From contig OZ244048.1 in the NCBI GenBank assembly GCA_965215265.1, forward strand, positions 224,001-288,000: a stretch of 64,000 nucleotides of DNA, written 5' to 3'. This DNA comes from Candidatus Poribacteria bacterium (GTDB taxonomy: Bacteria > Poribacteria > WGA-4E > WGA-3G). A model generated the notes under the pieces. That model saw nothing but the letters and a program-made list of their open reading frames with translations, was not told where the DNA came from and ran no database searches. The position numbers and the translations under genes were made by a program. Shown piece by piece: positions 1 through 64,000 of this stretch. Positions within the stretch are counted from its first letter, which is position 1, and every line of letters starts with the position of its first letter.

Positions 1-1116
1 GGAGCCTGCGAAGTTCCTGTTGTTCGCTAAAGTGATAGTTATTGATGCGATAATGAGCGATTCCGCGGTGTTCGGCAATAGTTGTCTGGATGCGTTTCAT
101 TGTCGTCTGTATCGCGCCTCTGTTCAGATCTGCGGCGATCCAGCGTCTGCGGAGTTTTTCAGCGACGACTGCGGTGGTGCCACTGCCCACAAAGCAATCA
201 AGCACGATGGAGTCTTCGTTGCTTGACGCTTTGATGATACGGGCTAGAAGAGCCTCCGGTTTTTGAGTAGGAAAGTCGGAACGTTCCCCATCCATAGTGT
301 TAAGAGCGGGAAGAATAATTACATCATCAGGAGTTTTACCTTTTGGCATTTCTTTACCCTCTTGACCACCACTTTTGTATCGCCATTCAGTCATACTACT
401 TTCATAAGGGACAAGTATTTCGTCACGATTGAAAATGTATTTGTCCTGCGATTTGGTATACCAGAAAATAGTCTCATGCGCATGGGCTAATCTCTTTTTT
501 CCACGAGAGGCGTTCTTGTAGTACCAAATAATTTCATTCTGAAATAGTTCTTCGTCAAATACCTCATCCATGATTATTTTTAAATAGTGACTTTTCTCAT
601 GGTTGCAGTGCAAGTAAATTGAACCTTTATCTGATAGCAGTTCGCGCATCAAGATTAGGCGTTCAAACATGAACTGGAGATAATTGTCATTCGCCCAGAT
701 GTCGGTGTATTGTGTCTGTTCAATAATGGAGGGGCCTTCGCCTGTTAAAGAAGCAGGTTTACCCCCCCCCTACTCCCACCTGGGTTCCCAGCACCTTCAT
801 CCAAGGTTGACCTGCTAATGCCGCGGAGTTTTACCTTTCGAACGTAGTCTGCACCGCTGGCAAAGGGCGGGTCAATGTAGATGAGGTCTATCTTACTGCG
901 GAAACCGTTGACGAGTAAGGTGGAGAGGATCTCCTTGTTATCCCCGTGAAAAAGGAGGTTCGGCCCCTCCAAAAATCCATCATATAGCGGCTCTTTCTCT
1001 GCGTTTTCAACGTTACAAGTTTCCACCAATTGGGCGGGATAGTTGCTCACCGTGCCGATGGGGCGTTTGCCCACCCAGTGCAGCATTGCTCTCCCTTTAA
1101 CCGGCGTAATTTTCAT
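1..1116 (-). CDS. DNA adenine methyltransferase (N6/N4, beta class, type III Mod-like), copy B; frameshifted at poly-G9 (762-770); 3' end runs off window
   Basis: ATG at 1116 after GAGGAG. N-half has HGDNKE..DLIYIDPPF. Manual translation past the G tract is open to the window edge: EQTQYTDIW..GSIYLHC..FPTQKPEALLARIIKASS..VLDCFVGSGTT (motif I). Confidence 0.9.
762..770 (-). repeat. Poly-G9 simple sequence repeat in MTase copy B (out of frame; G7 or G10 restores frame)
   Basis: Minus strand AGTA-GGGGGGGGG-TAAACC; reading ends ..SRGGVNLLL*. Confidence 0.9.
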
Positions 1117-1159
1117 GAGTTCTCCTCTCGCATAGGGCTTCAGGTCCTTTTTTTTGATG

Positions 1160-2930
1160 TTATTCTGTGATGAGAGTTTCCTCGCCAAGCATATCAATAA
1201 TCTTGACGGCAACACGGGCATCAGGACGCGGCAGCACTACCGTGTATTGGCCCTTGATAAAATCGGTTCTCTTCTCCGGCACATCACTCGCAACGATTCT
1301 GACATGCCTGCCGTTGTAGTCCGTATCTATCAGCACGCAATCAATCTGCGCACGGAAATCATCAACTTGTTCGTCAAAGAGGGTGCGGGCTATCTCCAAA
1401 CGCCCTAAGAGGCTCGGACTGATATAATCTACGAGGGTGATGGTGACGTGTTGCCCGTCTCTTTTGAAGGCAACTTCTGCTTCAGCAGGGGCGAAGGTGG
1501 TGACACCGTCGCGTTGGATGTCCCGCACGATGAATTTATTAATCGAGTGCCGCTTGTTTTCTGAGTCAAGTTCGGCTTGTATTCCCAACTCGCTGCCGTT
1601 GCAGAGGACTGTAACAGCGCGTGCCTCATCAGGGCGGTGCTGAAGTTCGTCTTTGATAAGTTGAATATCTAATCGGGTGAGCGGTTTTGTCAGCTCAACG
1701 ATTTTGACAAGCGTCCCCTCTACGGTGCCGTCAAAGAATCGGTCTTTCTTGTCCGTTTCTATGCCATACTTTTCGATGACAAGCCGATGGAGTTCTTGTT
1801 CTTTGCCAAAGTGATAATTATTGATGCGATAGTGAGCGATTCCGCGGTGTTCGGCAATGGTTGTCTGGATGCGTTTCATTGTCGTCTGTATCGCGCCTCT
1901 GTTCAGATCTGCGGCAATCCAGCGTCTGCGGAGTTTTTCAGCGGCGACTGCGGTGGTGCCACTGCCCACAAAGCAATCCAAGACAATGTCGTTTGCGTTA
2001 GAAGAGGCTTTGATAATCCGCTCAAGCAGCTTCAACGGTTTCTGCGTAGGATACAGCCTTTCTGAAGCCTGCTGGTTAATAATAGGAATATCTGTCCAAT
2101 AAGAAAGGACATTCCTACCTTTTCCATTGTAATACGCCTTTTTATTAGCTTTCCTAGACCAATAATAAAAGCGCTTTCCATTTTCATCTATTTCGGGATA
2201 CTGCTCAATAAGTTCATCATGTGACATTTCTAAAAATTGCCTGTTCAATGTGTTCGCTTTTCCTTTTGCGTAGAAAAGGAGAGTGTCGTGTTTTCGCGGA
2301 TATGCCCCTTCTGCAGGCTTGCCTCTATCTCCATACCCCCATACAATCTCATTCCGAAACTTATCCTCACCAAAAACCTCATCCATAATCAGTTTCAGAT
2401 AATGACTCATCGTGGGGTCACAGTGCAGGTAAATAGAACCAGCATCCGACAGCAGTTCCCGCATCAAGATAAGCCGCTCAAACATGAACTGGAGATAGTT
2501 ATCATTCGCCCAGATGTCAGTATATTGTGTCTGTTCAATAATGGAGTGACCTCCGCCTGTTAAAGAATCGGTTTTACCCCCCCCTACTCCCACGCGGGTT
2601 CCCAGCACCTTCATTCAGAGTAGTCCCTCTAATGCCGCGGAGTTTCACCTTTCGGACGTAATCTGCACCACTAGCAAAGGGCGGGTCAATGTAGATGAGG
2701 TCTATCTTACTGCGGAAACCGTTGACAAGTAAGGTGGAGAGAATTTCTTTGTTATCCCCGTGAAAAAGGAGGTTCGGGCCCTCCAAAAATCCATCATATA
2801 GCGGCTCTTTCTCTGCGTTTTCAACGTTATAAGTTTCCACCAATTGGGCGGGATAGTTGCTCACCGTGCCGATGGGGCGTTTGCCCACCCAGTGCAGCAT
2901 TGCTCTCCCTTTAACCGGCGTAATTTTCAT
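1160..2930 (-). CDS. DNA adenine methyltransferase (type III Mod-like), copy A; frameshifted at poly-G8 (2577-2584)
   Basis: ATG at 2930 after GGAGG. ORF 2574-2960 carries DPPF; ORF 1160-2614 carries the TRD, YPTQKP and DCFVGSGTT. The two are offset by +1 at the G tract. Confidence 0.9.
2577..2584 (-). repeat. Poly-G8 simple sequence repeat in MTase copy A (out of frame; G7 or G10 restores frame)
   Basis: AGT AGG GGG GGG TAA stops; removing one G gives AGT AGG GGG GGT AAA ACC (SRGGKTDS). Confidence 0.9.
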
Positions 2931-2989
2931 CGTGTTCCTCCGAATCTCCAGATTTTTCATGTGCCACAGAACGCATTTCCTCAGCTGGA

Positions 2990-3270
2990 TGTGTGCGGCG
3001 GCACTCCTTTAACCCTGAGAGAATATCTAACGTTTTATCCAATGGCAATGGATGGTTGACACGAAAAAGATAAGCAAGATTCTGATAACTGAGTTGTCTC
3101 CATGCCACAAGGAAAGCAATTCCGCCTTTTGCTTCTGCTACCTCTTTTATGGCGTGCAATAGTCTTTCAATGTTCCCATCCTTGTCAAAATCGGCTCATA
3201 CAGCTTCCAGATAACCTTTGGCAAACCCCGGTTCAGCAAGCTCTTTAAGAAGAGGGGGATTGAAAGGCAC
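2990..3270 (-). pseudogene. Addiction-module antidote (HTH antitoxin, HI1420-like) with internal TGA
   Basis: LLKELAEPGFAKGYLEAV*ADFDKDGNIERLLHAIKEVAEAKGGIA..LSYQNL; stop at 3196-3198. Confidence 0.65.
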
Positions 3271-3319
3271 TGTGCACTTCTGAAGCCTGGTTTCGGTATT
3301 TGTTGTCCTTGTTCCTTCC

Positions 3320-3428
3320 TATGTTCTAAGAAGTCGTTCCAATAGTTTTGTGTTCTGGCAATGTCTTGCTGTTGTGTGCGTTTAGTTCCGCCACAAAGCA
3401 GAATAACTGGCGAATTTGCATATCTCAA
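3320..3428 (-). pseudogene. C-terminal remnant of RelE/ParE-type addiction-module toxin
   Basis: VILLCGGTKRTQQQDIARTQNYWNDF matches the LLCGGxKxTQxxDIxxAxxYW toxin tail; no N-terminal half seen. Confidence 0.65.
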
Positions 3429-3740
3429 GTATAGAAAATTTTTGCCGAATTGTCAAGCCCTTTCTCACGGATTTATGGAACCAACGCTTTCTTATCTCGG
3501 TTTTCATGCAGAGCCACCACAGAGGCGATCCAGTCTGAGGTGATACAAGAGCACTGCTTTTCTCACAGACAAACCTAACAATATCACACATACTACTCTC
3601 AAAAAAAAATGGGGGCAAGTGAGAGATTTGTCCTGATAATACTGTTTTACTATATGGATTCAACCGGTTCAGTTTTGTGAGGTACTGGGAGGCACAACAT
3701 TCTATGCTCCGGTTACAAGCATTGACAAATTTATTTTAAT

Positions 3741-3813
3741 TTGACTTTACATTGAAAATTATGATATAATTTATGTCAAAATATTGCTTAACGATTAATC
3801 TGTATGCTATAAT
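3741..3813 (+). promoter_or_regulatory. Sigma70-like promoter(s)
   Basis: TTGACT-18bp-TATAAT with TGn extension (3741-3770); second TGcTATAAT at about 3805-3813. Confidence 0.45.
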
Positions 3814-3859
3814 AGGTTTAAATTATCACGGTGTGGAGACTAAAAAATTCAGTAATGCT

Positions 3860-4232
3860 TGGATGCGGTGTAGATCATATTGCAATCCAGACGCGTGATT
3901 GGGAAACATCCTTAGTTTTCTATAGAGATGTCTCGGAATGGAGCCTATTGCCGAATTTAGGGGGACATCCGGAAAATTGTACTGTTAGACATGGGCGATG
4001 ACAGTCACATGGAATGGTTTCAACCGGCTGCAGATTCCTCCTGGGCCCAAAGATGCGAGCCCGAATGACCCGGCGACACATTTCGCTCTTGCCACAACGG
4101 ATGTGCGCGATGCCGTCGAACAAGTTCAACAAGCCGGTACCAAAATAACGTTGGAGCTGCTCGATGTAATGCAACTATTGCTTTTTTTACGGGCCCTAGT
4201 GGTGAAGTAATTGAGTTTTTTTCAAACGCATT
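3860..4232 (+). pseudogene. VOC/glyoxalase family pseudogene (several frameshifts)
   Basis: Segments in different frames: VDHIAIQTRDWETSLVFYRD / LGMEPIAEF / VLLDMGDDSHMEWFQP / THFALATTDVRDAVEQV / FFTGPSGEVIEFF. Confidence 0.7.
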
Positions 4233-4423
4233 AATCACTTGGTTACAAAATGAGAAATAGTTAATATGTAATTCTTGGTTAGGTATTTTGGTAGTGCGCT
4301 TAAGATTCCCGGTTATGAGATAAAGAGAATCCATCGTCTGTTGCTTGGGTATCAGTTACTGAATTTCTCTGCGAGGAATCTCCACGATTGGGCTGTATAG
4401 CGTTTTTTGTTTTTAACAAGATA

Positions 4424-4909
4424 ATGACAGAAACCGAAAAATCCCACATTTTTGAATTGTTGTCTCCTATGCTATTGATTGATAGCATTGAGTTAGTAGA
4501 TGTTGAGGCACAAGGGAAGACGTTACGGCTCCTGATTTACAAATCCGGGGGGCTTTCAATAGCGGATTGCCAGTCCGTGAATGCTATTGTTCACCCAATT
4601 TTGGAGGTGCATCAGTATTTAAGAACCTATGCGCAGCTTGAAGTGGCTTCTCCGGGGATAGATAGACCTTTGAAAACAGCTGCAGACTTCCGTCGAAATC
4701 AAGGCAAGACTGTCCGGATTGAGACTGTGTCGAAAGACGAAAAAGGCACGAGCGGAAGCTGTAACGCCCCCTCCGTAGAAAACGCGGTAGTGCAAGGTTC
4801 TATCAAGGAAGTCCTGGATGGCACGGTCGTCGTTACTCAAAGCGATGGAAAGAGTATGCAGATTGAATTATCCTGCATTCACAATGCGTGCATACAGTTG
4901 GAGTGGTGA
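4424..4909 (+). CDS. rimP: Ribosome maturation factor RimP
   Basis: LRLLIYKSGGLSIADC, LEVASPGIDRPL; upstream of nusA. Confidence 0.9.
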   Translation: MTETEKSHIFELLSPMLLIDSIELVDVEAQGKTLRLLIYKSGGLSIADCQSVNAIVHPILEVHQYLRTYAQLEVASPGIDRPLKTAADFRRNQGKTVRIETVSKDEKGTSGSCNAPSVENAVVQGSIKEVLDGTVVVTQSDGKSMQIELSCIHNACIQLEW

Positions 4910-5225
4910 TGAAAATTCAAAAAACAATTTGCAGGATTAGAATACCTAAGAGGAATTGTGGCTTACCGTCTTATGGGAGGCAATTTGACAGTGTTAACAG
5001 TACACGATTTCCATTTGCACTTTGTTTCATTGAGAAGCCTATCCATTAGGTGGTGTTTGTCTCTTGACTGCCTTATAGGAGATAGGGCTATTTAGTTTTA
5101 GGTTTTGCTTCTAATTAAGTTTTTTTATGAGGTGTCGTGTGTCTTCTCTGCAATATCTGATAAAAGTAATTCACGCATATAAATCAAATTTGTAAAACTA
5201 AATAACTCTATATAGGAGATAATGT

Positions 5226-6512
5226 ATGTTAGCGAACCTTCAAAATGCTATTCGTCAAAATATAGCCCAAACCGATTTACCTGAGCAGGTTTTTGTTGAA
5301 GCGATCGAAGCTGCTTTGCTTGCTGCTGCGCGTCGAGTTTATGGTAATAATGCTGAGATTTCTGTGGAAATTAACCTTGAACAAGGCGAGATACGATGCT
5401 CCGTTCCTAAGCAGGTTGTTGATATTATGCGGGATCTCTCTACAGAAATTCCGATTGAAGCAGCGAGAAAACTTGATGCAGATGCAAAAATTGGAGATAA
5501 ACTTGAGGTAGAGATTAACCCGACTGAGTTTGGACGCATTCCAGCCCAATTAGCTCGTCAAATCTTGCGCCAAAAAATAAAAGAGGCAGAACGGGAAAAA
5601 ATCTATGAGGAATTCGCAGGGCGTGAAGGCGAAGTTGTCACTGGGCACGTACAGCGTTTTGAACGCGGCGGCATCATTCTCGATTTAGAGCAGACTGAAG
5701 CGTTTTTGCCACCGCGGGAGATACCTCGTGCAAAAAGTTACGAACGCGGCAAACGTCTACAATGTCTCATCTTAGAAGTGAAAAATGAAACCCGAGGGGC
5801 TCCTATTGTCGTCTCACGAACGCATCGTGACCTTGTGTCGATGTTATTTGAGCAAGAAGTCCCCGAAATTTATGAAGGTCAGGTGCGTATTATGGGAGTT
5901 GCCCGCGATCCGGGCAAACGGGCGAAAGTCGCTGTCATGGCAACAGAAGAAGGGATTGATGCTGTTGGAACCTGCGTGGGTGTCAAAGGCGTTCGCGTCC
6001 AAACTATTGTTGATGAACTTGATAATGAAAAAATTGATCTGATCGAATGGAATGAGGAGGCAAGCGTTTTTATTGCTAACGCCTTGTGCCCGGCTACAGT
6101 ACAGCGGGTTGAACTTAACGCTGATGAAAACAGTGCCCGGGTTATTGTTCCCGATAATGAACTTTCCCTCGCAATTGGACGACGAGGACAAAACGCGAGA
6201 CTCGCCGCAAAATTGACAGGCTGGAAAATTGATATCAAGAGTGAATCCGAGGCAACGGTTTCAATTGATGAACTTTTTAAACCTACAGCGCACAGTGATG
6301 AAAACGCCCCCCTGCACGATTCCAACGGACTTGAAGCAGAAGACAAGGTTTTGCAATCACCGGAATTGCCCTCGGAAGACACAAAAGAAGTGAAAGCAGA
6401 GACTGCCAACGTATCTACAGAAGATGTACCTGCTTTGCCAATTGATGTTCCACAGACTGAGCCGGAGAACTTGTCGCTTAAAACAGAGAAATCTGATGCA
6501 GGAGATGGGTAA
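5226..6512 (+). CDS. nusA: Transcription termination factor NusA
   Basis: FGRIPAQLARQ, ARDPGKRAKVAV, LSLAIGRRGQNARLAAKLTGWKIDI. Confidence 0.97.
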   Translation: MLANLQNAIRQNIAQTDLPEQVFVEAIEAALLAAARRVYGNNAEISVEINLEQGEIRCSVPKQVVDIMRDLSTEIPIEAARKLDADAKIGDKLEVEINPTEFGRIPAQLARQILRQKIKEAEREKIYEEFAGREGEVVTGHVQRFERGGIILDLEQTEAFLPPREIPRAKSYERGKRLQCLILEVKNETRGAPIVVSRTHRDLVSMLFEQEVPEIYEGQVRIMGVARDPGKRAKVAVMATEEGIDAVGTCVGVKGVRVQTIVDELDNEKIDLIEWNEEASVFIANALCPATVQRVELNADENSARVIVPDNELSLAIGRRGQNARLAAKLTGWKIDIKSESEATVSIDELFKPTAHSDENAPLHDSNGLEAEDKVLQSPELPSEDTKEVKAETANVSTEDVPALPIDVPQTEPENLSLKTEKSDAGDG

Positions 6513-6561
6513 CAGAGTACTATAAGCACGACACAAGTTTAACGAAAGTAGAGCGATTGAC

Positions 6562-6795
6562 ATGGGGAAACAGCCTATCCGCACCTGTATCGGATGCCGT
6601 GGTAAATTTTTGAAAAAAATGTTAAGCCGGTTTGTATCTCAGGCAGGCCGAATATTGCAAAGCGATCCGGAAAAGAAATTGCCCGGGCGGGGTGTCTACG
6701 TCTGCCCGACTGAAACTTGTATTCAGAAAGCATTCTTCCATAAGCGAAGCCAATATCGACTTGCGTCCGATGTTTCTTTGGATGAGATATTGTAG
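6562..6795 (+). CDS. ylxR: YlxR/DUF448 RNA-binding protein
   Basis: PIRTCIGCR..GRGVYVC; between nusA and infB. Confidence 0.85.
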   Translation: MGKQPIRTCIGCRGKFLKKMLSRFVSQAGRILQSDPEKKLPGRGVYVCPTETCIQKAFFHKRSQYRLASDVSLDEIL

Positions 6796-6904
6796 TTTCG
6801 TACAAATAATTGGCAAACGGATTAATTGGGTTTGTATGTTTCCTTGAATTCACTAGAGAATTTCGATAGTTATAGGGCTTACAACCCAAAAAGGAGGAAT
6901 TGTT

Positions 6905-8956
6905 ATGAAAAGTGCCGAACAGCGAGGGCAAAAGTCAGCCAAAGAGAATCGGACGACCCGGAGAACGCGGGTTCAAGAATTGGCAAAGCAGTATGAGTTG
7001 ACTAATAGGGAACTCATGACGTTCTTGGAGAAGCTGGGCATTCGTGTCAGGAGTCAGACGAGCTTCCTCGATGAGGAAACGGTGTTACTTATTGAAGCTG
7101 AATTACAGGCTGAGGAGTCTGGATTAGCAAGTCCTTCTGCAGAAGAATTGAGGCTTGAGGGCTCGTCTACAGGGGACGAATCGGCAGGGATAAGTGACGG
7201 TTCCAATGTTAAGTTGCAAGTCACTGAAGGTATTACTGTTTCCAATCTTGCTTCAATGCTGGGTCTACAACCTACTGAATTGATTATACGCCTGATGAAT
7301 TTAAAGGTTATGGCGACTATTAACCAACAATTGGATTATAAAACACTTGAGATGCTTGGGGAGCATCTGGGTTTTGAAGTTATCAAGGCCCGGACGTTAG
7401 AAGAGGAGCTCTTAGAAGATACACCGGATACACCGGAATCATTAGAACCGCGCGCGCCGGTTATTACTATTATGGGCCACGTTGACCACGGTAAAACGTC
7501 CCTTTTGGATCGAATTCGACAATCAAATATCAGTGAATCAGAAGCAGGTAATATCACACAACATATTGGCGCGTATCATGTAACTTTAGATGGCGGAAGC
7601 ATTGTCTTCCTTGATACCCCTGGGCACGCTGCGTTCACGGCCATGCGTGCCCGTGGGGCTCAAGTCACGGATATTGTGGTACTGATTGTTGCGGCAGACG
7701 ACGGTGTGATGCCGCAGACAGTAGAAGCCCTCAATCATGCTAAAGCGGCGAAAGTTCCAATCGTTGTCGCGATTAACAAGATTGATGTGTCCGGTGCACG
7801 CCCTGACTATGTAAAGCAGCAGTTGAGTGAACACGAATTGATTCCGGAAGAATGGGGGGGACAGACAATTTGTGTTGAAACCTCCGCTATTGATGGTATC
7901 GGCATTGATTTTTTGCTTGAGATGCTTCTTTTGGAAGCCGCCTTGCTGGAACTTAAGGCGAACCCGGCAAAGCCTGCCCGTGGTGTAATTATAGAAGCAA
8001 AAGTCGATAAGGAGCGTGGTGCACTCGCCACAGTTTTGGTACAATCTGGAACGCTGCGGGTTGGCGATGTGTTCGTTTCCGGGAGATTCTCTGGAAAAGT
8101 CAGGGCAATGATGGACGACCTTGGAAAACGGATGAAGGAAGCCGGCCCTGCCTGTCCAATCGAAGTGCTTGGTTTTACAGGAGTACCCGAAGCCGGAGAC
8201 AAATTCCACGTTGTTGAATCTGAAAAAGATGCACGGGCGATAAGCGAGGCACGGCAAGACTTATACCGGTCTGCGAAACTCGGACAGAACAGCCGCGTCA
8301 GCTTAGATGCACTATTCCAGCAGATTCAGGATGGCGACATCAAAGAATTGAGTGTTGTCGTGAAAGGTGATGTGCAGGGTTCTGTCCAAGCTGTCAGTGA
8401 ATCGTTGCTCAATATGGACACTGATGAGGTAAAAATCAATATTATCCATCAAGGCACCGGCAACATTACGGAAACCGACATTCTGCTGGCATCAGCATCG
8501 CAAGCCATCGTTGTTGGATTCAATGTTGATTCGACACCTGAAGCTTTGCAGGCGAAGGAGACAGAGGGAATAGATATGCGTACTTATGACATCATCTATA
8601 ACCTCATTTCCGACATTCGTTCTGCCATGGAGGGTTTACTCGACCCGGAAGTCCGCGAGATAGTTATCGGACGAGCAGAGGTACGAGAATTGTTCCGGGT
8701 TCCCCGGCTTGGGTTAGTTGCCGGCAGTTATGTTAATTGGGGCAGAATCGCTCATGACCATCCGCTTCGCATTCTTCGCGGGAATCGCTTAATTCATGAA
8801 GGCAAGGTCAATTCCCTCCGTCGATTCAAAGACAATGTCAATGAAGTTCAAGCGAATTATGAGTGTGGCATCGGTATTGAGACCTTTGAGGACTTGAAAA
8901 TTGGAGATGTTATTGAGTGTTATGTACACGAACAGGTAGCACGATCTCTTTCTTAG
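6905..8956 (+). CDS. infB: Translation initiation factor IF-2
   Basis: MGHVDHGKTSLLD, DTPGHAAFTAMRARGA, NKID, SLRRFKDNV. Confidence 0.98.
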   Translation: MKSAEQRGQKSAKENRTTRRTRVQELAKQYELTNRELMTFLEKLGIRVRSQTSFLDEETVLLIEAELQAEESGLASPSAEELRLEGSSTGDESAGISDGSNVKLQVTEGITVSNLASMLGLQPTELIIRLMNLKVMATINQQLDYKTLEMLGEHLGFEVIKARTLEEELLEDTPDTPESLEPRAPVITIMGHVDHGKTSLLDRIRQSNISESEAGNITQHIGAYHVTLDGGSIVFLDTPGHAAFTAMRARGAQVTDIVVLIVAADDGVMPQTVEALNHAKAAKVPIVVAINKIDVSGARPDYVKQQLSEHELIPEEWGGQTICVETSAIDGIGIDFLLEMLLLEAALLELKANPAKPARGVIIEAKVDKERGALATVLVQSGTLRVGDVFVSGRFSGKVRAMMDDLGKRMKEAGPACPIEVLGFTGVPEAGDKFHVVESEKDARAISEARQDLYRSAKLGQNSRVSLDALFQQIQDGDIKELSVVVKGDVQGSVQAVSESLLNMDTDEVKINIIHQGTGNITETDILLASASQAIVVGFNVDSTPEALQAKETEGIDMRTYDIIYNLISDIRSAMEGLLDPEVREIVIGRAEVRELFRVPRLGLVAGSYVNWGRIAHDHPLRILRGNRLIHEGKVNSLRRFKDNVNEVQANYECGIGIETFEDLKIGDVIECYVHEQVARSLS

Positions 8957-8979
8957 GTAAGCTTGCAAGTGGTTAATTC

Positions 8980-9264
8980 ATGCACATCGGTATTTGTAAA
9001 GTTTGTCTCAGGATCCCTCAAAGTTGTTCACTTAAGGAGAAACGTCGCGTTATCAAAAGCCTTGTTATCCGGCTCAAGAATCGGTTCAATGTTGCCGTTG
9101 CCGAAGTGGATGCATTAGATGCGCATCAAACTGCTGTGCTAGCTGCTGTATCGGTTTCTAACGATGCTGCATATCTAAATGGCATTCTTTCACGGGTTGT
9201 CACCTTTATTGATACAAATGCCGCCGCTGAATTGGTGAATTATGAAACTGAATTTTTCTTTTAG
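8980..9264 (+). CDS. DUF503 (YlxP) family protein
   Basis: SLKEKRRVIKSL..RFNVAVAEV; infB-rbfA context. Confidence 0.85.
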   Translation: MHIGICKVCLRIPQSCSLKEKRRVIKSLVIRLKNRFNVAVAEVDALDAHQTAVLAAVSVSNDAAYLNGILSRVVTFIDTNAAAELVNYETEFFF

Positions 9265-9273
9265 AGGCAAATA

Positions 9274-9636
9274 ATGGAAAACAGTAGAAGACGCGATCGG
9301 GTTGGATCGCTTATCCAACGAGAATTAAGCGAGATTCTTCAGCGAGCAATCAAAGATCCGCGGCTTGCATTGTGTACTGTTACACATGCAGAGGTCTCTG
9401 CGGACTTAAAATATGTGGACGTGAAAGTAAGTGTTATCGGGGATGCAGAACAGAAGGATAACGCTATTGCCGGCTTGAAAAGTGCTACTGGGTTTCTCAG
9501 GCGCGAGATCGGGCGTCGTCTAACACTCCGATATTCACCGGAACTGCGATTCGCTTTGGACGACTCTGTTGATCATCTGATGAAGATAGATGAGCTCTTA
9601 AAATCGGCTGATTCGGGAGATGAAGATTCGGGATAA
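9274..9636 (+). CDS. rbfA: Ribosome-binding factor A
   Basis: IKDPRL..VSADLK..GFLRREIG..LRYSPELRF. Confidence 0.95.
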   Translation: MENSRRRDRVGSLIQRELSEILQRAIKDPRLALCTVTHAEVSADLKYVDVKVSVIGDAEQKDNAIAGLKSATGFLRREIGRRLTLRYSPELRFALDDSVDHLMKIDELLKSADSGDEDSG

Positions 9637-9686
9637 GAATTGATAAACGGGTTGTAACCTTGTTTCTTTAGAAAAATAAAATTGAT

Positions 9687-10733
9687 ATGGAGAATTATTG
9701 TACTCTCCTTACCCTATTTGAGCAATATGAGACTTTTGCGCTCTCAACGCATATTCATCCTGATGGCGATGCGATCGGTTCGGAATTAGCCCTCTATCTT
9801 TTTCTGAAACGGCTCGGCAAATCCGTTAAAATGTTTAACAGCGACGAGGTGCCCGCGAACTATAGATTCCTACCGTTTTGGGATGATATTGAAGGCATAT
9901 CTTCTATTGAAGGGTATCGCCCTGAGGTTCTGGTTATATTAGACGCGAGCAGCCACGAACGGATTGGCGTTAAGTTATCCAAAACACTGAAACCCTTACA
10001 TATTCTCATCAATATAGACCATCACGCGACAGCAGTAGCGTTCGGCGATATCAATCTCATTGAGCCCTCAGCTTCTTCCACTTCAGAAATTATTTATCGG
10101 CTGATTAAAGCCCAGACTCCACCAATAATGTTAAATAGACAAAATCTCTCTACGGCGGACTCTCTAGATGAGGCATGCGCTCTCTGTCTCTATACTGGCA
10201 TCATGTTTGACACCGGTTGTTTTCGCCATAGTAATGCTTCGGCAGAAACGCATCGCATTGCAGCTGATTTGATTGAGCTCGGTGGTTTCGCACCGGATGA
10301 AGTCTATCGTAGTGTTTATGAACAGGTACCTATTTGCAAAGTACACCTACTGAGTAAAGTCCTTGGCACACTGCGTGTGACAAAAAACGGAAAGATAGCC
10401 TCGGTATATGCAACGCAAGCAATGTTCAATCAAACAGGGGCGACAACCGATGCGGTAGAAGGGATTGTGAATCATATTCAAACGATTGCAGGCATTGAAG
10501 TCGCTCTTTGTGTAACCGAGTTAGAAGATGGTAGTACAAAGGTGAGTTTGCGCAGTCAAGGACGCGTGGATGTAGGGGCACTAGCTGCCGAGTTCAATGG
10601 TGGCGGCCATGAGCGTGCATCCGGTTGCCGCATCTCGATGCCGTATCTTTCCGCTATAACAGCACTGGTAGCAACAGCACAACGCTACATTGGACGGACT
10701 GAAGAAACCTCTTCGGTGAGAACAAATCGATAG
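9687..10733 (+). CDS. nrnA: DHH/DHHA1 phosphoesterase (NrnA-like)
   Basis: HIHPDGDAIGS, IDHH, DTGCF, GGGHERASG. Confidence 0.88.
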   Translation: MENYCTLLTLFEQYETFALSTHIHPDGDAIGSELALYLFLKRLGKSVKMFNSDEVPANYRFLPFWDDIEGISSIEGYRPEVLVILDASSHERIGVKLSKTLKPLHILINIDHHATAVAFGDINLIEPSASSTSEIIYRLIKAQTPPIMLNRQNLSTADSLDEACALCLYTGIMFDTGCFRHSNASAETHRIAADLIELGGFAPDEVYRSVYEQVPICKVHLLSKVLGTLRVTKNGKIASVYATQAMFNQTGATTDAVEGIVNHIQTIAGIEVALCVTELEDGSTKVSLRSQGRVDVGALAAEFNGGGHERASGCRISMPYLSAITALVATAQRYIGRTEETSSVRTNR

Positions 10734-10896
10734 TCCATTTTTGAGTAAGGGTTTAGTGTTTTAAGGGGCACATCGCGCAAGTGACAATGAGGTTCGGGAA
10801 CTTTTTTATCCTAATTTTGGCAATATAGGAGTCAGGGTTATACAGTGTGCCTTGCACAACTTTAGTCCCGTTAGGGATATCCTGTTTATAACGATT

Positions 10897-11862
10897 TTGG
10901 AAACTTTTTATACTTTGGACGATGTCCCCCAATTTGATAGAAACGCGGCAGTCACCTTTGGCGTATTTGATGGGATCCATATTGGACATCAAACCGTTCT
11001 TAAAGTGCTTCTCCAGCGTGCCTCACAAGAAAATCTAATCAGCATCCTTGTAGGTTTCTATCCGCATCCGTTGGCGTTTCTAGATCCGGAACAGTGTCCA
11101 CCGATCTTAATGCCTCTCGCTAAGCGGCTTGAAATTCTTGAAGAAATTGGCATAGATAAAACGGTCATTCTCCGTTTTGATGAACAGATTGCTTGTATGC
11201 CACCGAGAACCTTTGTGCAGCGCGTATTATTAGAGAAATGTCGGGCAAAGCATATAGTTGTGGGCTATGCATGCCAGTTTGGGAAGGGCCGTGAAGGTAA
11301 CGCACAATACTTAGCAGAGCTCAGCAGGTTTCAACCTTTTGATGTTTCAATTGTGCCACCGACTGAGGTAAATGGTGCACCTGTGCATAGCACTCGCATT
11401 CGCGAAGCCATAGCCAGAGGAGACCTCAACTGGAGTTCGCGACTATTGAGGCGGACCTATTCTCTCATTGGACATGTAGTGCGCGGAGATGGTAGAGGGA
11501 AGCAGCTCGGTTTTCCAACAGCAAATATAGAGACACAAAATCAGGTTTGCCCACCGAATGGGGTTTACGCGATTCGGGCTAGGTTCATGCCTACAGACCG
11601 GGCAGCTGCGCCTGAATCAACTCGATACTTAGACGGTGTTTTGAATATAGGCACACGTCCTACATTTGATGGAGTGAAATTTCAAGTTGAAGCACACTTC
11701 TTCAATTTTGATCAAACCATCTATGGCAAATCTGTAGAGCTTTTTTTTGTAGAAAAAATTAGGAGTGAACGGAAGTTTCCACATCCAGCTCCTCTTGTAC
11801 AACAGATTCAGCGGGATATAGCTGCCGCCACCGAGATTCTGGCGGAGTCAGGCCACGTTTAA
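10897..11862 (+). CDS. ribF: Riboflavin kinase/FAD synthetase
   Basis: GVFDGIHIGH, HSTRIR, GKQLGFPTAN, IRSERKF; TTG start inferred. Confidence 0.95.
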   Translation: METFYTLDDVPQFDRNAAVTFGVFDGIHIGHQTVLKVLLQRASQENLISILVGFYPHPLAFLDPEQCPPILMPLAKRLEILEEIGIDKTVILRFDEQIACMPPRTFVQRVLLEKCRAKHIVVGYACQFGKGREGNAQYLAELSRFQPFDVSIVPPTEVNGAPVHSTRIREAIARGDLNWSSRLLRRTYSLIGHVVRGDGRGKQLGFPTANIETQNQVCPPNGVYAIRARFMPTDRAAAPESTRYLDGVLNIGTRPTFDGVKFQVEAHFFNFDQTIYGKSVELFFVEKIRSERKFPHPAPLVQQIQRDIAAATEILAESGHV

Positions 11863-11879
11863 AGGATTCTCAATTTAAT

Positions 11880-11908
11880 TTGAATTTTCCGTCATTCTGT
11901 GATATAAT
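11880..11908 (+). promoter_or_regulatory. Promoter for rpsO-pnp
   Basis: TTGAAT-17bp-TATAAT with TGa extended -10. Confidence 0.55.
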
Positions 11909-11956
11909 ATATGTATCAATAATGGCTATTAGGCAATCTAAAGGAGGTGAGCGCGA

Positions 11957-12247
11957 TTGGCAATTGATGCGGCACGGAAGCAGGAAATAATCCAACAGCA
12001 CCAGATGCACAAACGGGATACCGGTTCCCCGGAAGCACAAGTGGCGGTGTTGAATGCACGCATTCGACAACTCACTGAACATTTTCGGACGCATAGGAAA
12101 GACTATCATTCCCGCCATGGACTTTTTCGCTTAGTTGGAAAACAGCGACGTTTGTTAAGGTATCTTTACAAAAAGGATATTACGCGCTATTACAGTTTAA
12201 TTAATGAGTTAAAAATTCGTGATACTATTGGATCCAGCAAAGCGTAA
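11957..12247 (+). CDS. rpsO: 30S ribosomal protein S15
   Basis: DTGSPEAQVA..KDYHSRHGL; TTG start after AAGGAGGTGA. Confidence 0.96.
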   Translation: MAIDAARKQEIIQQHQMHKRDTGSPEAQVAVLNARIRQLTEHFRTHRKDYHSRHGLFRLVGKQRRLLRYLYKKDITRYYSLINELKIRDTIGSSKA

Positions 12248-12474
12248 GAAGCAGCTTGCAAAGGCATATTGCAACGCACCGGCCACCGTCGGCTCCCGCA
12301 AGATTCAGTCGGAGGCTTCCCCTCTTTTGCTATTGGCGAATCAACGTGCCATAGAGGGAGATTTTTCGCGCATGCAGACGCATGCCTTTAGAACAGAGAA
12401 CGTAAATAGTATTTTAATTTTGTTTCGCAATATGGGCTTGCAAGTTTTGCCCCATAATAGGAGTAGGATAAAAG

Positions 12475-14799
12475 ATGAAATTTGAAATGCAACTTGGGAG
12501 TGAGAAGTTATCTATTGAAACCGGAAAAGTTGCAAAACAAGCAGACGGTGCCGTTTGGGTACAGTACGGCGGAACAGTTGTCCTCGTTACAGTAGTAGCC
12601 GACCCGAGTGAAAATGACTTGGATTTCTTTCCATTAACGGTAGATTATAGAGAAAGGGCCTACGCCAGTGGGCGCATCCCGACTGTCTATGGGCGCAGAG
12701 AACCACGCCCCGGTACATCAGAACAACTCGTTGCACGATTAATTGACCACTGCATCCGGCCATTATTCCCAAAGGACTTTAAAGCCGAGGTTCAGGTTTT
12801 ATGCAATGTGTTATCCTCGGATGGCATCCACTCTGCCGACGTACCCGCGCTGATCGGTACATCGGCAGCACTCTCCATATCAGATATCCCCTTTAACGGT
12901 CCGGTTGCAGCGGTAACTATGGGAAAAGTAGACGGAAAACTGATTGTTAACCCCAGTTACGAGGCACTGCATGAATCAGATATGGAACTTTTCGTCAGTG
13001 GAAAGATAGACGCGGTGATGTCAGTTGAAGGCGGGGGACATGAAATTCCCGAAGACGAAGTTATTGATACAATCATCACTGCGCACGCAGAGATAAAGGA
13101 AGCTATCAAAATTCAAGAAGCCTTAGCAGCTGTTAGCAGTCGTCAGAAGCGCGACTATGCAGCAAAAAGTGTAAAATCAGAGCTCAACCGTCGCGTCCGA
13201 GATCTGGCTACATCAAAAATCCAGGAATCTATCGGAATGGCAGATAAGAAATCCCGCGAAGACTATCTCGAACAGGTACAGGAAGAGGTGTTATCGGAGA
13301 TCTTGGTGGAAATACCGGAAGAGGTAGACCCAACAGCGACGAAGGATGCAATTTCTATTTTGAGTGACATTGAGAAAGAGGAGATGCGTCAGGCGATTCT
13401 GACCGAGGGAACGCGCGTTGATGGACGGGGCGTAACCGACATCCGCTCTATTTCTGGTGAAGTCGCTTTACTTCCATACGCCCATGGCTCTGCACTCTTC
13501 ACCCGTGGACAAACACAAGCACTCTGTGCAACAACCCTTGGTACCTCCGGCGATGAAGACGTGCAACGGGGACTTGAAGGAGAAGCCAGACGCTCCTTCT
13601 TCCTCCACTACAACTTCCCCCCTTTTAGCACCGGTGAAGTCAAACGAATGATGGGCCCCGGACGCCGGGAAATCGGACACGGCGCACTCGCTGAGAAAGC
13701 ACTCGAACCGGTGATTCCAAAAAAAGAGGATTTTCACTATACTATCCGGGTTGTCTCTGAGATATTGGAATCGAATGCTTCTTCTTCAATGGCAACCGTG
13801 TGTGGCGCGACGCTCGCCCTGATGGATGCAGGAGTGCCTATTAAAAAACCCGTGGCAGGAATTGGCATCGGTTTGATCAAAGAAGGCGAGAACGAGGTTA
13901 TTCTCACCGATATGCTTGGCACTGAGGATTTCCTCGGGGATATGGATTTCAAAGTCGCAGGTACAAGCGAAGGGGTTACTGCCATCCAAATGGATATCAA
14001 AATTGATGGCGTGACACCGGAACTGATGCGCACCGCCATCCATCAAGCAAAGAAAGCACGGCTTGCTGTCATTGAACAGATGAACGCTATCATTGCTGAA
14101 CCTCGTCAAGAATTGTCGCCTTATGCACCGCGTATCCATTCTATACAGATTGCGCAGCAGAAGATTAAAGACCTCATCGGACCGCGTGGTAAAACCGTAC
14201 AAGGTCTTCAGGAAGAGACTAACACCACGATTAACATCGAAGATGATGGGACCGTGGAGATCGCCGCAACTAGCGTGGAAGATGTACGCCTCGCTGAAGA
14301 AAAAATTCGTGCAATCACCGCGATGCCGGAGATCGGTAAGGAATACACAGGCAAAGTCGTCCGCACTGCTCCTTTTGGTGCTTTTGTTGAAATCCTACCG
14401 GGTAAAGACGGCCTCGTCCACATTTCGCAGATGGGCGACGGCTATGTCCGCCGCGCCGAAGATGTTATGCAAGTTGGAGACGAAGTTACCGTGCGCATTC
14501 TTACTATAGATGAACAGGACCGGCTGGATCTGACTTTGATAGCTGCTAGGGGAATACCCGTCGAAGAACTCAACGTAGGCGGAAACTCAGACAACGATTC
14601 GGAATGGAATGATTCGAGGGAACCCCGGGACTCAGGCCGCTACAATTACCGTGACAACCGCGATTCGCGAGACTATCGTGGAGATCGACGGAATCGTGAT
14701 TCACGGGAAAGACGCGGCGGTCGCTATGATTCGTCGGATAACGAACGCGACTTCCGAAATCGTCGTACACCACGCATCCCAAAGGGACGTTCCAGATAG
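12475..14799 (+). CDS. pnp: Polyribonucleotide nucleotidyltransferase with R/D-rich tail
   Basis: RREIGHG, ESNASSSMA, GDMDFKVAG, KH and S1 domains. Confidence 0.97.
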   Translation: MKFEMQLGSEKLSIETGKVAKQADGAVWVQYGGTVVLVTVVADPSENDLDFFPLTVDYRERAYASGRIPTVYGRREPRPGTSEQLVARLIDHCIRPLFPKDFKAEVQVLCNVLSSDGIHSADVPALIGTSAALSISDIPFNGPVAAVTMGKVDGKLIVNPSYEALHESDMELFVSGKIDAVMSVEGGGHEIPEDEVIDTIITAHAEIKEAIKIQEALAAVSSRQKRDYAAKSVKSELNRRVRDLATSKIQESIGMADKKSREDYLEQVQEEVLSEILVEIPEEVDPTATKDAISILSDIEKEEMRQAILTEGTRVDGRGVTDIRSISGEVALLPYAHGSALFTRGQTQALCATTLGTSGDEDVQRGLEGEARRSFFLHYNFPPFSTGEVKRMMGPGRREIGHGALAEKALEPVIPKKEDFHYTIRVVSEILESNASSSMATVCGATLALMDAGVPIKKPVAGIGIGLIKEGENEVILTDMLGTEDFLGDMDFKVAGTSEGVTAIQMDIKIDGVTPELMRTAIHQAKKARLAVIEQMNAIIAEPRQELSPYAPRIHSIQIAQQKIKDLIGPRGKTVQGLQEETNTTINIEDDGTVEIAATSVEDVRLAEEKIRAITAMPEIGKEYTGKVVRTAPFGAFVEILPGKDGLVHISQMGDGYVRRAEDVMQVGDEVTVRILTIDEQDRLDLTLIAARGIPVEELNVGGNSDNDSEWNDSREPRDSGRYNYRDNRDSRDYRGDRRNRDSRERRGGRYDSSDNERDFRNRRTPRIPKGRSR

Positions 14800-14985
14800 A
14801 ATCTTTCCATTTTAAAGAAGTGTGATAAAAAGGATTTGTGAATCGTCGCAGAAACGGTAGTATGATAAATGCTTCATTTTTCATACTACCATATCGTTCA
14901 AATTCTCTCCTAGCGGCTCACTCAGGTGGCACTTTTCGCAGAAGAAACAGACATCTTGGAAAAATAACGGAAGGGGAGGTTACTC

Positions 14986-15240
14986 ATGAAAGCTCGACTA
15001 TCCAAAAGACGACAGATTCAGAAGGCGAAAGGCGATTTGCTAGATCAGAAATGGCTAACCTATTTTTTGGTTATTATTCTCGTTCTGCTTATTGTGACAT
15101 TTGTGGTTTTATCATCCCCCGCGTATAAAAAACAGTTTATTGAAAGTGTCAAAACCGTATTTTATGGGAAGAAACAGAAGACTCGACGTCCTCAAGCTTC
15201 ACCGGCGGCTTTTCAGGGACCGACTCTGATTGGGAGGTAG
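14986..15240 (+). CDS. Small single-pass membrane protein
   Basis: RBS GGAGG; hydrophobic helix WLTYFLVIILVLLIVTFVVL. Confidence 0.6.
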   Translation: MKARLSKRRQIQKAKGDLLDQKWLTYFLVIILVLLIVTFVVLSSPAYKKQFIESVKTVFYGKKQKTRRPQASPAAFQGPTLIGR

Positions 15241-15243
15241 AAC

Positions 15244-15759
15244 ATGTCTAAATTGATGTTACTTTTAGCCATCCCGGTATTGCTATGTATAATCCCGGGT
15301 TGTGGATATGTTTCCAAGTCCGCTTATCTGGAGCATATTGAAACGATCAGGGTCCCACCCATTGAGATCTTGGATGCTGATTTTGCTTATGATGAAATCA
15401 CACAACGTCCTTATGATGAAGTCATTCAAGAAAAACTCATCCAACGTTTCAACCGCAAATGGCGAGATGGAAGCGACTCCCAATTTACGATGCGGATACA
15501 GGATTATAATATAAAGGAGCACGGGTTTGGCCCCAGCGGTGAAGTTGAGATGTTGCGGATGAGCCTACAAGTGGAATATGAATTTCTTGATAGAATCCGC
15601 AATAACATAATCGCACAAAGTACGAACCACGTCCAGGTTCATGATTTTTACCTTGTACCCAACCGAGGCGAACCGCCGGAAACCGTCAACCAAGCAAAAG
15701 GGCTGATAGTAGACGAATTGATAGAGGATCTTTACAATCAACTTGCTGAACAGTGGTAG
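15244..15759 (+). CDS. Lipoprotein, LptE-like
   Basis: Lipobox IPGC-GY; length and terminal ..EQW pattern as in LptE-like proteins. Confidence 0.55.
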   Translation: MSKLMLLLAIPVLLCIIPGCGYVSKSAYLEHIETIRVPPIEILDADFAYDEITQRPYDEVIQEKLIQRFNRKWRDGSDSQFTMRIQDYNIKEHGFGPSGEVEMLRMSLQVEYEFLDRIRNNIIAQSTNHVQVHDFYLVPNRGEPPETVNQAKGLIVDELIEDLYNQLAEQW

Positions 15760-15774
15760 CATTCCCAAAAATTA

Positions 15775-15865
15775 TAGAGTCAATACATCAGGAACCTCCG
15801 ACGAGATTTATACACGAGCTGTCAATACCTAAGCGTTGATGGTACGTACGGAGATATACGAAAAA
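15775..15865 (+). repeat. Dispersed palindromic repeat family, right arm
   Basis: TAGAGTCAATACATC..CTCCGACGAGATTTATACACGAG..AAGCGTTGATGGTAC..GGAGATATACGAAAAA. Confidence 0.85.
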
Positions 15866-17011
15866 ATGAAAAGGCACGGCATAGTTTTGTTCGCAATTTT
15901 ATCGATCTCAATGCTTGGATGCGGTTCCTGTGATAGTGAACCAGGCAATTGGACAGTTGTCAACCAAATTGGTAATTATATCTACGGTGTATGGAAGGGG
16001 CCAACGGTGAAGGTAGCGTCGCAAGCAATGCGAGAAATCGCTGTGAACATTGGCGCTCAAGGTGACCGGCCGTCGGCACTAGCTACCCAAACGACTCTTG
16101 CCCCGGAGTCCCTCTTGCCTATAAAAGTGTCCGCCGGACGCGGGGCAACGGCATCTGATTGGATACAATCTAGAACACCATCAACATATCATAATACCCA
16201 AACGCTCTACCATGATAGGGCTGTAAAACCCGATATCTACTATGCCTATGGCTTCAAGCGACAAGCAGAGGTAGAGTACCAAGCATCAAGATTCGGTGCC
16301 AAACCCCTAATTTTACTTGAAATCTTCGATATGGGAACCCCAGAAAACGCCTTTGGCATTTATAGTTTTAACACCTATCCACAAGCGAAGATAGAATGGG
16401 TTGGCAGTAAGGCACTTCTTTCAGGTGGATACCTCCGGTTTTCTAAAAGTAAATATTTTATTCAGATAGAGGGGTACGAATTTGCAACCGGCATTCGCGA
16501 AGGAATGATCGCCTTGGCAAAAGTCGTCGCTTCCCAGATTAAAGAACCTCCAACTAAAGTGCCTTTACTAGCACTGCTACCAAGTCATAGAATCAACGGA
16601 AGTGAAAAACTCTTCCGCACAATTTGGACGCTAGACCAAATCTATAATGGCTTGCCGTCTCATCTCCCCCAATTTACCGACAAAAGGTTGCCCGCACTTC
16701 GTGAAGTAGATACCGCTGCTCTTCACAATGAACGGAGCAACAATACAGCAGAGTGGGCTTCAAGCGAGCTTCCAACTGAGATTGCGATGGAAATCAGTGC
16801 TGAAACTCCTATTGGTGTTTCAGCACGTTATCATGCTAAGGGGACCACAAACTGGCTGGATGCACCGATTGTTTTCATTATACGTTTTTCCGATGCCTCC
16901 ACTGCTGAGTCTGTTTACGCACTTTACCGGAACGCTGTGACAGAGAAAACCTCGTCTATCAAAATTGGAGAAGATGGGGAAATCCTAATCGATGAAACTT
17001 CTCGTTTATGA
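15866..17011 (+). CDS. Hypothetical lipoprotein (DUF6599-like)
   Basis: Signal peptide with LGC; EIFDMGTPENAFGIYS motif. Confidence 0.65.
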   Translation: MKRHGIVLFAILSISMLGCGSCDSEPGNWTVVNQIGNYIYGVWKGPTVKVASQAMREIAVNIGAQGDRPSALATQTTLAPESLLPIKVSAGRGATASDWIQSRTPSTYHNTQTLYHDRAVKPDIYYAYGFKRQAEVEYQASRFGAKPLILLEIFDMGTPENAFGIYSFNTYPQAKIEWVGSKALLSGGYLRFSKSKYFIQIEGYEFATGIREGMIALAKVVASQIKEPPTKVPLLALLPSHRINGSEKLFRTIWTLDQIYNGLPSHLPQFTDKRLPALREVDTAALHNERSNNTAEWASSELPTEIAMEISAETPIGVSARYHAKGTTNWLDAPIVFIIRFSDASTAESVYALYRNAVTEKTSSIKIGEDGEILIDETSRL

Positions 17012-17023
17012 AAATTCGCAGAA

Positions 17024-17305
17024 TTTTTCGTATTCGTATATCTCCGTTTTTTCGTATCTCTCGGTACTACCAACGTCTATGCTTTTGATGGTTCGTGTTG
17101 TAAAGGTTTTAACATTGCAGTGGCAGGATAGGTATTCTTTGTCTCTCCTTTCAGGAGTAAAAAAGATAACCGAACCCCGCCAAAAGTTATCAGCGGTGAA
17201 GAGAATGATGTTTAGAGTCAATACATCGAACGGCTCAGACGAGATTTATACAGTAATTTACAAAACATAATGCGTTATCGGGCTGAAATATACAAAAAAC
17301 GAAAA
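17024..17305. repeat. Mosaic repeat (arms plus 62-bp TGGCAGG..CCCGCCA hairpin)
   Basis: Shares modules with 22935-23300 and 34476-34825. Confidence 0.85.
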
Positions 17306-17326
17306 AGTGAGTCAAGGAGGAATGTT

Positions 17327-18085
17327 GTGCGAGGCGATTTTGAAGCGTATCTGAATGACGATTTTCGCGATGAAAATGGAAAACTGGATTTAGGAAGTCT
17401 TTTGGAATTAGAGGACGAAGCGGACATTGATGTTGCTGTGATTATGCCGAATACCCAACCGAATCCGCAAAATGCGGCACTTGCTGATGCGATTCGTGGA
17501 AATCCACGCGCGCTTGGATGTGCCCTTATACATCCGACAGAAGCGCAACCTGTACAGCAGGTTCAGCAGGCAGCAGATACTTGGGGAATGCGTGGTATTA
17601 AACTCATGCCAACTGTGCATAATTACAATGTGGATGATGAAATAGTACAACCGGTAGTTGAAGCTGCACGTGAGCATGGGCTCATCATCTCAATTCATTC
17701 CGGCCCTAACAATTGTCATCCGAACCGTATCGGCAAAGTTGCAAGTTGGGTGCCTGAGACACCGGTCATCATGGATCATATGGGCTTGCCGGAGGATTTG
17801 GATGCAGCAATTTCGGTAGCACAACGAAACCCGAATGTCTTCCTCGGAACTACAATCCTCCGCTTTCATAGACGCTGGGGAACGGATGCAAATACGGTCG
17901 TTCCGATGGAGGTAAAGAAAGCAGTCGCTGCCGTGGGGCCCGAGCAAATTGTATTTGGCTCCAATCTGCCTGAGTACCGTCCAATTCAGGTTATCAATGC
18001 CCTAAAGAGATTGGAGCTCGGTGACGACGCAGAAACTCTTATTTTTGGTGGGAACCTTGCTCGCATTTACGGATTAGAAACGTAG
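17327..18085 (+). CDS. Amidohydrolase_2 family metal-dependent hydrolase
   Basis: RGIKLMP, IHSG, IMDHMG, IVFGSN, IFGGNLAR; GTG after AAGGAGG. Confidence 0.85.
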   Translation: MRGDFEAYLNDDFRDENGKLDLGSLLELEDEADIDVAVIMPNTQPNPQNAALADAIRGNPRALGCALIHPTEAQPVQQVQQAADTWGMRGIKLMPTVHNYNVDDEIVQPVVEAAREHGLIISIHSGPNNCHPNRIGKVASWVPETPVIMDHMGLPEDLDAAISVAQRNPNVFLGTTILRFHRRWGTDANTVVPMEVKKAVAAVGPEQIVFGSNLPEYRPIQVINALKRLELGDDAETLIFGGNLARIYGLET

Positions 18086-18100
18086 GCACATTTGTATCAT

Positions 18101-18210
18101 AACCTAGAAAGGCTCAGACGAGATTTACACACAGGACATCGTGACATAAGTTGCGAGATAAGAATACCTATCTCGCAACCCACTGGGTGATGACGGTATG
18201 GAGATATACA
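18101..18210 (+). repeat. Repeat arm with nested hairpin
   Basis: GGCTCAGACGAGATTTACAC..GACATAAG[TTGCGAGATA AGAATACC TATCTCGCAA CCCACTGG]..GGAGATATACA. Confidence 0.8.
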
Positions 18211-18225
18211 GAGAGGTTTTTAAAG

Positions 18226-19305
18226 GTGAGCACGCTAAAACGCACACCTCTTTATGATGTTCACACTGCACTCACTGCAAAATTTACCCACTTCAGCGGA
18301 TGGGAGATGCCGCTCCAGTACAGCAGCATTGTCACGGAGCATCTCTCTGTGCGGCGCGCTGTTGGGCTGTTTGATTTGTCCCACATGGGAGAAATTGAGG
18401 TCCGCGGACACGGGGCAAACGAGTTGGTTCAAAAACTCAGCACCAACGACGTGAACCGTTTAACCGATGGACGTGTGTTGTACACACTCCTTTGTAACGA
18501 GACAGGTGGAATAGTTGATGATATTCTCATTTACCGCCGCACCGATAACTACTATATGCTGGTTGTCAACGCTGCCAACATTGAAAAAGATCTGGCATGG
18601 CTGGAACTCCATAATGACGAGGACGCGGATGTAAGAGATGTAAGCGAGGACACAATCCTCATTGCGCTACAAGGACCTGCAGCAATCAAAACGCTGCGTC
18701 CCCTCGTACCCAAGTTGGATGTGGGAAAAATTCCGTATTTTCGGTTTGCCAACGGCGAGATAGCAGGGATGCGGACTGTGATTTCACGAACCGGTTACAC
18801 AGGGGAAGTCGGTTTTGAGTTGTATGTGGACACCAAAAACGCAAAACGTTTGTGGGATACGCTTTATCCCGCAGTGACATCGGCTGGCGGACAACCCGTC
18901 GGACTTGGTGCACGTGATACACTACGACTTGAAGCAGGGCTTCGACTCTACGGCATGGACATGGACGAAAACACGACACCCTTTGAAGTTGGGCTGAGTA
19001 GGTTTATCAAATTTAAGAACCGACAATTTATTGGCAAGGCAGCACTCCTCGCACAGAAACGGAAAGGAGCCCTTGCAAGGCAGATGGTAGGTTTTCAGAT
19101 GCTTGGCCGCGCCGTGGCACGTGCTGGCCATCACGTCTATCAAAAGGGCAAGCACATAGGGAATGTGACGAGCGGTGCACCTTCACCGAGTCTTAAATGT
19201 AATATCGGTTTCGCGTCCATCTCTCAAAATATTGGGAAAAGCATCGAAATTGACATCCGAGGAAAACTGCACCCTGCGAAAATCGTGGAAATCCCTTTTT
19301 TATAG
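18226..19305 (+). CDS. gcvT: Glycine cleavage aminomethyltransferase T
   Basis: LKRTPLY, GWEMPLQY, FDLSHMGE, SRTGYTGE, GLGARDTLRLEAG. Confidence 0.96.
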   Translation: MSTLKRTPLYDVHTALTAKFTHFSGWEMPLQYSSIVTEHLSVRRAVGLFDLSHMGEIEVRGHGANELVQKLSTNDVNRLTDGRVLYTLLCNETGGIVDDILIYRRTDNYYMLVVNAANIEKDLAWLELHNDEDADVRDVSEDTILIALQGPAAIKTLRPLVPKLDVGKIPYFRFANGEIAGMRTVISRTGYTGEVGFELYVDTKNAKRLWDTLYPAVTSAGGQPVGLGARDTLRLEAGLRLYGMDMDENTTPFEVGLSRFIKFKNRQFIGKAALLAQKRKGALARQMVGFQMLGRAVARAGHHVYQKGKHIGNVTSGAPSPSLKCNIGFASISQNIGKSIEIDIRGKLHPAKIVEIPFL

Positions 19306-19322
19306 ATGTTTATAATTTTGAA

Positions 19323-19405
19323 TTTTCGTCTACAAGAGCACGATAAAGATGTTTGTGGCAGGAACTCTCAAAACCTAAGCCTTGATGGTACGGAGATATA
19401 CAAAA
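19323..19405 (+). repeat. Mosaic repeat fragment before gcvH
   Basis: TTTTCGTCTACAAGAGC..TTTGTGGCAGGA..AAGCCTTGATGGTACGGAGATATACAAAA. Confidence 0.75.
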
Positions 19406-19783
19406 TTGTTTCCACAAGATTTGAAATACCTGGAAAGCCATGAATGGGCACGACAAGAAGGCGATATCGCAATTATCGGCATAACAGATTACGCCCAAGC
19501 CGAAATTCAGGATATCGTCTATGTTGAATTACCTGATATCGGGACCCACGTCACGCAGAAAACTGAGTTTGGCATAATAGAATCTGTCAAGGCTGCATTT
19601 GAACTCTATGCACCAGTGAGTGGTGAAGTCCTTGCAGTAAATGAATCCCTAGATGACACCCCGGAGTCTGTCAATACATCACCCTATGACGCAGGATGGC
19701 TGATAAAAATCAGAATGACGGATGCAGGGGAGCTAGCGGAACTCCTTGATGCAGAAGGATATCAGGCACAAATTGAATCATAG
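19406..19783 (+). CDS. gcvH: Glycine cleavage H protein
   Basis: SHEW, GITDYAQ, IESVKAA lipoyl-lysine; TTG start inferred. Confidence 0.95.
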   Translation: MFPQDLKYLESHEWARQEGDIAIIGITDYAQAEIQDIVYVELPDIGTHVTQKTEFGIIESVKAAFELYAPVSGEVLAVNESLDDTPESVNTSPYDAGWLIKIRMTDAGELAELLDAEGYQAQIES

Positions 19784-19911
19784 AAAGTTATATAGAGGTC
19801 TTCTAAAGTTATAGGAAAGCAAAATAACAAAAATGATTGCTCATTTATGAAAAAGGCTTACTTTTTCATAAACTATAGGCAGCGACGAGCTCGCTCTTTT
19901 CAGGAATAGGC

Positions 19912-22896
19912 ATGGTTTCACAATCCACATTCGCACATCGTCATATAGGCCCACGCCCGGAAGAGATTCAGGAGATGTTAGCCACCCTCGGTTACACTTC
20001 CATGAAAGCCTTTATTGAAAATGTGGTTCCGGCAGATATTCGCCTTACCGAGCCACTCGCGTTAGAGTTAGATGAACTGTGTGCTAATGCCTTCCCCCTT
20101 TCAGAATCCGAGATGCTTGCTGCATTAAAGCAGCTTGCTTCTCATAACCAGATCTACCGTTCCTTTATCGGCATGGGCTACTATAACTGCATCGTGCCGC
20201 CGGTCATCCAACGAAACGTTCTTGAAAATCCAGCATGGTATACACAATACACGCCGTATCAAGCCGAAATTTCACAAGGACGCTTGGAAGCATTGCTCAA
20301 CTTCCAGACAATGGTGATTGATTTGACAGCACTTCCTGTCACGAATGCTTCACTCTTGGATGAGGCGACAGCTGCCGCTGAAGCCATGGGGCTGTGCCTC
20401 GCTGTAGCAAGTGCGCGTCGTCGTTCGGGTAAAACTGACGGCGGCAATATTTTTTTTGTTTCGCAGACCTGCCATCCACAGACAATAGCTGTGTTAAAAA
20501 CGCGTGCTGAACCGCTCGGTATCCAATTGAAAATCGGAAATCACCTAGATATGAATTCCCATCAACCCATTCTGGGAGCGATTGTGCAATACCCCGGAAC
20601 AGACGGGACAATCTACGACTACAGCGACTTCGCTCAGCAAGTTCATCATCTCGGTGGGTTACTGATCGCCGCCACAGACTTGCTTGCTCTGACGCTTCTG
20701 CGGCCCCCTGGTGAGTTCGGTGCTGACATCGCAATTGGCAGTGCACAACGGTTTGGAGTTCCCCTCGGTTATGGCGGTCCGCATGCAGCATTCCTTTCTA
20801 CCCGCGAAGAACTCAAACGTCGTATTCCCGGGCGTATCGCAGGTGTCTCGCACGATACCACGGGGAAACCTGCTGTCCGCCTCGCACTCCAAACGCGCGA
20901 ACAACATATCCGCCGCGAAAAAGCGACAAGCAATATTTGTACAGCACAAGTACTGCTGGCAGTTATGGCAGGGATGTACGCTGTTTATCACGGTCCTAGC
21001 GGCTTAAAACAAATTGCAGAACGCGTTCACACCTTAACCTACACACTTCGTACAGGACTTGAGAAGCTCAGTTGGAAAACCGGCGATGCTCCTTGTTTTG
21101 ATACAGTCTACATTACAGTCAACCGCCCGGAACTTGTGGAAGAACTTCTCGCGGCGGCACGCGTGAAATTGATAAATCTCCGCAAAATTGATGCAACTCG
21201 CATCGGGATTTCCCTTGACGAAACAACTACATCTACTGATGTTGAGCGGATTCTTGAAATCTTTGCGACAGCTGTCTCTCGTCCAATAAATAGAACTATC
21301 GATTCTGCTACAGCAAAAGAACATATGATTCATAGCCTCGAAAAACACACGAGTATTCATGACATAAGCGTTGATGGTACGAAGATATACAAGAATCAGG
21401 TTCCTACAGCCTTACATCGAGAAACGGCTTATCTCACTCATCCTGTTTTCAATCGGTATCATTCTGAAACGGAGATGCTCCGATACATTCACAAACTCCA
21501 AACGAAAGATCTTTCTTTAGTCCACGCGATGATTCCTCTCGGTTCATGTACAATGAAACTCAATGCGACGGCGGAGATGGTACCGGTGACGTGGCCGGAG
21601 TTCAGCGAACTTCATCCTTTCGTACCTCGCGAGCAGGCGAAGGGTTATCATACATTATTTGAACAGTTGGAAGGATGGTTAGCCGAGATTACCGGGTATA
21701 GCGCGGTATCGCTGCAACCGAATGCCGGTTCACAAGGTGAATATGCTGGACTGTTAGTTATACGCAAATACCACCAGAGCCGAAATGAGGCACGCCGAGA
21801 TGTCTGTTTAATTCCGACATCCGCCCATGGCACAAATCCAGCGAGTGCTGTCATGGCAGGGATGAAAGTTGTAGGGGTTGCATGCGATTCAGATGGCAAT
21901 ATAGACCTAACTGATTTACGGCAGAAAGCAGAGATACATCGTGACAGGCTCGCTGCTGCGATGATTACCTACCCTTCAACGCACGGAGTCTTTGAAAAAC
22001 GGATTCGCCTTCTTTGCAATATTGTTCATCAGGCAGGGGGGCAAGTCTACATGGACGGCGCCAATCTCAACGCGCTTGTCGGGCTTAGCCGTCCAGCGGA
22101 TATCGGGACCGATGTATGTCATCTCAATCTTCATAAAACGTTCTGCATTCCCCATGGCGGCGGCGGGCCTGGAATGGGACCCATTGGGGTTGCATCACAT
22201 CTCAAGCCGTTTTTGCCAACGCATCCGATTATCTCTATAGAAGAGAACCCTCAAGGAATTGGCCCCGTTTCCGCAGCCCCGTGGGGGAGCGCTAGCATCC
22301 TCCCGATTTCTTGGACATACATCGCCATGATGGGCGCAGCAGGGTTGAAAACAGCAACTGAAGTAGCAATTCTCAATGCGAATTACCTTGCCGCCCGTTT
22401 GGCAACGTACTATCCTATCCTTTATACAGGAAAAAGCGGACGGGTTGCTCATGAATGCATCATCGATTTGCGGGACTTTAAGAAAACAGCAGACATAGAT
22501 GTCACTGATGTCGCGAAACGCCTCATGGACTATGGGTTCCACGCACCCACTGTATCTTGGCCAGTCCTTGGCACAATGATGATTGAACCGACGGAAAGCG
22601 AATCAAAAACCGAATTGGAACGGTTCTGTGATGCCCTTATTTTGATACGACAGGAGATTGCCGATATTGAGACTGGCATCGCTGACCGGCAAAATAATGT
22701 ACTCAAAAACGCACCCCACACTATAGGGGCAGTCACCGCGACAGACTGGCATCATCCGTACACGCGCGAAGCAGCCGCGTTTCCAGCCCCGTGGGTACGC
22801 GAACATAAATTTTGGCCCGCTGTCACACGTATTAATGAAGTCCATGGGGATAGGAATCTTATCTGTAGCTGCCCATCACTTGATGAATACTCTTAA
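19912..22896 (+). CDS. gcvP: Glycine dehydrogenase (single-chain P protein)
   Basis: [41 protein letters not shown]. Confidence 0.97.
21345..21392 (+). repeat. Repeat-family segment in frame within gcvP
   Basis: 46/48 nt identical to intergenic 38908-38955. Confidence 0.9.
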
Positions 22897-22934
22897 AAAC
22901 AGAATTATCTCTCATCAATTCGGTTATGAATAAT

Positions 22935-23300
22935 GTGGCAGGATAAGGTATGGCAGGATAGGTATTCCCAATGGGTGGCGAGTAAAAGGTAGTTTATAGA
23001 TGGCAGGGATAAGATAATCTTCTCTCATGGACAGAGAAAGAAAACCGAACCCCGCCAAAAGTTATCAGCGGTGAAGAAAATGATATTTAGAGACAATACA
23101 TCAAGAGGCTCCGACGAGATTTTCACAGTCATTGACAATACATAATGCGTTATCGGGCTGAAATATGCAAAAAAAACGAGATTTTCACAGTTATTGACAA
23201 TACATAATGCGTTATCGGGCTGAAATATGCAAAAAAACGAGATTTTCACAGTTATTGACAATACATAATGCGTTATCGGGCTGAAATATACAAAAAAACG
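22935..23300. repeat. Mosaic repeat including 3 tandem 61-62 bp units (23114-23297)
   Basis: ACGAGATTTTCACAGT(C/T)ATTGACAATACATAATGCGTTATCGGGCTGAAATAT(G/A)CAAAAAA x3. Confidence 0.92.
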
Positions 23301-23305
23301 AAAAA

Positions 23306-24712
23306 ATGAAAGCAATAATCATAGGTGCCGGAGAAGTTGGTTTTCATATTGCCAAACTCCTAACCCTTCAAAGTAATGATGTCGTCCTGATTGACGAATC
23401 TGAGGAAGCTTGTCAGCGGGTAGATGAACAATTGGATCTGCTTTCACTTCGTGGCTCGGGTGCCTCGCCGCACCTACTCAAAGCAGCTGGCATTGATGAA
23501 GCAGAAATCCTCATTGCTGTTACCAACAGAGATGAAATCAATATACTCGCTTGTCAAATAGCCTCAAGATACAATGTAGAGATCAAAATCGCCCGCGTTT
23601 CAAATCCAGACTATTTCTCCTCAGAAAGTGAATTCACACCTGCTGATTTCGGCATAGACCTGCTGGTTAATCCAGAGGAACTGTGTGTCGCGGAATTTTT
23701 CCGTTTACTAAAGATACCCGAAGCCAGAGAAATTGTCGAATTTGAAGATGGGCGCATCCAACTCGTGTCCTTCCGCGTTAAACAGTCCAATCCGTTCATC
23801 GGAAAATCCCTCGCCGAATTGGATAAAAATGGCATGTTAACTGATATCCGATTCGCAGCAATTAGCCGCCGGAGAGGGGCAAACGGAACAGGGGCGCAGC
23901 AAACTTCGCGCCGGAACATCATCATCCCTAGAGGCACCGATGTTTTGCAACAAGGCGATGATGTATTTGTTATAGGCAGTGCTATTGCTGTTGAGCAGCT
24001 CCTCCGCATCAGCGGTATTCTGTTTAACCAACACCTTGAGCGGGTAATCATTGTTGGAGGAAGTGCAATTGGTATACAGCTCGCTCGCAAATTAGAAAAA
24101 AATCACACGGATGTCAAACTTATTGAAGCCGAGCCAAAGAGAGCTGAATTGGCCTCTGAAAACTTGAAACACACAACGGTTTTACATGGCAACTATCTCC
24201 AATTCCGGCTTTTGGAAGAAGCTGGAGTGGCGGATGTAAACGGCTTTGTTGCTGTCACGGGTGATGATGAAAATGACATTATGGCGTGTATGACAGCGAA
24301 AGAGAACGGTGCGCACCGCGTTCTCGCCCTTATCCAACAACCCCGCTACCTCCCACTGCTCGCACGCATCCCACGTCTTGATGGCGCCGTCAGCAGACAT
24401 CTCTCTGTCGTCAGCAATATCCTACGACTCATTCGACGTGGGAATATTGTCTCTGTCGCCTCGCTTCGTGGAATAGAGGCAGAAGTCATTGAAATTGTCG
24501 CTGGAGTCAACGCTAAAATTGTACACAAAGCACTCGTTTCCTTCAAAACGAAATTTCCGCAAAACGCTTTTATTGGTGCTATAATTCGTCGCAATAAATT
24601 CATTATTCCCCATGGGCAGACCGTCCTACAACCCGCAGATCGAGTCATCGTGTTTTGTATGCCGGATGCTATTCCTATAATAGAAGACCTGTTTGCAGAA
24701 CGGAGAAATTAG
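23306..24712 (+). CDS. trkA: Trk K+ uptake NAD-binding subunit
   Basis: Two RCK Rossmann motifs IIGAGEVG / IVGGSAIG. Confidence 0.93.
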   Translation: MKAIIIGAGEVGFHIAKLLTLQSNDVVLIDESEEACQRVDEQLDLLSLRGSGASPHLLKAAGIDEAEILIAVTNRDEINILACQIASRYNVEIKIARVSNPDYFSSESEFTPADFGIDLLVNPEELCVAEFFRLLKIPEAREIVEFEDGRIQLVSFRVKQSNPFIGKSLAELDKNGMLTDIRFAAISRRRGANGTGAQQTSRRNIIIPRGTDVLQQGDDVFVIGSAIAVEQLLRISGILFNQHLERVIIVGGSAIGIQLARKLEKNHTDVKLIEAEPKRAELASENLKHTTVLHGNYLQFRLLEEAGVADVNGFVAVTGDDENDIMACMTAKENGAHRVLALIQQPRYLPLLARIPRLDGAVSRHLSVVSNILRLIRRGNIVSVASLRGIEAEVIEIVAGVNAKIVHKALVSFKTKFPQNAFIGAIIRRNKFIIPHGQTVLQPADRVIVFCMPDAIPIIEDLFAERRN

Positions 24713-24729
24713 CTTGCACCCAAAAAAAC

Positions 24730-26238
24730 ATGAGTCGCCGCCTAATTTTTTACACCCTCGGTAATTTATTGATTTTCCTCGCAGGAACGATGCTACTTCC
24801 TATGGTAGTTGCTCTCTGCTATGAGGTAGAATCGGGTGACTCTCAAAACGATTTGGGTGCCTTTGCTATCTCTACCGTAATCACCCTCATCGTTGGGCTA
24901 GGGCTGCGCTTCAGTATAAAAAAACGACAGCAAGAACTCAGGATTCGGGAAAGTTTCGCTGTCGTTACATTGGGATGGATAACGGTAGCACTCTTCGGGG
25001 CGTTTCCTTACATGATAGGGAATGTGTTTGAAGCAGAGGGACGCTCCCCCTGGGCAGAATTCTCCTTCTGTTACTTTGAATCTATGTCCGGATTTTCGAC
25101 GACAGGGGCTACCGTCTTAACTGAAATTGAGCATCTCTCTCATTCTATCCTATTCTGGCGGAGCTTCTCGCATTGGCTTGGTGGAATGGGCATCGTTGTC
25201 TTCGCGGTAGCAATCCTGCCCATGCTCGGTGTCGGCGGGATGCAGCTATTTCGTGCAGAGGCACCCGGGCCACAGACAGACCGGCTCACACCACGCATCA
25301 CCCAGACAGCTAAGCTACTTTGGGCGGTTTATGTCCTGGTTTCGGTTGCTGAAACACTCTTACTCATGTTTGGCGGCATGTCTCTCTTTGATGCACTCTG
25401 CCATACCTTTGGTACGATGGCCACCGGCGGATTTTCGACCAAAAACGAGAGCATCGCTTACTACGATAGTGTCTATATTGACTTAGTTATCTGCTTTTTT
25501 ATGTTCATCGCCGGCACCAATTTTGCACTCCATTTTTCTTTTATTCGCGGTAATTTCAAGGCATATCTCCGAGATACAGAGTTCCGTTTCTACTTTACGG
25601 TTATCCTCATCAGCATTGTCATCATCTCCTGGAATACCGTCAAGTTTCAGAATGATGATGGACAGATTCCTTACGATTCAATGTGGCCATCTATACGCCA
25701 CGCTATATTTCAAGTCCTCTCCATCATTACAACGACCGGATACGGTACTGCAGACTTTGAAAAATGGCCCGCCCTTTCTCAATTCGTCCTTGTGACGTTA
25801 ATGTTCTACGGCGGATGCGCAGGCTCCACCGGCGGGGGCATGAAGCAGATACGTTTCCTATTGCTCATTCAGCAGAGCAGGGCTGAAATTAAACGTCTTA
25901 TTTTCCCCCACGCCGTCCTTCCAATTCGTGTGAATGAAAAGGTCGTGCCTTCTGAAGTCATGACAAATGTTCTCGGCTTCTTTTTCTTTTTTATCGGTAT
26001 CTTCGCCATTGTCACATGCATTATGGCAACTCTAGGGATAGACCTCGTCAGCGCTGCCGCTTGTACCATTGCCACAATGGGTAACATCGGCCCCGGCCTC
26101 GGGAGTGTCGGGCCCATGGATAACTACGCACACATCCCCACCATCGGAAAGTTTATCCTATCCTTTTGTATGTTATTGGGGCGCTTGGAACTCTATACTG
26201 TATTAATTCTTTTTTCGCCAAATTTCTGGAGGAAATGA
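24730..26238 (+). CDS. trkH: Trk K+ uptake permease
   Basis: FESMSGFSTTGAT, WLGGMGIV, GSTGGG, LLGRLE. Confidence 0.94.
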   Translation: MSRRLIFYTLGNLLIFLAGTMLLPMVVALCYEVESGDSQNDLGAFAISTVITLIVGLGLRFSIKKRQQELRIRESFAVVTLGWITVALFGAFPYMIGNVFEAEGRSPWAEFSFCYFESMSGFSTTGATVLTEIEHLSHSILFWRSFSHWLGGMGIVVFAVAILPMLGVGGMQLFRAEAPGPQTDRLTPRITQTAKLLWAVYVLVSVAETLLLMFGGMSLFDALCHTFGTMATGGFSTKNESIAYYDSVYIDLVICFFMFIAGTNFALHFSFIRGNFKAYLRDTEFRFYFTVILISIVIISWNTVKFQNDDGQIPYDSMWPSIRHAIFQVLSIITTTGYGTADFEKWPALSQFVLVTLMFYGGCAGSTGGGMKQIRFLLLIQQSRAEIKRLIFPHAVLPIRVNEKVVPSEVMTNVLGFFFFFIGIFAIVTCIMATLGIDLVSAAACTIATMGNIGPGLGSVGPMDNYAHIPTIGKFILSFCMLLGRLELYTVLILFSPNFWRK

Positions 26239-26244
26239 GGAACC

Positions 26245-26886
26245 ATGAAGGCTGATAAACTCCGCAGAGAATACGCAGCCCACGGAGGGCTACTTGAAAA
26301 AGCCGCTGCAAAAAGTCCTTTTGAACAGTTCGAGAAATGGTTCGCAGACGCATGCTCTGCAAAACTGGATCTACCGGATGCTATGACATTGGCCACTGCA
26401 ACGCCAGACGGTATTCCTTCCGCACGAATGGTAGTCCTCAGAGGCTTTGATGAAAACGGTTTCTGTTTCTACACAGATTATGAAAGCCAAAAAGGGAAAG
26501 AACTCGCCGACAACCCACATGCCGCACTCGTTTTCTATTGGCGAGAACTTGACCGGCAAGTCCGGAGCACCGGCACCGTTCAGAAAATGTCTCGCCAAGA
26601 ATCAGATGCTTATTTTGAGAGCCGCCCACTTGGAAGCCGCCTCGCAGTCTGGGCATCGCGCCAGAGCCAGGTCATTACAGCACCAGAAGTGCTTTCCTCA
26701 GGATTCGCATCCGCCCAACAGAGATTTCTGGATGGGCAGATCCCGCGCCCCCCTTATTGGGGAGGCTATCGATTGGTCCCGGACATGTTTGAATTTTGGC
26801 AAGGCTGCCCAAACCGCCTCCACGACCGGCTCTGTTACACGCTGCAACCCCATGGTACATGGCAACTGACGCGCCTCTCACCGTAG
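26245..26886 (+). CDS. pdxH: Pyridoxamine 5'-phosphate oxidase
   Basis: PSARMVVL, EFWQG..RLHDR, RLSP. Confidence 0.95.
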   Translation: MKADKLRREYAAHGGLLEKAAAKSPFEQFEKWFADACSAKLDLPDAMTLATATPDGIPSARMVVLRGFDENGFCFYTDYESQKGKELADNPHAALVFYWRELDRQVRSTGTVQKMSRQESDAYFESRPLGSRLAVWASRQSQVITAPEVLSSGFASAQQRFLDGQIPRPPYWGGYRLVPDMFEFWQGCPNRLHDRLCYTLQPHGTWQLTRLSP

Positions 26887-27335
26887 CTTGAGACGTTGGC
26901 AACCGCACTCACGCTCGGCCAGCCCAATAGCGAAGCTGCCATAATAGAGCTGGGTAACGGTATCATCATCAACCTAACTGTCATAAAAACCTTTTTTTCT
27001 AGATGGGGTAGAACTACCAGCAACGATATAAGTATTCTTTTGCGGGTGCATTTGTAACCTTAATCATACCTCTTATATGTTAAGACCGTAAGAAAAAAAA
27101 TGAGCAAACGTTGACTTTTTTGCATCCGCGCGCCCAATTCGCATTTTTTTTAGCAGAACATGTTGAAACTTGACATTATTTACAAAATATGAGAAACTAT
27201 TAAGTGCATAATAAAAAAACGTTTGGCTAATGTAATCTGGCATCATTTTCTTGGCGGAATTGCACGAACGGTGAAATTTCGTTTGAGGTTTTGATGTAAC
27301 TTTAATCTGTGTAGGAGAGAATAGACAATAAGCCA

Positions 27336-27704
27336 ATGCTAATAGATTATCTTCCGATTTTGTTGCTGGGGCTCTTCGCAGTCCTGTTTGCGGGTGTCAA
27401 TCTCGCACTAACCCATATTCTTGGACCCAAACGGCCGACACGCACCAAACTCTCCGTTTACGAATCTGGTGTTCGCCCGGTCGGGGATGCAAGACAGCGT
27501 TTTACGATTCGTTTTGACCTCATTGCAATGCTGTTTATCATCTTCGACATTGAAGTGGTCTTCCTTTATCCGTGGGCTGTTGTTTTCAAGGATTTCTCTA
27601 AAACCAGTGGATTGTTTATTTTATTTGAAATGTTAGTGTTCATCGGCATTCTCCTCCTGGGCTATATCTATGCTTGGAGGAAAGGAGGCTTAACATGGGA
27701 TTAA
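27336..27704 (+). CDS. nuoA: NADH-quinone oxidoreductase A
   Basis: [25 protein letters not shown]. Confidence 0.95.
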
Positions 27705-28228
27705 ATGTTGGAAATGGTGGTGAGCAGATGGATGGCAACATCCTGACGACTACGATTGATAAGGTAGTGAATTGGGGGCGAAAGAACTCCTTGTGGCCGA
27801 TGCCGTTCGGGACGGCTTGTTGTGCAATAGAAATGATGGCGACTTTAGCTTCCAAGTTCGATCTTTCCCGATTCGGTTCTGAAGCGATCCGGTTCTCGCC
27901 GCGGCAATCTGACTTACTCATCGTGTCTGGGCGGATTTCGATTAAGATGATGCCGGTCCTTAAACGCATCTACGACCAGATGCCAGATCCGAAATGGGTT
28001 ATTTCCATGGGTGCATGTGCTTCGTGTGGCGGCGTTTTTGATACCTATACCTTAATCCAAGGCGTGGACCAGTTTATTCCGGTGGATGTCTATATTCCAG
28101 GATGCCCGCCGCGCCCCGAAGATTTGATTGATGCCGTCATGCAGGTGCAACAGAAAATTACGCGTGGCGAGGTTCCCAAAGGGGTAGCAGGACAAAGCAT
28201 CGGTACAGGCGTGATAGCAGCGCGTTAA
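27695..28228 (+). CDS. nuoB: NADH-quinone oxidoreductase B
   Basis: [22 protein letters not shown]. Confidence 0.96.
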
Positions 28229-28243
28229 TTCAGGAGACAATGT

Positions 28244-28774
28244 ATGAATGAGGAACAAACCGTTCTCGTACTTCAGAAACTTCAAGAAAAATACGCTGAC
28301 ATTCTCTTAGCACAGAATGAAACACGAGATGGAGTTGTCGTTGTTGTTAGCAAAGAGAATGCTTACGCACTTTTGGAATACCTAAAAACTGAGCCTGAAC
28401 TTGCGTACACTTATCTTGTTGATGTCACCGCTGTAGACAATTCGCATCTGGAATCTGAATTAGAGCAATTTGACTATGCCCGGTTCATGGTGGTATATCA
28501 ACTCTACTCATACCAGGGCCATGGTCGCGTTCGCATCAAGGTGCCTATCCATGAACGTGACCTGAGTATCCAATCCGTAACGCGCCTCTGGAAGGGCGCG
28601 AACTGGCTTGAACGTGAAACGTACGACATGTTTGGCATCAAATTTGATGGACATCCGGATCTCCGGCGGATTTTAATGCCTGACGATTTTGATGGCTACC
28701 CGCTCCGTAAGGATTATCCGCTCCGCGGCCGCGGTGAGCGAGAGAGTTTTAATTTTGAGACGCAAAATGTCTAA
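28244..28774 (+). CDS. nuoC: NADH-quinone oxidoreductase C
   Basis: [29 protein letters not shown]. Confidence 0.95.
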
Positions 28775-28785
28775 AGGAGGAGAAC

Positions 28786-29982
28786 ATGCACGCTGATATG
28801 GAGCGGGCAACCGGTGAGAAGATGGTTCTTAACTTCGGCCCGCAGCACCCTGCAACACACGGCACTCTTCGCATTGTGTTAGAACTGGATGGCGAATCAA
28901 TTTTGAAAGCAACTCCGCACCTCGGATATTTACACACCGGGTTTGAGAAACTGGGAGAACACCTGGATTACAATCAGTATATTGTTGTCACTGACCGGAT
29001 GAACTATCTCTCTCCGCTTTCCAATAACTTCGGGTATGTGCTCGCGGTAGAGAAACTCCTCGGTATTGAAGTACCGAAGCGGTGCCAATACATCCGTGTC
29101 TTAATGGCGGAATTGTCCCGACTCGCAGACCATCTGCTCTGGCTGGGGACTGCCGCGCTGGACCTGGGCGCGTTCTCGGTCTTTCTCTACAGTTTCAGGG
29201 AACGCGAGAAATTGTACAGCATTTTTGAGAAAACGACAGGTGCACGGCTTACTACTAGCTACACGCGTGTCGGGGGACTGCTCCGTGATCTTTACGACGG
29301 ATGTGAGGACGATGTTCGGCAGTTCATCACGAATTTCCCCAAAGCGCTAGGGGAGACGCATACCCTCCTCACACGCAATCGTATCTGGATGGATAGGACG
29401 AAGGGCGTTGGCGTAATCTCAGCAGAAGATGCTATTAATTATAGTCTCACCGGCCCATGTCTTCGTGCCACCGGGGTTGAACATGACCTCCGTAAGGCCG
29501 AACCCTACTCTTCTTATGAAGAATTTACCTTTGAGGTGCCTACAGGGACAAATGGTGATGCCTACGATCGCTACTTGGTACGCATGGAAGAAATGATCCA
29601 AAGTTGTCATATTGTACAACAATTGCTGGATAACCTCCCTGAGGGCCCGGTAAACGTAGTGGATAACAAAATCTCGCTGCCTCAAAAGACTGACGCTTAC
29701 GGACACATTGAAGGGTTAATCCATCATTTCAAGATTATCATGGATGGGCACGGTGTACTGCCTCCGAAAGGGGAGTATTATTGTGCTACAGAATCACCTA
29801 ACGGTGAACTCGGATTCTATATTGTTAGCGACGGTAGCGGCACTGGCTATCGCATTCGTATCCGTCCCCCGAGTTTCTTGAATTTCCAAGCACTGCCTCA
29901 CATGTTAGAGGGCGGCATGGTATCTGATACCGTGGCTGTCTTGGGCAGTTTAAACGTCATCGCAGGAGAATTGGATCGGTAG
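28786..29982 (+). CDS. nuoD: NADH-quinone oxidoreductase D
   Basis: GPQHPATHGTLR, GELDR. Confidence 0.96.
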   Translation: MHADMERATGEKMVLNFGPQHPATHGTLRIVLELDGESILKATPHLGYLHTGFEKLGEHLDYNQYIVVTDRMNYLSPLSNNFGYVLAVEKLLGIEVPKRCQYIRVLMAELSRLADHLLWLGTAALDLGAFSVFLYSFREREKLYSIFEKTTGARLTTSYTRVGGLLRDLYDGCEDDVRQFITNFPKALGETHTLLTRNRIWMDRTKGVGVISAEDAINYSLTGPCLRATGVEHDLRKAEPYSSYEEFTFEVPTGTNGDAYDRYLVRMEEMIQSCHIVQQLLDNLPEGPVNVVDNKISLPQKTDAYGHIEGLIHHFKIIMDGHGVLPPKGEYYCATESPNGELGFYIVSDGSGTGYRIRIRPPSFLNFQALPHMLEGGMVSDTVAVLGSLNVIAGELDR

Positions 29983-30168
29983 AATCTGAGCGGTTAACGT
30001 GCCTATCTATACGGAGATTTCCGAATCTGGTAGCACGTTCCAAAGTTCTTTTCAGGTTGACCTTTTTTTTATTTCTGGTAAAATCTTAAATGTTTGGGCA
30101 AAACATCCACTAGAATCGGGTAGACGTGTAAAATGTTATAGCGTCTACTGTCTATAGGAGAGATGTGC

Positions 30169-30510
30169 ATGGAACTTGGCAGCATCATACTTTTTGTCAA
30201 AAACATGAAGGCTGTAATCGCATTTTACAGAGATGTCATCGGGTTACGCCCTGATGACGAGCAGCCGTTCCCGGAACACCGCTTTTTTCGTTTTAATACC
30301 GGGGCATGCAAATTGTGCCTCCATAGCGCAAGTAAACCGAATGAAGGAAGACAAAAGATCGTCTTTCACGTTGAGAGTGTCAATGCCGTTCATCAGGAAC
30401 TGAAGGCGAAGGGGTTGCGATTGCGAAAACTTCAGAATGAAGACGGGCTCGCGTGCTTCGATATTTCTGATCCGGAAGGTAACCGTATTCAGTTTGGCGG
30501 AAAGTACTAG
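30169..30510 (+). CDS. VOC/glyoxalase family protein
   Basis: IILFVKNM..FYRDVIG, DPEGNRIQF. Confidence 0.85.
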   Translation: MELGSIILFVKNMKAVIAFYRDVIGLRPDDEQPFPEHRFFRFNTGACKLCLHSASKPNEGRQKIVFHVESVNAVHQELKAKGLRLRKLQNEDGLACFDISDPEGNRIQFGGKY

Positions 30511-30748
30511 CCAAGCCTTGAACTTCAGAGAGCACGGGTATCAGCCCAAATAACCTGAAAAGAGGAACAAACTCCTGACAAATACATTTACTTTGGACAT
30601 TAGGCCCATTCAGCTCTCGAGGATTCATTCAAACCTACTTAGCGTCATTATTCTAATTGCGCTCTTGACAATTGTCCGGAACAAACCGATGTATTGTTCC
30701 AATGTAAAGCGAAGATAAATTCTGCTAAACGGATGAAGGAAAACATAG

Positions 30749-31267
30749 ATGTCAGATGAAATCATCCAAATCGAGACACCTTTTCGGTTTACCGAAGAAA
30801 ATCAACAGGAATTTGAGGAACTGATCGGGCGTTACCCGGTTAAGGAAGCAGCAATGCTGCCCACACTTCACCTCGCACAAAAGCAGGCAGGCTACATCAG
30901 TCCTGCTGTCATGAACTACGTGGCATCACTTCTGGAGGTGCCCCTGATGAAGGTTAAAGATGTGGTAACGTTCTATCCGATGTTTTTTGAGGAGCCAGTA
31001 GGGCAGTATGTGATTCGGGTATGCCAGACGTTGCCTTGTGCTTTACGTGACTGCAAAGTCGTTTTGGAACATCTAAAGGCGAAACTTGGGACGGATGTCG
31101 CCTCCGAAACAAATCTTGCTAAAGGTACGACTGCGGATGCTAAATTCACCCTCATGAAAGTCGAATGCCTCGCTTCATGCGATGTTGCACCTGTTATCAT
31201 GGTGAACGACGATTTACATAAAAATTTGACCCCCGAAAAAGTTGACGAAATTTTAGATAATCTGTAG
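30749..31267 (+). CDS. nuoE: NADH-quinone oxidoreductase E
   Basis: CQTLPC..CLASC 2Fe-2S ligands. Confidence 0.94.
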   Translation: MSDEIIQIETPFRFTEENQQEFEELIGRYPVKEAAMLPTLHLAQKQAGYISPAVMNYVASLLEVPLMKVKDVVTFYPMFFEEPVGQYVIRVCQTLPCALRDCKVVLEHLKAKLGTDVASETNLAKGTTADAKFTLMKVECLASCDVAPVIMVNDDLHKNLTPEKVDEILDNL

Positions 31268-31300
31268 AAGGAGAGCTCCTGACAATACTGGAGACGATTT

Positions 31301-32770
31301 ATGGTTCAAGAAAGACGCATTCTTTACGAACACTTGGATGTGCCCAATATTAATACCTTTGATGTGTTTCGCCAGTACGAGGGATATACCCGTTTTGAGA
31401 AGACAATCGCAGAGTACCAACCTGATGATATTTCCAAAATCGTGATGGATTCAGGATTGAAAGGCAGGGGCGGGGCAGGGTTTTCCACCGGATTAAAATG
31501 GAGTTTTGTCCCTAAGGATATCAAACCTTGTTATCTCTGTTGCAACGCTGACGAAAGTGAACCTGGCACTTTTAGTAATCGCTATGTGCTGGAAAAGAAT
31601 CCGCATCTCCTCATTGAAGGCATTCTTATCTGTTGCTATGCCATGGGTATTGAGACTTGCTATGTCTATATCCGTGGTGAATTTACGCTCGGGAAAAAGA
31701 AGTTGGATGCCGCCATCAAAGAGGCCTACGCCCACGGGTACCTCGGTAAAAACATTCGCGGTACAGGGTTGAACGTTGATATCTACACGCATCCAGGTGC
31801 CGGTGCCTATATCTGTGGTGAAGAGACCGGGCTCATTGAATCGCTTGAAGGGAAACGTGGACAACCACGGAATAAGCCACCTTTCCCTGCTGTTGAAGGC
31901 GTGTTTAGAAAACCGACCGTCGTACAAAATGTGGAAACCTTGTGCAACTTGCCATTTATTGTCGGAAACGGGGTTGAATGGTACACACAGATGGGCCCAA
32001 CGTACGGTGACACACGCTTCGACCCGCCTAAGCCGGATCCGAACACCGGCACTAAACTTTACTGCATCAGTGGCGATGTGAACGAACCGGGGGTTTATGA
32101 ACTTGAACTCGGATTAACTTGTGCTGAACTCATTGAGGTTGCAGGCGGCATCCGTGGCGAACAAGTGAAGGCAGTCATCCCGGGCGGGAGCTCAGCCCCA
32201 ATTTTGACACACTATGAGCTAGACACCCGGCTCGATTTTACTTCATTGACACTCGCTAAATCGATGCTCGGTTCAGGCGGTATCATTGTGATGAACGAAA
32301 CACGAAATATCGTTGACTGTCTGCTTAACATCATGAAGTTTTACGCGCATGAATCATGCGGGCAGTGCACGCCTTGCCGCTGGGGCACTCCATGGGTCCG
32401 CGATATTGTCCAACGAATTGCGGACGGAGGAGGACGGCAGAAGACCGTTACACGCCCCAAGTTTGGCATCGCAAAAAACGGTAGATGGAGCGATACCGGC
32501 GAAACTGAGGAAATTTATGAAGATCTTGACTTGCTCGAAAGCGTCGCCAACAATATTGCCAACGTCGATACTATGACATGGAATACTATCTGTGTGTTCG
32601 GTATCGCCGTTTCTTGGCCTGCGGTTAGCTATATGCGGAAATTCCGGCCCGAATTTGAAGCAGCTATCCGCGAAGAAAAATTAACAACACTCGCTGTTGA
32701 AGCAGCAACCGTACCGCCGGAGGAAAACTACGCTTACCAACAACGGATTGTACCGAAAGAAATGGCGTAA
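31301..32770 (+). CDS. nuoF: NADH-quinone oxidoreductase F
   Basis: GRGGAGF, NADESEPG, YICGEET, ESCGQCTPCR. Confidence 0.96.
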   Translation: MVQERRILYEHLDVPNINTFDVFRQYEGYTRFEKTIAEYQPDDISKIVMDSGLKGRGGAGFSTGLKWSFVPKDIKPCYLCCNADESEPGTFSNRYVLEKNPHLLIEGILICCYAMGIETCYVYIRGEFTLGKKKLDAAIKEAYAHGYLGKNIRGTGLNVDIYTHPGAGAYICGEETGLIESLEGKRGQPRNKPPFPAVEGVFRKPTVVQNVETLCNLPFIVGNGVEWYTQMGPTYGDTRFDPPKPDPNTGTKLYCISGDVNEPGVYELELGLTCAELIEVAGGIRGEQVKAVIPGGSSAPILTHYELDTRLDFTSLTLAKSMLGSGGIIVMNETRNIVDCLLNIMKFYAHESCGQCTPCRWGTPWVRDIVQRIADGGGRQKTVTRPKFGIAKNGRWSDTGETEEIYEDLDLLESVANNIANVDTMTWNTICVFGIAVSWPAVSYMRKFRPEFEAAIREEKLTTLAVEAATVPPEENYAYQQRIVPKEMA

Positions 32771-32826
32771 AAGATACTAAAGAAGCTGAAAAATACGGTT
32801 ACGGGAAAAAAGGAACGCGAACCCTT

Positions 32827-34500
32827 ATGGCTTTTATAAAACTGAATGACCTCGAGGTAGAGGTCGAAGATGGAACGAATGTAGTTGAAGCCGCGAGGCA
32901 GCACGGTATTGAAGTACCGCACTACTGTTATCACCCTGGACTCAGCCGTCCAGCGAATTGCAGGATGTGCCTCGTAGAACCTCACGTTTTCTTCCCACCC
33001 GCCGGAGCAATTGTACCCGATCGGCAGCTCGCCACCGGATGCACAACTGTACTCCGAACAGCCCCACCGGATAGAAAACTTGATGGAAAATATGACTTCA
33101 TCGTGTATACTGATAGCCCACGTGTCAAAAAAGCACGAGAAGATATACTCGAATTCTTGCTCATTCATCATCCTCTCGATTGTCCTGTCTGTGACCAGGC
33201 CGGAGAATGCGATTTGCAAGATTTTAGTTACCGGCACGGACATGACAAGAGCCGGTACCTGGAAGTCAAAAACGTGCCACCCAAGAAAGACCTGGGCCCC
33301 GATGTTTTACTCTACTCTACGCGCTGTATTGTTTGCACGCGATGCATCCGGTTTTGTGAGGAGGTCTCCGGAACAGGCGAACTTGGACTCATTCACCGCG
33401 GCTCTCATGACGAAATTGACATTCCACGTTCACACGATGGTGCCCCCTTGCAGTTGTTAGATAATAAACTTGCTGGTAATGTTGTTGATATCTGTCCCGT
33501 TGGTGCTTTAATCAGTAAGGATTTCCTCTTTAAATCACGTCCATGGTTCATGAAAAAGCAGAGCAGTGTTTGTACTGGATGTAGTGTTGGGTGCAACATT
33601 ACAGTAGAGTACAAAGAGGATGGTGTTTATAGAATCAAACCGCGTTTTCACGCTGAGATTAACCAGCACTGGATGTGTGACGATGGACGTTTGGGTTATC
33701 ACTACGTCAACAGCGACGATAGGCTCCAACTCCCAATGAAACGCATGGAAGGCGAACTGCAGCACACCCATTGGGCTGATGCCTTAGCACTGATTACGGA
33801 AAAATTGTCCGAAACGGACGCTGAGAATATCCTTGTTATCGGTTCCGCACAAGCAACGAACGAGGACAACTACATCTTACAGCAATTCGCTCGTGATGTG
33901 CTAAACACAACACAAATCGGGCTCTTCGGGAATCTCGCCGGCCAGGAGCACAAATTCCCGCAATTTACAATTGAAGCTGACAAAAATCCGAATACCGCCG
34001 GCGCACGAAAAATGCTGAGTGCTGCTGATGGGAATCACGTCTTAGAAGGTGAAGCATTGTGGGAGAAAGTTACTGAAGCGGAACTTGTTTATCTTATCAA
34101 TGGGGCACCGGAACGACTCCTCCAAGAAACAGAGAGAGCAGCCTTAGAAAATGTTGACTTCCTGATCGTTCAAGATGTGTTGCCTTCCGAACTCACACAG
34201 CTGGCAGATGTCGTGTTACCAGGCACAACGTTTACTGAAAAAGATGGTACCTTCACGAATTCAAAGGGATGGGTGCAGCGTATTCGCAAAACAGTGGATG
34301 CGCCAGGTGAGGCGCGCATTGATTGGGAAATCGTTCAACATATCGCGAAGCAGCTAGGCGCAGAGATGGACTATCATTTCGCAGGCGAAATCGCGCAGCA
34401 CATCGCTGAGAATGTGCCCGGGTACAGTGAAGCAACCCACAAAAATATTACTGATAGAGGCATCAAACTAATTCATATATTTCAGCACGACAAAGACTGA
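32827..34500 (+). CDS. nuoG: NADH-quinone oxidoreductase G (short form)
   Basis: CYHP..CRMC, HPLDCPVCDQAGEC, CIVCTRC, CTGCSVGC. Confidence 0.93.
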   Translation: MAFIKLNDLEVEVEDGTNVVEAARQHGIEVPHYCYHPGLSRPANCRMCLVEPHVFFPPAGAIVPDRQLATGCTTVLRTAPPDRKLDGKYDFIVYTDSPRVKKAREDILEFLLIHHPLDCPVCDQAGECDLQDFSYRHGHDKSRYLEVKNVPPKKDLGPDVLLYSTRCIVCTRCIRFCEEVSGTGELGLIHRGSHDEIDIPRSHDGAPLQLLDNKLAGNVVDICPVGALISKDFLFKSRPWFMKKQSSVCTGCSVGCNITVEYKEDGVYRIKPRFHAEINQHWMCDDGRLGYHYVNSDDRLQLPMKRMEGELQHTHWADALALITEKLSETDAENILVIGSAQATNEDNYILQQFARDVLNTTQIGLFGNLAGQEHKFPQFTIEADKNPNTAGARKMLSAADGNHVLEGEALWEKVTEAELVYLINGAPERLLQETERAALENVDFLIVQDVLPSELTQLADVVLPGTTFTEKDGTFTNSKGWVQRIRKTVDAPGEARIDWEIVQHIAKQLGAEMDYHFAGEIAQHIAENVPGYSEATHKNITDRGIKLIHIFQHDKD

Positions 34501-34825
34501 TTTTTTGTATATTTCAGCCCATCAACGCCTGATGTTTTTCGTATATCTCCGTCCCGTCAACGCTTATGTATTAACGGGCGTGTGTAAATCTCGTCGGAGC
34601 CGTTCGCGGTTTAGATTCAATACATCGAAGGGCTCTGACGAGATTTGTACAGGTTTTTACATAATCTATAGATGGCAGGTGGCCGGGTTCGGTTTTCTTG
34701 TCTCTCCTACATGGAGAGATAAAGAATACCTATCCTGCCACAAACGCCTTTATTGGGCTCCTGTAGACGAAAAAGCGAGATTTGGAAAGGGGTTAACATT
34801 ACAACTGCCTTTGTTGTGCTGCAGC
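34476..34825. repeat. Mosaic palindromic repeat between nuoG and nuoH
   Basis: Hairpin AAATCTCGTCGGAGCC..GGCTCTGACGAGATTT, 61-bp TGGC..GCCA hairpin, other modules; 34507-34702 is an inverted copy of 42419-42614. Confidence 0.92.
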
Positions 34826-34845
34826 ATACAAAAAGAGGAGGAACA

Positions 34846-36033
34846 ATGGATTTACCAATTAAAGTTTTTCTTTTAAGTTCAGTCGCTAAAATCATTGTTA
34901 TCGCACATCTGCTTATTATTGGCGTGATGGTTATGATTTGGGCAGAACGCCGCGTAAGCGGCTGGATGCAAGACCGGCTCGGTCCCAACCGTGTCGGGCC
35001 CCTAGGATTGCTCCAACCCATCGCAGACGGGCTCAAATTCTTGTTCAAGGAAGATCTCATCCCAAATCACGTCGACAAGCCGATTTACGTTCTTGCACCA
35101 GCAATGCTTTTGATACCGGCCCTGGTCACAGTTGCAGTTGTACCTTTTGGAAGCGCGATCACGATTGCCGGACATGAAATCCCACTACAAATTGCGGATA
35201 TCAACATCGGTATTTTGTACGTTTTGGCAATTACGTCACTTGGTGTCTACGGTGTCGTACTTGGTGCCTGGGCATCCAATAACAAGTACTCGCTGTTAGG
35301 TGGATTGCGTTCATCTGCTCAGATGATTAGTTATGAATTGACGCTCGGCTTAGCTATTATCGGCGTGTTGATGCTATCCAGCTCACTGAGTTTGCGAGAT
35401 ATTGCATCGGAACAAGGGGCATATCCATGGGGATGGAACTTCCTGATTCACTTCCCCGCGTTCCTGGCATTTACTACGGCGATGTTTGCAGAAACCAACC
35501 GATTGCCGTTTGACCTCGCTGAAGCAGAACAAGAACTTGTCGCAGGCTATCATACGGAATACAGCAGCATGAAATTTGCTATGTTTTTCATGGCAGAATA
35601 TATGAATATGATCGTCGGCTCCGCGGTGACGGTGACGCTCTTCCTAGGCGGTTGGCACTTTTTCGGATTGGAAAATATCGGCGGTCCGGTGCTGAGCGGA
35701 CTTATCTCTTTTGCCATCTTTTTCGTCAAAACCGCAATTTTCCTATTTGTCTTTATCTGGGTACGTTGGACACTTCCACGCTTCCGCTATGATCAATTGA
35801 TGAACCTCGGTTGGAAATTCCTGCTACCGATAGCACTGAGTTCAATCGTCGTCACGGGGTTACTCTGGGTAACAACAGATGGTAACCGGGTCGCGGTAGG
35901 AATTGGGAACGTGGTTGCGGCGTTTATCGTGGTATCCATCGTAGGAGGCTTGCTTGTGATGAATAAACAACCTGAACCTGCAACACCAGAAATTTCTGGT
36001 TTAAGCACGCTTGAACGCAATGTGAACGAATAG
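34846..36033 (+). CDS. nuoH: NADH-quinone oxidoreductase H
   Basis: RLGPNRVGP..QPIADGLK, ETNRLPFDLAEAE, PRFRYDQLM. Confidence 0.96.
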   Translation: MDLPIKVFLLSSVAKIIVIAHLLIIGVMVMIWAERRVSGWMQDRLGPNRVGPLGLLQPIADGLKFLFKEDLIPNHVDKPIYVLAPAMLLIPALVTVAVVPFGSAITIAGHEIPLQIADINIGILYVLAITSLGVYGVVLGAWASNNKYSLLGGLRSSAQMISYELTLGLAIIGVLMLSSSLSLRDIASEQGAYPWGWNFLIHFPAFLAFTTAMFAETNRLPFDLAEAEQELVAGYHTEYSSMKFAMFFMAEYMNMIVGSAVTVTLFLGGWHFFGLENIGGPVLSGLISFAIFFVKTAIFLFVFIWVRWTLPRFRYDQLMNLGWKFLLPIALSSIVVTGLLWVTTDGNRVAVGIGNVVAAFIVVSIVGGLLVMNKQPEPATPEISGLSTLERNVNE

Positions 36034-36045
36034 GAGATTATCCAC

Positions 36046-36549
36046 ATGAACGCAGAACAAATTTTGTTTATCATTTTTGGGTTAATCTCGCTCGCAGGCG
36101 CGATTGCTGTCATTTCGTTTCGTCATCCAATTTACAGTGCACTGTCACTGATTGTGACGTTCTTCTCGCAAGCCGGACTCTTTGTAATTCTTGGTGCACA
36201 TTTTGTAGCCGCTGCGCAAGTGATTGTCTACGCTGGGGCTATTATGGTACTGTTCCTTTTTGTAATTATGCTGTTGAATTTAGGTACCCTCTCCACAAGG
36301 CAGAGTATGGGCGGAAAAGTGAAGGGATTTGCTATCGTTTTGGGCATTCTTCTTGCCGTTGAAGGCATCTACATAGCCGTTAAAACTACCGGCGATGCTG
36401 AGCAGGCTACCGAACCTATAACAACTTACAAGATTGGAGAACTCCTATTCAGCAAGTATCTTTTGCCTTTTGAAGTAACTTCCCTTATACTGCTTGCAGC
36501 GTTAATTGGAGTTCTCGTGCTTGTAAAACGCGAAAAACTAAACACGTAG
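36046..36549 (+). CDS. nuoJ: NADH-quinone oxidoreductase J
   Basis: [26 protein letters not shown]. Confidence 0.95.
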
Positions 36550-36566
36550 TGCCAGGAGGATTTAAT

Positions 36567-36866
36567 ATGGGATTAGAATACTACCTTATTTTAAGTGCGC
36601 TCCTATTCACAATTGGCGTTATCGGAGTTCTCGTGCGTAGGAACGCGATTATTATTTTTATGTGTATTGAACTGATGCTGAATGCTGCCAACCTCGCTTT
36701 CGTAGCGATCAGTCGTAGCCTTGGTGAAGCGACAGGTCAGGTGTTCGTTTTCTTTGTCATGACTGTCGCCGCTGCCGAAGTCGCAATTGGCCTAGCAATT
36801 ATTGTAAGCGTGTTTAAACATCGCCAAACCATTAATGTAGACGAAGTCAGCTCGCTGAAAGGGTAA
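36567..36866 (+). CDS. nuoK: NADH-quinone oxidoreductase K
   Basis: [20 protein letters not shown]. Confidence 0.95.
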
Positions 36867-36884
36867 GCAAGGAAGGAAACGAAA

Positions 36885-38771
36885 ATGTCGCGTGAACTCA
36901 TTGTTATTCTGTTAATCTCTCCTCTGATTGGATTCTTGATTAACGGACTATTTGGCAAATTTTTGAAAGGTAACGAAAAATTCAGCGGGTGGATCGGTGC
37001 CCTAGCGGTATTAGTTTCGTTTATCTGTTCCGTTGTGGTGTTCACAAGTGTAAGCAGTGGCCCGGTATTTGATGCCGTGCTTTATGAATGGATCTCAGGG
37101 GATTCGTTCACTTTCAACATCGGTTTCCACGTTGACGCACTCACGACTGTCATGCTATTGGTTATTACCGGTGTAGGGTTCATCATCCACGTCTATTCTA
37201 TCGGGTATATGCATGGCGATGCCGGGTACACACGTTACTTTGCGTATCTGAACCTGTTTGTTTTCGCAATGTTGCTACTGGTACTCGGTAACAATTATTT
37301 GATGATGTTTATTGGCTGGGAGGGAGTTGGGCTCTGCTCTTATCTCCTGATCGGGTTCTGGTACGACAAACAGTCCGCGACGGATGCCGGGAAGAAGGCA
37401 TTTATCGTCAACCGCATCGGTGATTTCGGGTTTCTGTTGGGCATGTTTACACTGTTCGCGGCGTTCGGTAGCCTTGATTTCACGACGATATTTGATAGCG
37501 CGGAGACTCGTAATTTTCAACAGGTTTTCGGTGCAAGTACGCTTGTTATCGCCACACTTTTGCTATTTGTAGGTGCAATTGGGAAATCAGCACAGATTCC
37601 CCTCTACGTCTGGCTTCCGGATGCGATGGAAGGTCCAACGCCTGTCAGTGCCTTAATCCACGCCGCCACAATGGTAACCGCCGGAGTCTATATGATAGCT
37701 CGTTCCGCGGTGCTCTATGATTTGGCGCACACCGGGCAAGTAGTAGCATGGGTAGGAGTTTTGACCGCGCTTTTTGCCGCCACAATAGCTATCACACAGA
37801 ACGATATCAAACGCATCCTCGCTTATTCAACGGTGAGCCAGCTCGGATATATGTTCGTCGGCGTAGGAGTCGGCGCATACGCCTCAGGGGTTTTCCATTT
37901 AATGACACATGCCTTTTTCAAAGGGTTAATGTTCCTCGCCGCAGGCAGTGTGATGCACGCCATGGCGAATGAACTTGATATGCGGAAGATGGGTGGACTA
38001 AGAACCAAGATGCCGATAACGCATTGGACATTCCTTATTGGTGCCCTTGCAATTGCCGGAGTTCCGCTTCTCAGCGGCTTTTGGAGTAAAGATGAGATTC
38101 TGCACAGCGCATGGAGCAGTAGCAAAGCGATTTACATCATCGGCTTGCTCACGGCATTTTTGACAGCATTCTATATGTTCCGGCTCATTTTCGTCACCTT
38201 TTACGGAAAATCGCGTGTGGAATCCGACGTTGCCTCCCACCTCCACGAATCTCCTGCGATAATGTGGGTGCCCTTGGCGATCCTCGCTATTCCATCAGCA
38301 ATCCTCGGTATCCTAGTTGGGTGGGACGGACATAATAGCGTGTTCCATCATTTCACGAAAACTGTTTTTCCAGCGGCACACGGTGAGTCATCTGGCAACG
38401 TTTTCCTATTTATGGTAATCTCAGCAATTGTCGGCCTTGCAGGAATTGCGCTTTCATGGTTGCGATATAAAAATCGCACGCCTTCGGCACAACCCGGAAA
38501 TACTCTCCATAAACTTGTCGCAAACAAATACTACATTGATGAAATATATAACACCGTCTTTGTGCAGCCGATTAAAAACATTTCGCACTATCTATTATGG
38601 CGCGTCGTAGATACCGGCATTATTGATGGTATCGTCAACGGTGTGGCTGCTGCCATCAGGCTCATTGGTGGAACTTTGCGACGGTTGCAAACAGGAGTAG
38701 TTCAAGCCTATATTGTGTCGATGGTGGTGGGTATTGTCTTGTTTCTTGCATACTATCTATTTGTTCGGTGA
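36885..38771 (+). CDS. nuoL: NADH-quinone oxidoreductase L
   Basis: WLPDAMEGPTPVSALIHAATMV, THAFFK. Confidence 0.96.
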   Translation: MSRELIVILLISPLIGFLINGLFGKFLKGNEKFSGWIGALAVLVSFICSVVVFTSVSSGPVFDAVLYEWISGDSFTFNIGFHVDALTTVMLLVITGVGFIIHVYSIGYMHGDAGYTRYFAYLNLFVFAMLLLVLGNNYLMMFIGWEGVGLCSYLLIGFWYDKQSATDAGKKAFIVNRIGDFGFLLGMFTLFAAFGSLDFTTIFDSAETRNFQQVFGASTLVIATLLLFVGAIGKSAQIPLYVWLPDAMEGPTPVSALIHAATMVTAGVYMIARSAVLYDLAHTGQVVAWVGVLTALFAATIAITQNDIKRILAYSTVSQLGYMFVGVGVGAYASGVFHLMTHAFFKGLMFLAAGSVMHAMANELDMRKMGGLRTKMPITHWTFLIGALAIAGVPLLSGFWSKDEILHSAWSSSKAIYIIGLLTAFLTAFYMFRLIFVTFYGKSRVESDVASHLHESPAIMWVPLAILAIPSAILGILVGWDGHNSVFHHFTKTVFPAAHGESSGNVFLFMVISAIVGLAGIALSWLRYKNRTPSAQPGNTLHKLVANKYYIDEIYNTVFVQPIKNISHYLLWRVVDTGIIDGIVNGVAAAIRLIGGTLRRLQTGVVQAYIVSMVVGIVLFLAYYLFVR

Positions 38772-38977
38772 TTTTTGTATACCGCAGCACATCACAAGTC
38801 GCTTTTTCGTCTACAGGAGCCCATCAACGCCTGATGCTTTGCTAATGACTGTGTAAATCTCGTCAGAGCCTCTTTATGCTATGCCTAAGGAATCTCCGAC
38901 GAGATTTACACACGAGTATTTATGACATAAGCGTTGATGGTACGGAGATATACAAAAAACTGAAATATACAAAAAAA
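38771..38977. repeat. Near-complete palindromic repeat between nuoL and nuoM
   Basis: CCATCAACGC..TGTGTAAATCTCGTC.GAG..CTCCGACGAGATTTACACA..GCGTTGATGG; ends TTTTTGTATA / TATACAAAAA. Confidence 0.9.
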
Positions 38978-38987
38978 GGAGGCTTCA

Positions 38988-40568
38988 TTGTTACTTTCAA
39001 TAATCATTTTTTTACCATTGCTCGGCGTGATAGCGATTGCGTTGCTCAGAAGGTTAGGCCCATCTGCTATCAAATGCATCGCACTTGCTATCGGGCTACT
39101 AACCTTTGTCATTTCGCTGGGGCTTTACACCGGGTTTGACACCGATATAGCGGGAATACAACCTAAATTCGAGCAAAATCGAACCTGGATCCAAGGGTTA
39201 GGAGTAAATTACCACATCGGCATTGACGGTATCTCGTTGTGGTTAGTGCTGCTAACGACATTTTTGACACCCGTGTGTATTCTCGCAGCCTGGAACTCAG
39301 TTGAGAAGGGATTGAGCGGCTTCCTCATGTCATTGCTCGCACTTGAGACTGGAATGTTGGGTGTGTTCTGTGCCTTAGACCTATTCCTATTTTTCGTCTT
39401 TTGGGAATCCATGCTCATTCCAATGTATTTTCTCATCGGAATTTGGGGCGGTGAACGCCGCATTTACGCGACTGTGAAGTTTGTACTCTATACGATGGCT
39501 GGCAGTGCCTTGATGCTGGTTGGTATTCTTTACCTTTACTTCCAAAACGACAATAGTTTTGCACTGCTGACGTTATACGAGAAAGCAAGCACGGGAACCT
39601 TCCAGCACGCGAATCTCTTATTTCTTGCATTTTTCATTGCCTTCGCCATAAAAGTGCCGCTCTTTCCATTCCATACCTGGCTGCCAGATGCACACGTAGA
39701 AGCACCGACAGTCGGGAGCGTCATCCTTGCCGGTGTGCTCCTCAAAATGGGTACCTATGGTATCGTCCGATTTTGCCTGCCTCTCTTCCCTGAGGCAGCG
39801 GTTACCTATACCCCTTTGATAGCTACGCTCGCTGTAATCGGCATTATTTATGGCGCGTTGGTGGCGATGGTGCAGCCCGATTTAAAGAAACTGGTAGCCT
39901 ATTCTAGTGTCAGCCACCTCGGCTTTGTGGTGTTAGGGCTTTTTTCCGCACATCACGCAGGCATCCAAGGTGGTGTTCTGCAGATGATTAATCACGGATT
40001 GAGTACGGGGGCACTCTTCCTTTTGGTAGGCATGATTTACGAACGGCGGCACAGTCGAATGATTGTGGACTTCGGCGGTCTTGCGAAAAAGATGCCGATT
40101 TTCGCCACACTCTTTATGATTGCAACTTTATCGTCTATTGGGCTACCGGGGCTGAACGGATTCGTCGGTGAATTTATGATACTGCTCGGCAGTTTTGTCA
40201 GTGGTGCCTTCTCCAAAGTCTACGTCGTACTCGCGGCAACCGGTGTGATTCTTGCAGCCATCTATATGTTATGGATGTTTCAACGTGTCATGTTTGGCAC
40301 GCCTGATAAAATTAACGCCGCACTGCCTGATTTGACAGCGCGTGAATTGATTGTCTTGCTGCCACTCATGCTATTCATTGTTTGGATAGGCGTTTATCCA
40401 AAGCCATTTCTCAGTCGAATGGAGAAGTCTGTAGATGTCGTCGTGAAGCAAGTACGGCGTGGAACAGCTCCAGCAATTGGACAGGTCACCCCTCAAATAG
40501 GGGAAATCTCTGTACCTCAAACGTCCAATAAATCATTTTTACACACGGAGGGAGAAATAAGTCAGTGA
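38988..40568 (+). CDS. nuoM: NADH-quinone oxidoreductase M
   Basis: FAIKVPLFPFHTWLPDAHVEAP, LLKMGTYG; TTG start after AGGAGG. Confidence 0.96.
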   Translation: MLLSIIIFLPLLGVIAIALLRRLGPSAIKCIALAIGLLTFVISLGLYTGFDTDIAGIQPKFEQNRTWIQGLGVNYHIGIDGISLWLVLLTTFLTPVCILAAWNSVEKGLSGFLMSLLALETGMLGVFCALDLFLFFVFWESMLIPMYFLIGIWGGERRIYATVKFVLYTMAGSALMLVGILYLYFQNDNSFALLTLYEKASTGTFQHANLLFLAFFIAFAIKVPLFPFHTWLPDAHVEAPTVGSVILAGVLLKMGTYGIVRFCLPLFPEAAVTYTPLIATLAVIGIIYGALVAMVQPDLKKLVAYSSVSHLGFVVLGLFSAHHAGIQGGVLQMINHGLSTGALFLLVGMIYERRHSRMIVDFGGLAKKMPIFATLFMIATLSSIGLPGLNGFVGEFMILLGSFVSGAFSKVYVVLAATGVILAAIYMLWMFQRVMFGTPDKINAALPDLTARELIVLLPLMLFIVWIGVYPKPFLSRMEKSVDVVVKQVRRGTAPAIGQVTPQIGEISVPQTSNKSFLHTEGEISQ

Positions 40569-42073
40569 CAGCCAAACGTGGGCGCATATGTCTTCCTAAC
40601 ATATCTCAGTTCGCCCTTATAACCCTGATTCTTTTTATAATTTTAGTCTTCGCCGGTCCGGCTGAAGTAGCGCTCGCAGCAGACGAGGCGCACGATAGCC
40701 ATGGCGTGTCCGGCGAGAAACTACCCATCTGGAGTATTATCCCCTTTGTCGGTATATTACTCTGTATTGCGATTATTCCTGTCGTCTGGGAACCGCACTT
40801 CCTCGTTCACCATGGCGGAAAGATGTCCTTAGCATGGGCGTTAATTTTTGCAATTCCGTACCTTGCTGTCTTCCGAGGTGAGGCGTTTTACGATATCCTG
40901 CATATTTACCTGATCGACTATATTCCTTTCATTATTCTGTTATGGGGATTGTTTACTGTCGCAGGCGGCATCCTGGTGCAGGGTACACTGCGCGGCACAC
41001 CGTTAGTAAATACCTTTTTACTGCTCATCGGTACCGCAATTGCCTCCTGGGTGGGGACGACTGGGGCATCAATGCTCCTCATTCGTCCGTTGATTCGTGC
41101 GAATGCCTACCGGAAAAACAAGGTCCATCTCATCATTTTTTTCATCTTCCTTGTCAGTAACATTGGCGGCTCCCTAACGCCCCTGGGAGACCCGCCGCTG
41201 TTTTTAGGATTCCTACACAATGTACCGTTCTTCTGGACAACAACCGCCCTTTTTCCACACATGCTGTTTATTAGTGTCATCTTAATAGTACTTTTCTTCA
41301 TTCTAGACACCTTTATGTTTAAACGCGAAGGCGGGCAGGTTCCAGATGATGGTACCAGCGAACCCATTCGGGTAGAGGGGTTGTTTAACCTTGTTTTCTT
41401 ATTTGGCATCATCGCCGCTGTCTTAATGAGCGGGACCCTGAAACTTGGGGAAGTTAACATACTCGGGGTTCATGTCTACTGGCAGAGCCTTGCACGCGAC
41501 ATTTTAATCGTCGTGATGGGGCTGTTATCCCTCAAATGGACCCCTTTTAGTGGAGAATTACGACAGGCCAACGAATTTTCATGGGAACCGATTGAAGAAG
41601 TGGCCAAGGTGTTCGCCGGTATCTTTATGACAATCATACCGGCATTGGCTATTCTCAAAGCAGGCGAAAATGGGGCACTCGGCGGGTTAAACCGAATGAT
41701 TCAAGAGCCGATGCACTATTTTTGGATAACAGGTATTCTGTCCAGTTTTTTAGACAATGCACCCACGTACTTAACCTTTTTTAATACCGCCCTTGGAAAG
41801 CTGCATCTCACGGAAGACCTCATTCCGCAAATTGTATCTGGACAATTGGCTGAACCGCAGCATCTGGAATTTGTGAAATTGCTAACCGCAATCTCTATCG
41901 GGGCAGTATTTATGGGCGCGAACACCTATATCGGGAACGCCCCGAATTTTATGGTAAAGTCAATTGCAGAGCACAGTCACATTCCTATGCCGAGCTTCTT
42001 CGGTTATATGCTCTGGTCGGTTGTGATCTTAATGCCACTTTTTGTCATTGTGACGTTCGTTTTTTTACTTTAG
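40565..42073 (+). CDS. Putative Na+/H+ antiporter (ion-transporter superfamily)
   Basis: SNIGGSLTPLGDPPLFLGF, SSFLDNAPTY, TYIGNAPNFMVK. Confidence 0.8.
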   Translation: MTAKRGRICLPNISQFALITLILFIILVFAGPAEVALAADEAHDSHGVSGEKLPIWSIIPFVGILLCIAIIPVVWEPHFLVHHGGKMSLAWALIFAIPYLAVFRGEAFYDILHIYLIDYIPFIILLWGLFTVAGGILVQGTLRGTPLVNTFLLLIGTAIASWVGTTGASMLLIRPLIRANAYRKNKVHLIIFFIFLVSNIGGSLTPLGDPPLFLGFLHNVPFFWTTTALFPHMLFISVILIVLFFILDTFMFKREGGQVPDDGTSEPIRVEGLFNLVFLFGIIAAVLMSGTLKLGEVNILGVHVYWQSLARDILIVVMGLLSLKWTPFSGELRQANEFSWEPIEEVAKVFAGIFMTIIPALAILKAGENGALGGLNRMIQEPMHYFWITGILSSFLDNAPTYLTFFNTALGKLHLTEDLIPQIVSGQLAEPQHLEFVKLLTAISIGAVFMGANTYIGNAPNFMVKSIAEHSHIPMPSFFGYMLWSVVILMPLFVIVTFVFLL

Positions 42074-42139
42074 CACATTACAAATTCAAGCACAACGTGA
42101 GTATCATCTGACGCTTATCTCAAAGGATTTGAGCCCTAA

Positions 42140-42614
42140 TCCAAAGACGAGATTTATACAGGTTTTAGCATAGCAGTGGCAGGATAGGTTCTTTTTCACT
42201 CCTGCAAGGAGTGAAAAGTTGCGAGATAGGTAGTATCGCGTCACCTTCAGGTGACGCTTTGCTACCTTTTATCTATAGATGGCGGGGATAAGGTATTCTG
42301 TGTCTATCCTTGTAGGAGAGACAAGAAAACGAAGTTGAGGGTAAAAGGTATTCTTCTCTCATGGACAGAGAAAGAAAACCTCTCCCTCAAGCGAACCCCG
42401 CCACCTGCCACCCACTGGGACAAGAAAACCGAACCCCGCCACCTGCCATCTATAGATTATGTAAAAACCTGTACAAATCTCATCAGAGCCCTTCGATGTA
42501 TTGAATCTAAACCGCGAACGGCTCCGACGAGATTTACACACGCCCGTTAATACATAAGCGTTGACGGTACTGAGATATACGAAAAACATCAAGCGTTGTC
42601 GGACTGAAATATAC
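42140..42614. repeat. Large mosaic repeat before nuoN
   Basis: Several TGGCAGGATAGG modules plus 196-bp inverted copy of 34507-34702. Confidence 0.9.
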
Positions 42615-42632
42615 TAAAGAAGGATATAAAAA

Positions 42633-44099
42633 ATGCCAATAGATATAGACATTAACATTAACTGGCAATTGCTAATGCCAGAACTTGTCATCGCTTTTAC
42701 GCTGCTCATCGTCTTGGTTTTCGATCTGTTCGACTCCATCTCAAAGGCTATATTAGGATGGTTGACAATCGTGGGTGCCGGAATCGCGTTATGGGTATCC
42801 ATACAGATGCACCAAGCAGGCGAGGTAGGAACTCAATTTAACGGAATGTTTAAGGTGGACAGTTTCTCCCTCTTTTTCAACATCATTTTCCTCGTTTCAA
42901 CGATTTTGGTTAGTCTTATCTCATTGAACTATTTAGGAAAAGGCTCCAGCAGACAGCAGGACGGAGACAGAAAACAAGGTCCTTATTACCTGCTGATACT
43001 GCTTGCGACGTTAGGCATGATGTTGATGGCCGCAGGTAATGAACTAATCATCGTCTTCCTCGGGTTAGAACTCATGTCATTATCGCTCTATGTCTTAGCG
43101 GGCTATTTCCGTGAATATTCCGTATCGAGCGAAGCGGGCATGAAATACCTATTGCTCGGCGCGTTTGCGAGTGCCTTTTTTCTTTACGGTATCGCGCTCA
43201 TCTACGGTGGTACCGGAACAACGAATGTACCTGATATTGCGGCAGCCATCACGGCAGATAACAAATCACCGATGCTTTTAGCCGGGATGTTCCTGCTCAT
43301 CGTTGGGTTTGGGTTTAAAGTAGCAATTGTCCCCTTTCATCAGTGGGCACCGGATGTTTACGACGGTGCACCGACAACGATTGCAGCATTTATCTCCGCA
43401 GGTCCCAAAGCCGCAGGGTTTGCCGCGTTCCTGAGAATATTCACAGAAGCCTTGCAAAACCTACAAACCGAATGGATCGGCGTTATCATCCTCTTATCCA
43501 TGCTGACGATGACAGTTGGCAATATCATTGCCATTGCACAGACAAACATCAAGCGGATGCTCGCATATTCCAGTATCGCACACGCCGGTTACGTCCTAAT
43601 CGGCCTGGCAGCAGCCAACAACGATGGCATCTCAAGTGCCATGCTCTATCTTCTTGTCTATTGCATCATGAACATCGGAGCATTCGGCGCGATGATTTTG
43701 GCAAAAACCTCAGACGGTGAAAGCCTGACGATTTCGGATTACGCAGGACTCGGATTCCGTAAACCATTGCTGGCTCTATTTATGAGTGTAATGCTTTTAT
43801 CACTTGCGGGTTTCCCACCGACTGCCGGGTTTGTCGGGAAATTTTACATCTTCAAATCAGCCGTGCAAGCGGGACATATCTGGCTCGTCGTCTTCGGCGC
43901 TATCAACACGGCGCTATCAGCGTTCTACTACTTACGTGTCATCGTAACGATGTACATGCGTGAGCCGGAGACGGAACGCGATTTTAATCCGTATCCACGC
44001 ACCCTCCTTGTTGGGGTGATCCTCGCCGCTGTTGGCGTGTTGCTCATCGGAATGCTGCCGTCTCTCCTATTCAACTCTGTGCAAAATTCCGGGCTCTAA
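42633..44099 (+). CDS. nuoN: NADH-quinone oxidoreductase N
   Basis: EAGMKY, PFHQWAPDVYDGAP, KRMLAYSSIAHAGY. Confidence 0.96.
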   Translation: MPIDIDININWQLLMPELVIAFTLLIVLVFDLFDSISKAILGWLTIVGAGIALWVSIQMHQAGEVGTQFNGMFKVDSFSLFFNIIFLVSTILVSLISLNYLGKGSSRQQDGDRKQGPYYLLILLATLGMMLMAAGNELIIVFLGLELMSLSLYVLAGYFREYSVSSEAGMKYLLLGAFASAFFLYGIALIYGGTGTTNVPDIAAAITADNKSPMLLAGMFLLIVGFGFKVAIVPFHQWAPDVYDGAPTTIAAFISAGPKAAGFAAFLRIFTEALQNLQTEWIGVIILLSMLTMTVGNIIAIAQTNIKRMLAYSSIAHAGYVLIGLAAANNDGISSAMLYLLVYCIMNIGAFGAMILAKTSDGESLTISDYAGLGFRKPLLALFMSVMLLSLAGFPPTAGFVGKFYIFKSAVQAGHIWLVVFGAINTALSAFYYLRVIVTMYMREPETERDFNPYPRTLLVGVILAAVGVLLIGMLPSLLFNSVQNSGL

Positions 44100-44204
44100 G
44101 ACTCTACGCTGCCAGAACAGCGAAAACTACTTTTCAATCACCGAAACATACCACATTCACTCACAATACAGCGGTGAATGTGGTATCCTCTCCATAAATA
44201 TTTG

Positions 44205-44278
44205 TATACTAGAGCCCCACAACGGCTGATGCATTGTTAATCACTGTGTACATCTCGTCAGAGCCTTTCTAGGTTATG
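44205..44278 (-). repeat. Repeat family arm
   Basis: GCTGATGCATTGTTAATCACTGTGTACATCTCGTCAGAGCCTTTCTAGGTTATGA; similar to 38830-38870 and to the reverse complement of 18097-18130. Confidence 0.75.
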
Positions 44279-44409
44279 AATCATAGCGACGCTTATTTTC
44301 CAGTTTTCTACTTTTTGCTTGTTGAAAATCCCATAATTTTGAAAAAAAGTGCAACTTTTTTGCAACTCGTTTGTAGTATCAGTAACGAAAAAACGCGCGG
44401 AGTTGCAAC

Positions 44410-44937
44410 ATGACAGAAGACGAATTCCTTGAACTGGTCCAAAAACATCAAGTTCGGGTTTATCGGCATGCTCTCTACCTGCTTAGAAATTCTGAAGATG
44501 CCAAGGATATCACTCAGGAAACGTTCATAAGAGCATGGGAGCATCGCACAAAATTGAGGATGAAAACTGTTCATTCATGGTTGATAAAATGCACGCAAAA
44601 CCTCTGTTTTAATCTGTTAAAACGGCAACAATTCGAAAGGCCATTGGTTGAAGGAGATGAGGCGGAGCTTGAAACATTACTTCACACCGGATTCTCAAAT
44701 CCATCTCCAGATGAAATTGCTGTCAAGCAGGAACTGAAGGACGTTGTACATCGCGCAATTCAACAGCTGCCACTGGAAATGCGAACAGTAGTCATTATGC
44801 GAGAATTGGAGGAAATGAGTTTTAAAGAGATCGCAGCAGTATTAGAACAACCCGTGGGCACTGTCAAATCTACTGTGTTCCGTGCCCGTAAGAGATTGCG
44901 GCAAATATTAAGCCCTTATTGGAGAGATGACGCATGA
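44410..44937 (+). CDS. ECF RNA polymerase sigma factor
   Basis: DAKDITQETFIRAW; SFKEIA..PVGTVKSTVFRAR. Confidence 0.92.
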   Translation: MTEDEFLELVQKHQVRVYRHALYLLRNSEDAKDITQETFIRAWEHRTKLRMKTVHSWLIKCTQNLCFNLLKRQQFERPLVEGDEAELETLLHTGFSNPSPDEIAVKQELKDVVHRAIQQLPLEMRTVVIMRELEEMSFKEIAAVLEQPVGTVKSTVFRARKRLRQILSPYWRDDA

Positions 44938-45584
44938 GACAAATACCGCCTCAAGACATCCAATGTGCGGATGTACAGGACATCTTAGAGGAATATTTTG
45001 ACGATGAAGTAGATACAGCAACGAAATCCGCAATAGCATCCCACATGACTACTTGCCAGAATTGTCAGGAAGAAGCGCGTTTGGCGCAAGCAATTAGGGA
45101 GGTATTACATGAACTTCCAGCACCAGAACCGCCTCCAGAAATCTTCAATGGGGTTGCTGCGCACGTTCGCACGTATTCCAATGACAGCCGATGGCTACAG
45201 CGGATTACTGATAGATTCAGATTCTTCGCATTCGGGCGTGCTTACAGTAGCGTGTTGCTTGGCGCGGGGGCATTGTTCTGCCTTGTTGTCGCTGCCTTGT
45301 TTGGAATCCATCAGCATCAACAGCAGCAAAAGATAGAACAAGCTTCCCGGGAGATGCATTATGCCCTGAGTAAGGTGCAGGATGTAGTTGAACGGACAGG
45401 CATTGTCCTCAGCGAAAAATTAACCGCTGTCCAGCTTGAGCAGACCTCGCGTCGTACTTTAAAACGGACAGTGAATCTCTCATCTGCAATTCATCAAAGC
45501 TTAGAAACACTTAACAGTTCACCTGAAAATATTCCAGCAATGGAACCTCTACAACGTTCAGATAAAGAAGGAGACACACAGTGA
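44934..45584 (+). CDS. Zinc-finger (HxxxCxxC) anti-sigma factor with TM helix
   Basis: HMTTCQNC; overlaps the sigma stop codon. Confidence 0.88.
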   Translation: MRQIPPQDIQCADVQDILEEYFDDEVDTATKSAIASHMTTCQNCQEEARLAQAIREVLHELPAPEPPPEIFNGVAAHVRTYSNDSRWLQRITDRFRFFAFGRAYSSVLLGAGALFCLVVAALFGIHQHQQQQKIEQASREMHYALSKVQDVVERTGIVLSEKLTAVQLEQTSRRTLKRTVNLSSAIHQSLETLNSSPENIPAMEPLQRSDKEGDTQ

Positions 45585-46198
45585 AACGTTTCACCCTTAC
45601 AACCTTTTTACTGGTTTTCTGCATCCTTTCTAACGGTATAGCAGAAACAGCGACGCGCGGCAAAATAGAATTGGACATGCCGAACGCCCCGACACCTATA
45701 CTCGAAATCAACCTAGATAAGACATTTTTCTCTCTTTTTATTAATGTCACCGCGAAACTCCCCGAATATGCGGAGTACGCTAAGATGATAGAGGGAATCT
45801 TCATCCGTTCTTACGAAAAAGATAATGAAAACCTTGGTGATATGACAACCCACTACCAGAACATCCTTAAAAAAGAGAATTGGGAAACGCTTGTCAAGGC
45901 AAAGGACAGACTTCACGTCAATCTGCTTTTCGCTGAGGAACCTGGTGTTGTCCACGGTATTTTCATCATTTTTACCGACGATCAGGAGGCCACGAATTTC
46001 GTAAACATTTATGGAAAAATCGACTTTCGAAAACTCGGGATTCTATTCGGTAAATTGATGAAGTCTGATTTTATCAAACAGTTGAACGAACACTTGAACT
46101 CAAACGGAAAAGGAACTTTTAAAAATGGAATGGGTTCCTTTGAGTCAGAGGAGGAACCCGAAACGGACAGCGAAGACGATTCAGATACGGTGGAATAA
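45581..46198 (+). CDS. DUF4252 family exported protein
   Basis: Signal peptide; EINLD..WETLVK..FVNIYGKID. Confidence 0.75.
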   Translation: MKRFTLTTFLLVFCILSNGIAETATRGKIELDMPNAPTPILEINLDKTFFSLFINVTAKLPEYAEYAKMIEGIFIRSYEKDNENLGDMTTHYQNILKKENWETLVKAKDRLHVNLLFAEEPGVVHGIFIIFTDDQEATNFVNIYGKIDFRKLGILFGKLMKSDFIKQLNEHLNSNGKGTFKNGMGSFESEEEPETDSEDDSDTVE

Positions 46199-46201
46199 GC
46201 C

Positions 46202-46792
46202 ATGAAACCAATGAAACATTTCGCCTTGTTGTGCATAGTAATTCTCTTAGCATCATGTTCGATAGCTATCAGCGTTGCATCGCCTGGCGATGAGAAAACG
46301 GACGAAAAAAAGCGGAAAGGGCAGCTTCTTTTTGACTATCCCAACGCGCCTGAGCCAATTGTTGAGATTAACCTCACAGAAAAACTAATCGGATTAGTGA
46401 CGAAGTCCATGAATGCCAAATCCGAAACTGCTGAGCTAATTGAGATGATCTCCGGGATCTATGTCCGTGTCTATGATAACTCGCATATAAATCAGGATGC
46501 CTTGGTTGCATATTACGAGAAAAAACTCAAGGCAGAAAAGTGGGAAGTGCTCGTCAAAATCAACACAGATAACGAAAAGCTCCAAATCAGACTACTCTTT
46601 GATAAAAAGGTTGTCTCGGGAATTTTTATCATGGAAAACGATTCCAAGTCTGAAGAGTTAACACTTGTCAATATTATAGGCGATATTGATACCGAGCGGA
46701 TTGGTGAACTGCTCGTGAATTTAGGAAAAGTTATTGATGTTGAATTGGATTTAGAAAACAAGAAAACCCACAACCACGGAGGATTAAAATGA
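46202..46792 (+). CDS. DUF4252 family lipoprotein
   Basis: LASC lipobox; VEINL..WEVLVK..LVNIIGDID. Confidence 0.75.
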   Translation: MKPMKHFALLCIVILLASCSIAISVASPGDEKTDEKKRKGQLLFDYPNAPEPIVEINLTEKLIGLVTKSMNAKSETAELIEMISGIYVRVYDNSHINQDALVAYYEKKLKAEKWEVLVKINTDNEKLQIRLLFDKKVVSGIFIMENDSKSEELTLVNIIGDIDTERIGELLVNLGKVIDVELDLENKKTHNHGGLK

Positions 46793-47343
46793 GAACCCTC
46801 AAACTTGCAAGAATCGTTTTCATGATTGTCATTTTAGGCAGTCTGCTCATAGGACCCTTGAATATGTTTGTATACTGCAGCCCAATAGAGGGAACCGTCC
46901 CCTTTAATTGCCCCAATGTTCCACCACCGATGCACGAAGTCGATTTGAATCTTAAATTCCTCTCGCTTTTTGCAGAAAATATTGTTTCTATACACCAGAA
47001 AAGATATGATGTATCCAAGTTGATGGGAACGATCGATGGAGTCTACTTTCGCGGCTACGCTGATAGTGTTGGCAGCTTTGCTCAGACCATCTATTATTAT
47101 GAGAAGACTTTGGTTGAAAACGGATGGGATACGCTGGTCAAAATTAGAACGCACGATGAACGCATTCAGATACATGCCCTTGTTATCTCCCAAACGATAG
47201 CAGGACTATTTGTGATGGCTGGAGATGAAACCCAGACGCAATTGGTGAATATCGTTGGACGAATTGAACCCGAACGGTTGGGCGAAATATTTGAAAATCT
47301 GAAGGCAATTGAGCTAGAGATTCCACAACTCCAACTCAATTGA
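46789..47343 (+). CDS. DUF4252 family protein
   Basis: EVDL..WDTLVK..LVNIVGRIE. Confidence 0.72.
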   Translation: MRTLKLARIVFMIVILGSLLIGPLNMFVYCSPIEGTVPFNCPNVPPPMHEVDLNLKFLSLFAENIVSIHQKRYDVSKLMGTIDGVYFRGYADSVGSFAQTIYYYEKTLVENGWDTLVKIRTHDERIQIHALVISQTIAGLFVMAGDETQTQLVNIVGRIEPERLGEIFENLKAIELEIPQLQLN

Positions 47344-47392
47344 TTCGATAAAACTTTCCATGCCACATTGGTGTGATTAAACTTTCATGTTC

Positions 47393-47619
47393 ATTATAGT
47401 GAATCCCAAAAATAAGTTTATATTTTCTGAGACTTATGTTATCGTTTACGATTATGGCATATTCAACAGAGAGTTTGCTATTTTTGCCGCCGTATTCGCC
47501 GGAGTTGAACCCGATTGAGAAGGATGTCGCCATCATCAAACGGATACGGCAATATAACCATGAGGCATCTATTGATGACATTATAAAAATGTATAAGTAA
47601 TTACGGGATTCACTATAAT
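47393..47619 (+). mobile_element. Internally deleted IS630-family element (MITE-like)
   Basis: 15-bp perfect IR ATTATAGTGAATCCC / GGGATTCACTATAAT; mini-ORF 47454-47600 MAYSTESLLFLPPYSPELNPIEK.. Confidence 0.85.
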
Positions 47620-47693
47620 AGTTTACACAGGTGTGAAACGGAGGATTTCCTCCCGGATATCCCACACCAACGGAATAAGGGGAAAATTCAGAG

Positions 47694-48495
47694 ATGAAAC
47701 CAACAATCATGATTTTAGGCAGTGAGCATTTGGCAAACCCAGGTGCAGACACGTTCAATCGGAAGATGGATGATGTCCTCGCCCCCAAACGCCAACGAGA
47801 ACTTGAACAACTCACTCAGCAATTGACAGAATTTAAACCCACTAAGGTAGCGCTTGAGATTGATGAAGAAAGGTCTGACGCTGATGTTCAGGAAAAGTAT
47901 CAAGGCTATCTGAATGGAACATATGAACTGACACGATCCGAAGGCGACCAGATCGGGTTCAGGTTAGCCAAGCAAATGGGGCATTCAAAGGTATACTGTG
48001 TCGATTATTTTCCAGAGAGTGAGTGTGCAGGACCCCTTTCATGATGTACTGAAAAAGATTTGGGTGGATTCTGAGGCAATTGCCAAAGCCAACAATCAAG
48101 AACATCTGTTGTCGTCTGTTCCTGAAGGGCGTATAACTGAAGATGAAGACGGGACAATCTGGATTGAGCCTGAGAAGTATGAACCTCTGATAAATACCTA
48201 TATCCGGTTGAACCAGCCTGAAGGTCGGTTGGCTGATCATCAACATTACTTGAGAGCGGCACGAATTGGACAAAAGGCACAATATCCGGCAACGAATTGG
48301 GTGTCACACTCTTGGTATGATAGGAATCTCAAAATTTTTGTCAATCTGACACGCATCACAGAATCTGCTGAAGATAGGATTTTGTTACTTATCGGGGCAG
48401 GGCATGTATATCTGGTTCAGCAATTTCTGCAGGATTCAGGCGATTACGTGGTAGAAAGTCCACTCCAGTACTTAACCCCAGAGCAAACCGAATGA
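47694..48495 (+). pseudogene. DUF5694-like protein, frameshifted at GAGTGAGT (48017-48024)
   Basis: IMILGSEHLANP..FKPTKVALE.. / WYDRNLKIF..ILLLIGAGHV; removing one GAGT fuses the two ORFs. Confidence 0.72.
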
Positions 48496-48647
48496 AACGC
48501 CTATTATAGTGTACTCTGAAAATAAGGGCCCTGTCGGCTCTCACGGTTAGGAGTGCTCCGGACCCCGGTAGGCGAGGTTGGGAACCGTGCGGGCACAAAC
48601 TATCCCCCATTGTAAAATCTAATCTAATAAAACAATTCTTCCGTCTA

Positions 48648-48859
48648 CTGCAGCACAACAAAGGCAGTTGTAATGTTAAAACCTTTACAAATCTCATCGG
48701 AGGCTTTCGGTGTATTGAGTCTAAACATCGGAACCCTCCGACGAGATTTACACACGAGTCATCACAACATAAGCGGTGATGGTACAGAAATATACAAAAA
48801 GACGAGATTTATACTGCATTTAGCACAACATCAGGCGTTGTCGTACGGAAATATGCAAA
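48648..48859. repeat. Mosaic palindromic repeat upstream of atp operon
   Basis: GCAGCACAACAAAGGCAGTTGTAATGTTAA (reverse complement of 34793-34824), central hairpin, two tandem right arms. Confidence 0.85.
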
Positions 48860-48971
48860 TTGTCACGCCGGACCACCCGTTCGCATTTTATTAAACACAG
48901 AGAAATACGGAGATCTATTTAGCGGTACTCGTTATTAAAATTCGCATAATTCAGAAAAGGCACCTTTTTTT

Positions 48972-49000
48972 TTGCATTTTCCCCAATCTTGTGGTATAAT
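48972..49000 (+). promoter_or_regulatory. atp operon promoter
   Basis: TTGCAT-17bp-TATAAT with TGg extension. Confidence 0.55.
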
Positions 49001-49064
49001 ATATACCGTTGCTTAATGAGGAATCTGTCTCTAACACTATTTTCATTTTATCGGAGTAAACGTC

Positions 49065-49340
49065 ATGTTTAAACGTCGGCTCAATCAATTCAAACATGAA
49101 AATATTGGGATGTTGGACCTCGCCTCAATCGGCATAACGCTTGCCTTGGCCATTTTCATCGGGGCCTTCGGAGGTAAGTGGCTGGGTGGGAAGCTAGGCA
49201 ACGAAACACTTGGTTTGTTCATCGGTTTTGGAATGGGCGTTGCCGCCGGATTCATGGAAATGTTCCGCGCAGTAGCACGTTGGAATAGACAACTTGAGCA
49301 GCAAGAAAAACAGAAAACAGAACCACAAGATGCGGATTAA
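49065..49340 (+). CDS. AtpZ/AtpI-like membrane protein
   Basis: SIGITLA..GGKWLG..G.GVAAGF; first gene of atp operon. Confidence 0.8.
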   Translation: MFKRRLNQFKHENIGMLDLASIGITLALAIFIGAFGGKWLGGKLGNETLGLFIGFGMGVAAGFMEMFRAVARWNRQLEQQEKQKTEPQDAD

Positions 49341-49381
49341 GAATGCTTCCACTATTCAATCTCTATAGAGGAATGAAGCCT

Positions 49382-49786
49382 ATGAGCACCCGTTTTGAAG
49401 TAGACGACCGGTTTATCAGACAGGTCTATGTCTTGAATATAATCCTAACAGTGCTAATTTCCGGTGTGCTTCTCTGGTTCAAACGTATGACGGTTCCCAG
49501 CTTTCTAATCGGAAGTGCTATGAGTCTCAGCATGCTCTGGACGCTTGAATTTACAGTGCGGAGGTTCATCCGTCCTGGAAAATCCGCCCAAACGAAGCAC
49601 GTCCTTGCCGCGATCGCATTCGGCAAGTACCTTGTGCTTGGCGTGTGCCTCTATCTGTTATTTAAAATGAATTGGCTGAACATTTACGCCCTAGCCGGTG
49701 GCATCGCACTCACGCAACTTGTATTCATTTTTAAAGCGATAGGGCTGATCATATCGGTTCTCTCCAACGCAAAAAACGAAAAATGA
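49382..49786 (+). CDS. atpI: ATP synthase protein I
   Basis: About 4 TM helices, directly before atpB; start uncertain. Confidence 0.65.
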   Translation: MSTRFEVDDRFIRQVYVLNIILTVLISGVLLWFKRMTVPSFLIGSAMSLSMLWTLEFTVRRFIRPGKSAQTKHVLAAIAFGKYLVLGVCLYLLFKMNWLNIYALAGGIALTQLVFIFKAIGLIISVLSNAKNEK

Positions 49787-50652
49787 CGAAACGATTCTAT
49801 TGCTTTGTACGTAGGGCAAAGTTTATTGGGGTCCGTTGCACGACTTCACTCCGATTGTTAGTTACCGGGCTCGGTTTAGCTGCTGCAAATCTGAGCTGGG
49901 CCGCTGAAGACATACACCGCTCCTGGCTTTCGCCACTTTCACGAGTCCTCCCTGATAATATCGTGCCGGAGCCGACGCGCTGGCATCAGCCGGATCTCAT
50001 TTCAAATACCTACTTTGCGGTTGTTCTTTTAGTCATCTTCTTCATTTTTGTGACGCGTAAACTCAAACGCCTGCCGGAAGGGAAGGGGCAAACGCTCTTA
50101 GAGTTGTTTGTAGGTGGCATCATGAATTTCTTTGGGGGTATCCTCGGAGAACACGGCAAAAAGTACGTGCCTTTTGTCGGTTCATACTTCATCTTTATTC
50201 TCACCCTCAATTACCTCGGTCTCATTCCAGGGTTTCAGTCCCCGACCGCAGATTTGAATACCACGCTCGCCCTCGGCATCACAGCCGTGCTTGGCGTTCA
50301 AATCATCGCTATCAAAGAGAACGGAATCGCTGGCTATCTCAACCATCTCATCGGCAACCCACCCTGGCTGGGAGTTCTGATGTTCCCGCTTGAAGTCATT
50401 GCCCAATTATCGCGTGCCGGGTCTCTTGCTATCCGCTTATTCGGAAATATCTTCGGCGAAGAATCCGTAATCATTGAACTCACTAAACTTGGACTCGGCG
50501 TGCTGATTCTCGGGTCGATTCCGTTTCTACCCGTTCAAGTACCAATGCTTTTCTTCGGACTATTCGGCGGTTTTCTCCAAGCCTTTGTCTTTAGCATTTT
50601 AACCTCAATTTACATTGTCCTATTTGTAGAACACGACGCAGAAGCACACTAA
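49783..50652 (+). CDS. atpB: ATP synthase subunit a
   Basis: PTADLNTT, SLAIRLFGNI, LQAFVFSIL. Confidence 0.95.
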   Translation: MTKRFYCFVRRAKFIGVRCTTSLRLLVTGLGLAAANLSWAAEDIHRSWLSPLSRVLPDNIVPEPTRWHQPDLISNTYFAVVLLVIFFIFVTRKLKRLPEGKGQTLLELFVGGIMNFFGGILGEHGKKYVPFVGSYFIFILTLNYLGLIPGFQSPTADLNTTLALGITAVLGVQIIAIKENGIAGYLNHLIGNPPWLGVLMFPLEVIAQLSRAGSLAIRLFGNIFGEESVIIELTKLGLGVLILGSIPFLPVQVPMLFFGLFGGFLQAFVFSILTSIYIVLFVEHDAEAH

Positions 50653-50664
50653 CGAAACACATAC

Positions 50665-50710
50665 CACTCCGCTTCATCGGAGTGATCAATTCGTAGGAAT
50701 CCGTTCCTAC
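50665..50710 (+). promoter_or_regulatory. Two hairpins upstream of atpE RBS
   Basis: CACTCCG-CTTCAT-CGGAGTG and GTAGGAA-TCCG-TTCCTAC. Confidence 0.4.
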
Positions 50711-50733
50711 ACATTATAGGAGGATCTTTCATC

Positions 50734-51030
50734 ATGATATATCTAGCTGTTTTGGCTTTTGGGGTAACACTTGGACTGCCAATTGCCGTTATTTTTGCAT
50801 CCACAGCCCAAGGGAAAGCAACGAGCACCGCACTTGAAGGAATCGCACGTCAACCCGAGGCAGCACCGCGAATTCAAACCGCAACGATTATCGGGCTTGC
50901 CCTCATTGAATCGCTTGTTATTTACGCACTATTGATGTTCTTTGTCCTACAAGCTAAACTTCCTGCAGATGAGATGCTCAAAGAGATAATTGAAGCTGAT
51001 GCCCAAAGAGTTGCATCACAAGAACGATAA
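50734..51030 (+). CDS. atpE: ATP synthase subunit c
   Basis: ARQPEA loop, LIESLVIY. Confidence 0.95.
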   Translation: MIYLAVLAFGVTLGLPIAVIFASTAQGKATSTALEGIARQPEAAPRIQTATIIGLALIESLVIYALLMFFVLQAKLPADEMLKEIIEADAQRVASQER

Positions 51031-51099
51031 TAGGAATCAAGTTGTCCCAGCGTTTTGACGGACAACAGCACATGTTCGATAATAGCGGGAGGGTGCAAT

Positions 51100-51756
51100 A
51101 TGGGTATTCGCTCCAACACAGAGAGTTTTAGCCGTTTCTTGGGACTCCAAAAAACGGAATTAAAAATAAAAAATCACGTCGTGGTTTGTCTACTTTTTCT
51201 CGGGTTCACCGCGGTAAACTCTTTTGCTGCGGAGCCTGAAGCCAGTGAAGGGGGGCTTTTAGCCCTCCTTGGTATTGACCCCCAGACGATTATCATCCAA
51301 GTAATAGGGTTTTTAGTCGTACTCACAGTCCTATGGAAGTTCGTTTTCGGGAAGGTAGGCGGACTCTTAGAAGAACGCAAAACTGAAATCACCACTCAAA
51401 TTCAACAACTCAAAACGGACCGAGAGGAATTAGACCAGCTCACCGCCGAGACACGCCAACGCTTAGCCGATATTGAAACCGAATCACAAGCAAAAATCCA
51501 AGCTGCCGTCGAGCAGGGTAACGCTGAGCGTCAGGGCATCCTTGAACAGGCACGGCAAGAAGCCGCTGATGAGATACGAAGAGCACGCGCAGAAATTCAA
51601 CGGGAAAAGGATGAAGCCATCGCTGAACTCCGCGGTGTCGTTGCTGAACTCGCTATCGATGCTGCCGGCAAAATTATCTCGGCTGAACTGAATCCGGAGA
51701 GACATCAGCATATTATTGATGCATCCATCAGCAGACTACCTGAAATATCGCGATGA
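51100..51756 (+). CDS. atpF: ATP synthase subunit b
   Basis: TM helix plus LEERK coiled coil, AIDAAGKII. Confidence 0.9.
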   Translation: MGIRSNTESFSRFLGLQKTELKIKNHVVVCLLFLGFTAVNSFAAEPEASEGGLLALLGIDPQTIIIQVIGFLVVLTVLWKFVFGKVGGLLEERKTEITTQIQQLKTDREELDQLTAETRQRLADIETESQAKIQAAVEQGNAERQGILEQARQEAADEIRRARAEIQREKDEAIAELRGVVAELAIDAAGKIISAELNPERHQHIIDASISRLPEISR

Positions 51757-51789
51757 TACGAATAGCCACGAGGCAAAGGAATATAGACT

Positions 51790-52338
51790 ATGAGAGACAC
51801 TCGGGTTGCTAAGCCATACGCCCGTGCACTGTATGAAGCAGCCGTTGAACAGAATGCGTTGGACGCTATCATCACCGATGTAAACCTGTTGATAGAACTA
51901 TCTGAGCAGTCTGAAGAATTCTCACAATTCATTAACAATCCGCTGCTGTCACCTCAATTTAAAAGTGATCTGTTTCAGCGACTTTTCGCTGACACCTTAC
52001 TGCCGCTTACGCTTAACTTCCTACAACTTCTGGCTTTTAAACAACGGGAACGTTATTTCGCAGCAATAGCCAATTTCTTTATGCAGCTCGTTGATGAAGC
52101 CGCCGGCCGGGTTGTCGCAAAAGTGACAACAACTGTGCCAATGACAGCTGAACAGCAGACACGGTTAGCACAGCAATTAAGGGAATACGCAGGACCAGCC
52201 GTAAGAGAGGTCCGGTTAGAGAGCATAACTGACAAGGACATTCAGGGCGGCTTCATTGTGCAGCTAAAGGACACGGTCTTTGATGCAAGCGTCGCAACAC
52301 AACTCCGACGCTTAAAACAACAACTCGCAACAGGATAA
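51790..52338 (+). CDS. atpH: ATP synthase subunit delta
   Basis: VAKPYARALY, IQGGFIV..FDASV. Confidence 0.94.
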   Translation: MRDTRVAKPYARALYEAAVEQNALDAIITDVNLLIELSEQSEEFSQFINNPLLSPQFKSDLFQRLFADTLLPLTLNFLQLLAFKQRERYFAAIANFFMQLVDEAAGRVVAKVTTTVPMTAEQQTRLAQQLREYAGPAVREVRLESITDKDIQGGFIVQLKDTVFDASVATQLRRLKQQLATG

Positions 52339-52488
52339 TCAATTTTCTTCTATCGTGCGCAAACCCTCTTGTCTTCGCAGGAACCGCCCTGAGCAACGGA
52401 AGGTGCTACCTTCACAAAGGACAAGAGACTTTCTGACCTGCTGATGAGAAACTAAGCGTCACCATATCAAAATTGGAGAATTGCGGAT

Positions 52489-54045
52489 ATGTCAAGAGAA
52501 GTCCGACCGGACGAAATATCAAATATTCTTAAACAACAACTAGTACAATTTGAACAAAATGTAGATGTCTACGATTCTGGCACCGTCTTGGAAGTTGGCG
52601 ATGGCATCGCACGGGTACACGGACTTGCCAATGCCATGGCGAGCGAGATGATTGAATTCCCAAACGGTATTTACGGCATCGCGTTCAATCTTGAAGAGGA
52701 CAATGTTGGCTGTGTACTGTTTGGAGAAGATCAACTCATACATGAGGGCGACGTGGCAAAACGCACAGGCAGATTGCCAGAAGTCCCTGTTGGCGAAGCA
52801 CTCCTCGGACGAATCGTTGATGCACTCGGCCAACCGGTTGACGGCCTGGGCGATATTCATACAGAACACAGGCTCCCCGTTGAACGGAAAGGGCTCGGTA
52901 TTGTTCAACGTCAACCTGTCAATGAACCCCTTTACACCGGGTTGAAGGCAATTGACAGCTTAACCCCTATCGGAAAAGGACAGCGAGAACTCATCATCGG
53001 GGACCGGCGCACAGGCAAAACCGCAATTGCTTTAGATACAATCATTAATCAGAAAGACACCGGTGTTTACTGCATCTATGTTGCAATTGGGCAAAAAGGC
53101 TCAACCTTGGCGCAAGTGGCAGCAACGCTCCGCGAGCATAACGCGATGGAATATACCACCATCGTCGCTGCACCAGCAAGTGCACCTTCACCCCTTCAGT
53201 ACATCGCACCCTACTCGGGCACTTCAATGGGTGAGTACTTCAGGGATAACGGACAACACGCGCTCATCATATACGATGATTTGACCAAGCACGCATGGGC
53301 ATACCGGCAGATGTCCTTACTCTCACGCCGCCCGCCCGGCAGAGAAGCCTATCCCGGCGATGTCTTCTATCTGCACTCGCGCCTCTTAGAACGCGCAGCA
53401 AAACTGAGCGACGATTTAGGCGGCGGCTCACTCACCGCACTACCAATCATTGAAATCTTTGAAGGCGACCTGACTACCTACATTCCAACTAACGTTATCT
53501 CTATCACCGACGGGCAGATATACCTCACAACGAATCTCTTTAATGCAGGGGTGAGGCCCGCCATTGATGTCGGCACATCTGTTTCACGTGTCGGCGGTGA
53601 TGCACAAGTCAAAGCGATGAAGGCAGAAGAAGTGGCAGGCACTCTTAAACTCGATCTTGCCAACTTTCGCGAGGTAGAAGCTTTCGCGCAATTTGGAGCA
53701 GACTTAGATGCTTCCACGCAATCCCTATTACGGCGCGGCACCCGGCTCGTTGAATTGCTCAAGCAACCCCAGTATCAGCCGATGCCCATGCAACGCGAAG
53801 TTGCATCTATTTTCTGTGGTACAAACGGCTACCTCGACGACATCCCTGAACCCGAAATCGCCCGCTTTGAATCCGAATTTCTGAGTTATCTTGACAGAAA
53901 TCATGCCGAAACACTTGCAGAAATCGTTGAAACCGGATTACTAAGCGATGAATTGATTGAAAATCTACACACGGCTGTCAAGGCATTCAAGCAAAACTGG
54001 ACAGCTCAAGAACCACAAGCAGAAGAAGAGGCTACTGCAGACTAA
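52489..54045 (+). CDS. atpA: ATP synthase subunit alpha
   Basis: [32 protein letters not shown]. Confidence 0.98.
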
Positions 54046-54094
54046 ATGCCGAATCATGCACTCCGGATGAGTGCAATGTCTATACGGAATTAAC

Positions 54095-54976
54095 ATGGCA
54101 ACACTACGAGAAATCAGACGGCGGATTACTAGCATTACAAACATCTCACAGGTAACCCAAGCCATGCGCGTTGTCGCTGCCGCACGGTTACGCCGGGCAC
54201 AAGCGAATATTATGGCCACCCGCCCTTACGCAGAGAAACTCGATAAGATATTAGGACATCTTATCTCACAGATGGGTAACCTGAATCAGGAGAAGCCTAT
54301 CCACCCTCTATTGGAAGAACGTGTAGTCAAGCATGCCTGCCTCATTTCAGTCTCTGGAGACCGCGGATTATGTGGCAGCTTTAATAGCAACGTCATCCGT
54401 ACAACGACCCAACGCACACAACACTATCAGGACAACGGCGCTGACGTAACGCTCATTTGTATTGGGAGACATGGACACGAACATTTCGCACGGCGAGGCT
54501 ACGACATCACCGATGCATACGTCAATATCTTTCGTCAATTGGAATTCCAAACCGCCGTTGATATCGTCCATGAGTTCGAACAACTCTATATTGACAAAAA
54601 AATTGATAGGGTTGAGGTTATCTACAACAACTTTAAGTCTGCAATCCTCCAAACTGTCCTCGTTGAACAACTCCTCCCCTTGGTGCCGGCGCTCCCTGAA
54701 GGCGACGAACTTTTCTTAGATTATATCTATGAACCGGGGCAGGTAGAACTCTTTGAGATGCTCCTCAGCAAAGACTTGAATATGCAGATGTGGAAGGTGC
54801 TTTTAGATTCCAACGCTGCAGAACAAGCCGCGCGGATGGCTGCGATGGAGAATGCAACCCAGAAAGCAAAGGAATTAATTGACGAGCTCGTTCTGCAGCG
54901 CAATAGGGCACGTCAAACGCAAATCACGACAGAAATTTCGGAAATTGTTAGCGGTGCTGCTGCGCTAGAAGAATAG
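54095..54976 (+). CDS. atpG: ATP synthase subunit gamma
   Basis: DRGLCGSFN, EQAARMAAM, RQTQITTEISEIV. Confidence 0.97.
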   Translation: MATLREIRRRITSITNISQVTQAMRVVAAARLRRAQANIMATRPYAEKLDKILGHLISQMGNLNQEKPIHPLLEERVVKHACLISVSGDRGLCGSFNSNVIRTTTQRTQHYQDNGADVTLICIGRHGHEHFARRGYDITDAYVNIFRQLEFQTAVDIVHEFEQLYIDKKIDRVEVIYNNFKSAILQTVLVEQLLPLVPALPEGDELFLDYIYEPGQVELFEMLLSKDLNMQMWKVLLDSNAAEQAARMAAMENATQKAKELIDELVLQRNRARQTQITTEISEIVSGAAALEE

Positions 54977-55146
54977 CAAACTCTGCTCCTGTTTGGCACT
55001 AAATCGTAGGTAGAAGTCGTCGCCACCAAAATACTAGAGCCATCTATCGGGCTGATTCTTAAATCCATTGGGTATACCTTGCAAGTTTCACGTTATCTAC
55101 TCCTATTAGCCATCACGAACTGCACTAAAAAATAAGGAGGTCTCAG

Positions 55147-55620
55147 ATGTCCATCAACGTCAACGAACAGATTGAAGAGGCGATGAAACGTGGAGAATTC
55201 TCCAACTTGCCCGGCAAAGGGAAACCGCTTAGACTGGAGACGAATCCTTTCATAACTCCTCAAGTCCGCATGGCGAATCGACTCCTAAAAAATAATGGAT
55301 TCGCGCCACAGTGGATTGAATTAGAGAAAGAGATACGGCAGCAAAAAGCAAAACTCACCAGATTGGTTGAAAATCTCAAAGCACGCCGCGAACGTTTGGC
55401 TGCCCTCTTTCTGCAACATCCACACCGGGGTCCAGCTATTAAACAGTGTTTCGAACACGAACGCGCACGCACACTTACACAGTATGGCGACAAACTTAAA
55501 AGCCTTAACAAGAAAATCCAACGTTTGAACCTTCTGATGCCTGCACGAAACCGGCAATTGCCATTGATAAATCACGCTGAGGCGTACGCCCATTTCCACA
55601 AGCAATGCCCAAGTTTGTAG
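55147..55620 (+). CDS. DUF1992 (DnaJ C28-like) domain protein
   Basis: IEEAMKRGEFSNLPGKGKPL..LLKNNGFAPQWIE. Confidence 0.85.
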   Translation: MSINVNEQIEEAMKRGEFSNLPGKGKPLRLETNPFITPQVRMANRLLKNNGFAPQWIELEKEIRQQKAKLTRLVENLKARRERLAALFLQHPHRGPAIKQCFEHERARTLTQYGDKLKSLNKKIQRLNLLMPARNRQLPLINHAEAYAHFHKQCPSL

Positions 55621-55682
55621 GTATTTGGTTAGGTGCAGATGAACAGAAAAAAAATAATTCGGGGACATAGCACCGACTCTGA

Positions 55683-57185
<1,503 letters not shown>

Positions 57186-57221
57186 ATACACCCCAATGCA
57201 GCTAAATCGCTACGGGAAAAA

Positions 57222-57629
57222 ATGCTAAATAAACGTTTTCACGTCGAAATTCGCACACCTGAAGAATTGATTTATGAAGGCGATGTCACGAGCATTCGCG
57301 CCCCCGGTGTTGAAGGAAATTTTGAGATCCTCGCAGGACACATGCCGTTCCTAACCGTCTTGGAAGTCGGCGAAATCCGAATCCAAGAAGGAGCAGCACC
57401 ACAACTCCTGGCAACCAGTGGCGGGGTCTTTGAAGTGCTGCGCACCGGCGTTACCGTATTAGTCGAAACCGCAGAATGGGCATCAGAGATTGATGTTAAA
57501 CGCGCGCAAATTGCACTGGAACGTGCAAAGGCGCTGCTCAACGCAAACGCTCCCGAACTTAACAGGCCACGTGCAGAAGCGGCATTCGCACGCTCACAAA
57601 ATCGCATCCAGGTCGCTGCTAATTTATAA
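57222..57629 (+). CDS. atpC: ATP synthase subunit epsilon
   Basis: VEIRTPE, ILAGHMP, SGGVFEV, EIDVKRA. Confidence 0.95.
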   Translation: MLNKRFHVEIRTPEELIYEGDVTSIRAPGVEGNFEILAGHMPFLTVLEVGEIRIQEGAAPQLLATSGGVFEVLRTGVTVLVETAEWASEIDVKRAQIALERAKALLNANAPELNRPRAEAAFARSQNRIQVAANL

Positions 57630-57904
57630 TCCAAAATGCAGCACGCTTTCTTTTTCATAGATACTCCAGTCAATTGCGGCATGTCGAATGAAACGGATAT
57701 TGCTCCATATTTAAAACTCACGCTTTTTCTGCCTAGCGTTGTTATCGACAGCACGCTTATTCTGCGGTTTGGTACCGCACTTCTGAGCGATATCAAACCG
57801 CAGCTTTTTTGCTAGACATCTTCAACATACACGAGAATTCTATCAAGCCCTTTATCGCCTTCGTTGCCATTTTTCACACGGCAATATCCCTATTTTATTC
57901 TACG

Positions 57905-58045
57905 AAACCAAACGCGGAGACACAGATTAGGGATAAAATTCAGCAAACTTATGATGTAAAACCGGGCGGCAATTTAACGATCGTGTCGGAATTCGACGAA
58001 ATTGACATACAAACAACCGACCAGAATACGGTAGAACCTGTTTTA
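57905..58045 (+). pseudogene. Fragment resembling the N-terminus of a DUF4097/adhesin-type protein
   Basis: IRDKIQQTYDVKPGGNLTIVSEFDEIDIQT..VE, then unrelated sequence. Confidence 0.4.
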
Positions 58046-58273
58046 CCCCCTTACAAGTCGGATGAGTCTGGCCACTCCCCGCTCGCTGCTTGCGGGTGGT
58101 TAGAGGGCTGCCTTTTCTTTTTTTTCTGTTTTCGTGCAGGTGGACGCAGCCAGTCAAAAAAAAGAGCGACTTTTTTCAAAATCTATGGTATACTTTTTTA
58201 ACGAACCAAGTGACAAACTCGAAAAAAGCAGCTTGCGGCATGCAAGCAAAAAATAATGAGTGGAGGCATTAAG

Positions 58274-59986
58274 ATGCAAAAGGGCCTGTTAGGTCAGTTT
58301 CTAGCGAAGACGCAGTGGGATTTACCGGAGGGTGCGATTGCGCTTCTCGGCAGAGGGAGTGTATTTGAGATAGCGTATTCTCCGGATGGTTCTCAGTTTG
58401 CAGTGGCAAGTAGTATCGGTATTTGGCTGTATGATGCGGAAACCGGTGAGACGCTCGACCTACTCACGAGGCATACGGAGGTTGTCCAGAGCGTAGCGTT
58501 CAGCGTAGATGGCAGAACGCTCGCAAGTGGGAGTAGGGACGAAACCATTCGACTCTGGGATGTGAACACGGGCGAGACGCTCAAAACGCTCACAGGGCAT
58601 ACAGATAGCGTCATGAGCGTAGCGTTCAGCGCCGATGGTAGCACGCTCGCAAGTGGGAGTTTCGACAGAACCATTCGACTCTGGGATGTGAACACGGGCG
58701 AGACGCTCAAAACTCTCATTGGGCATACGGATAAGGCCGATCCCGTAGCGTTCAGTCCAGATGGTAGCACGCTCGCTAGTGGGAGTTTGGACAAAACCCT
58801 TCGGCTGTGGGATGTCAACACAGGCGAGACGCTCAAAACACTCACTGCGCATACGGGGGCTGTCTTGAGCGTAGCGTTCAGTCCAGATGGTAGCACGCTC
58901 GCTAGTGGGAGTTTGGACAAAACCCTTCGGCTGTGGGATGTCAACACGGGCGAGACGCTCAAAACACTCACGGGGCATACGAGTTGGGTCAAGAGCATAG
59001 CGTTCAGCCCTGATGGGCGCACGCTCGCAACTTGGAGTTCGGACAACACCATTCGTCTGTGGGATGTGAACACAGGCGAGACACTCAAAACTCTCACCGG
59101 GCATACGAGGTATGTCTTGAGCATAGCGTTCAGCGTAGATGGGCGCACGCTCGCAACTGGGAGTGCGGACAGAACCATTCGGCTCTGGGATGTCAATACA
59201 GGCGAAAACCTCAAAACTCTCACAGGGCATACGAAGCCTGTCTCTAGCATAGCGTTCAGCGTAGATGGGTGCACGCTCGCAAGTGGGAGTGGGGACGACA
59301 CCATTCGTCTGTGGGATGTGAACACAGGCGAGACACTCAAAACTCTCACTGTGCATCCGAGGTCTGTCACGAGCATAGCGTTCAGCGTAGATGGGCACAC
59401 GCTCGCAACTTGGAGTTGGGACGGCACCATTCGGCTCTGGGATGTGAACACAGGCGAGACACTCAAAAGCGTAGCGTTCAGTCCTGATGGCAGAACGCTC
59501 GCAACTTGGAGTAGGGGCGGCACCATTCGGCTCTGGGATGTGAACACAGGCGAGACACTCAAAACTCTCACAGGGCATACGGGGCATGTCACGAGCATAG
59601 CGTTCAGCGTAGATGGGCGCACGCTCGCAACTGGGAGTGCGGACAGAACCATTCGACTCTGGGCTGTCAACACAGGCGAGACACTCAAAACTCTCACAGG
59701 GCATACGGGTAGGGTCTATACCGTAGCGTTCAGCGTAGATGGGCGCACGCTCGCAACTTGGAGTTCGGACAAAACCATTCGGCTCTGGGATGTCAACACG
59801 GGCGAAAACCTCAAAACTTTCACAGGGCATACGAGGTATGTCACGAGCATAGCGTTCAGCGTAGATGGGCGCACGCTCGCTAGTGGGAGTTGGGACGGCA
59901 CCATTCGGCTCTGGGATGTCAACACGGGCGAAAACGTCAAAACTTTCACCGGGCATGTCGTAGGGGTCAGCCCAGATGGCAGGTAG
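58274..59986 (+). CDS. WD40 repeat protein with highly conserved 126-bp units
   Basis: 12 GHTxxVxS(V/I)AFSxDGxTLAxGSxDxTIRLWDVNTGETLKTLT units (one with a 10-aa deletion) plus degenerate first and last units. Confidence 0.93.
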   Translation: MQKGLLGQFLAKTQWDLPEGAIALLGRGSVFEIAYSPDGSQFAVASSIGIWLYDAETGETLDLLTRHTEVVQSVAFSVDGRTLASGSRDETIRLWDVNTGETLKTLTGHTDSVMSVAFSADGSTLASGSFDRTIRLWDVNTGETLKTLIGHTDKADPVAFSPDGSTLASGSLDKTLRLWDVNTGETLKTLTAHTGAVLSVAFSPDGSTLASGSLDKTLRLWDVNTGETLKTLTGHTSWVKSIAFSPDGRTLATWSSDNTIRLWDVNTGETLKTLTGHTRYVLSIAFSVDGRTLATGSADRTIRLWDVNTGENLKTLTGHTKPVSSIAFSVDGCTLASGSGDDTIRLWDVNTGETLKTLTVHPRSVTSIAFSVDGHTLATWSWDGTIRLWDVNTGETLKSVAFSPDGRTLATWSRGGTIRLWDVNTGETLKTLTGHTGHVTSIAFSVDGRTLATGSADRTIRLWAVNTGETLKTLTGHTGRVYTVAFSVDGRTLATWSSDKTIRLWDVNTGENLKTFTGHTRYVTSIAFSVDGRTLASGSWDGTIRLWDVNTGENVKTFTGHVVGVSPDGR

Positions 59987-60037
59987 CTCGCTATGGGGAG
60001 TTGGGAAGACAAAACCGTTCGGCTCTGGGATGTCAAC
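58471..60037 (+). repeat. Tandem 126-bp coding repeat array
   Basis: Near-identical DNA units such as ACCATTCGGCTCTGGGATGTGAACACAGGCGAGACACTCAAAACTCTCACAGGGCATACG. Confidence 0.93.
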
Positions 60038-60055
60038 GCTCGCAAGGAGGTCATC

Positions 60056-60328
60056 ATGCAAGAATCAACCCTCTTCCAACTTTACTTCGAAAAAGAACGT
60101 GAGGCAGGACGAAAACAAGGCTTAGAACAAGGCTTAGAACGAGGACGTGCTAAAGGATGCATAGAGGCTATCTTAGATATCCTTGAGACGCGTTTCCATC
60201 CCGGGGCGGCGCACCTCTTAAAACCATCTCTGGAAGCTGTCGAAGACATCGATCGCCTCAAGCAGTTATGCCAAGCCGCCGCCGCCGCTGAGAACCTTGA
60301 GACGTTCATGCAGACGCTCACCGAATAA
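60056..60328 (+). CDS. Small Rpn C-terminal-like (DUF4351-like) protein
   Basis: AAGGAGG-5nt-ATG; MQES..EREAGRKQGLEQGLERG..ILDILETRF..LKQL. Confidence 0.65.
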   Translation: MQESTLFQLYFEKEREAGRKQGLEQGLERGRAKGCIEAILDILETRFHPGAAHLLKPSLEAVEDIDRLKQLCQAAAAAENLETFMQTLTE

Positions 60329-60537
60329 AGCGGTGCCGCCGAGACAACCCAACGCCTACTGGCACACGGCGGAATCTTCTAAGAGAACTTTCTGTTAACA
60401 CGCAGCTATTAAAACTCTGCTAATCCCCTTTTACAGCATTCGTAGTGTTCGCAGAGCACCTACATCACTAAGGTCTGTCCGTCGTTGTGCAGGATGCGCT
60501 CCCCTGCTTCCCAATTCGGGCACCTCGATATCCACCA

Positions 60538-61362
60538 TTAGACTGTCAACGTAATTTTATCCTGTTTCACAATTTCCTTAATATGCCCATAAGGTGCTGA
60601 TTCAACCAACTCCAACGTTTCCGGGGATAACCGGTCAAGGATGACCTGCGGTAACCCGTGTCTCCCTTTGAATTGCGGAAAATAGCGTAAAACAAGAAAC
60701 CGGCGATCCCGGTCGGTGGGCTTCCAACGCAGCACACCATGCGTGAGCAATTCTGAAATAATCACGATATCCCCCGCCTTGGGTGTAATATTAGTGAAAA
60801 CCGCATCCGCCATCGGGTCGATGCCATCCTCTTCATCCAGTACAAGGAGATTCTCGGGCCGACCGAATTCGCTTTTATGAGAACCGGGAATTACGATGAG
60901 CCCACCGTCACCAGGATACACATCCGTGAAATACACAAAGCAGACGAAGTCGTCACAATAGATTTGCCCGTTGTCAACCGCATAGCGAGTGCTATACCAA
61001 CCGTAATCGTCACGTGCACAGTGCAATCCGCCCGGATTCACTCTCGCTCGTTCCCCGGCCCCCCACAACTCATGCTGGTCGTGTTTCAGGGAACCTCTAC
61101 CAAATCTTGGTTGATTCGCTGTAAATTCCTTAATAATCGGCCAGGTAGCGGGATGCATCGTCAAGCACTCCAGCGATTTATTAAACGCGAACCCGTGCTG
61201 ATGGAGCCCCCTCACTTCAAAACCCGGCGGCAATTCATCAGCTGGTGCTGTGATATATCGATCGACTGCTTCGGCGGCCTCTGCTAACGCGTCACCCGTG
61301 ATAACGTTTTCCAAATGCAGATAGCCTGTCACATCAAACAGATAACGTTGTTTTGGTGTCAT
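60538..61362 (-). CDS. Phytanoyl-CoA dioxygenase (PhyH) family protein
   Basis: QRYLFDVTGYLHLENV, GGLIVIPGSHK, AGDIVII..THG, RR. Confidence 0.88.
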   Translation of the reverse strand: MTPKQRYLFDVTGYLHLENVITGDALAEAAEAVDRYITAPADELPPGFEVRGLHQHGFAFNKSLECLTMHPATWPIIKEFTANQPRFGRGSLKHDQHELWGAGERARVNPGGLHCARDDYGWYSTRYAVDNGQIYCDDFVCFVYFTDVYPGDGGLIVIPGSHKSEFGRPENLLVLDEEDGIDPMADAVFTNITPKAGDIVIISELLTHGVLRWKPTDRDRRFLVLRYFPQFKGRHGLPQVILDRLSPETLELVESAPYGHIKEIVKQDKITLTV

Positions 61363-61602
61363 AAACTGATTTCTCCTTAAATAAATGATACGAAGTTTCT
61401 CCTATAATATACGCCCTCGCGGAATTTTACCAAGAAAAATATTGACTTTTTCTCTCAGATCTGTTAGTATTTAACCAATTGGTTACATCCAAGCATAATA
61501 GGCAGAATTTTCCAGAATCTTCTCACCCTATTATTTGTCACAATCTAGTACACTTTGGATGCAGTTATTAGCATAAATCACCAACCCAGGGAGGACCCGC
61601 AG

Positions 61603-62436
61603 ATGAAAACTGTTATCTCAATCTTCACCCCGATCTGTCTCTTAGCCTTAGCATGCACCATTGCATGGGCGAACATCGTTCCAGATCCGGTGCTCTATCT
61701 TGATGCTTCTGATAACCCCGGCCATGATGGTGCCTGGACGAACCTAGGTGCCGCGGGCGGTGAATTACTCGCCGCAGACGATGCACCTACGCTTGAAGAA
61801 GGCCCCGTTAAAATTCCAGCACTCGGCATTGATGAGCCGAACATGAAATACTACACAGCCAAGAAATCCCATCAAACCTTTGGCGGCCCACCCGCCAAAA
61901 ATCCGCAGCTATTTTTCGAAGACTGGACATTGGAGTTTCTTTGTAGACGGAACGGCGATTTTTTTCTCGAAGAACATCACTTCGCCGGTTTTCAAAACAG
62001 TCCACGCGAAGGTAAGCAAGGCATTCGACTCTGGATAGTAGACGGCCAAAAGCTAGACATCTCTATTCATGCACAAGGTGCTAAACAGGGCGTTCAACCC
62101 CTTAACCTTCAACTTAATGAAGGCGAATGGACATGGATAACGATTGTCGGCACCAGCGACAAATCGATCGTCGCATATCAAGACGGTGAAGAGGTCAGCA
62201 AACAAGCCGGTTTTGAGTTTGACAAAGCGTTACCTATAGACGATATCTCAATCGGTGCCAATTCTCATGATGAACGCAGACGCACTTTTAACGGCTCTTT
62301 CGCCATCGTCCGTGCCTACGACATCGCACTGACCGAAGCGGAAGTCAAGCAAAACATCTCCGGCACCTTTGCTGTTGACCCAATAGGCAAACTCTCATCT
62401 ACGTGGGCAAACGTCAAACGCGGATACACTTGGTAA
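61603..62436 (+). CDS. Secreted LamG-like jellyroll protein
   Basis: Signal peptide, LYLDASD..W.NL, FNGSFAIVRAYD.AL, C-terminal AVDPIGKLSSTWANVK. Confidence 0.8.
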   Translation: MKTVISIFTPICLLALACTIAWANIVPDPVLYLDASDNPGHDGAWTNLGAAGGELLAADDAPTLEEGPVKIPALGIDEPNMKYYTAKKSHQTFGGPPAKNPQLFFEDWTLEFLCRRNGDFFLEEHHFAGFQNSPREGKQGIRLWIVDGQKLDISIHAQGAKQGVQPLNLQLNEGEWTWITIVGTSDKSIVAYQDGEEVSKQAGFEFDKALPIDDISIGANSHDERRRTFNGSFAIVRAYDIALTEAEVKQNISGTFAVDPIGKLSSTWANVKRGYTW

Positions 62437-62447
62437 ACGGACACGGC

Positions 62448-63338
62448 TCACAGTGCCATGTTAAACTTTGCCCCCGTTACATTGCCTTTCACGTAAGCAT
62501 CGCGGAACAACGTCTGCCGCTTCGGCGGCATACTTTCCAGCAACGCGGCCGGCGGCCTTGACAGACTCCACCGCTTATCAACAGAATTGTACGCATTGAA
62601 AATTGCAACCCGAGCTGTGTCGGGATTTTGCCACGGCTGGCCACTGTGCGTAATCGCCTCTGTAAAGATTATCACAGAACCTGCCGGACAAGAATAGGTA
62701 TCCCAAAATTCCCAGTCTTGCCTACACGCACGATCCGGGGCAGTATAGGCAGCCTTGTGGCTCCCTGTGATGAACAATGTTCCGCCATCCCCTTTTTCAA
62801 CGGGGTTCAGTTCCCACACAACACGCGTCAAACCGCTGTATGCTTGGCCGGGCATGCACCAGTATTCATGGCAGTCCCCCGGCATCCGCAACATGCCGCT
62901 GCCGTTGTGTGCATGGAAGGTGAAAGGCGCTTCGTCTGCTGTGGAACGCAACGCTAAAAAACTCATCTCCATACGAAAACCGTAGCAGCTCTCCGAGGCT
63001 AAATACGGTGATGCTAGAAATTCATTCCCGAACGCCACCACTACCGGATGATCGGTGAGCCCCTCCAAAGGACCGCCGTAGCTAGAACGGTGGTGTTCCG
63101 GAAGAGTTTCGGGCGCATCTTTGAGCTTATAGCAAAACTCACGCATTTCTTCAATCTCTGACTCTGTCAGTACCCCCGGAATTAAGAGCCACCCGTTCTT
63201 ATCAAACAAATATTTCTGCTCTTGCGTTAATGGAACAACCGGTTTACCATCGGCATTAGTTTGTGTCAGTTCCGCCGCCGCCGTTTTTAACGGGGCACCC
63301 AAGTCTTTGTTAAATTTAATACCTATTCTATCTGTCAT
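62448..63338 (-). CDS. Phytanoyl-CoA dioxygenase (PhyH) family protein
   Basis: QKYLFDKNGWLLIPGVL, GGTLFITGSHK, AGSVIIFTEAITHSG. Confidence 0.88.
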   Translation of the reverse strand: MTDRIGIKFNKDLGAPLKTAAAELTQTNADGKPVVPLTQEQKYLFDKNGWLLIPGVLTESEIEEMREFCYKLKDAPETLPEHHRSSYGGPLEGLTDHPVVVAFGNEFLASPYLASESCYGFRMEMSFLALRSTADEAPFTFHAHNGSGMLRMPGDCHEYWCMPGQAYSGLTRVVWELNPVEKGDGGTLFITGSHKAAYTAPDRACRQDWEFWDTYSCPAGSVIIFTEAITHSGQPWQNPDTARVAIFNAYNSVDKRWSLSRPPAALLESMPPKRQTLFRDAYVKGNVTGAKFNMAL

Positions 63339-63406
63339 GCCTCAGTCCCTTTCTAGTTCGTAGCGGTGTTAAATCTATTTTTCTGAGCATCGGTTAACCT
63401 CTTTTT

Positions 63407-64000
63407 TTACCGAATCTTCTGTCCGGTGAAATAGTCCAGATTCGCCCCTAGTTTCTCAAGGAGTGGCCCGGTCGCCCTATCAAGACTTTCAATCAAAGCA
63501 GCAGACGGCGTATAGTCAATCACCTGCAGGTTTTGCTGTAATTCGGAGATATTTCGCGTGCCAACCAGCATGCACGTAATTCCCTGTTTCGCCATTGTCC
63601 AAGCGATTGCGAGCCGGCTCATAGCGACTTGTTCCTCCTCTGCAATCCGGCGAATGCGATCCAGTGCCTCAAAGAGCTCTACCTCCGCGCCCTCTTCTCC
63701 GTGTGAAGCCTGCGGCCGGTCAGCTCCAAAATGGCGAAACCGAGAATGCGTTGGCGGTATCTCATCTGCATTCTTGTACTGTCCCGTTAAAATCCCCTGC
63801 AACAACGGCATATATCCCAAAATACCGACGCTGCTTTGCTGGCAAAGCGGAAGCAGTTCGACCTCTATTGCACGGGACAACAGATTATAGCAGACTTGAT
63901 TCACAGCAATGGATGCACCGGTATTGAGTGCCTCCGTCAGTTGCCCGACTCCGAAGTTGCTTACACCGATTGCACGGATGAGCCCTTCTTCTTGCAACTT
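63407..64000 (-). CDS. Aldo/keto reductase (5' part outside window)
   Basis: GLIRAIGVSNF, NQVCYNLL.R, YMPLLQGILTG. Confidence 0.9.
   Translation of the reverse strand, partial: KLQEEGLIRAIGVSNFGVGQLTEALNTGASIAVNQVCYNLLSRAIEVELLPLCQQSSVGILGYMPLLQGILTGQYKNADEIPPTHSRFRHFGADRPQASHGEEGAEVELFEALDRIRRIAEEEQVAMSRLAIAWTMAKQGITCMLVGTRNISELQQNLQVIDYTPSAALIESLDRATGPLLEKLGANLDYFTGQKIR

Follow-up and report, generated by a model that had tools for sequence, protein, structure and literature searches.

Two adjacent methyltransferase genes at the left edge of the window, the 64-kb stretch of DNA analyzed here as a whole, are each interrupted by a run of guanines just behind their first catalytic motif. This raises the question of whether the two runs are working genetic switches, scars of a dying restriction-modification system, sites at which an apparently broken frame is decoded anyway, or sequencing errors. 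Host-adapted pathogens are well known to switch mod genes ON and OFF by means of simple sequence repeats (SSRs), and SSR-gated mod genes have reportedly been predicted, in a survey, for some environmental bacteria. The DNA can fairly be assigned to Poribacteria: the closest loci come from metagenome-assembled genomes (MAGs) of this lineage, and one of them (L036) is syntenic with the window and encodes a pnp product with 81% amino acid identity.

Two Mod-like Genes and Their G Tracts

The sequence-only reading had described two Mod-like genes starting 1814 bp apart, and we indeed locate their start codons at 2930 (copy A) and 1116 (copy B), with ribosome-binding sites ahead of both. Both are encoded on the minus strand, and their G tracts therefore appear as C runs on the plus strand. 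The array comprises the following features:

1–1116, minus strand: copy B, paralogous methyltransferase (PF01555), cut by the window edge
272–556, minus strand: variable target-recognition region (TRD) of copy B, 95 residues, sharing 24% identity with the copy A TRD
762–770, minus strand: copy B tract, G9 (C9 when read on the plus strand), OFF as sequenced and ON at G7 or G10
862–873, minus strand: catalytic motif IV (DPPF) of copy B
1117–1159, minus strand: spacer between the copies, containing an A8 run and, ahead of the start codon of copy B, a GGAG-type ribosome-binding site
1160–2930, minus strand: copy A, β-class N6/N4 DNA methyltransferase, Mod-like (PF01555)
1952–1972, minus strand: AdoMet-binding motif I (FVGSGTT) of copy A
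2051–2371, minus strand: variable TRD of copy A, 107 residues, between MDEVF and PTQKP
2577–2584, minus strand: copy A tract, G8 (C8 when read on the plus strand), OFF as sequenced and ON at G7 or G10
2577–2633, minus strand: lineage-specific insert of ∼19 codons in copy A (residues 100–118, IRGTTLNEGAGNPRGSRGG), the G tract forming its end
2612–2614, minus strand: internal ATG within the insert of copy A (copy B equivalent at 798–800)
2676–2687, minus strand: catalytic motif IV (DPPF) of copy A

As sequenced, copy A consists of two open reading frames, an N-fragment (2574–2930, 118 residues) and a C-frame (1160–2614, 484 residues). In copy B the N-fragment spans 745–1116, and the C-frame has no stop between 761 and base 2. 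DPPF occupies residues 82–85 of both N-fragments, each of which stops just past its tract, and the downstream frames contain the PF01555 domain with the FVGSGTT motif (E = 6.6e-44 for the copy A C-frame, 150.9 bits against a cutoff of 26.7, and E = 4.5e-45 for that of copy B). The motif order in both copies is DPPF, TRD, FVGSGTT, as membership in the β class demands.

The shared break site between motif IV and the TRD, proposed from the sequence alone, is a homologous G run in both copies, and the two tracts are homologous by duplication rather than independent events. When tract lengths from G5 to G12 were tried by script on both copies, only G7 and G10 opened both genes (copy B as far as the window edge), in agreement with the claim that both are OFF and both would be ON at these lengths. 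Copy A then encodes 589 residues with G7, and 589 or 590 across the open states (G7/G10). Apart from the tract each gene is an intact reading frame, with no second lesion in the 1.77 kb of copy A or the 1.1 kb of copy B that lie in the window. Copy B had been predicted to end ∼620 bp beyond the edge, and this agrees with a database protein (P0010) that is identical to the 223 window residues of copy B and continues for 206 further residues. Tandem arrays and further copies in the same genome are real, as judged from database proteins and relatives' loci, and the source genome appears to hold at least four such mod copies, its other split copies being represented by the proteins P0004, P0009, and P0123.

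The G8 and G9 tracts exceed all other G/C runs of the 64 kb in length; for this stretch an i.i.d. model predicts ∼0.9 runs of at least 8 and ∼0.2 of at least 9; the only other G/C run of at least 7 is an in-frame G7 in infB. Both tracts are uninterrupted, while the 15 nucleotides on either side differ between the copies. In a Type III survey, mononucleotide tracts of nine or more bases in mod genes are treated as phase-variable (PMC5909438, available part); the G9 of copy B reaches this length, and copy A, with G8, misses it by a single base. The insert that ends in the tract is absent in most full-length relatives. The distance from DPPF to QYTDIW is 105 nucleotides in most copies compared, 162 (+1) in copy A and 180 in a Poribacteria relative (L001), and the additional 19 residues are probably flexible.

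The TRDs differ while the backbones are 88–97% identical and the tract flanks of the paralogs 94–95% identical; from this discordance, recombination between the copies may be suspected. Comparing copy A with copy B, dN/dS is 0.13 over 741 nucleotides that span both sides of the tract (dS is 1.09 and dN 0.09 in the stretch just past it).

Gene Family, Res-like Partner, and Upstream Region

The wider family is Type III-like, common to many phyla of sponge symbionts and found mostly in sponge-symbiont MAGs. A ResIII-like partner of ∼887 residues is encoded in 70 of the 79 relatives' loci, and the gene order is res then mod in 68 of these 70, often with a HigBA-like pair in between. The ResIII match of the partner lies at the Pfam threshold (22.6–28.4 bits with a cutoff of 22.5), its C terminus shows weak TnsA/VRR-NUC-like matches, and it returned neither a sequence match among PDB structures nor a PADLOC match. 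In the window itself, tblastn with four res-like proteins of relatives found no res-like gene (best E = 0.23), so that the adjacent res gene of a Type III restriction-modification locus is absent from the 64 kb.

The methyltransferases match both the MTase_II and MTase_III models of PADLOC, and their best solved relative by sequence is the Type II enzyme M.MboIIA (75.5 bits); EcoP15I Mod scores 49 bits, a low similarity to solved Type III Mods. The predicted structure of an ON homologue (P0013) is weak (mean pLDDT 60.9, pTM 0.58), with no predicted structure in the insert region (residues 84–150, pLDDT below 50). Its best full-length Foldseek matches are 6k0w and 4zcf, which align over 584–612 columns with a TM score of only 0.34–0.38. 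The Mod-like identity assigned from the sequence holds up, given the partner in 70 of 79 family loci and a Type III Mod as the best full-length fold of a weak model. The family is an uncharacterized Type III-like system, in which one to three mods are accompanied by the ∼887-residue ResIII-like partner and often also by a HigBA-like pair. Compared with EcoP15I-type systems (PDB ID 4zcf), the Mod likewise places motif IV before motif I and has a central TRD and a C-terminal domain, and the partner in relatives likewise combines a ResIII-type helicase region with a weak C-terminal nuclease-like match, but the relatives' loci run from res to mod with a HigBA-like pair often between them, and in the window the partner is absent.

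Two features lie upstream of the array:

2931–3428, minus strand: HigB/HigA-like toxin-antitoxin pair (TIGR02683, partial), decayed, immediately preceding copy A
3428–3456, minus strand: promoter-like site TTGACA-17-TATACT (11 of 12 matches, by consensus only)

The HigB-like toxin lacks its 5′ part, leaving only the C-terminal ∼45 residues readable, and the HigA-like antitoxin contains an in-frame TGA at 3196–3198; in relatives the pair sits between res and mod. The promoter-like site is located upstream of both the toxin-antitoxin remnant and the methyltransferase array. An Rfam search of positions 1–5200 returned no match. Farther upstream, two fragments at 3831–4210 have no Pfam match and gave an 18-residue match only in a local tblastn; from reading their translation alone they are possibly a glyoxalase/VOC-like pseudogene.

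Tract States in Relatives and Competing Explanations

Among the genome contigs searched, the best-matching locus is only 64% identical. The Poribacteria relative L001 has a homologous G9 followed by TAAA within the same insert, and there the tract is in frame: its mod gene encodes 609 residues and overlaps the end of an intact res-like gene. Two copies in a single Poribacteria MAG are shifted at the same loop, one with G9 (L018) and the other with G6 (L007). In a further locus (L002), both genes of a tandem pair contain a shifted C9, there in a different loop. In 1.51 Mb of relatives' loci, of which methyltransferase genes make up 10.5%, 6 of the 15 G/C runs of at least 9 fall in methyltransferase genes (binomial p = 0.003). 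Mods are broken in 2 of the 3 relatives that lack res and in 4 of the 74 that have it, a difference based on small numbers (Fisher p = 0.015).

Database proteins provide closer relatives, whose tract states we deduced from protein tails only. The 11 clusters closest to the C-frame query (P0001–P0011) continue without a break to the same C-terminal sequence (IDMLGEET...), and all are fragments of 425–497 residues, with no full-length protein among them. The split N-fragments of relatives have 80–96% identity and 96–100% coverage, and longer proteins containing the N-fragment do not exceed 88% identity or 89% coverage among the best 120 listed, so that none of these has the window-type insert. 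Three proteins (P0122, P0123, and P0124) end in the G8-type tail ...GSRGG-stop and one (P0121, 16 member sequences) in the G9-type tail ...GSRGGVNRLL. As both OFF frames occur among relatives, tract length has changed during descent. The comparison of tracts across relatives that the sequence-only reading had called for thus gave a divided answer: lengths at this loop vary (G6, G8, and G9), but the close relatives examined are all split, with no ON allele, when about one-third of alleles should be ON by chance.

We conclude that the two genes are mod paralogs of the poly-G contingency type and that both are in the OFF phase; the switching itself we infer. At a probability of about 0.48, we favor tandem Mod paralogs of the Type III-like restriction-modification family common in sponge symbionts, each with its own TRD and a poly-G tract toggled by slipped-strand mispairing. 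Mispairing at replication would change the tract length; G7 or G10 would yield the full-length enzyme (ON), and other lengths would truncate it after ∼118–123 residues (OFF). With the res partner missing at the locus and the toxin-antitoxin pair decayed, only methylation, not restriction, would be toggled here. Tract length may still be changing within the population, and the ON forms would be active. The in-frame homologous tract of L001, the differing tract lengths, the run enrichment, and the low dN/dS favor, at the level of sequence comparison, a selected hypermutable tract, and the lack of second lesions likewise supports a switch. Against it stand the uniformly OFF close relatives, the absence of a res-like gene in the window, the more frequent breakage of mods in relatives that lack res, the toxin-antitoxin pseudogenes, and the G8 of copy A.

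Several of these points would suit decaying remnants of an ancestral phase-variable Type III-like restriction-modification system, in which res was lost and the mods came under relaxed selection. The G run would then be the first place to break, leaving the genes effectively permanently OFF and without adaptive switching. The missing res, the truncated or stop-bearing toxin-antitoxin pair, the excess of broken mods in res-less relatives, and the lack of an ON allele in any close relative examined all point this way. Against it, neither copy A, the seen part of copy B, nor the 11 related C-fragment clusters has a second lesion; the tracts are still uninterrupted, and start codons and ribosome-binding sites are retained. 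The dN/dS of 0.13, with saturated dS past the tract, also speaks for selection, though it could predate inactivation. Neutral length drift would moreover leave around one-third of the copies in frame, and none was seen. We regard decay as unlikely, though a serious contender. If it is correct, the locus documents the death of such a system, in which res is lost first and the mods then stall at their own hypermutable site.

An elaboration of the switch, to which we give only a small chance, is a recombining tandem array of at least four mods, each with its own TRD and poly-G gate, that would act as a combinatorial methylation switchboard with leaky OFF genotypes. Slippage on G8 or G9, or assembly of two pieces in the G8 state, would provide low, tunable methylation, and gene conversion between the 88–97% identical backbones would shift TRD cassettes between copies and genomes.

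Slightly less probable still is that the OFF genotype is decoded without any change in the DNA, by transcriptional or ribosomal slippage that would yield a little full-length enzyme, or by the assembly of two pieces made in the G8 state, the N-fragment and a product of the internal ATG. That close relatives all occupy one of two OFF frames, yet have genes that look selected, would be accounted for in this way. Ribosomes could shift by +1 at GGG-TAA-A in the G8 copy or by −1 on G-GGG-GGG in the G9 copy, and each of these slips would restore the ON frame, as read from the sequence; however, two different frames would need two different mechanisms. The internal ATG is conserved in copy A, copy B, and P0002, lies in an insert that is unstructured in the low-confidence P0013 model, and in the G8 state opens the C-frame 41 nucleotides ahead of the N-fragment stop. 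In the G9 state, by contrast, its frame closes at once, and the next start follows the conserved EQTQYTDIWAN block. RNA folding 3′ of the tract gave neither a stable nor a shared structure (z = +0.82 and −0.50 compared with shuffled sequences), and Rfam had no match. Established transcriptional slippage sites in bacteria are A/T runs. With copies and relatives in two frames and no downstream RNA structure, the locus does not look like a programmed frameshift or transcriptional realignment site.

The least probable explanation is a homopolymer sequencing or consensus artifact, in which true in-frame tracts were miscalled, with the near-identical paralog flanks contributing. G/C homopolymers are error-prone, 94–95% identical flanks complicate polishing, and both tracts are one or two bases off an in-frame length. 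Yet two different OFF lengths are present, the G9 of L001 is in frame, and the same split recurs in database proteins from many contigs of 2.4 kb to 4.8 Mb deposited in several source archives. As the sequence-only reading had noted, none of the core genes of the window is frameshifted, and rimP, nusA, infB, rbfA, pnp, gcvTHP, trkAH, nuo, and atp are each in a single frame (58 open reading frames scanned, Pfam matches in 52, ∼50 core genes). The A8/T8 runs within ribF and gcvP, like the infB G7, are in frame. We therefore rejected general assembly error as a blanket cause. One non-core gene in the window, encoding a DUF5694 protein, is split.

Relation to Known Phase-variable Methyltransferases

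The closest precedents for poly-G-gated tandem Mod paralogs are the Type III mod genes modH, modJ, and modL of Helicobacter pylori and modU of Campylobacter upsaliensis, in which, as described in the available part of PMC5909438, a G[n] tract in the mod frame gates expression, as here. They share with copies A and B conserved 5′ and 3′ regions around a variable central TRD with multiple TRD alleles, and several independently switchable mods per genome, which here are candidates. The present locus differs from these systems, so far as that part describes them, in that its mods are tandem paralogs in one array, that the tract lies in a lineage-specific insert past motif IV, that res is missing, and that the apparent host is a Poribacteria-like, uncultivated sponge symbiont.

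From the sequence alone, combinatorial switching between methylation or phage-resistance states had been inferred for a candidate phasevarion; at this locus both such states and a methylation-controlled regulon would be putative. The layout of adjacent paralogs is unusual, but the combined switching of several mods is known from Neisseria and H. pylori, in which one genome can have as many as 4 phasevarions (PMC5909438, available part). In such genomes, n independent SSR switches allow as many as 2^n states of methylation, as they might here; their mods are unlinked and unrelated in that account, whereas the adjacent paralogs of the window have 88–97% identical backbones and could recombine. 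A literature search for mods lying in tandem or side by side yielded only work on Actinobacillus pleuropneumoniae, a paper and its preprint, in which the two mod genes are separate and unrelated. Our searches returned no report of phasevarions or of phase-variable methyltransferases from Poribacteria or from sponge symbionts, although supplements may list more SSR-bearing mods. Of 13 matches on Poribacteria restriction-modification and methyltransferases, the 12 listed do not concern phase variation, by their titles and abstract openings, and Poribacteria are not mentioned in any of the 10 papers listed out of 615 in a further search.

If the switch works, contingency-type epigenetic or defense switching extends to Poribacteria, a dominant uncultivated lineage of sponge symbionts, and does so in an unusual layout of adjacent paralogs with near-identical backbones, different specificities, and a tract each. 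Tract lengths and methylated motifs in long reads would then offer a handle on strain heterogeneity in sponge microbiomes.

Alternative specificity modules between conserved flanks at one locus also occur in Type I systems, where duplicated hsdS genes switch by recombination (PMC7394358, available part). By comparison with that description, no inverted repeats or recombinase were seen here, and each module is a complete methyltransferase with its own start.

Two methyltransferase copies and their G-tracts

Bases 1-2930 of the window hold two Mod-like DNA methyltransferase genes, copy A and copy B, each interrupted at a G-run:

2930-1160, minus strand: copy A (start 2930, MKITPVKGR...; end 1160)
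1116 to beyond the window's left edge, minus strand: copy B (start 1116)
2577-2584, minus strand (C-run on the plus strand): G8 tract of copy A
762-770, minus strand (C-run on the plus strand): G9 tract of copy B

The start codons lie 1814 bp apart and the N-termini are identical in 112 of 118 residues, with DPPF (residues 82-85 in both copies) readable before the G-run. Past the run the frame of either copy stops within 0-5 codons, and the remainder is open in a different frame (PF01555, E 6.6e-44 for copy A and 4.5e-45 for copy B), with FVGSGTT downstream of a variable middle region. When a script varied tract length from G5 to G12, only G7 and G10 (the ON lengths) opened the two genes, giving 589 or 590 aa for copy A. 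The two tracts are also the longest G/C runs of the window, followed by an in-frame G7 within infB. We therefore find the sequence-only reading of two G-run-broken copies accurate in tracts, spacing and frames, and in error only as to strand. Both copies contain a terminator-like hairpin with T-run (2768-2784 and 954-970, minus strand), located where the conserved N-terminal part encodes LEGPNLLFHG; it probably arises incidentally from the protein-coding sequence.

Identity between copies A and B is 94% in the first 346 bp, 82% in the 221 bp that follow and 95% across 188 bp around motif I, and their target-recognition domains (TRDs) cannot be aligned. Across three conserved segments dN/dS is 0.11, 0.085 and 0.21 (0.13 overall, 741 nt), and dS reaches 1.09 directly after the tract.

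The gene family and its res-like partner

A search with the frame downstream of the tract in copy A (C-frame) returned relatives as 7987 of 8000 scored candidates. Scanning species-representative genomes yielded 79 loci, mainly from sponge-symbiont MAGs of many phyla, Poribacteria first. As even the top locus reaches no more than 64% identity, that collection does not include the species of the window. The Poribacteria MAG locus L036 shares pnp (81% amino acid identity), gcvT and three other neighbours with the window, which supports the earlier assignment to Poribacteria; L036 388-13947 is syntenic with window 12475-19305. Its res-HigBA-mod island sits between an amidohydrolase gene and gcvT, which adjoin in the window, and the island thus occupies different sites in related genomes.

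An ORF of ∼887 aa lies alongside the methyltransferase in 70 of the 79 loci (preceding it in the same orientation in 68 of these 70), and in six of the other nine the upstream sequence is too short to judge. This partner matches ResIII at the Pfam threshold (22.6-28.4 bits), has weak nuclease-like C-terminal matches, and returned no match among PDB sequences or in PADLOC. A HigBA-like pair separates it from the methyltransferase in many relatives. Examples of the partner gene, and of arrays behind one res-like gene, are:

L013 4398-7061: ∼887-aa partner gene
L036 6042-8708: ∼887-aa partner gene
L004 4353-14138: res-like gene with an array of three methyltransferase copies
L013 4398-11455: res-like gene with an array of two copies
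L054 and L055: arrays of two copies each

These arrays are without tracts. The first of the three paralogs in L004 is frameshifted, and small genes (PIN, DUF6932) lie between the paralogs in L004 and L013. Since one res-like gene precedes two or three methyltransferase paralogs, the arrangement suggests that one Res may serve several Mods.

A low-confidence model of the full-length relative P0013 (mean pLDDT 60.9) gave Type III Mod subunits as its best full-length fold matches (6k0w and 4zcf, TM 0.34-0.38), and the nearest solved enzyme by sequence is M.MboIIA. The family is Type III-like in that it resembles this type in build while sharing only part of its defining features, and it probably works as Type III does. 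Methyltransferase and partner together have the appearance of a Type III-like system not yet described, horizontally spread across many sponge-symbiont phyla. The 64-kb window itself contains no res-like gene by tblastn (best E 0.23).

Frames, tracts and TRDs among relatives

The 11 proteins that match the C-frame best, at 72-96% identity, are without exception fragments (425-497 aa), starting with MFERLILMRELL, MRELL or, once, MKVLGTRVGVGGGK; from these shared starts it follows that the 11 relatives are split at the same place. Several share contigs, two lying on a 183-kb contig and three on a 4.83-Mb contig that also carries proteins identical to the window's fragments. The N-terminal fragment found four close clusters, three ending in ...GSRGG-stop (G8 type) and one, with 16 member sequences, in ...GSRGGVNRLL (G9 type). 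No full-length protein with the window-type insert occurs among the best 120 of 5247 matches (identity ≤88%, coverage ≤89%). The searches among close relatives therefore show each of the two OFF frames but in no case the ON frame.

In twelve sequences (the window copy and 11 close relatives) the backbones past the TRD are 88-97% identical, most TRDs are mutually 19-48% identical, and ten TRD types occur. Two types return at 83-89% identity on relatives' backbones that are only 72-74% identical. Judged by sequence comparison, this discordance is the pattern of mod alleles with TRDs exchanged by recombination.

In most of the copies compared, a G-run is absent and 105 nt separate DPPF from QYTDIW; copies A and B carry an insert of 19 codons at this place, with the tract at its end. 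A related, longer insert is found in L001 (Poribacteria; P0013, a 609-aa gene), where a homologous G9 followed by TAAA is in frame and an intact res-like gene overlaps the gene start. L018 (G9) and L007 (G6), from one MAG, lack the insert, and each carries a shifted run at the corresponding loop. L002 (8681-11377) has two tandem copies, each shifted by a C9 in an N-terminal loop (8796 and 9817), the first also lacking the C-terminal domain; this is an independent second example of a tandem arrangement in which every copy has a homopolymer of its own. Near the 3' end, other sponge symbionts carry a shifted C19 (L066, 11515), which removes the last ∼20 residues, and an in-frame C10 (L062, 11330). 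Altogether 76 of 83 complete copies are intact, and one of the seven others merely contains a scaffold gap of N's. Over the fetched loci (1.51 Mb), the methyltransferase genes of this family account for 10.5% of the sequence and hold 6 of the 15 G/C runs of at least 9 (p 0.003), a count that includes the two L002 tracts, which are duplicates of each other. Very long runs also occur in flanks outside these genes (L022, G24 at 2680; L038, C18 at 2595; L004, C10 at 14436 and C12 at 14617).

Live switch, remnant or artefact

Pfam families were matched by 52 of the 58 long ORFs of the window, and rimP, nusA, infB, rbfA, pnp, gcvT/H/P, trkA/H, the nuo genes and the atp genes each occupy a single frame, which bears out the claim that no core gene is frameshifted. 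Since ribF and gcvP are also unbroken despite internal A8/T8 runs, a general homopolymer error is unlikely, and we consider it very improbable that the OFF tracts stem from a sequencing artefact. We put the probability that copies A and B are a live poly-G switch at about 0.48, just under even. The comparison type is the poly-G mod contingency locus as presented in PMC5909438 and PMC3711429, and the fit rests on the age of the tract, its recurrence at loops of the family, the lack of a second lesion, low dN/dS and a tract length that has shifted between G8 and G9 in the course of descent.

The copies could instead be remnants, locked in the OFF state and in the process of being lost, which we regard as rather unlikely. 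Consistent with decay, no close relative shows an ON allele, res is missing from the window, and copies are broken more often in relatives without res (2 of 3 versus 4 of 74 with it; Fisher p 0.015). The toxin-antitoxin pair is also decayed: immediately upstream of copy A (2931-3428, minus strand), the HigB(Gp49)-like toxin is without its 5' part and the HigA-like antitoxin has a TGA at 3196-3198; the L036 pair is intact (8794-9497). Leaky decoding of the OFF copies could reconcile a live switch with decay. Slippage would be by +1 at GGG-TAA-A in the G8 case and by -1 on the run in the G9 case; alternatively, in the G8 state, a two-piece enzyme would be made via an internal ATG at 2614. However, we found no downstream structure, Rfam match or other positive support for such decoding and hold it to be improbable. 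A small remainder of probability is assigned to none of these four readings.

PMC5909438 already covers Type III mod genes switched by G-tracts and their TRD alleles, genomes in which as many as four such switches act independently, and predicted cases in environmental bacteria. In the main texts of the open-access literature, searches found no paper that links poly-G mod switching to Poribacteria or sponge symbionts, and none on tandem paralogous mod genes with their own tracts.

Farther off, a DUF5694 gene (47694-48495) is split into two overlapping ORFs at a break without a long homopolymer and is probably a pseudogene. Short plus-strand ORFs in three frames at 3831-4210 resemble, as read from translation, a glyoxalase/VOC-type protein broken up by several frameshifts; Pfam gave no match to these fragments. 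Within the complex I gene cluster a glyoxalase-family gene (30163-30510) lies between nuoD and nuoE, and a CitMHS_2 transporter gene (40565-42073) lies between nuoM and nuoN. The 576-aa product of bases 58256-59986 has 11 WD40 repeats, and eukaryote-like repeat proteins of this kind have frequently been reported in sponge symbionts.
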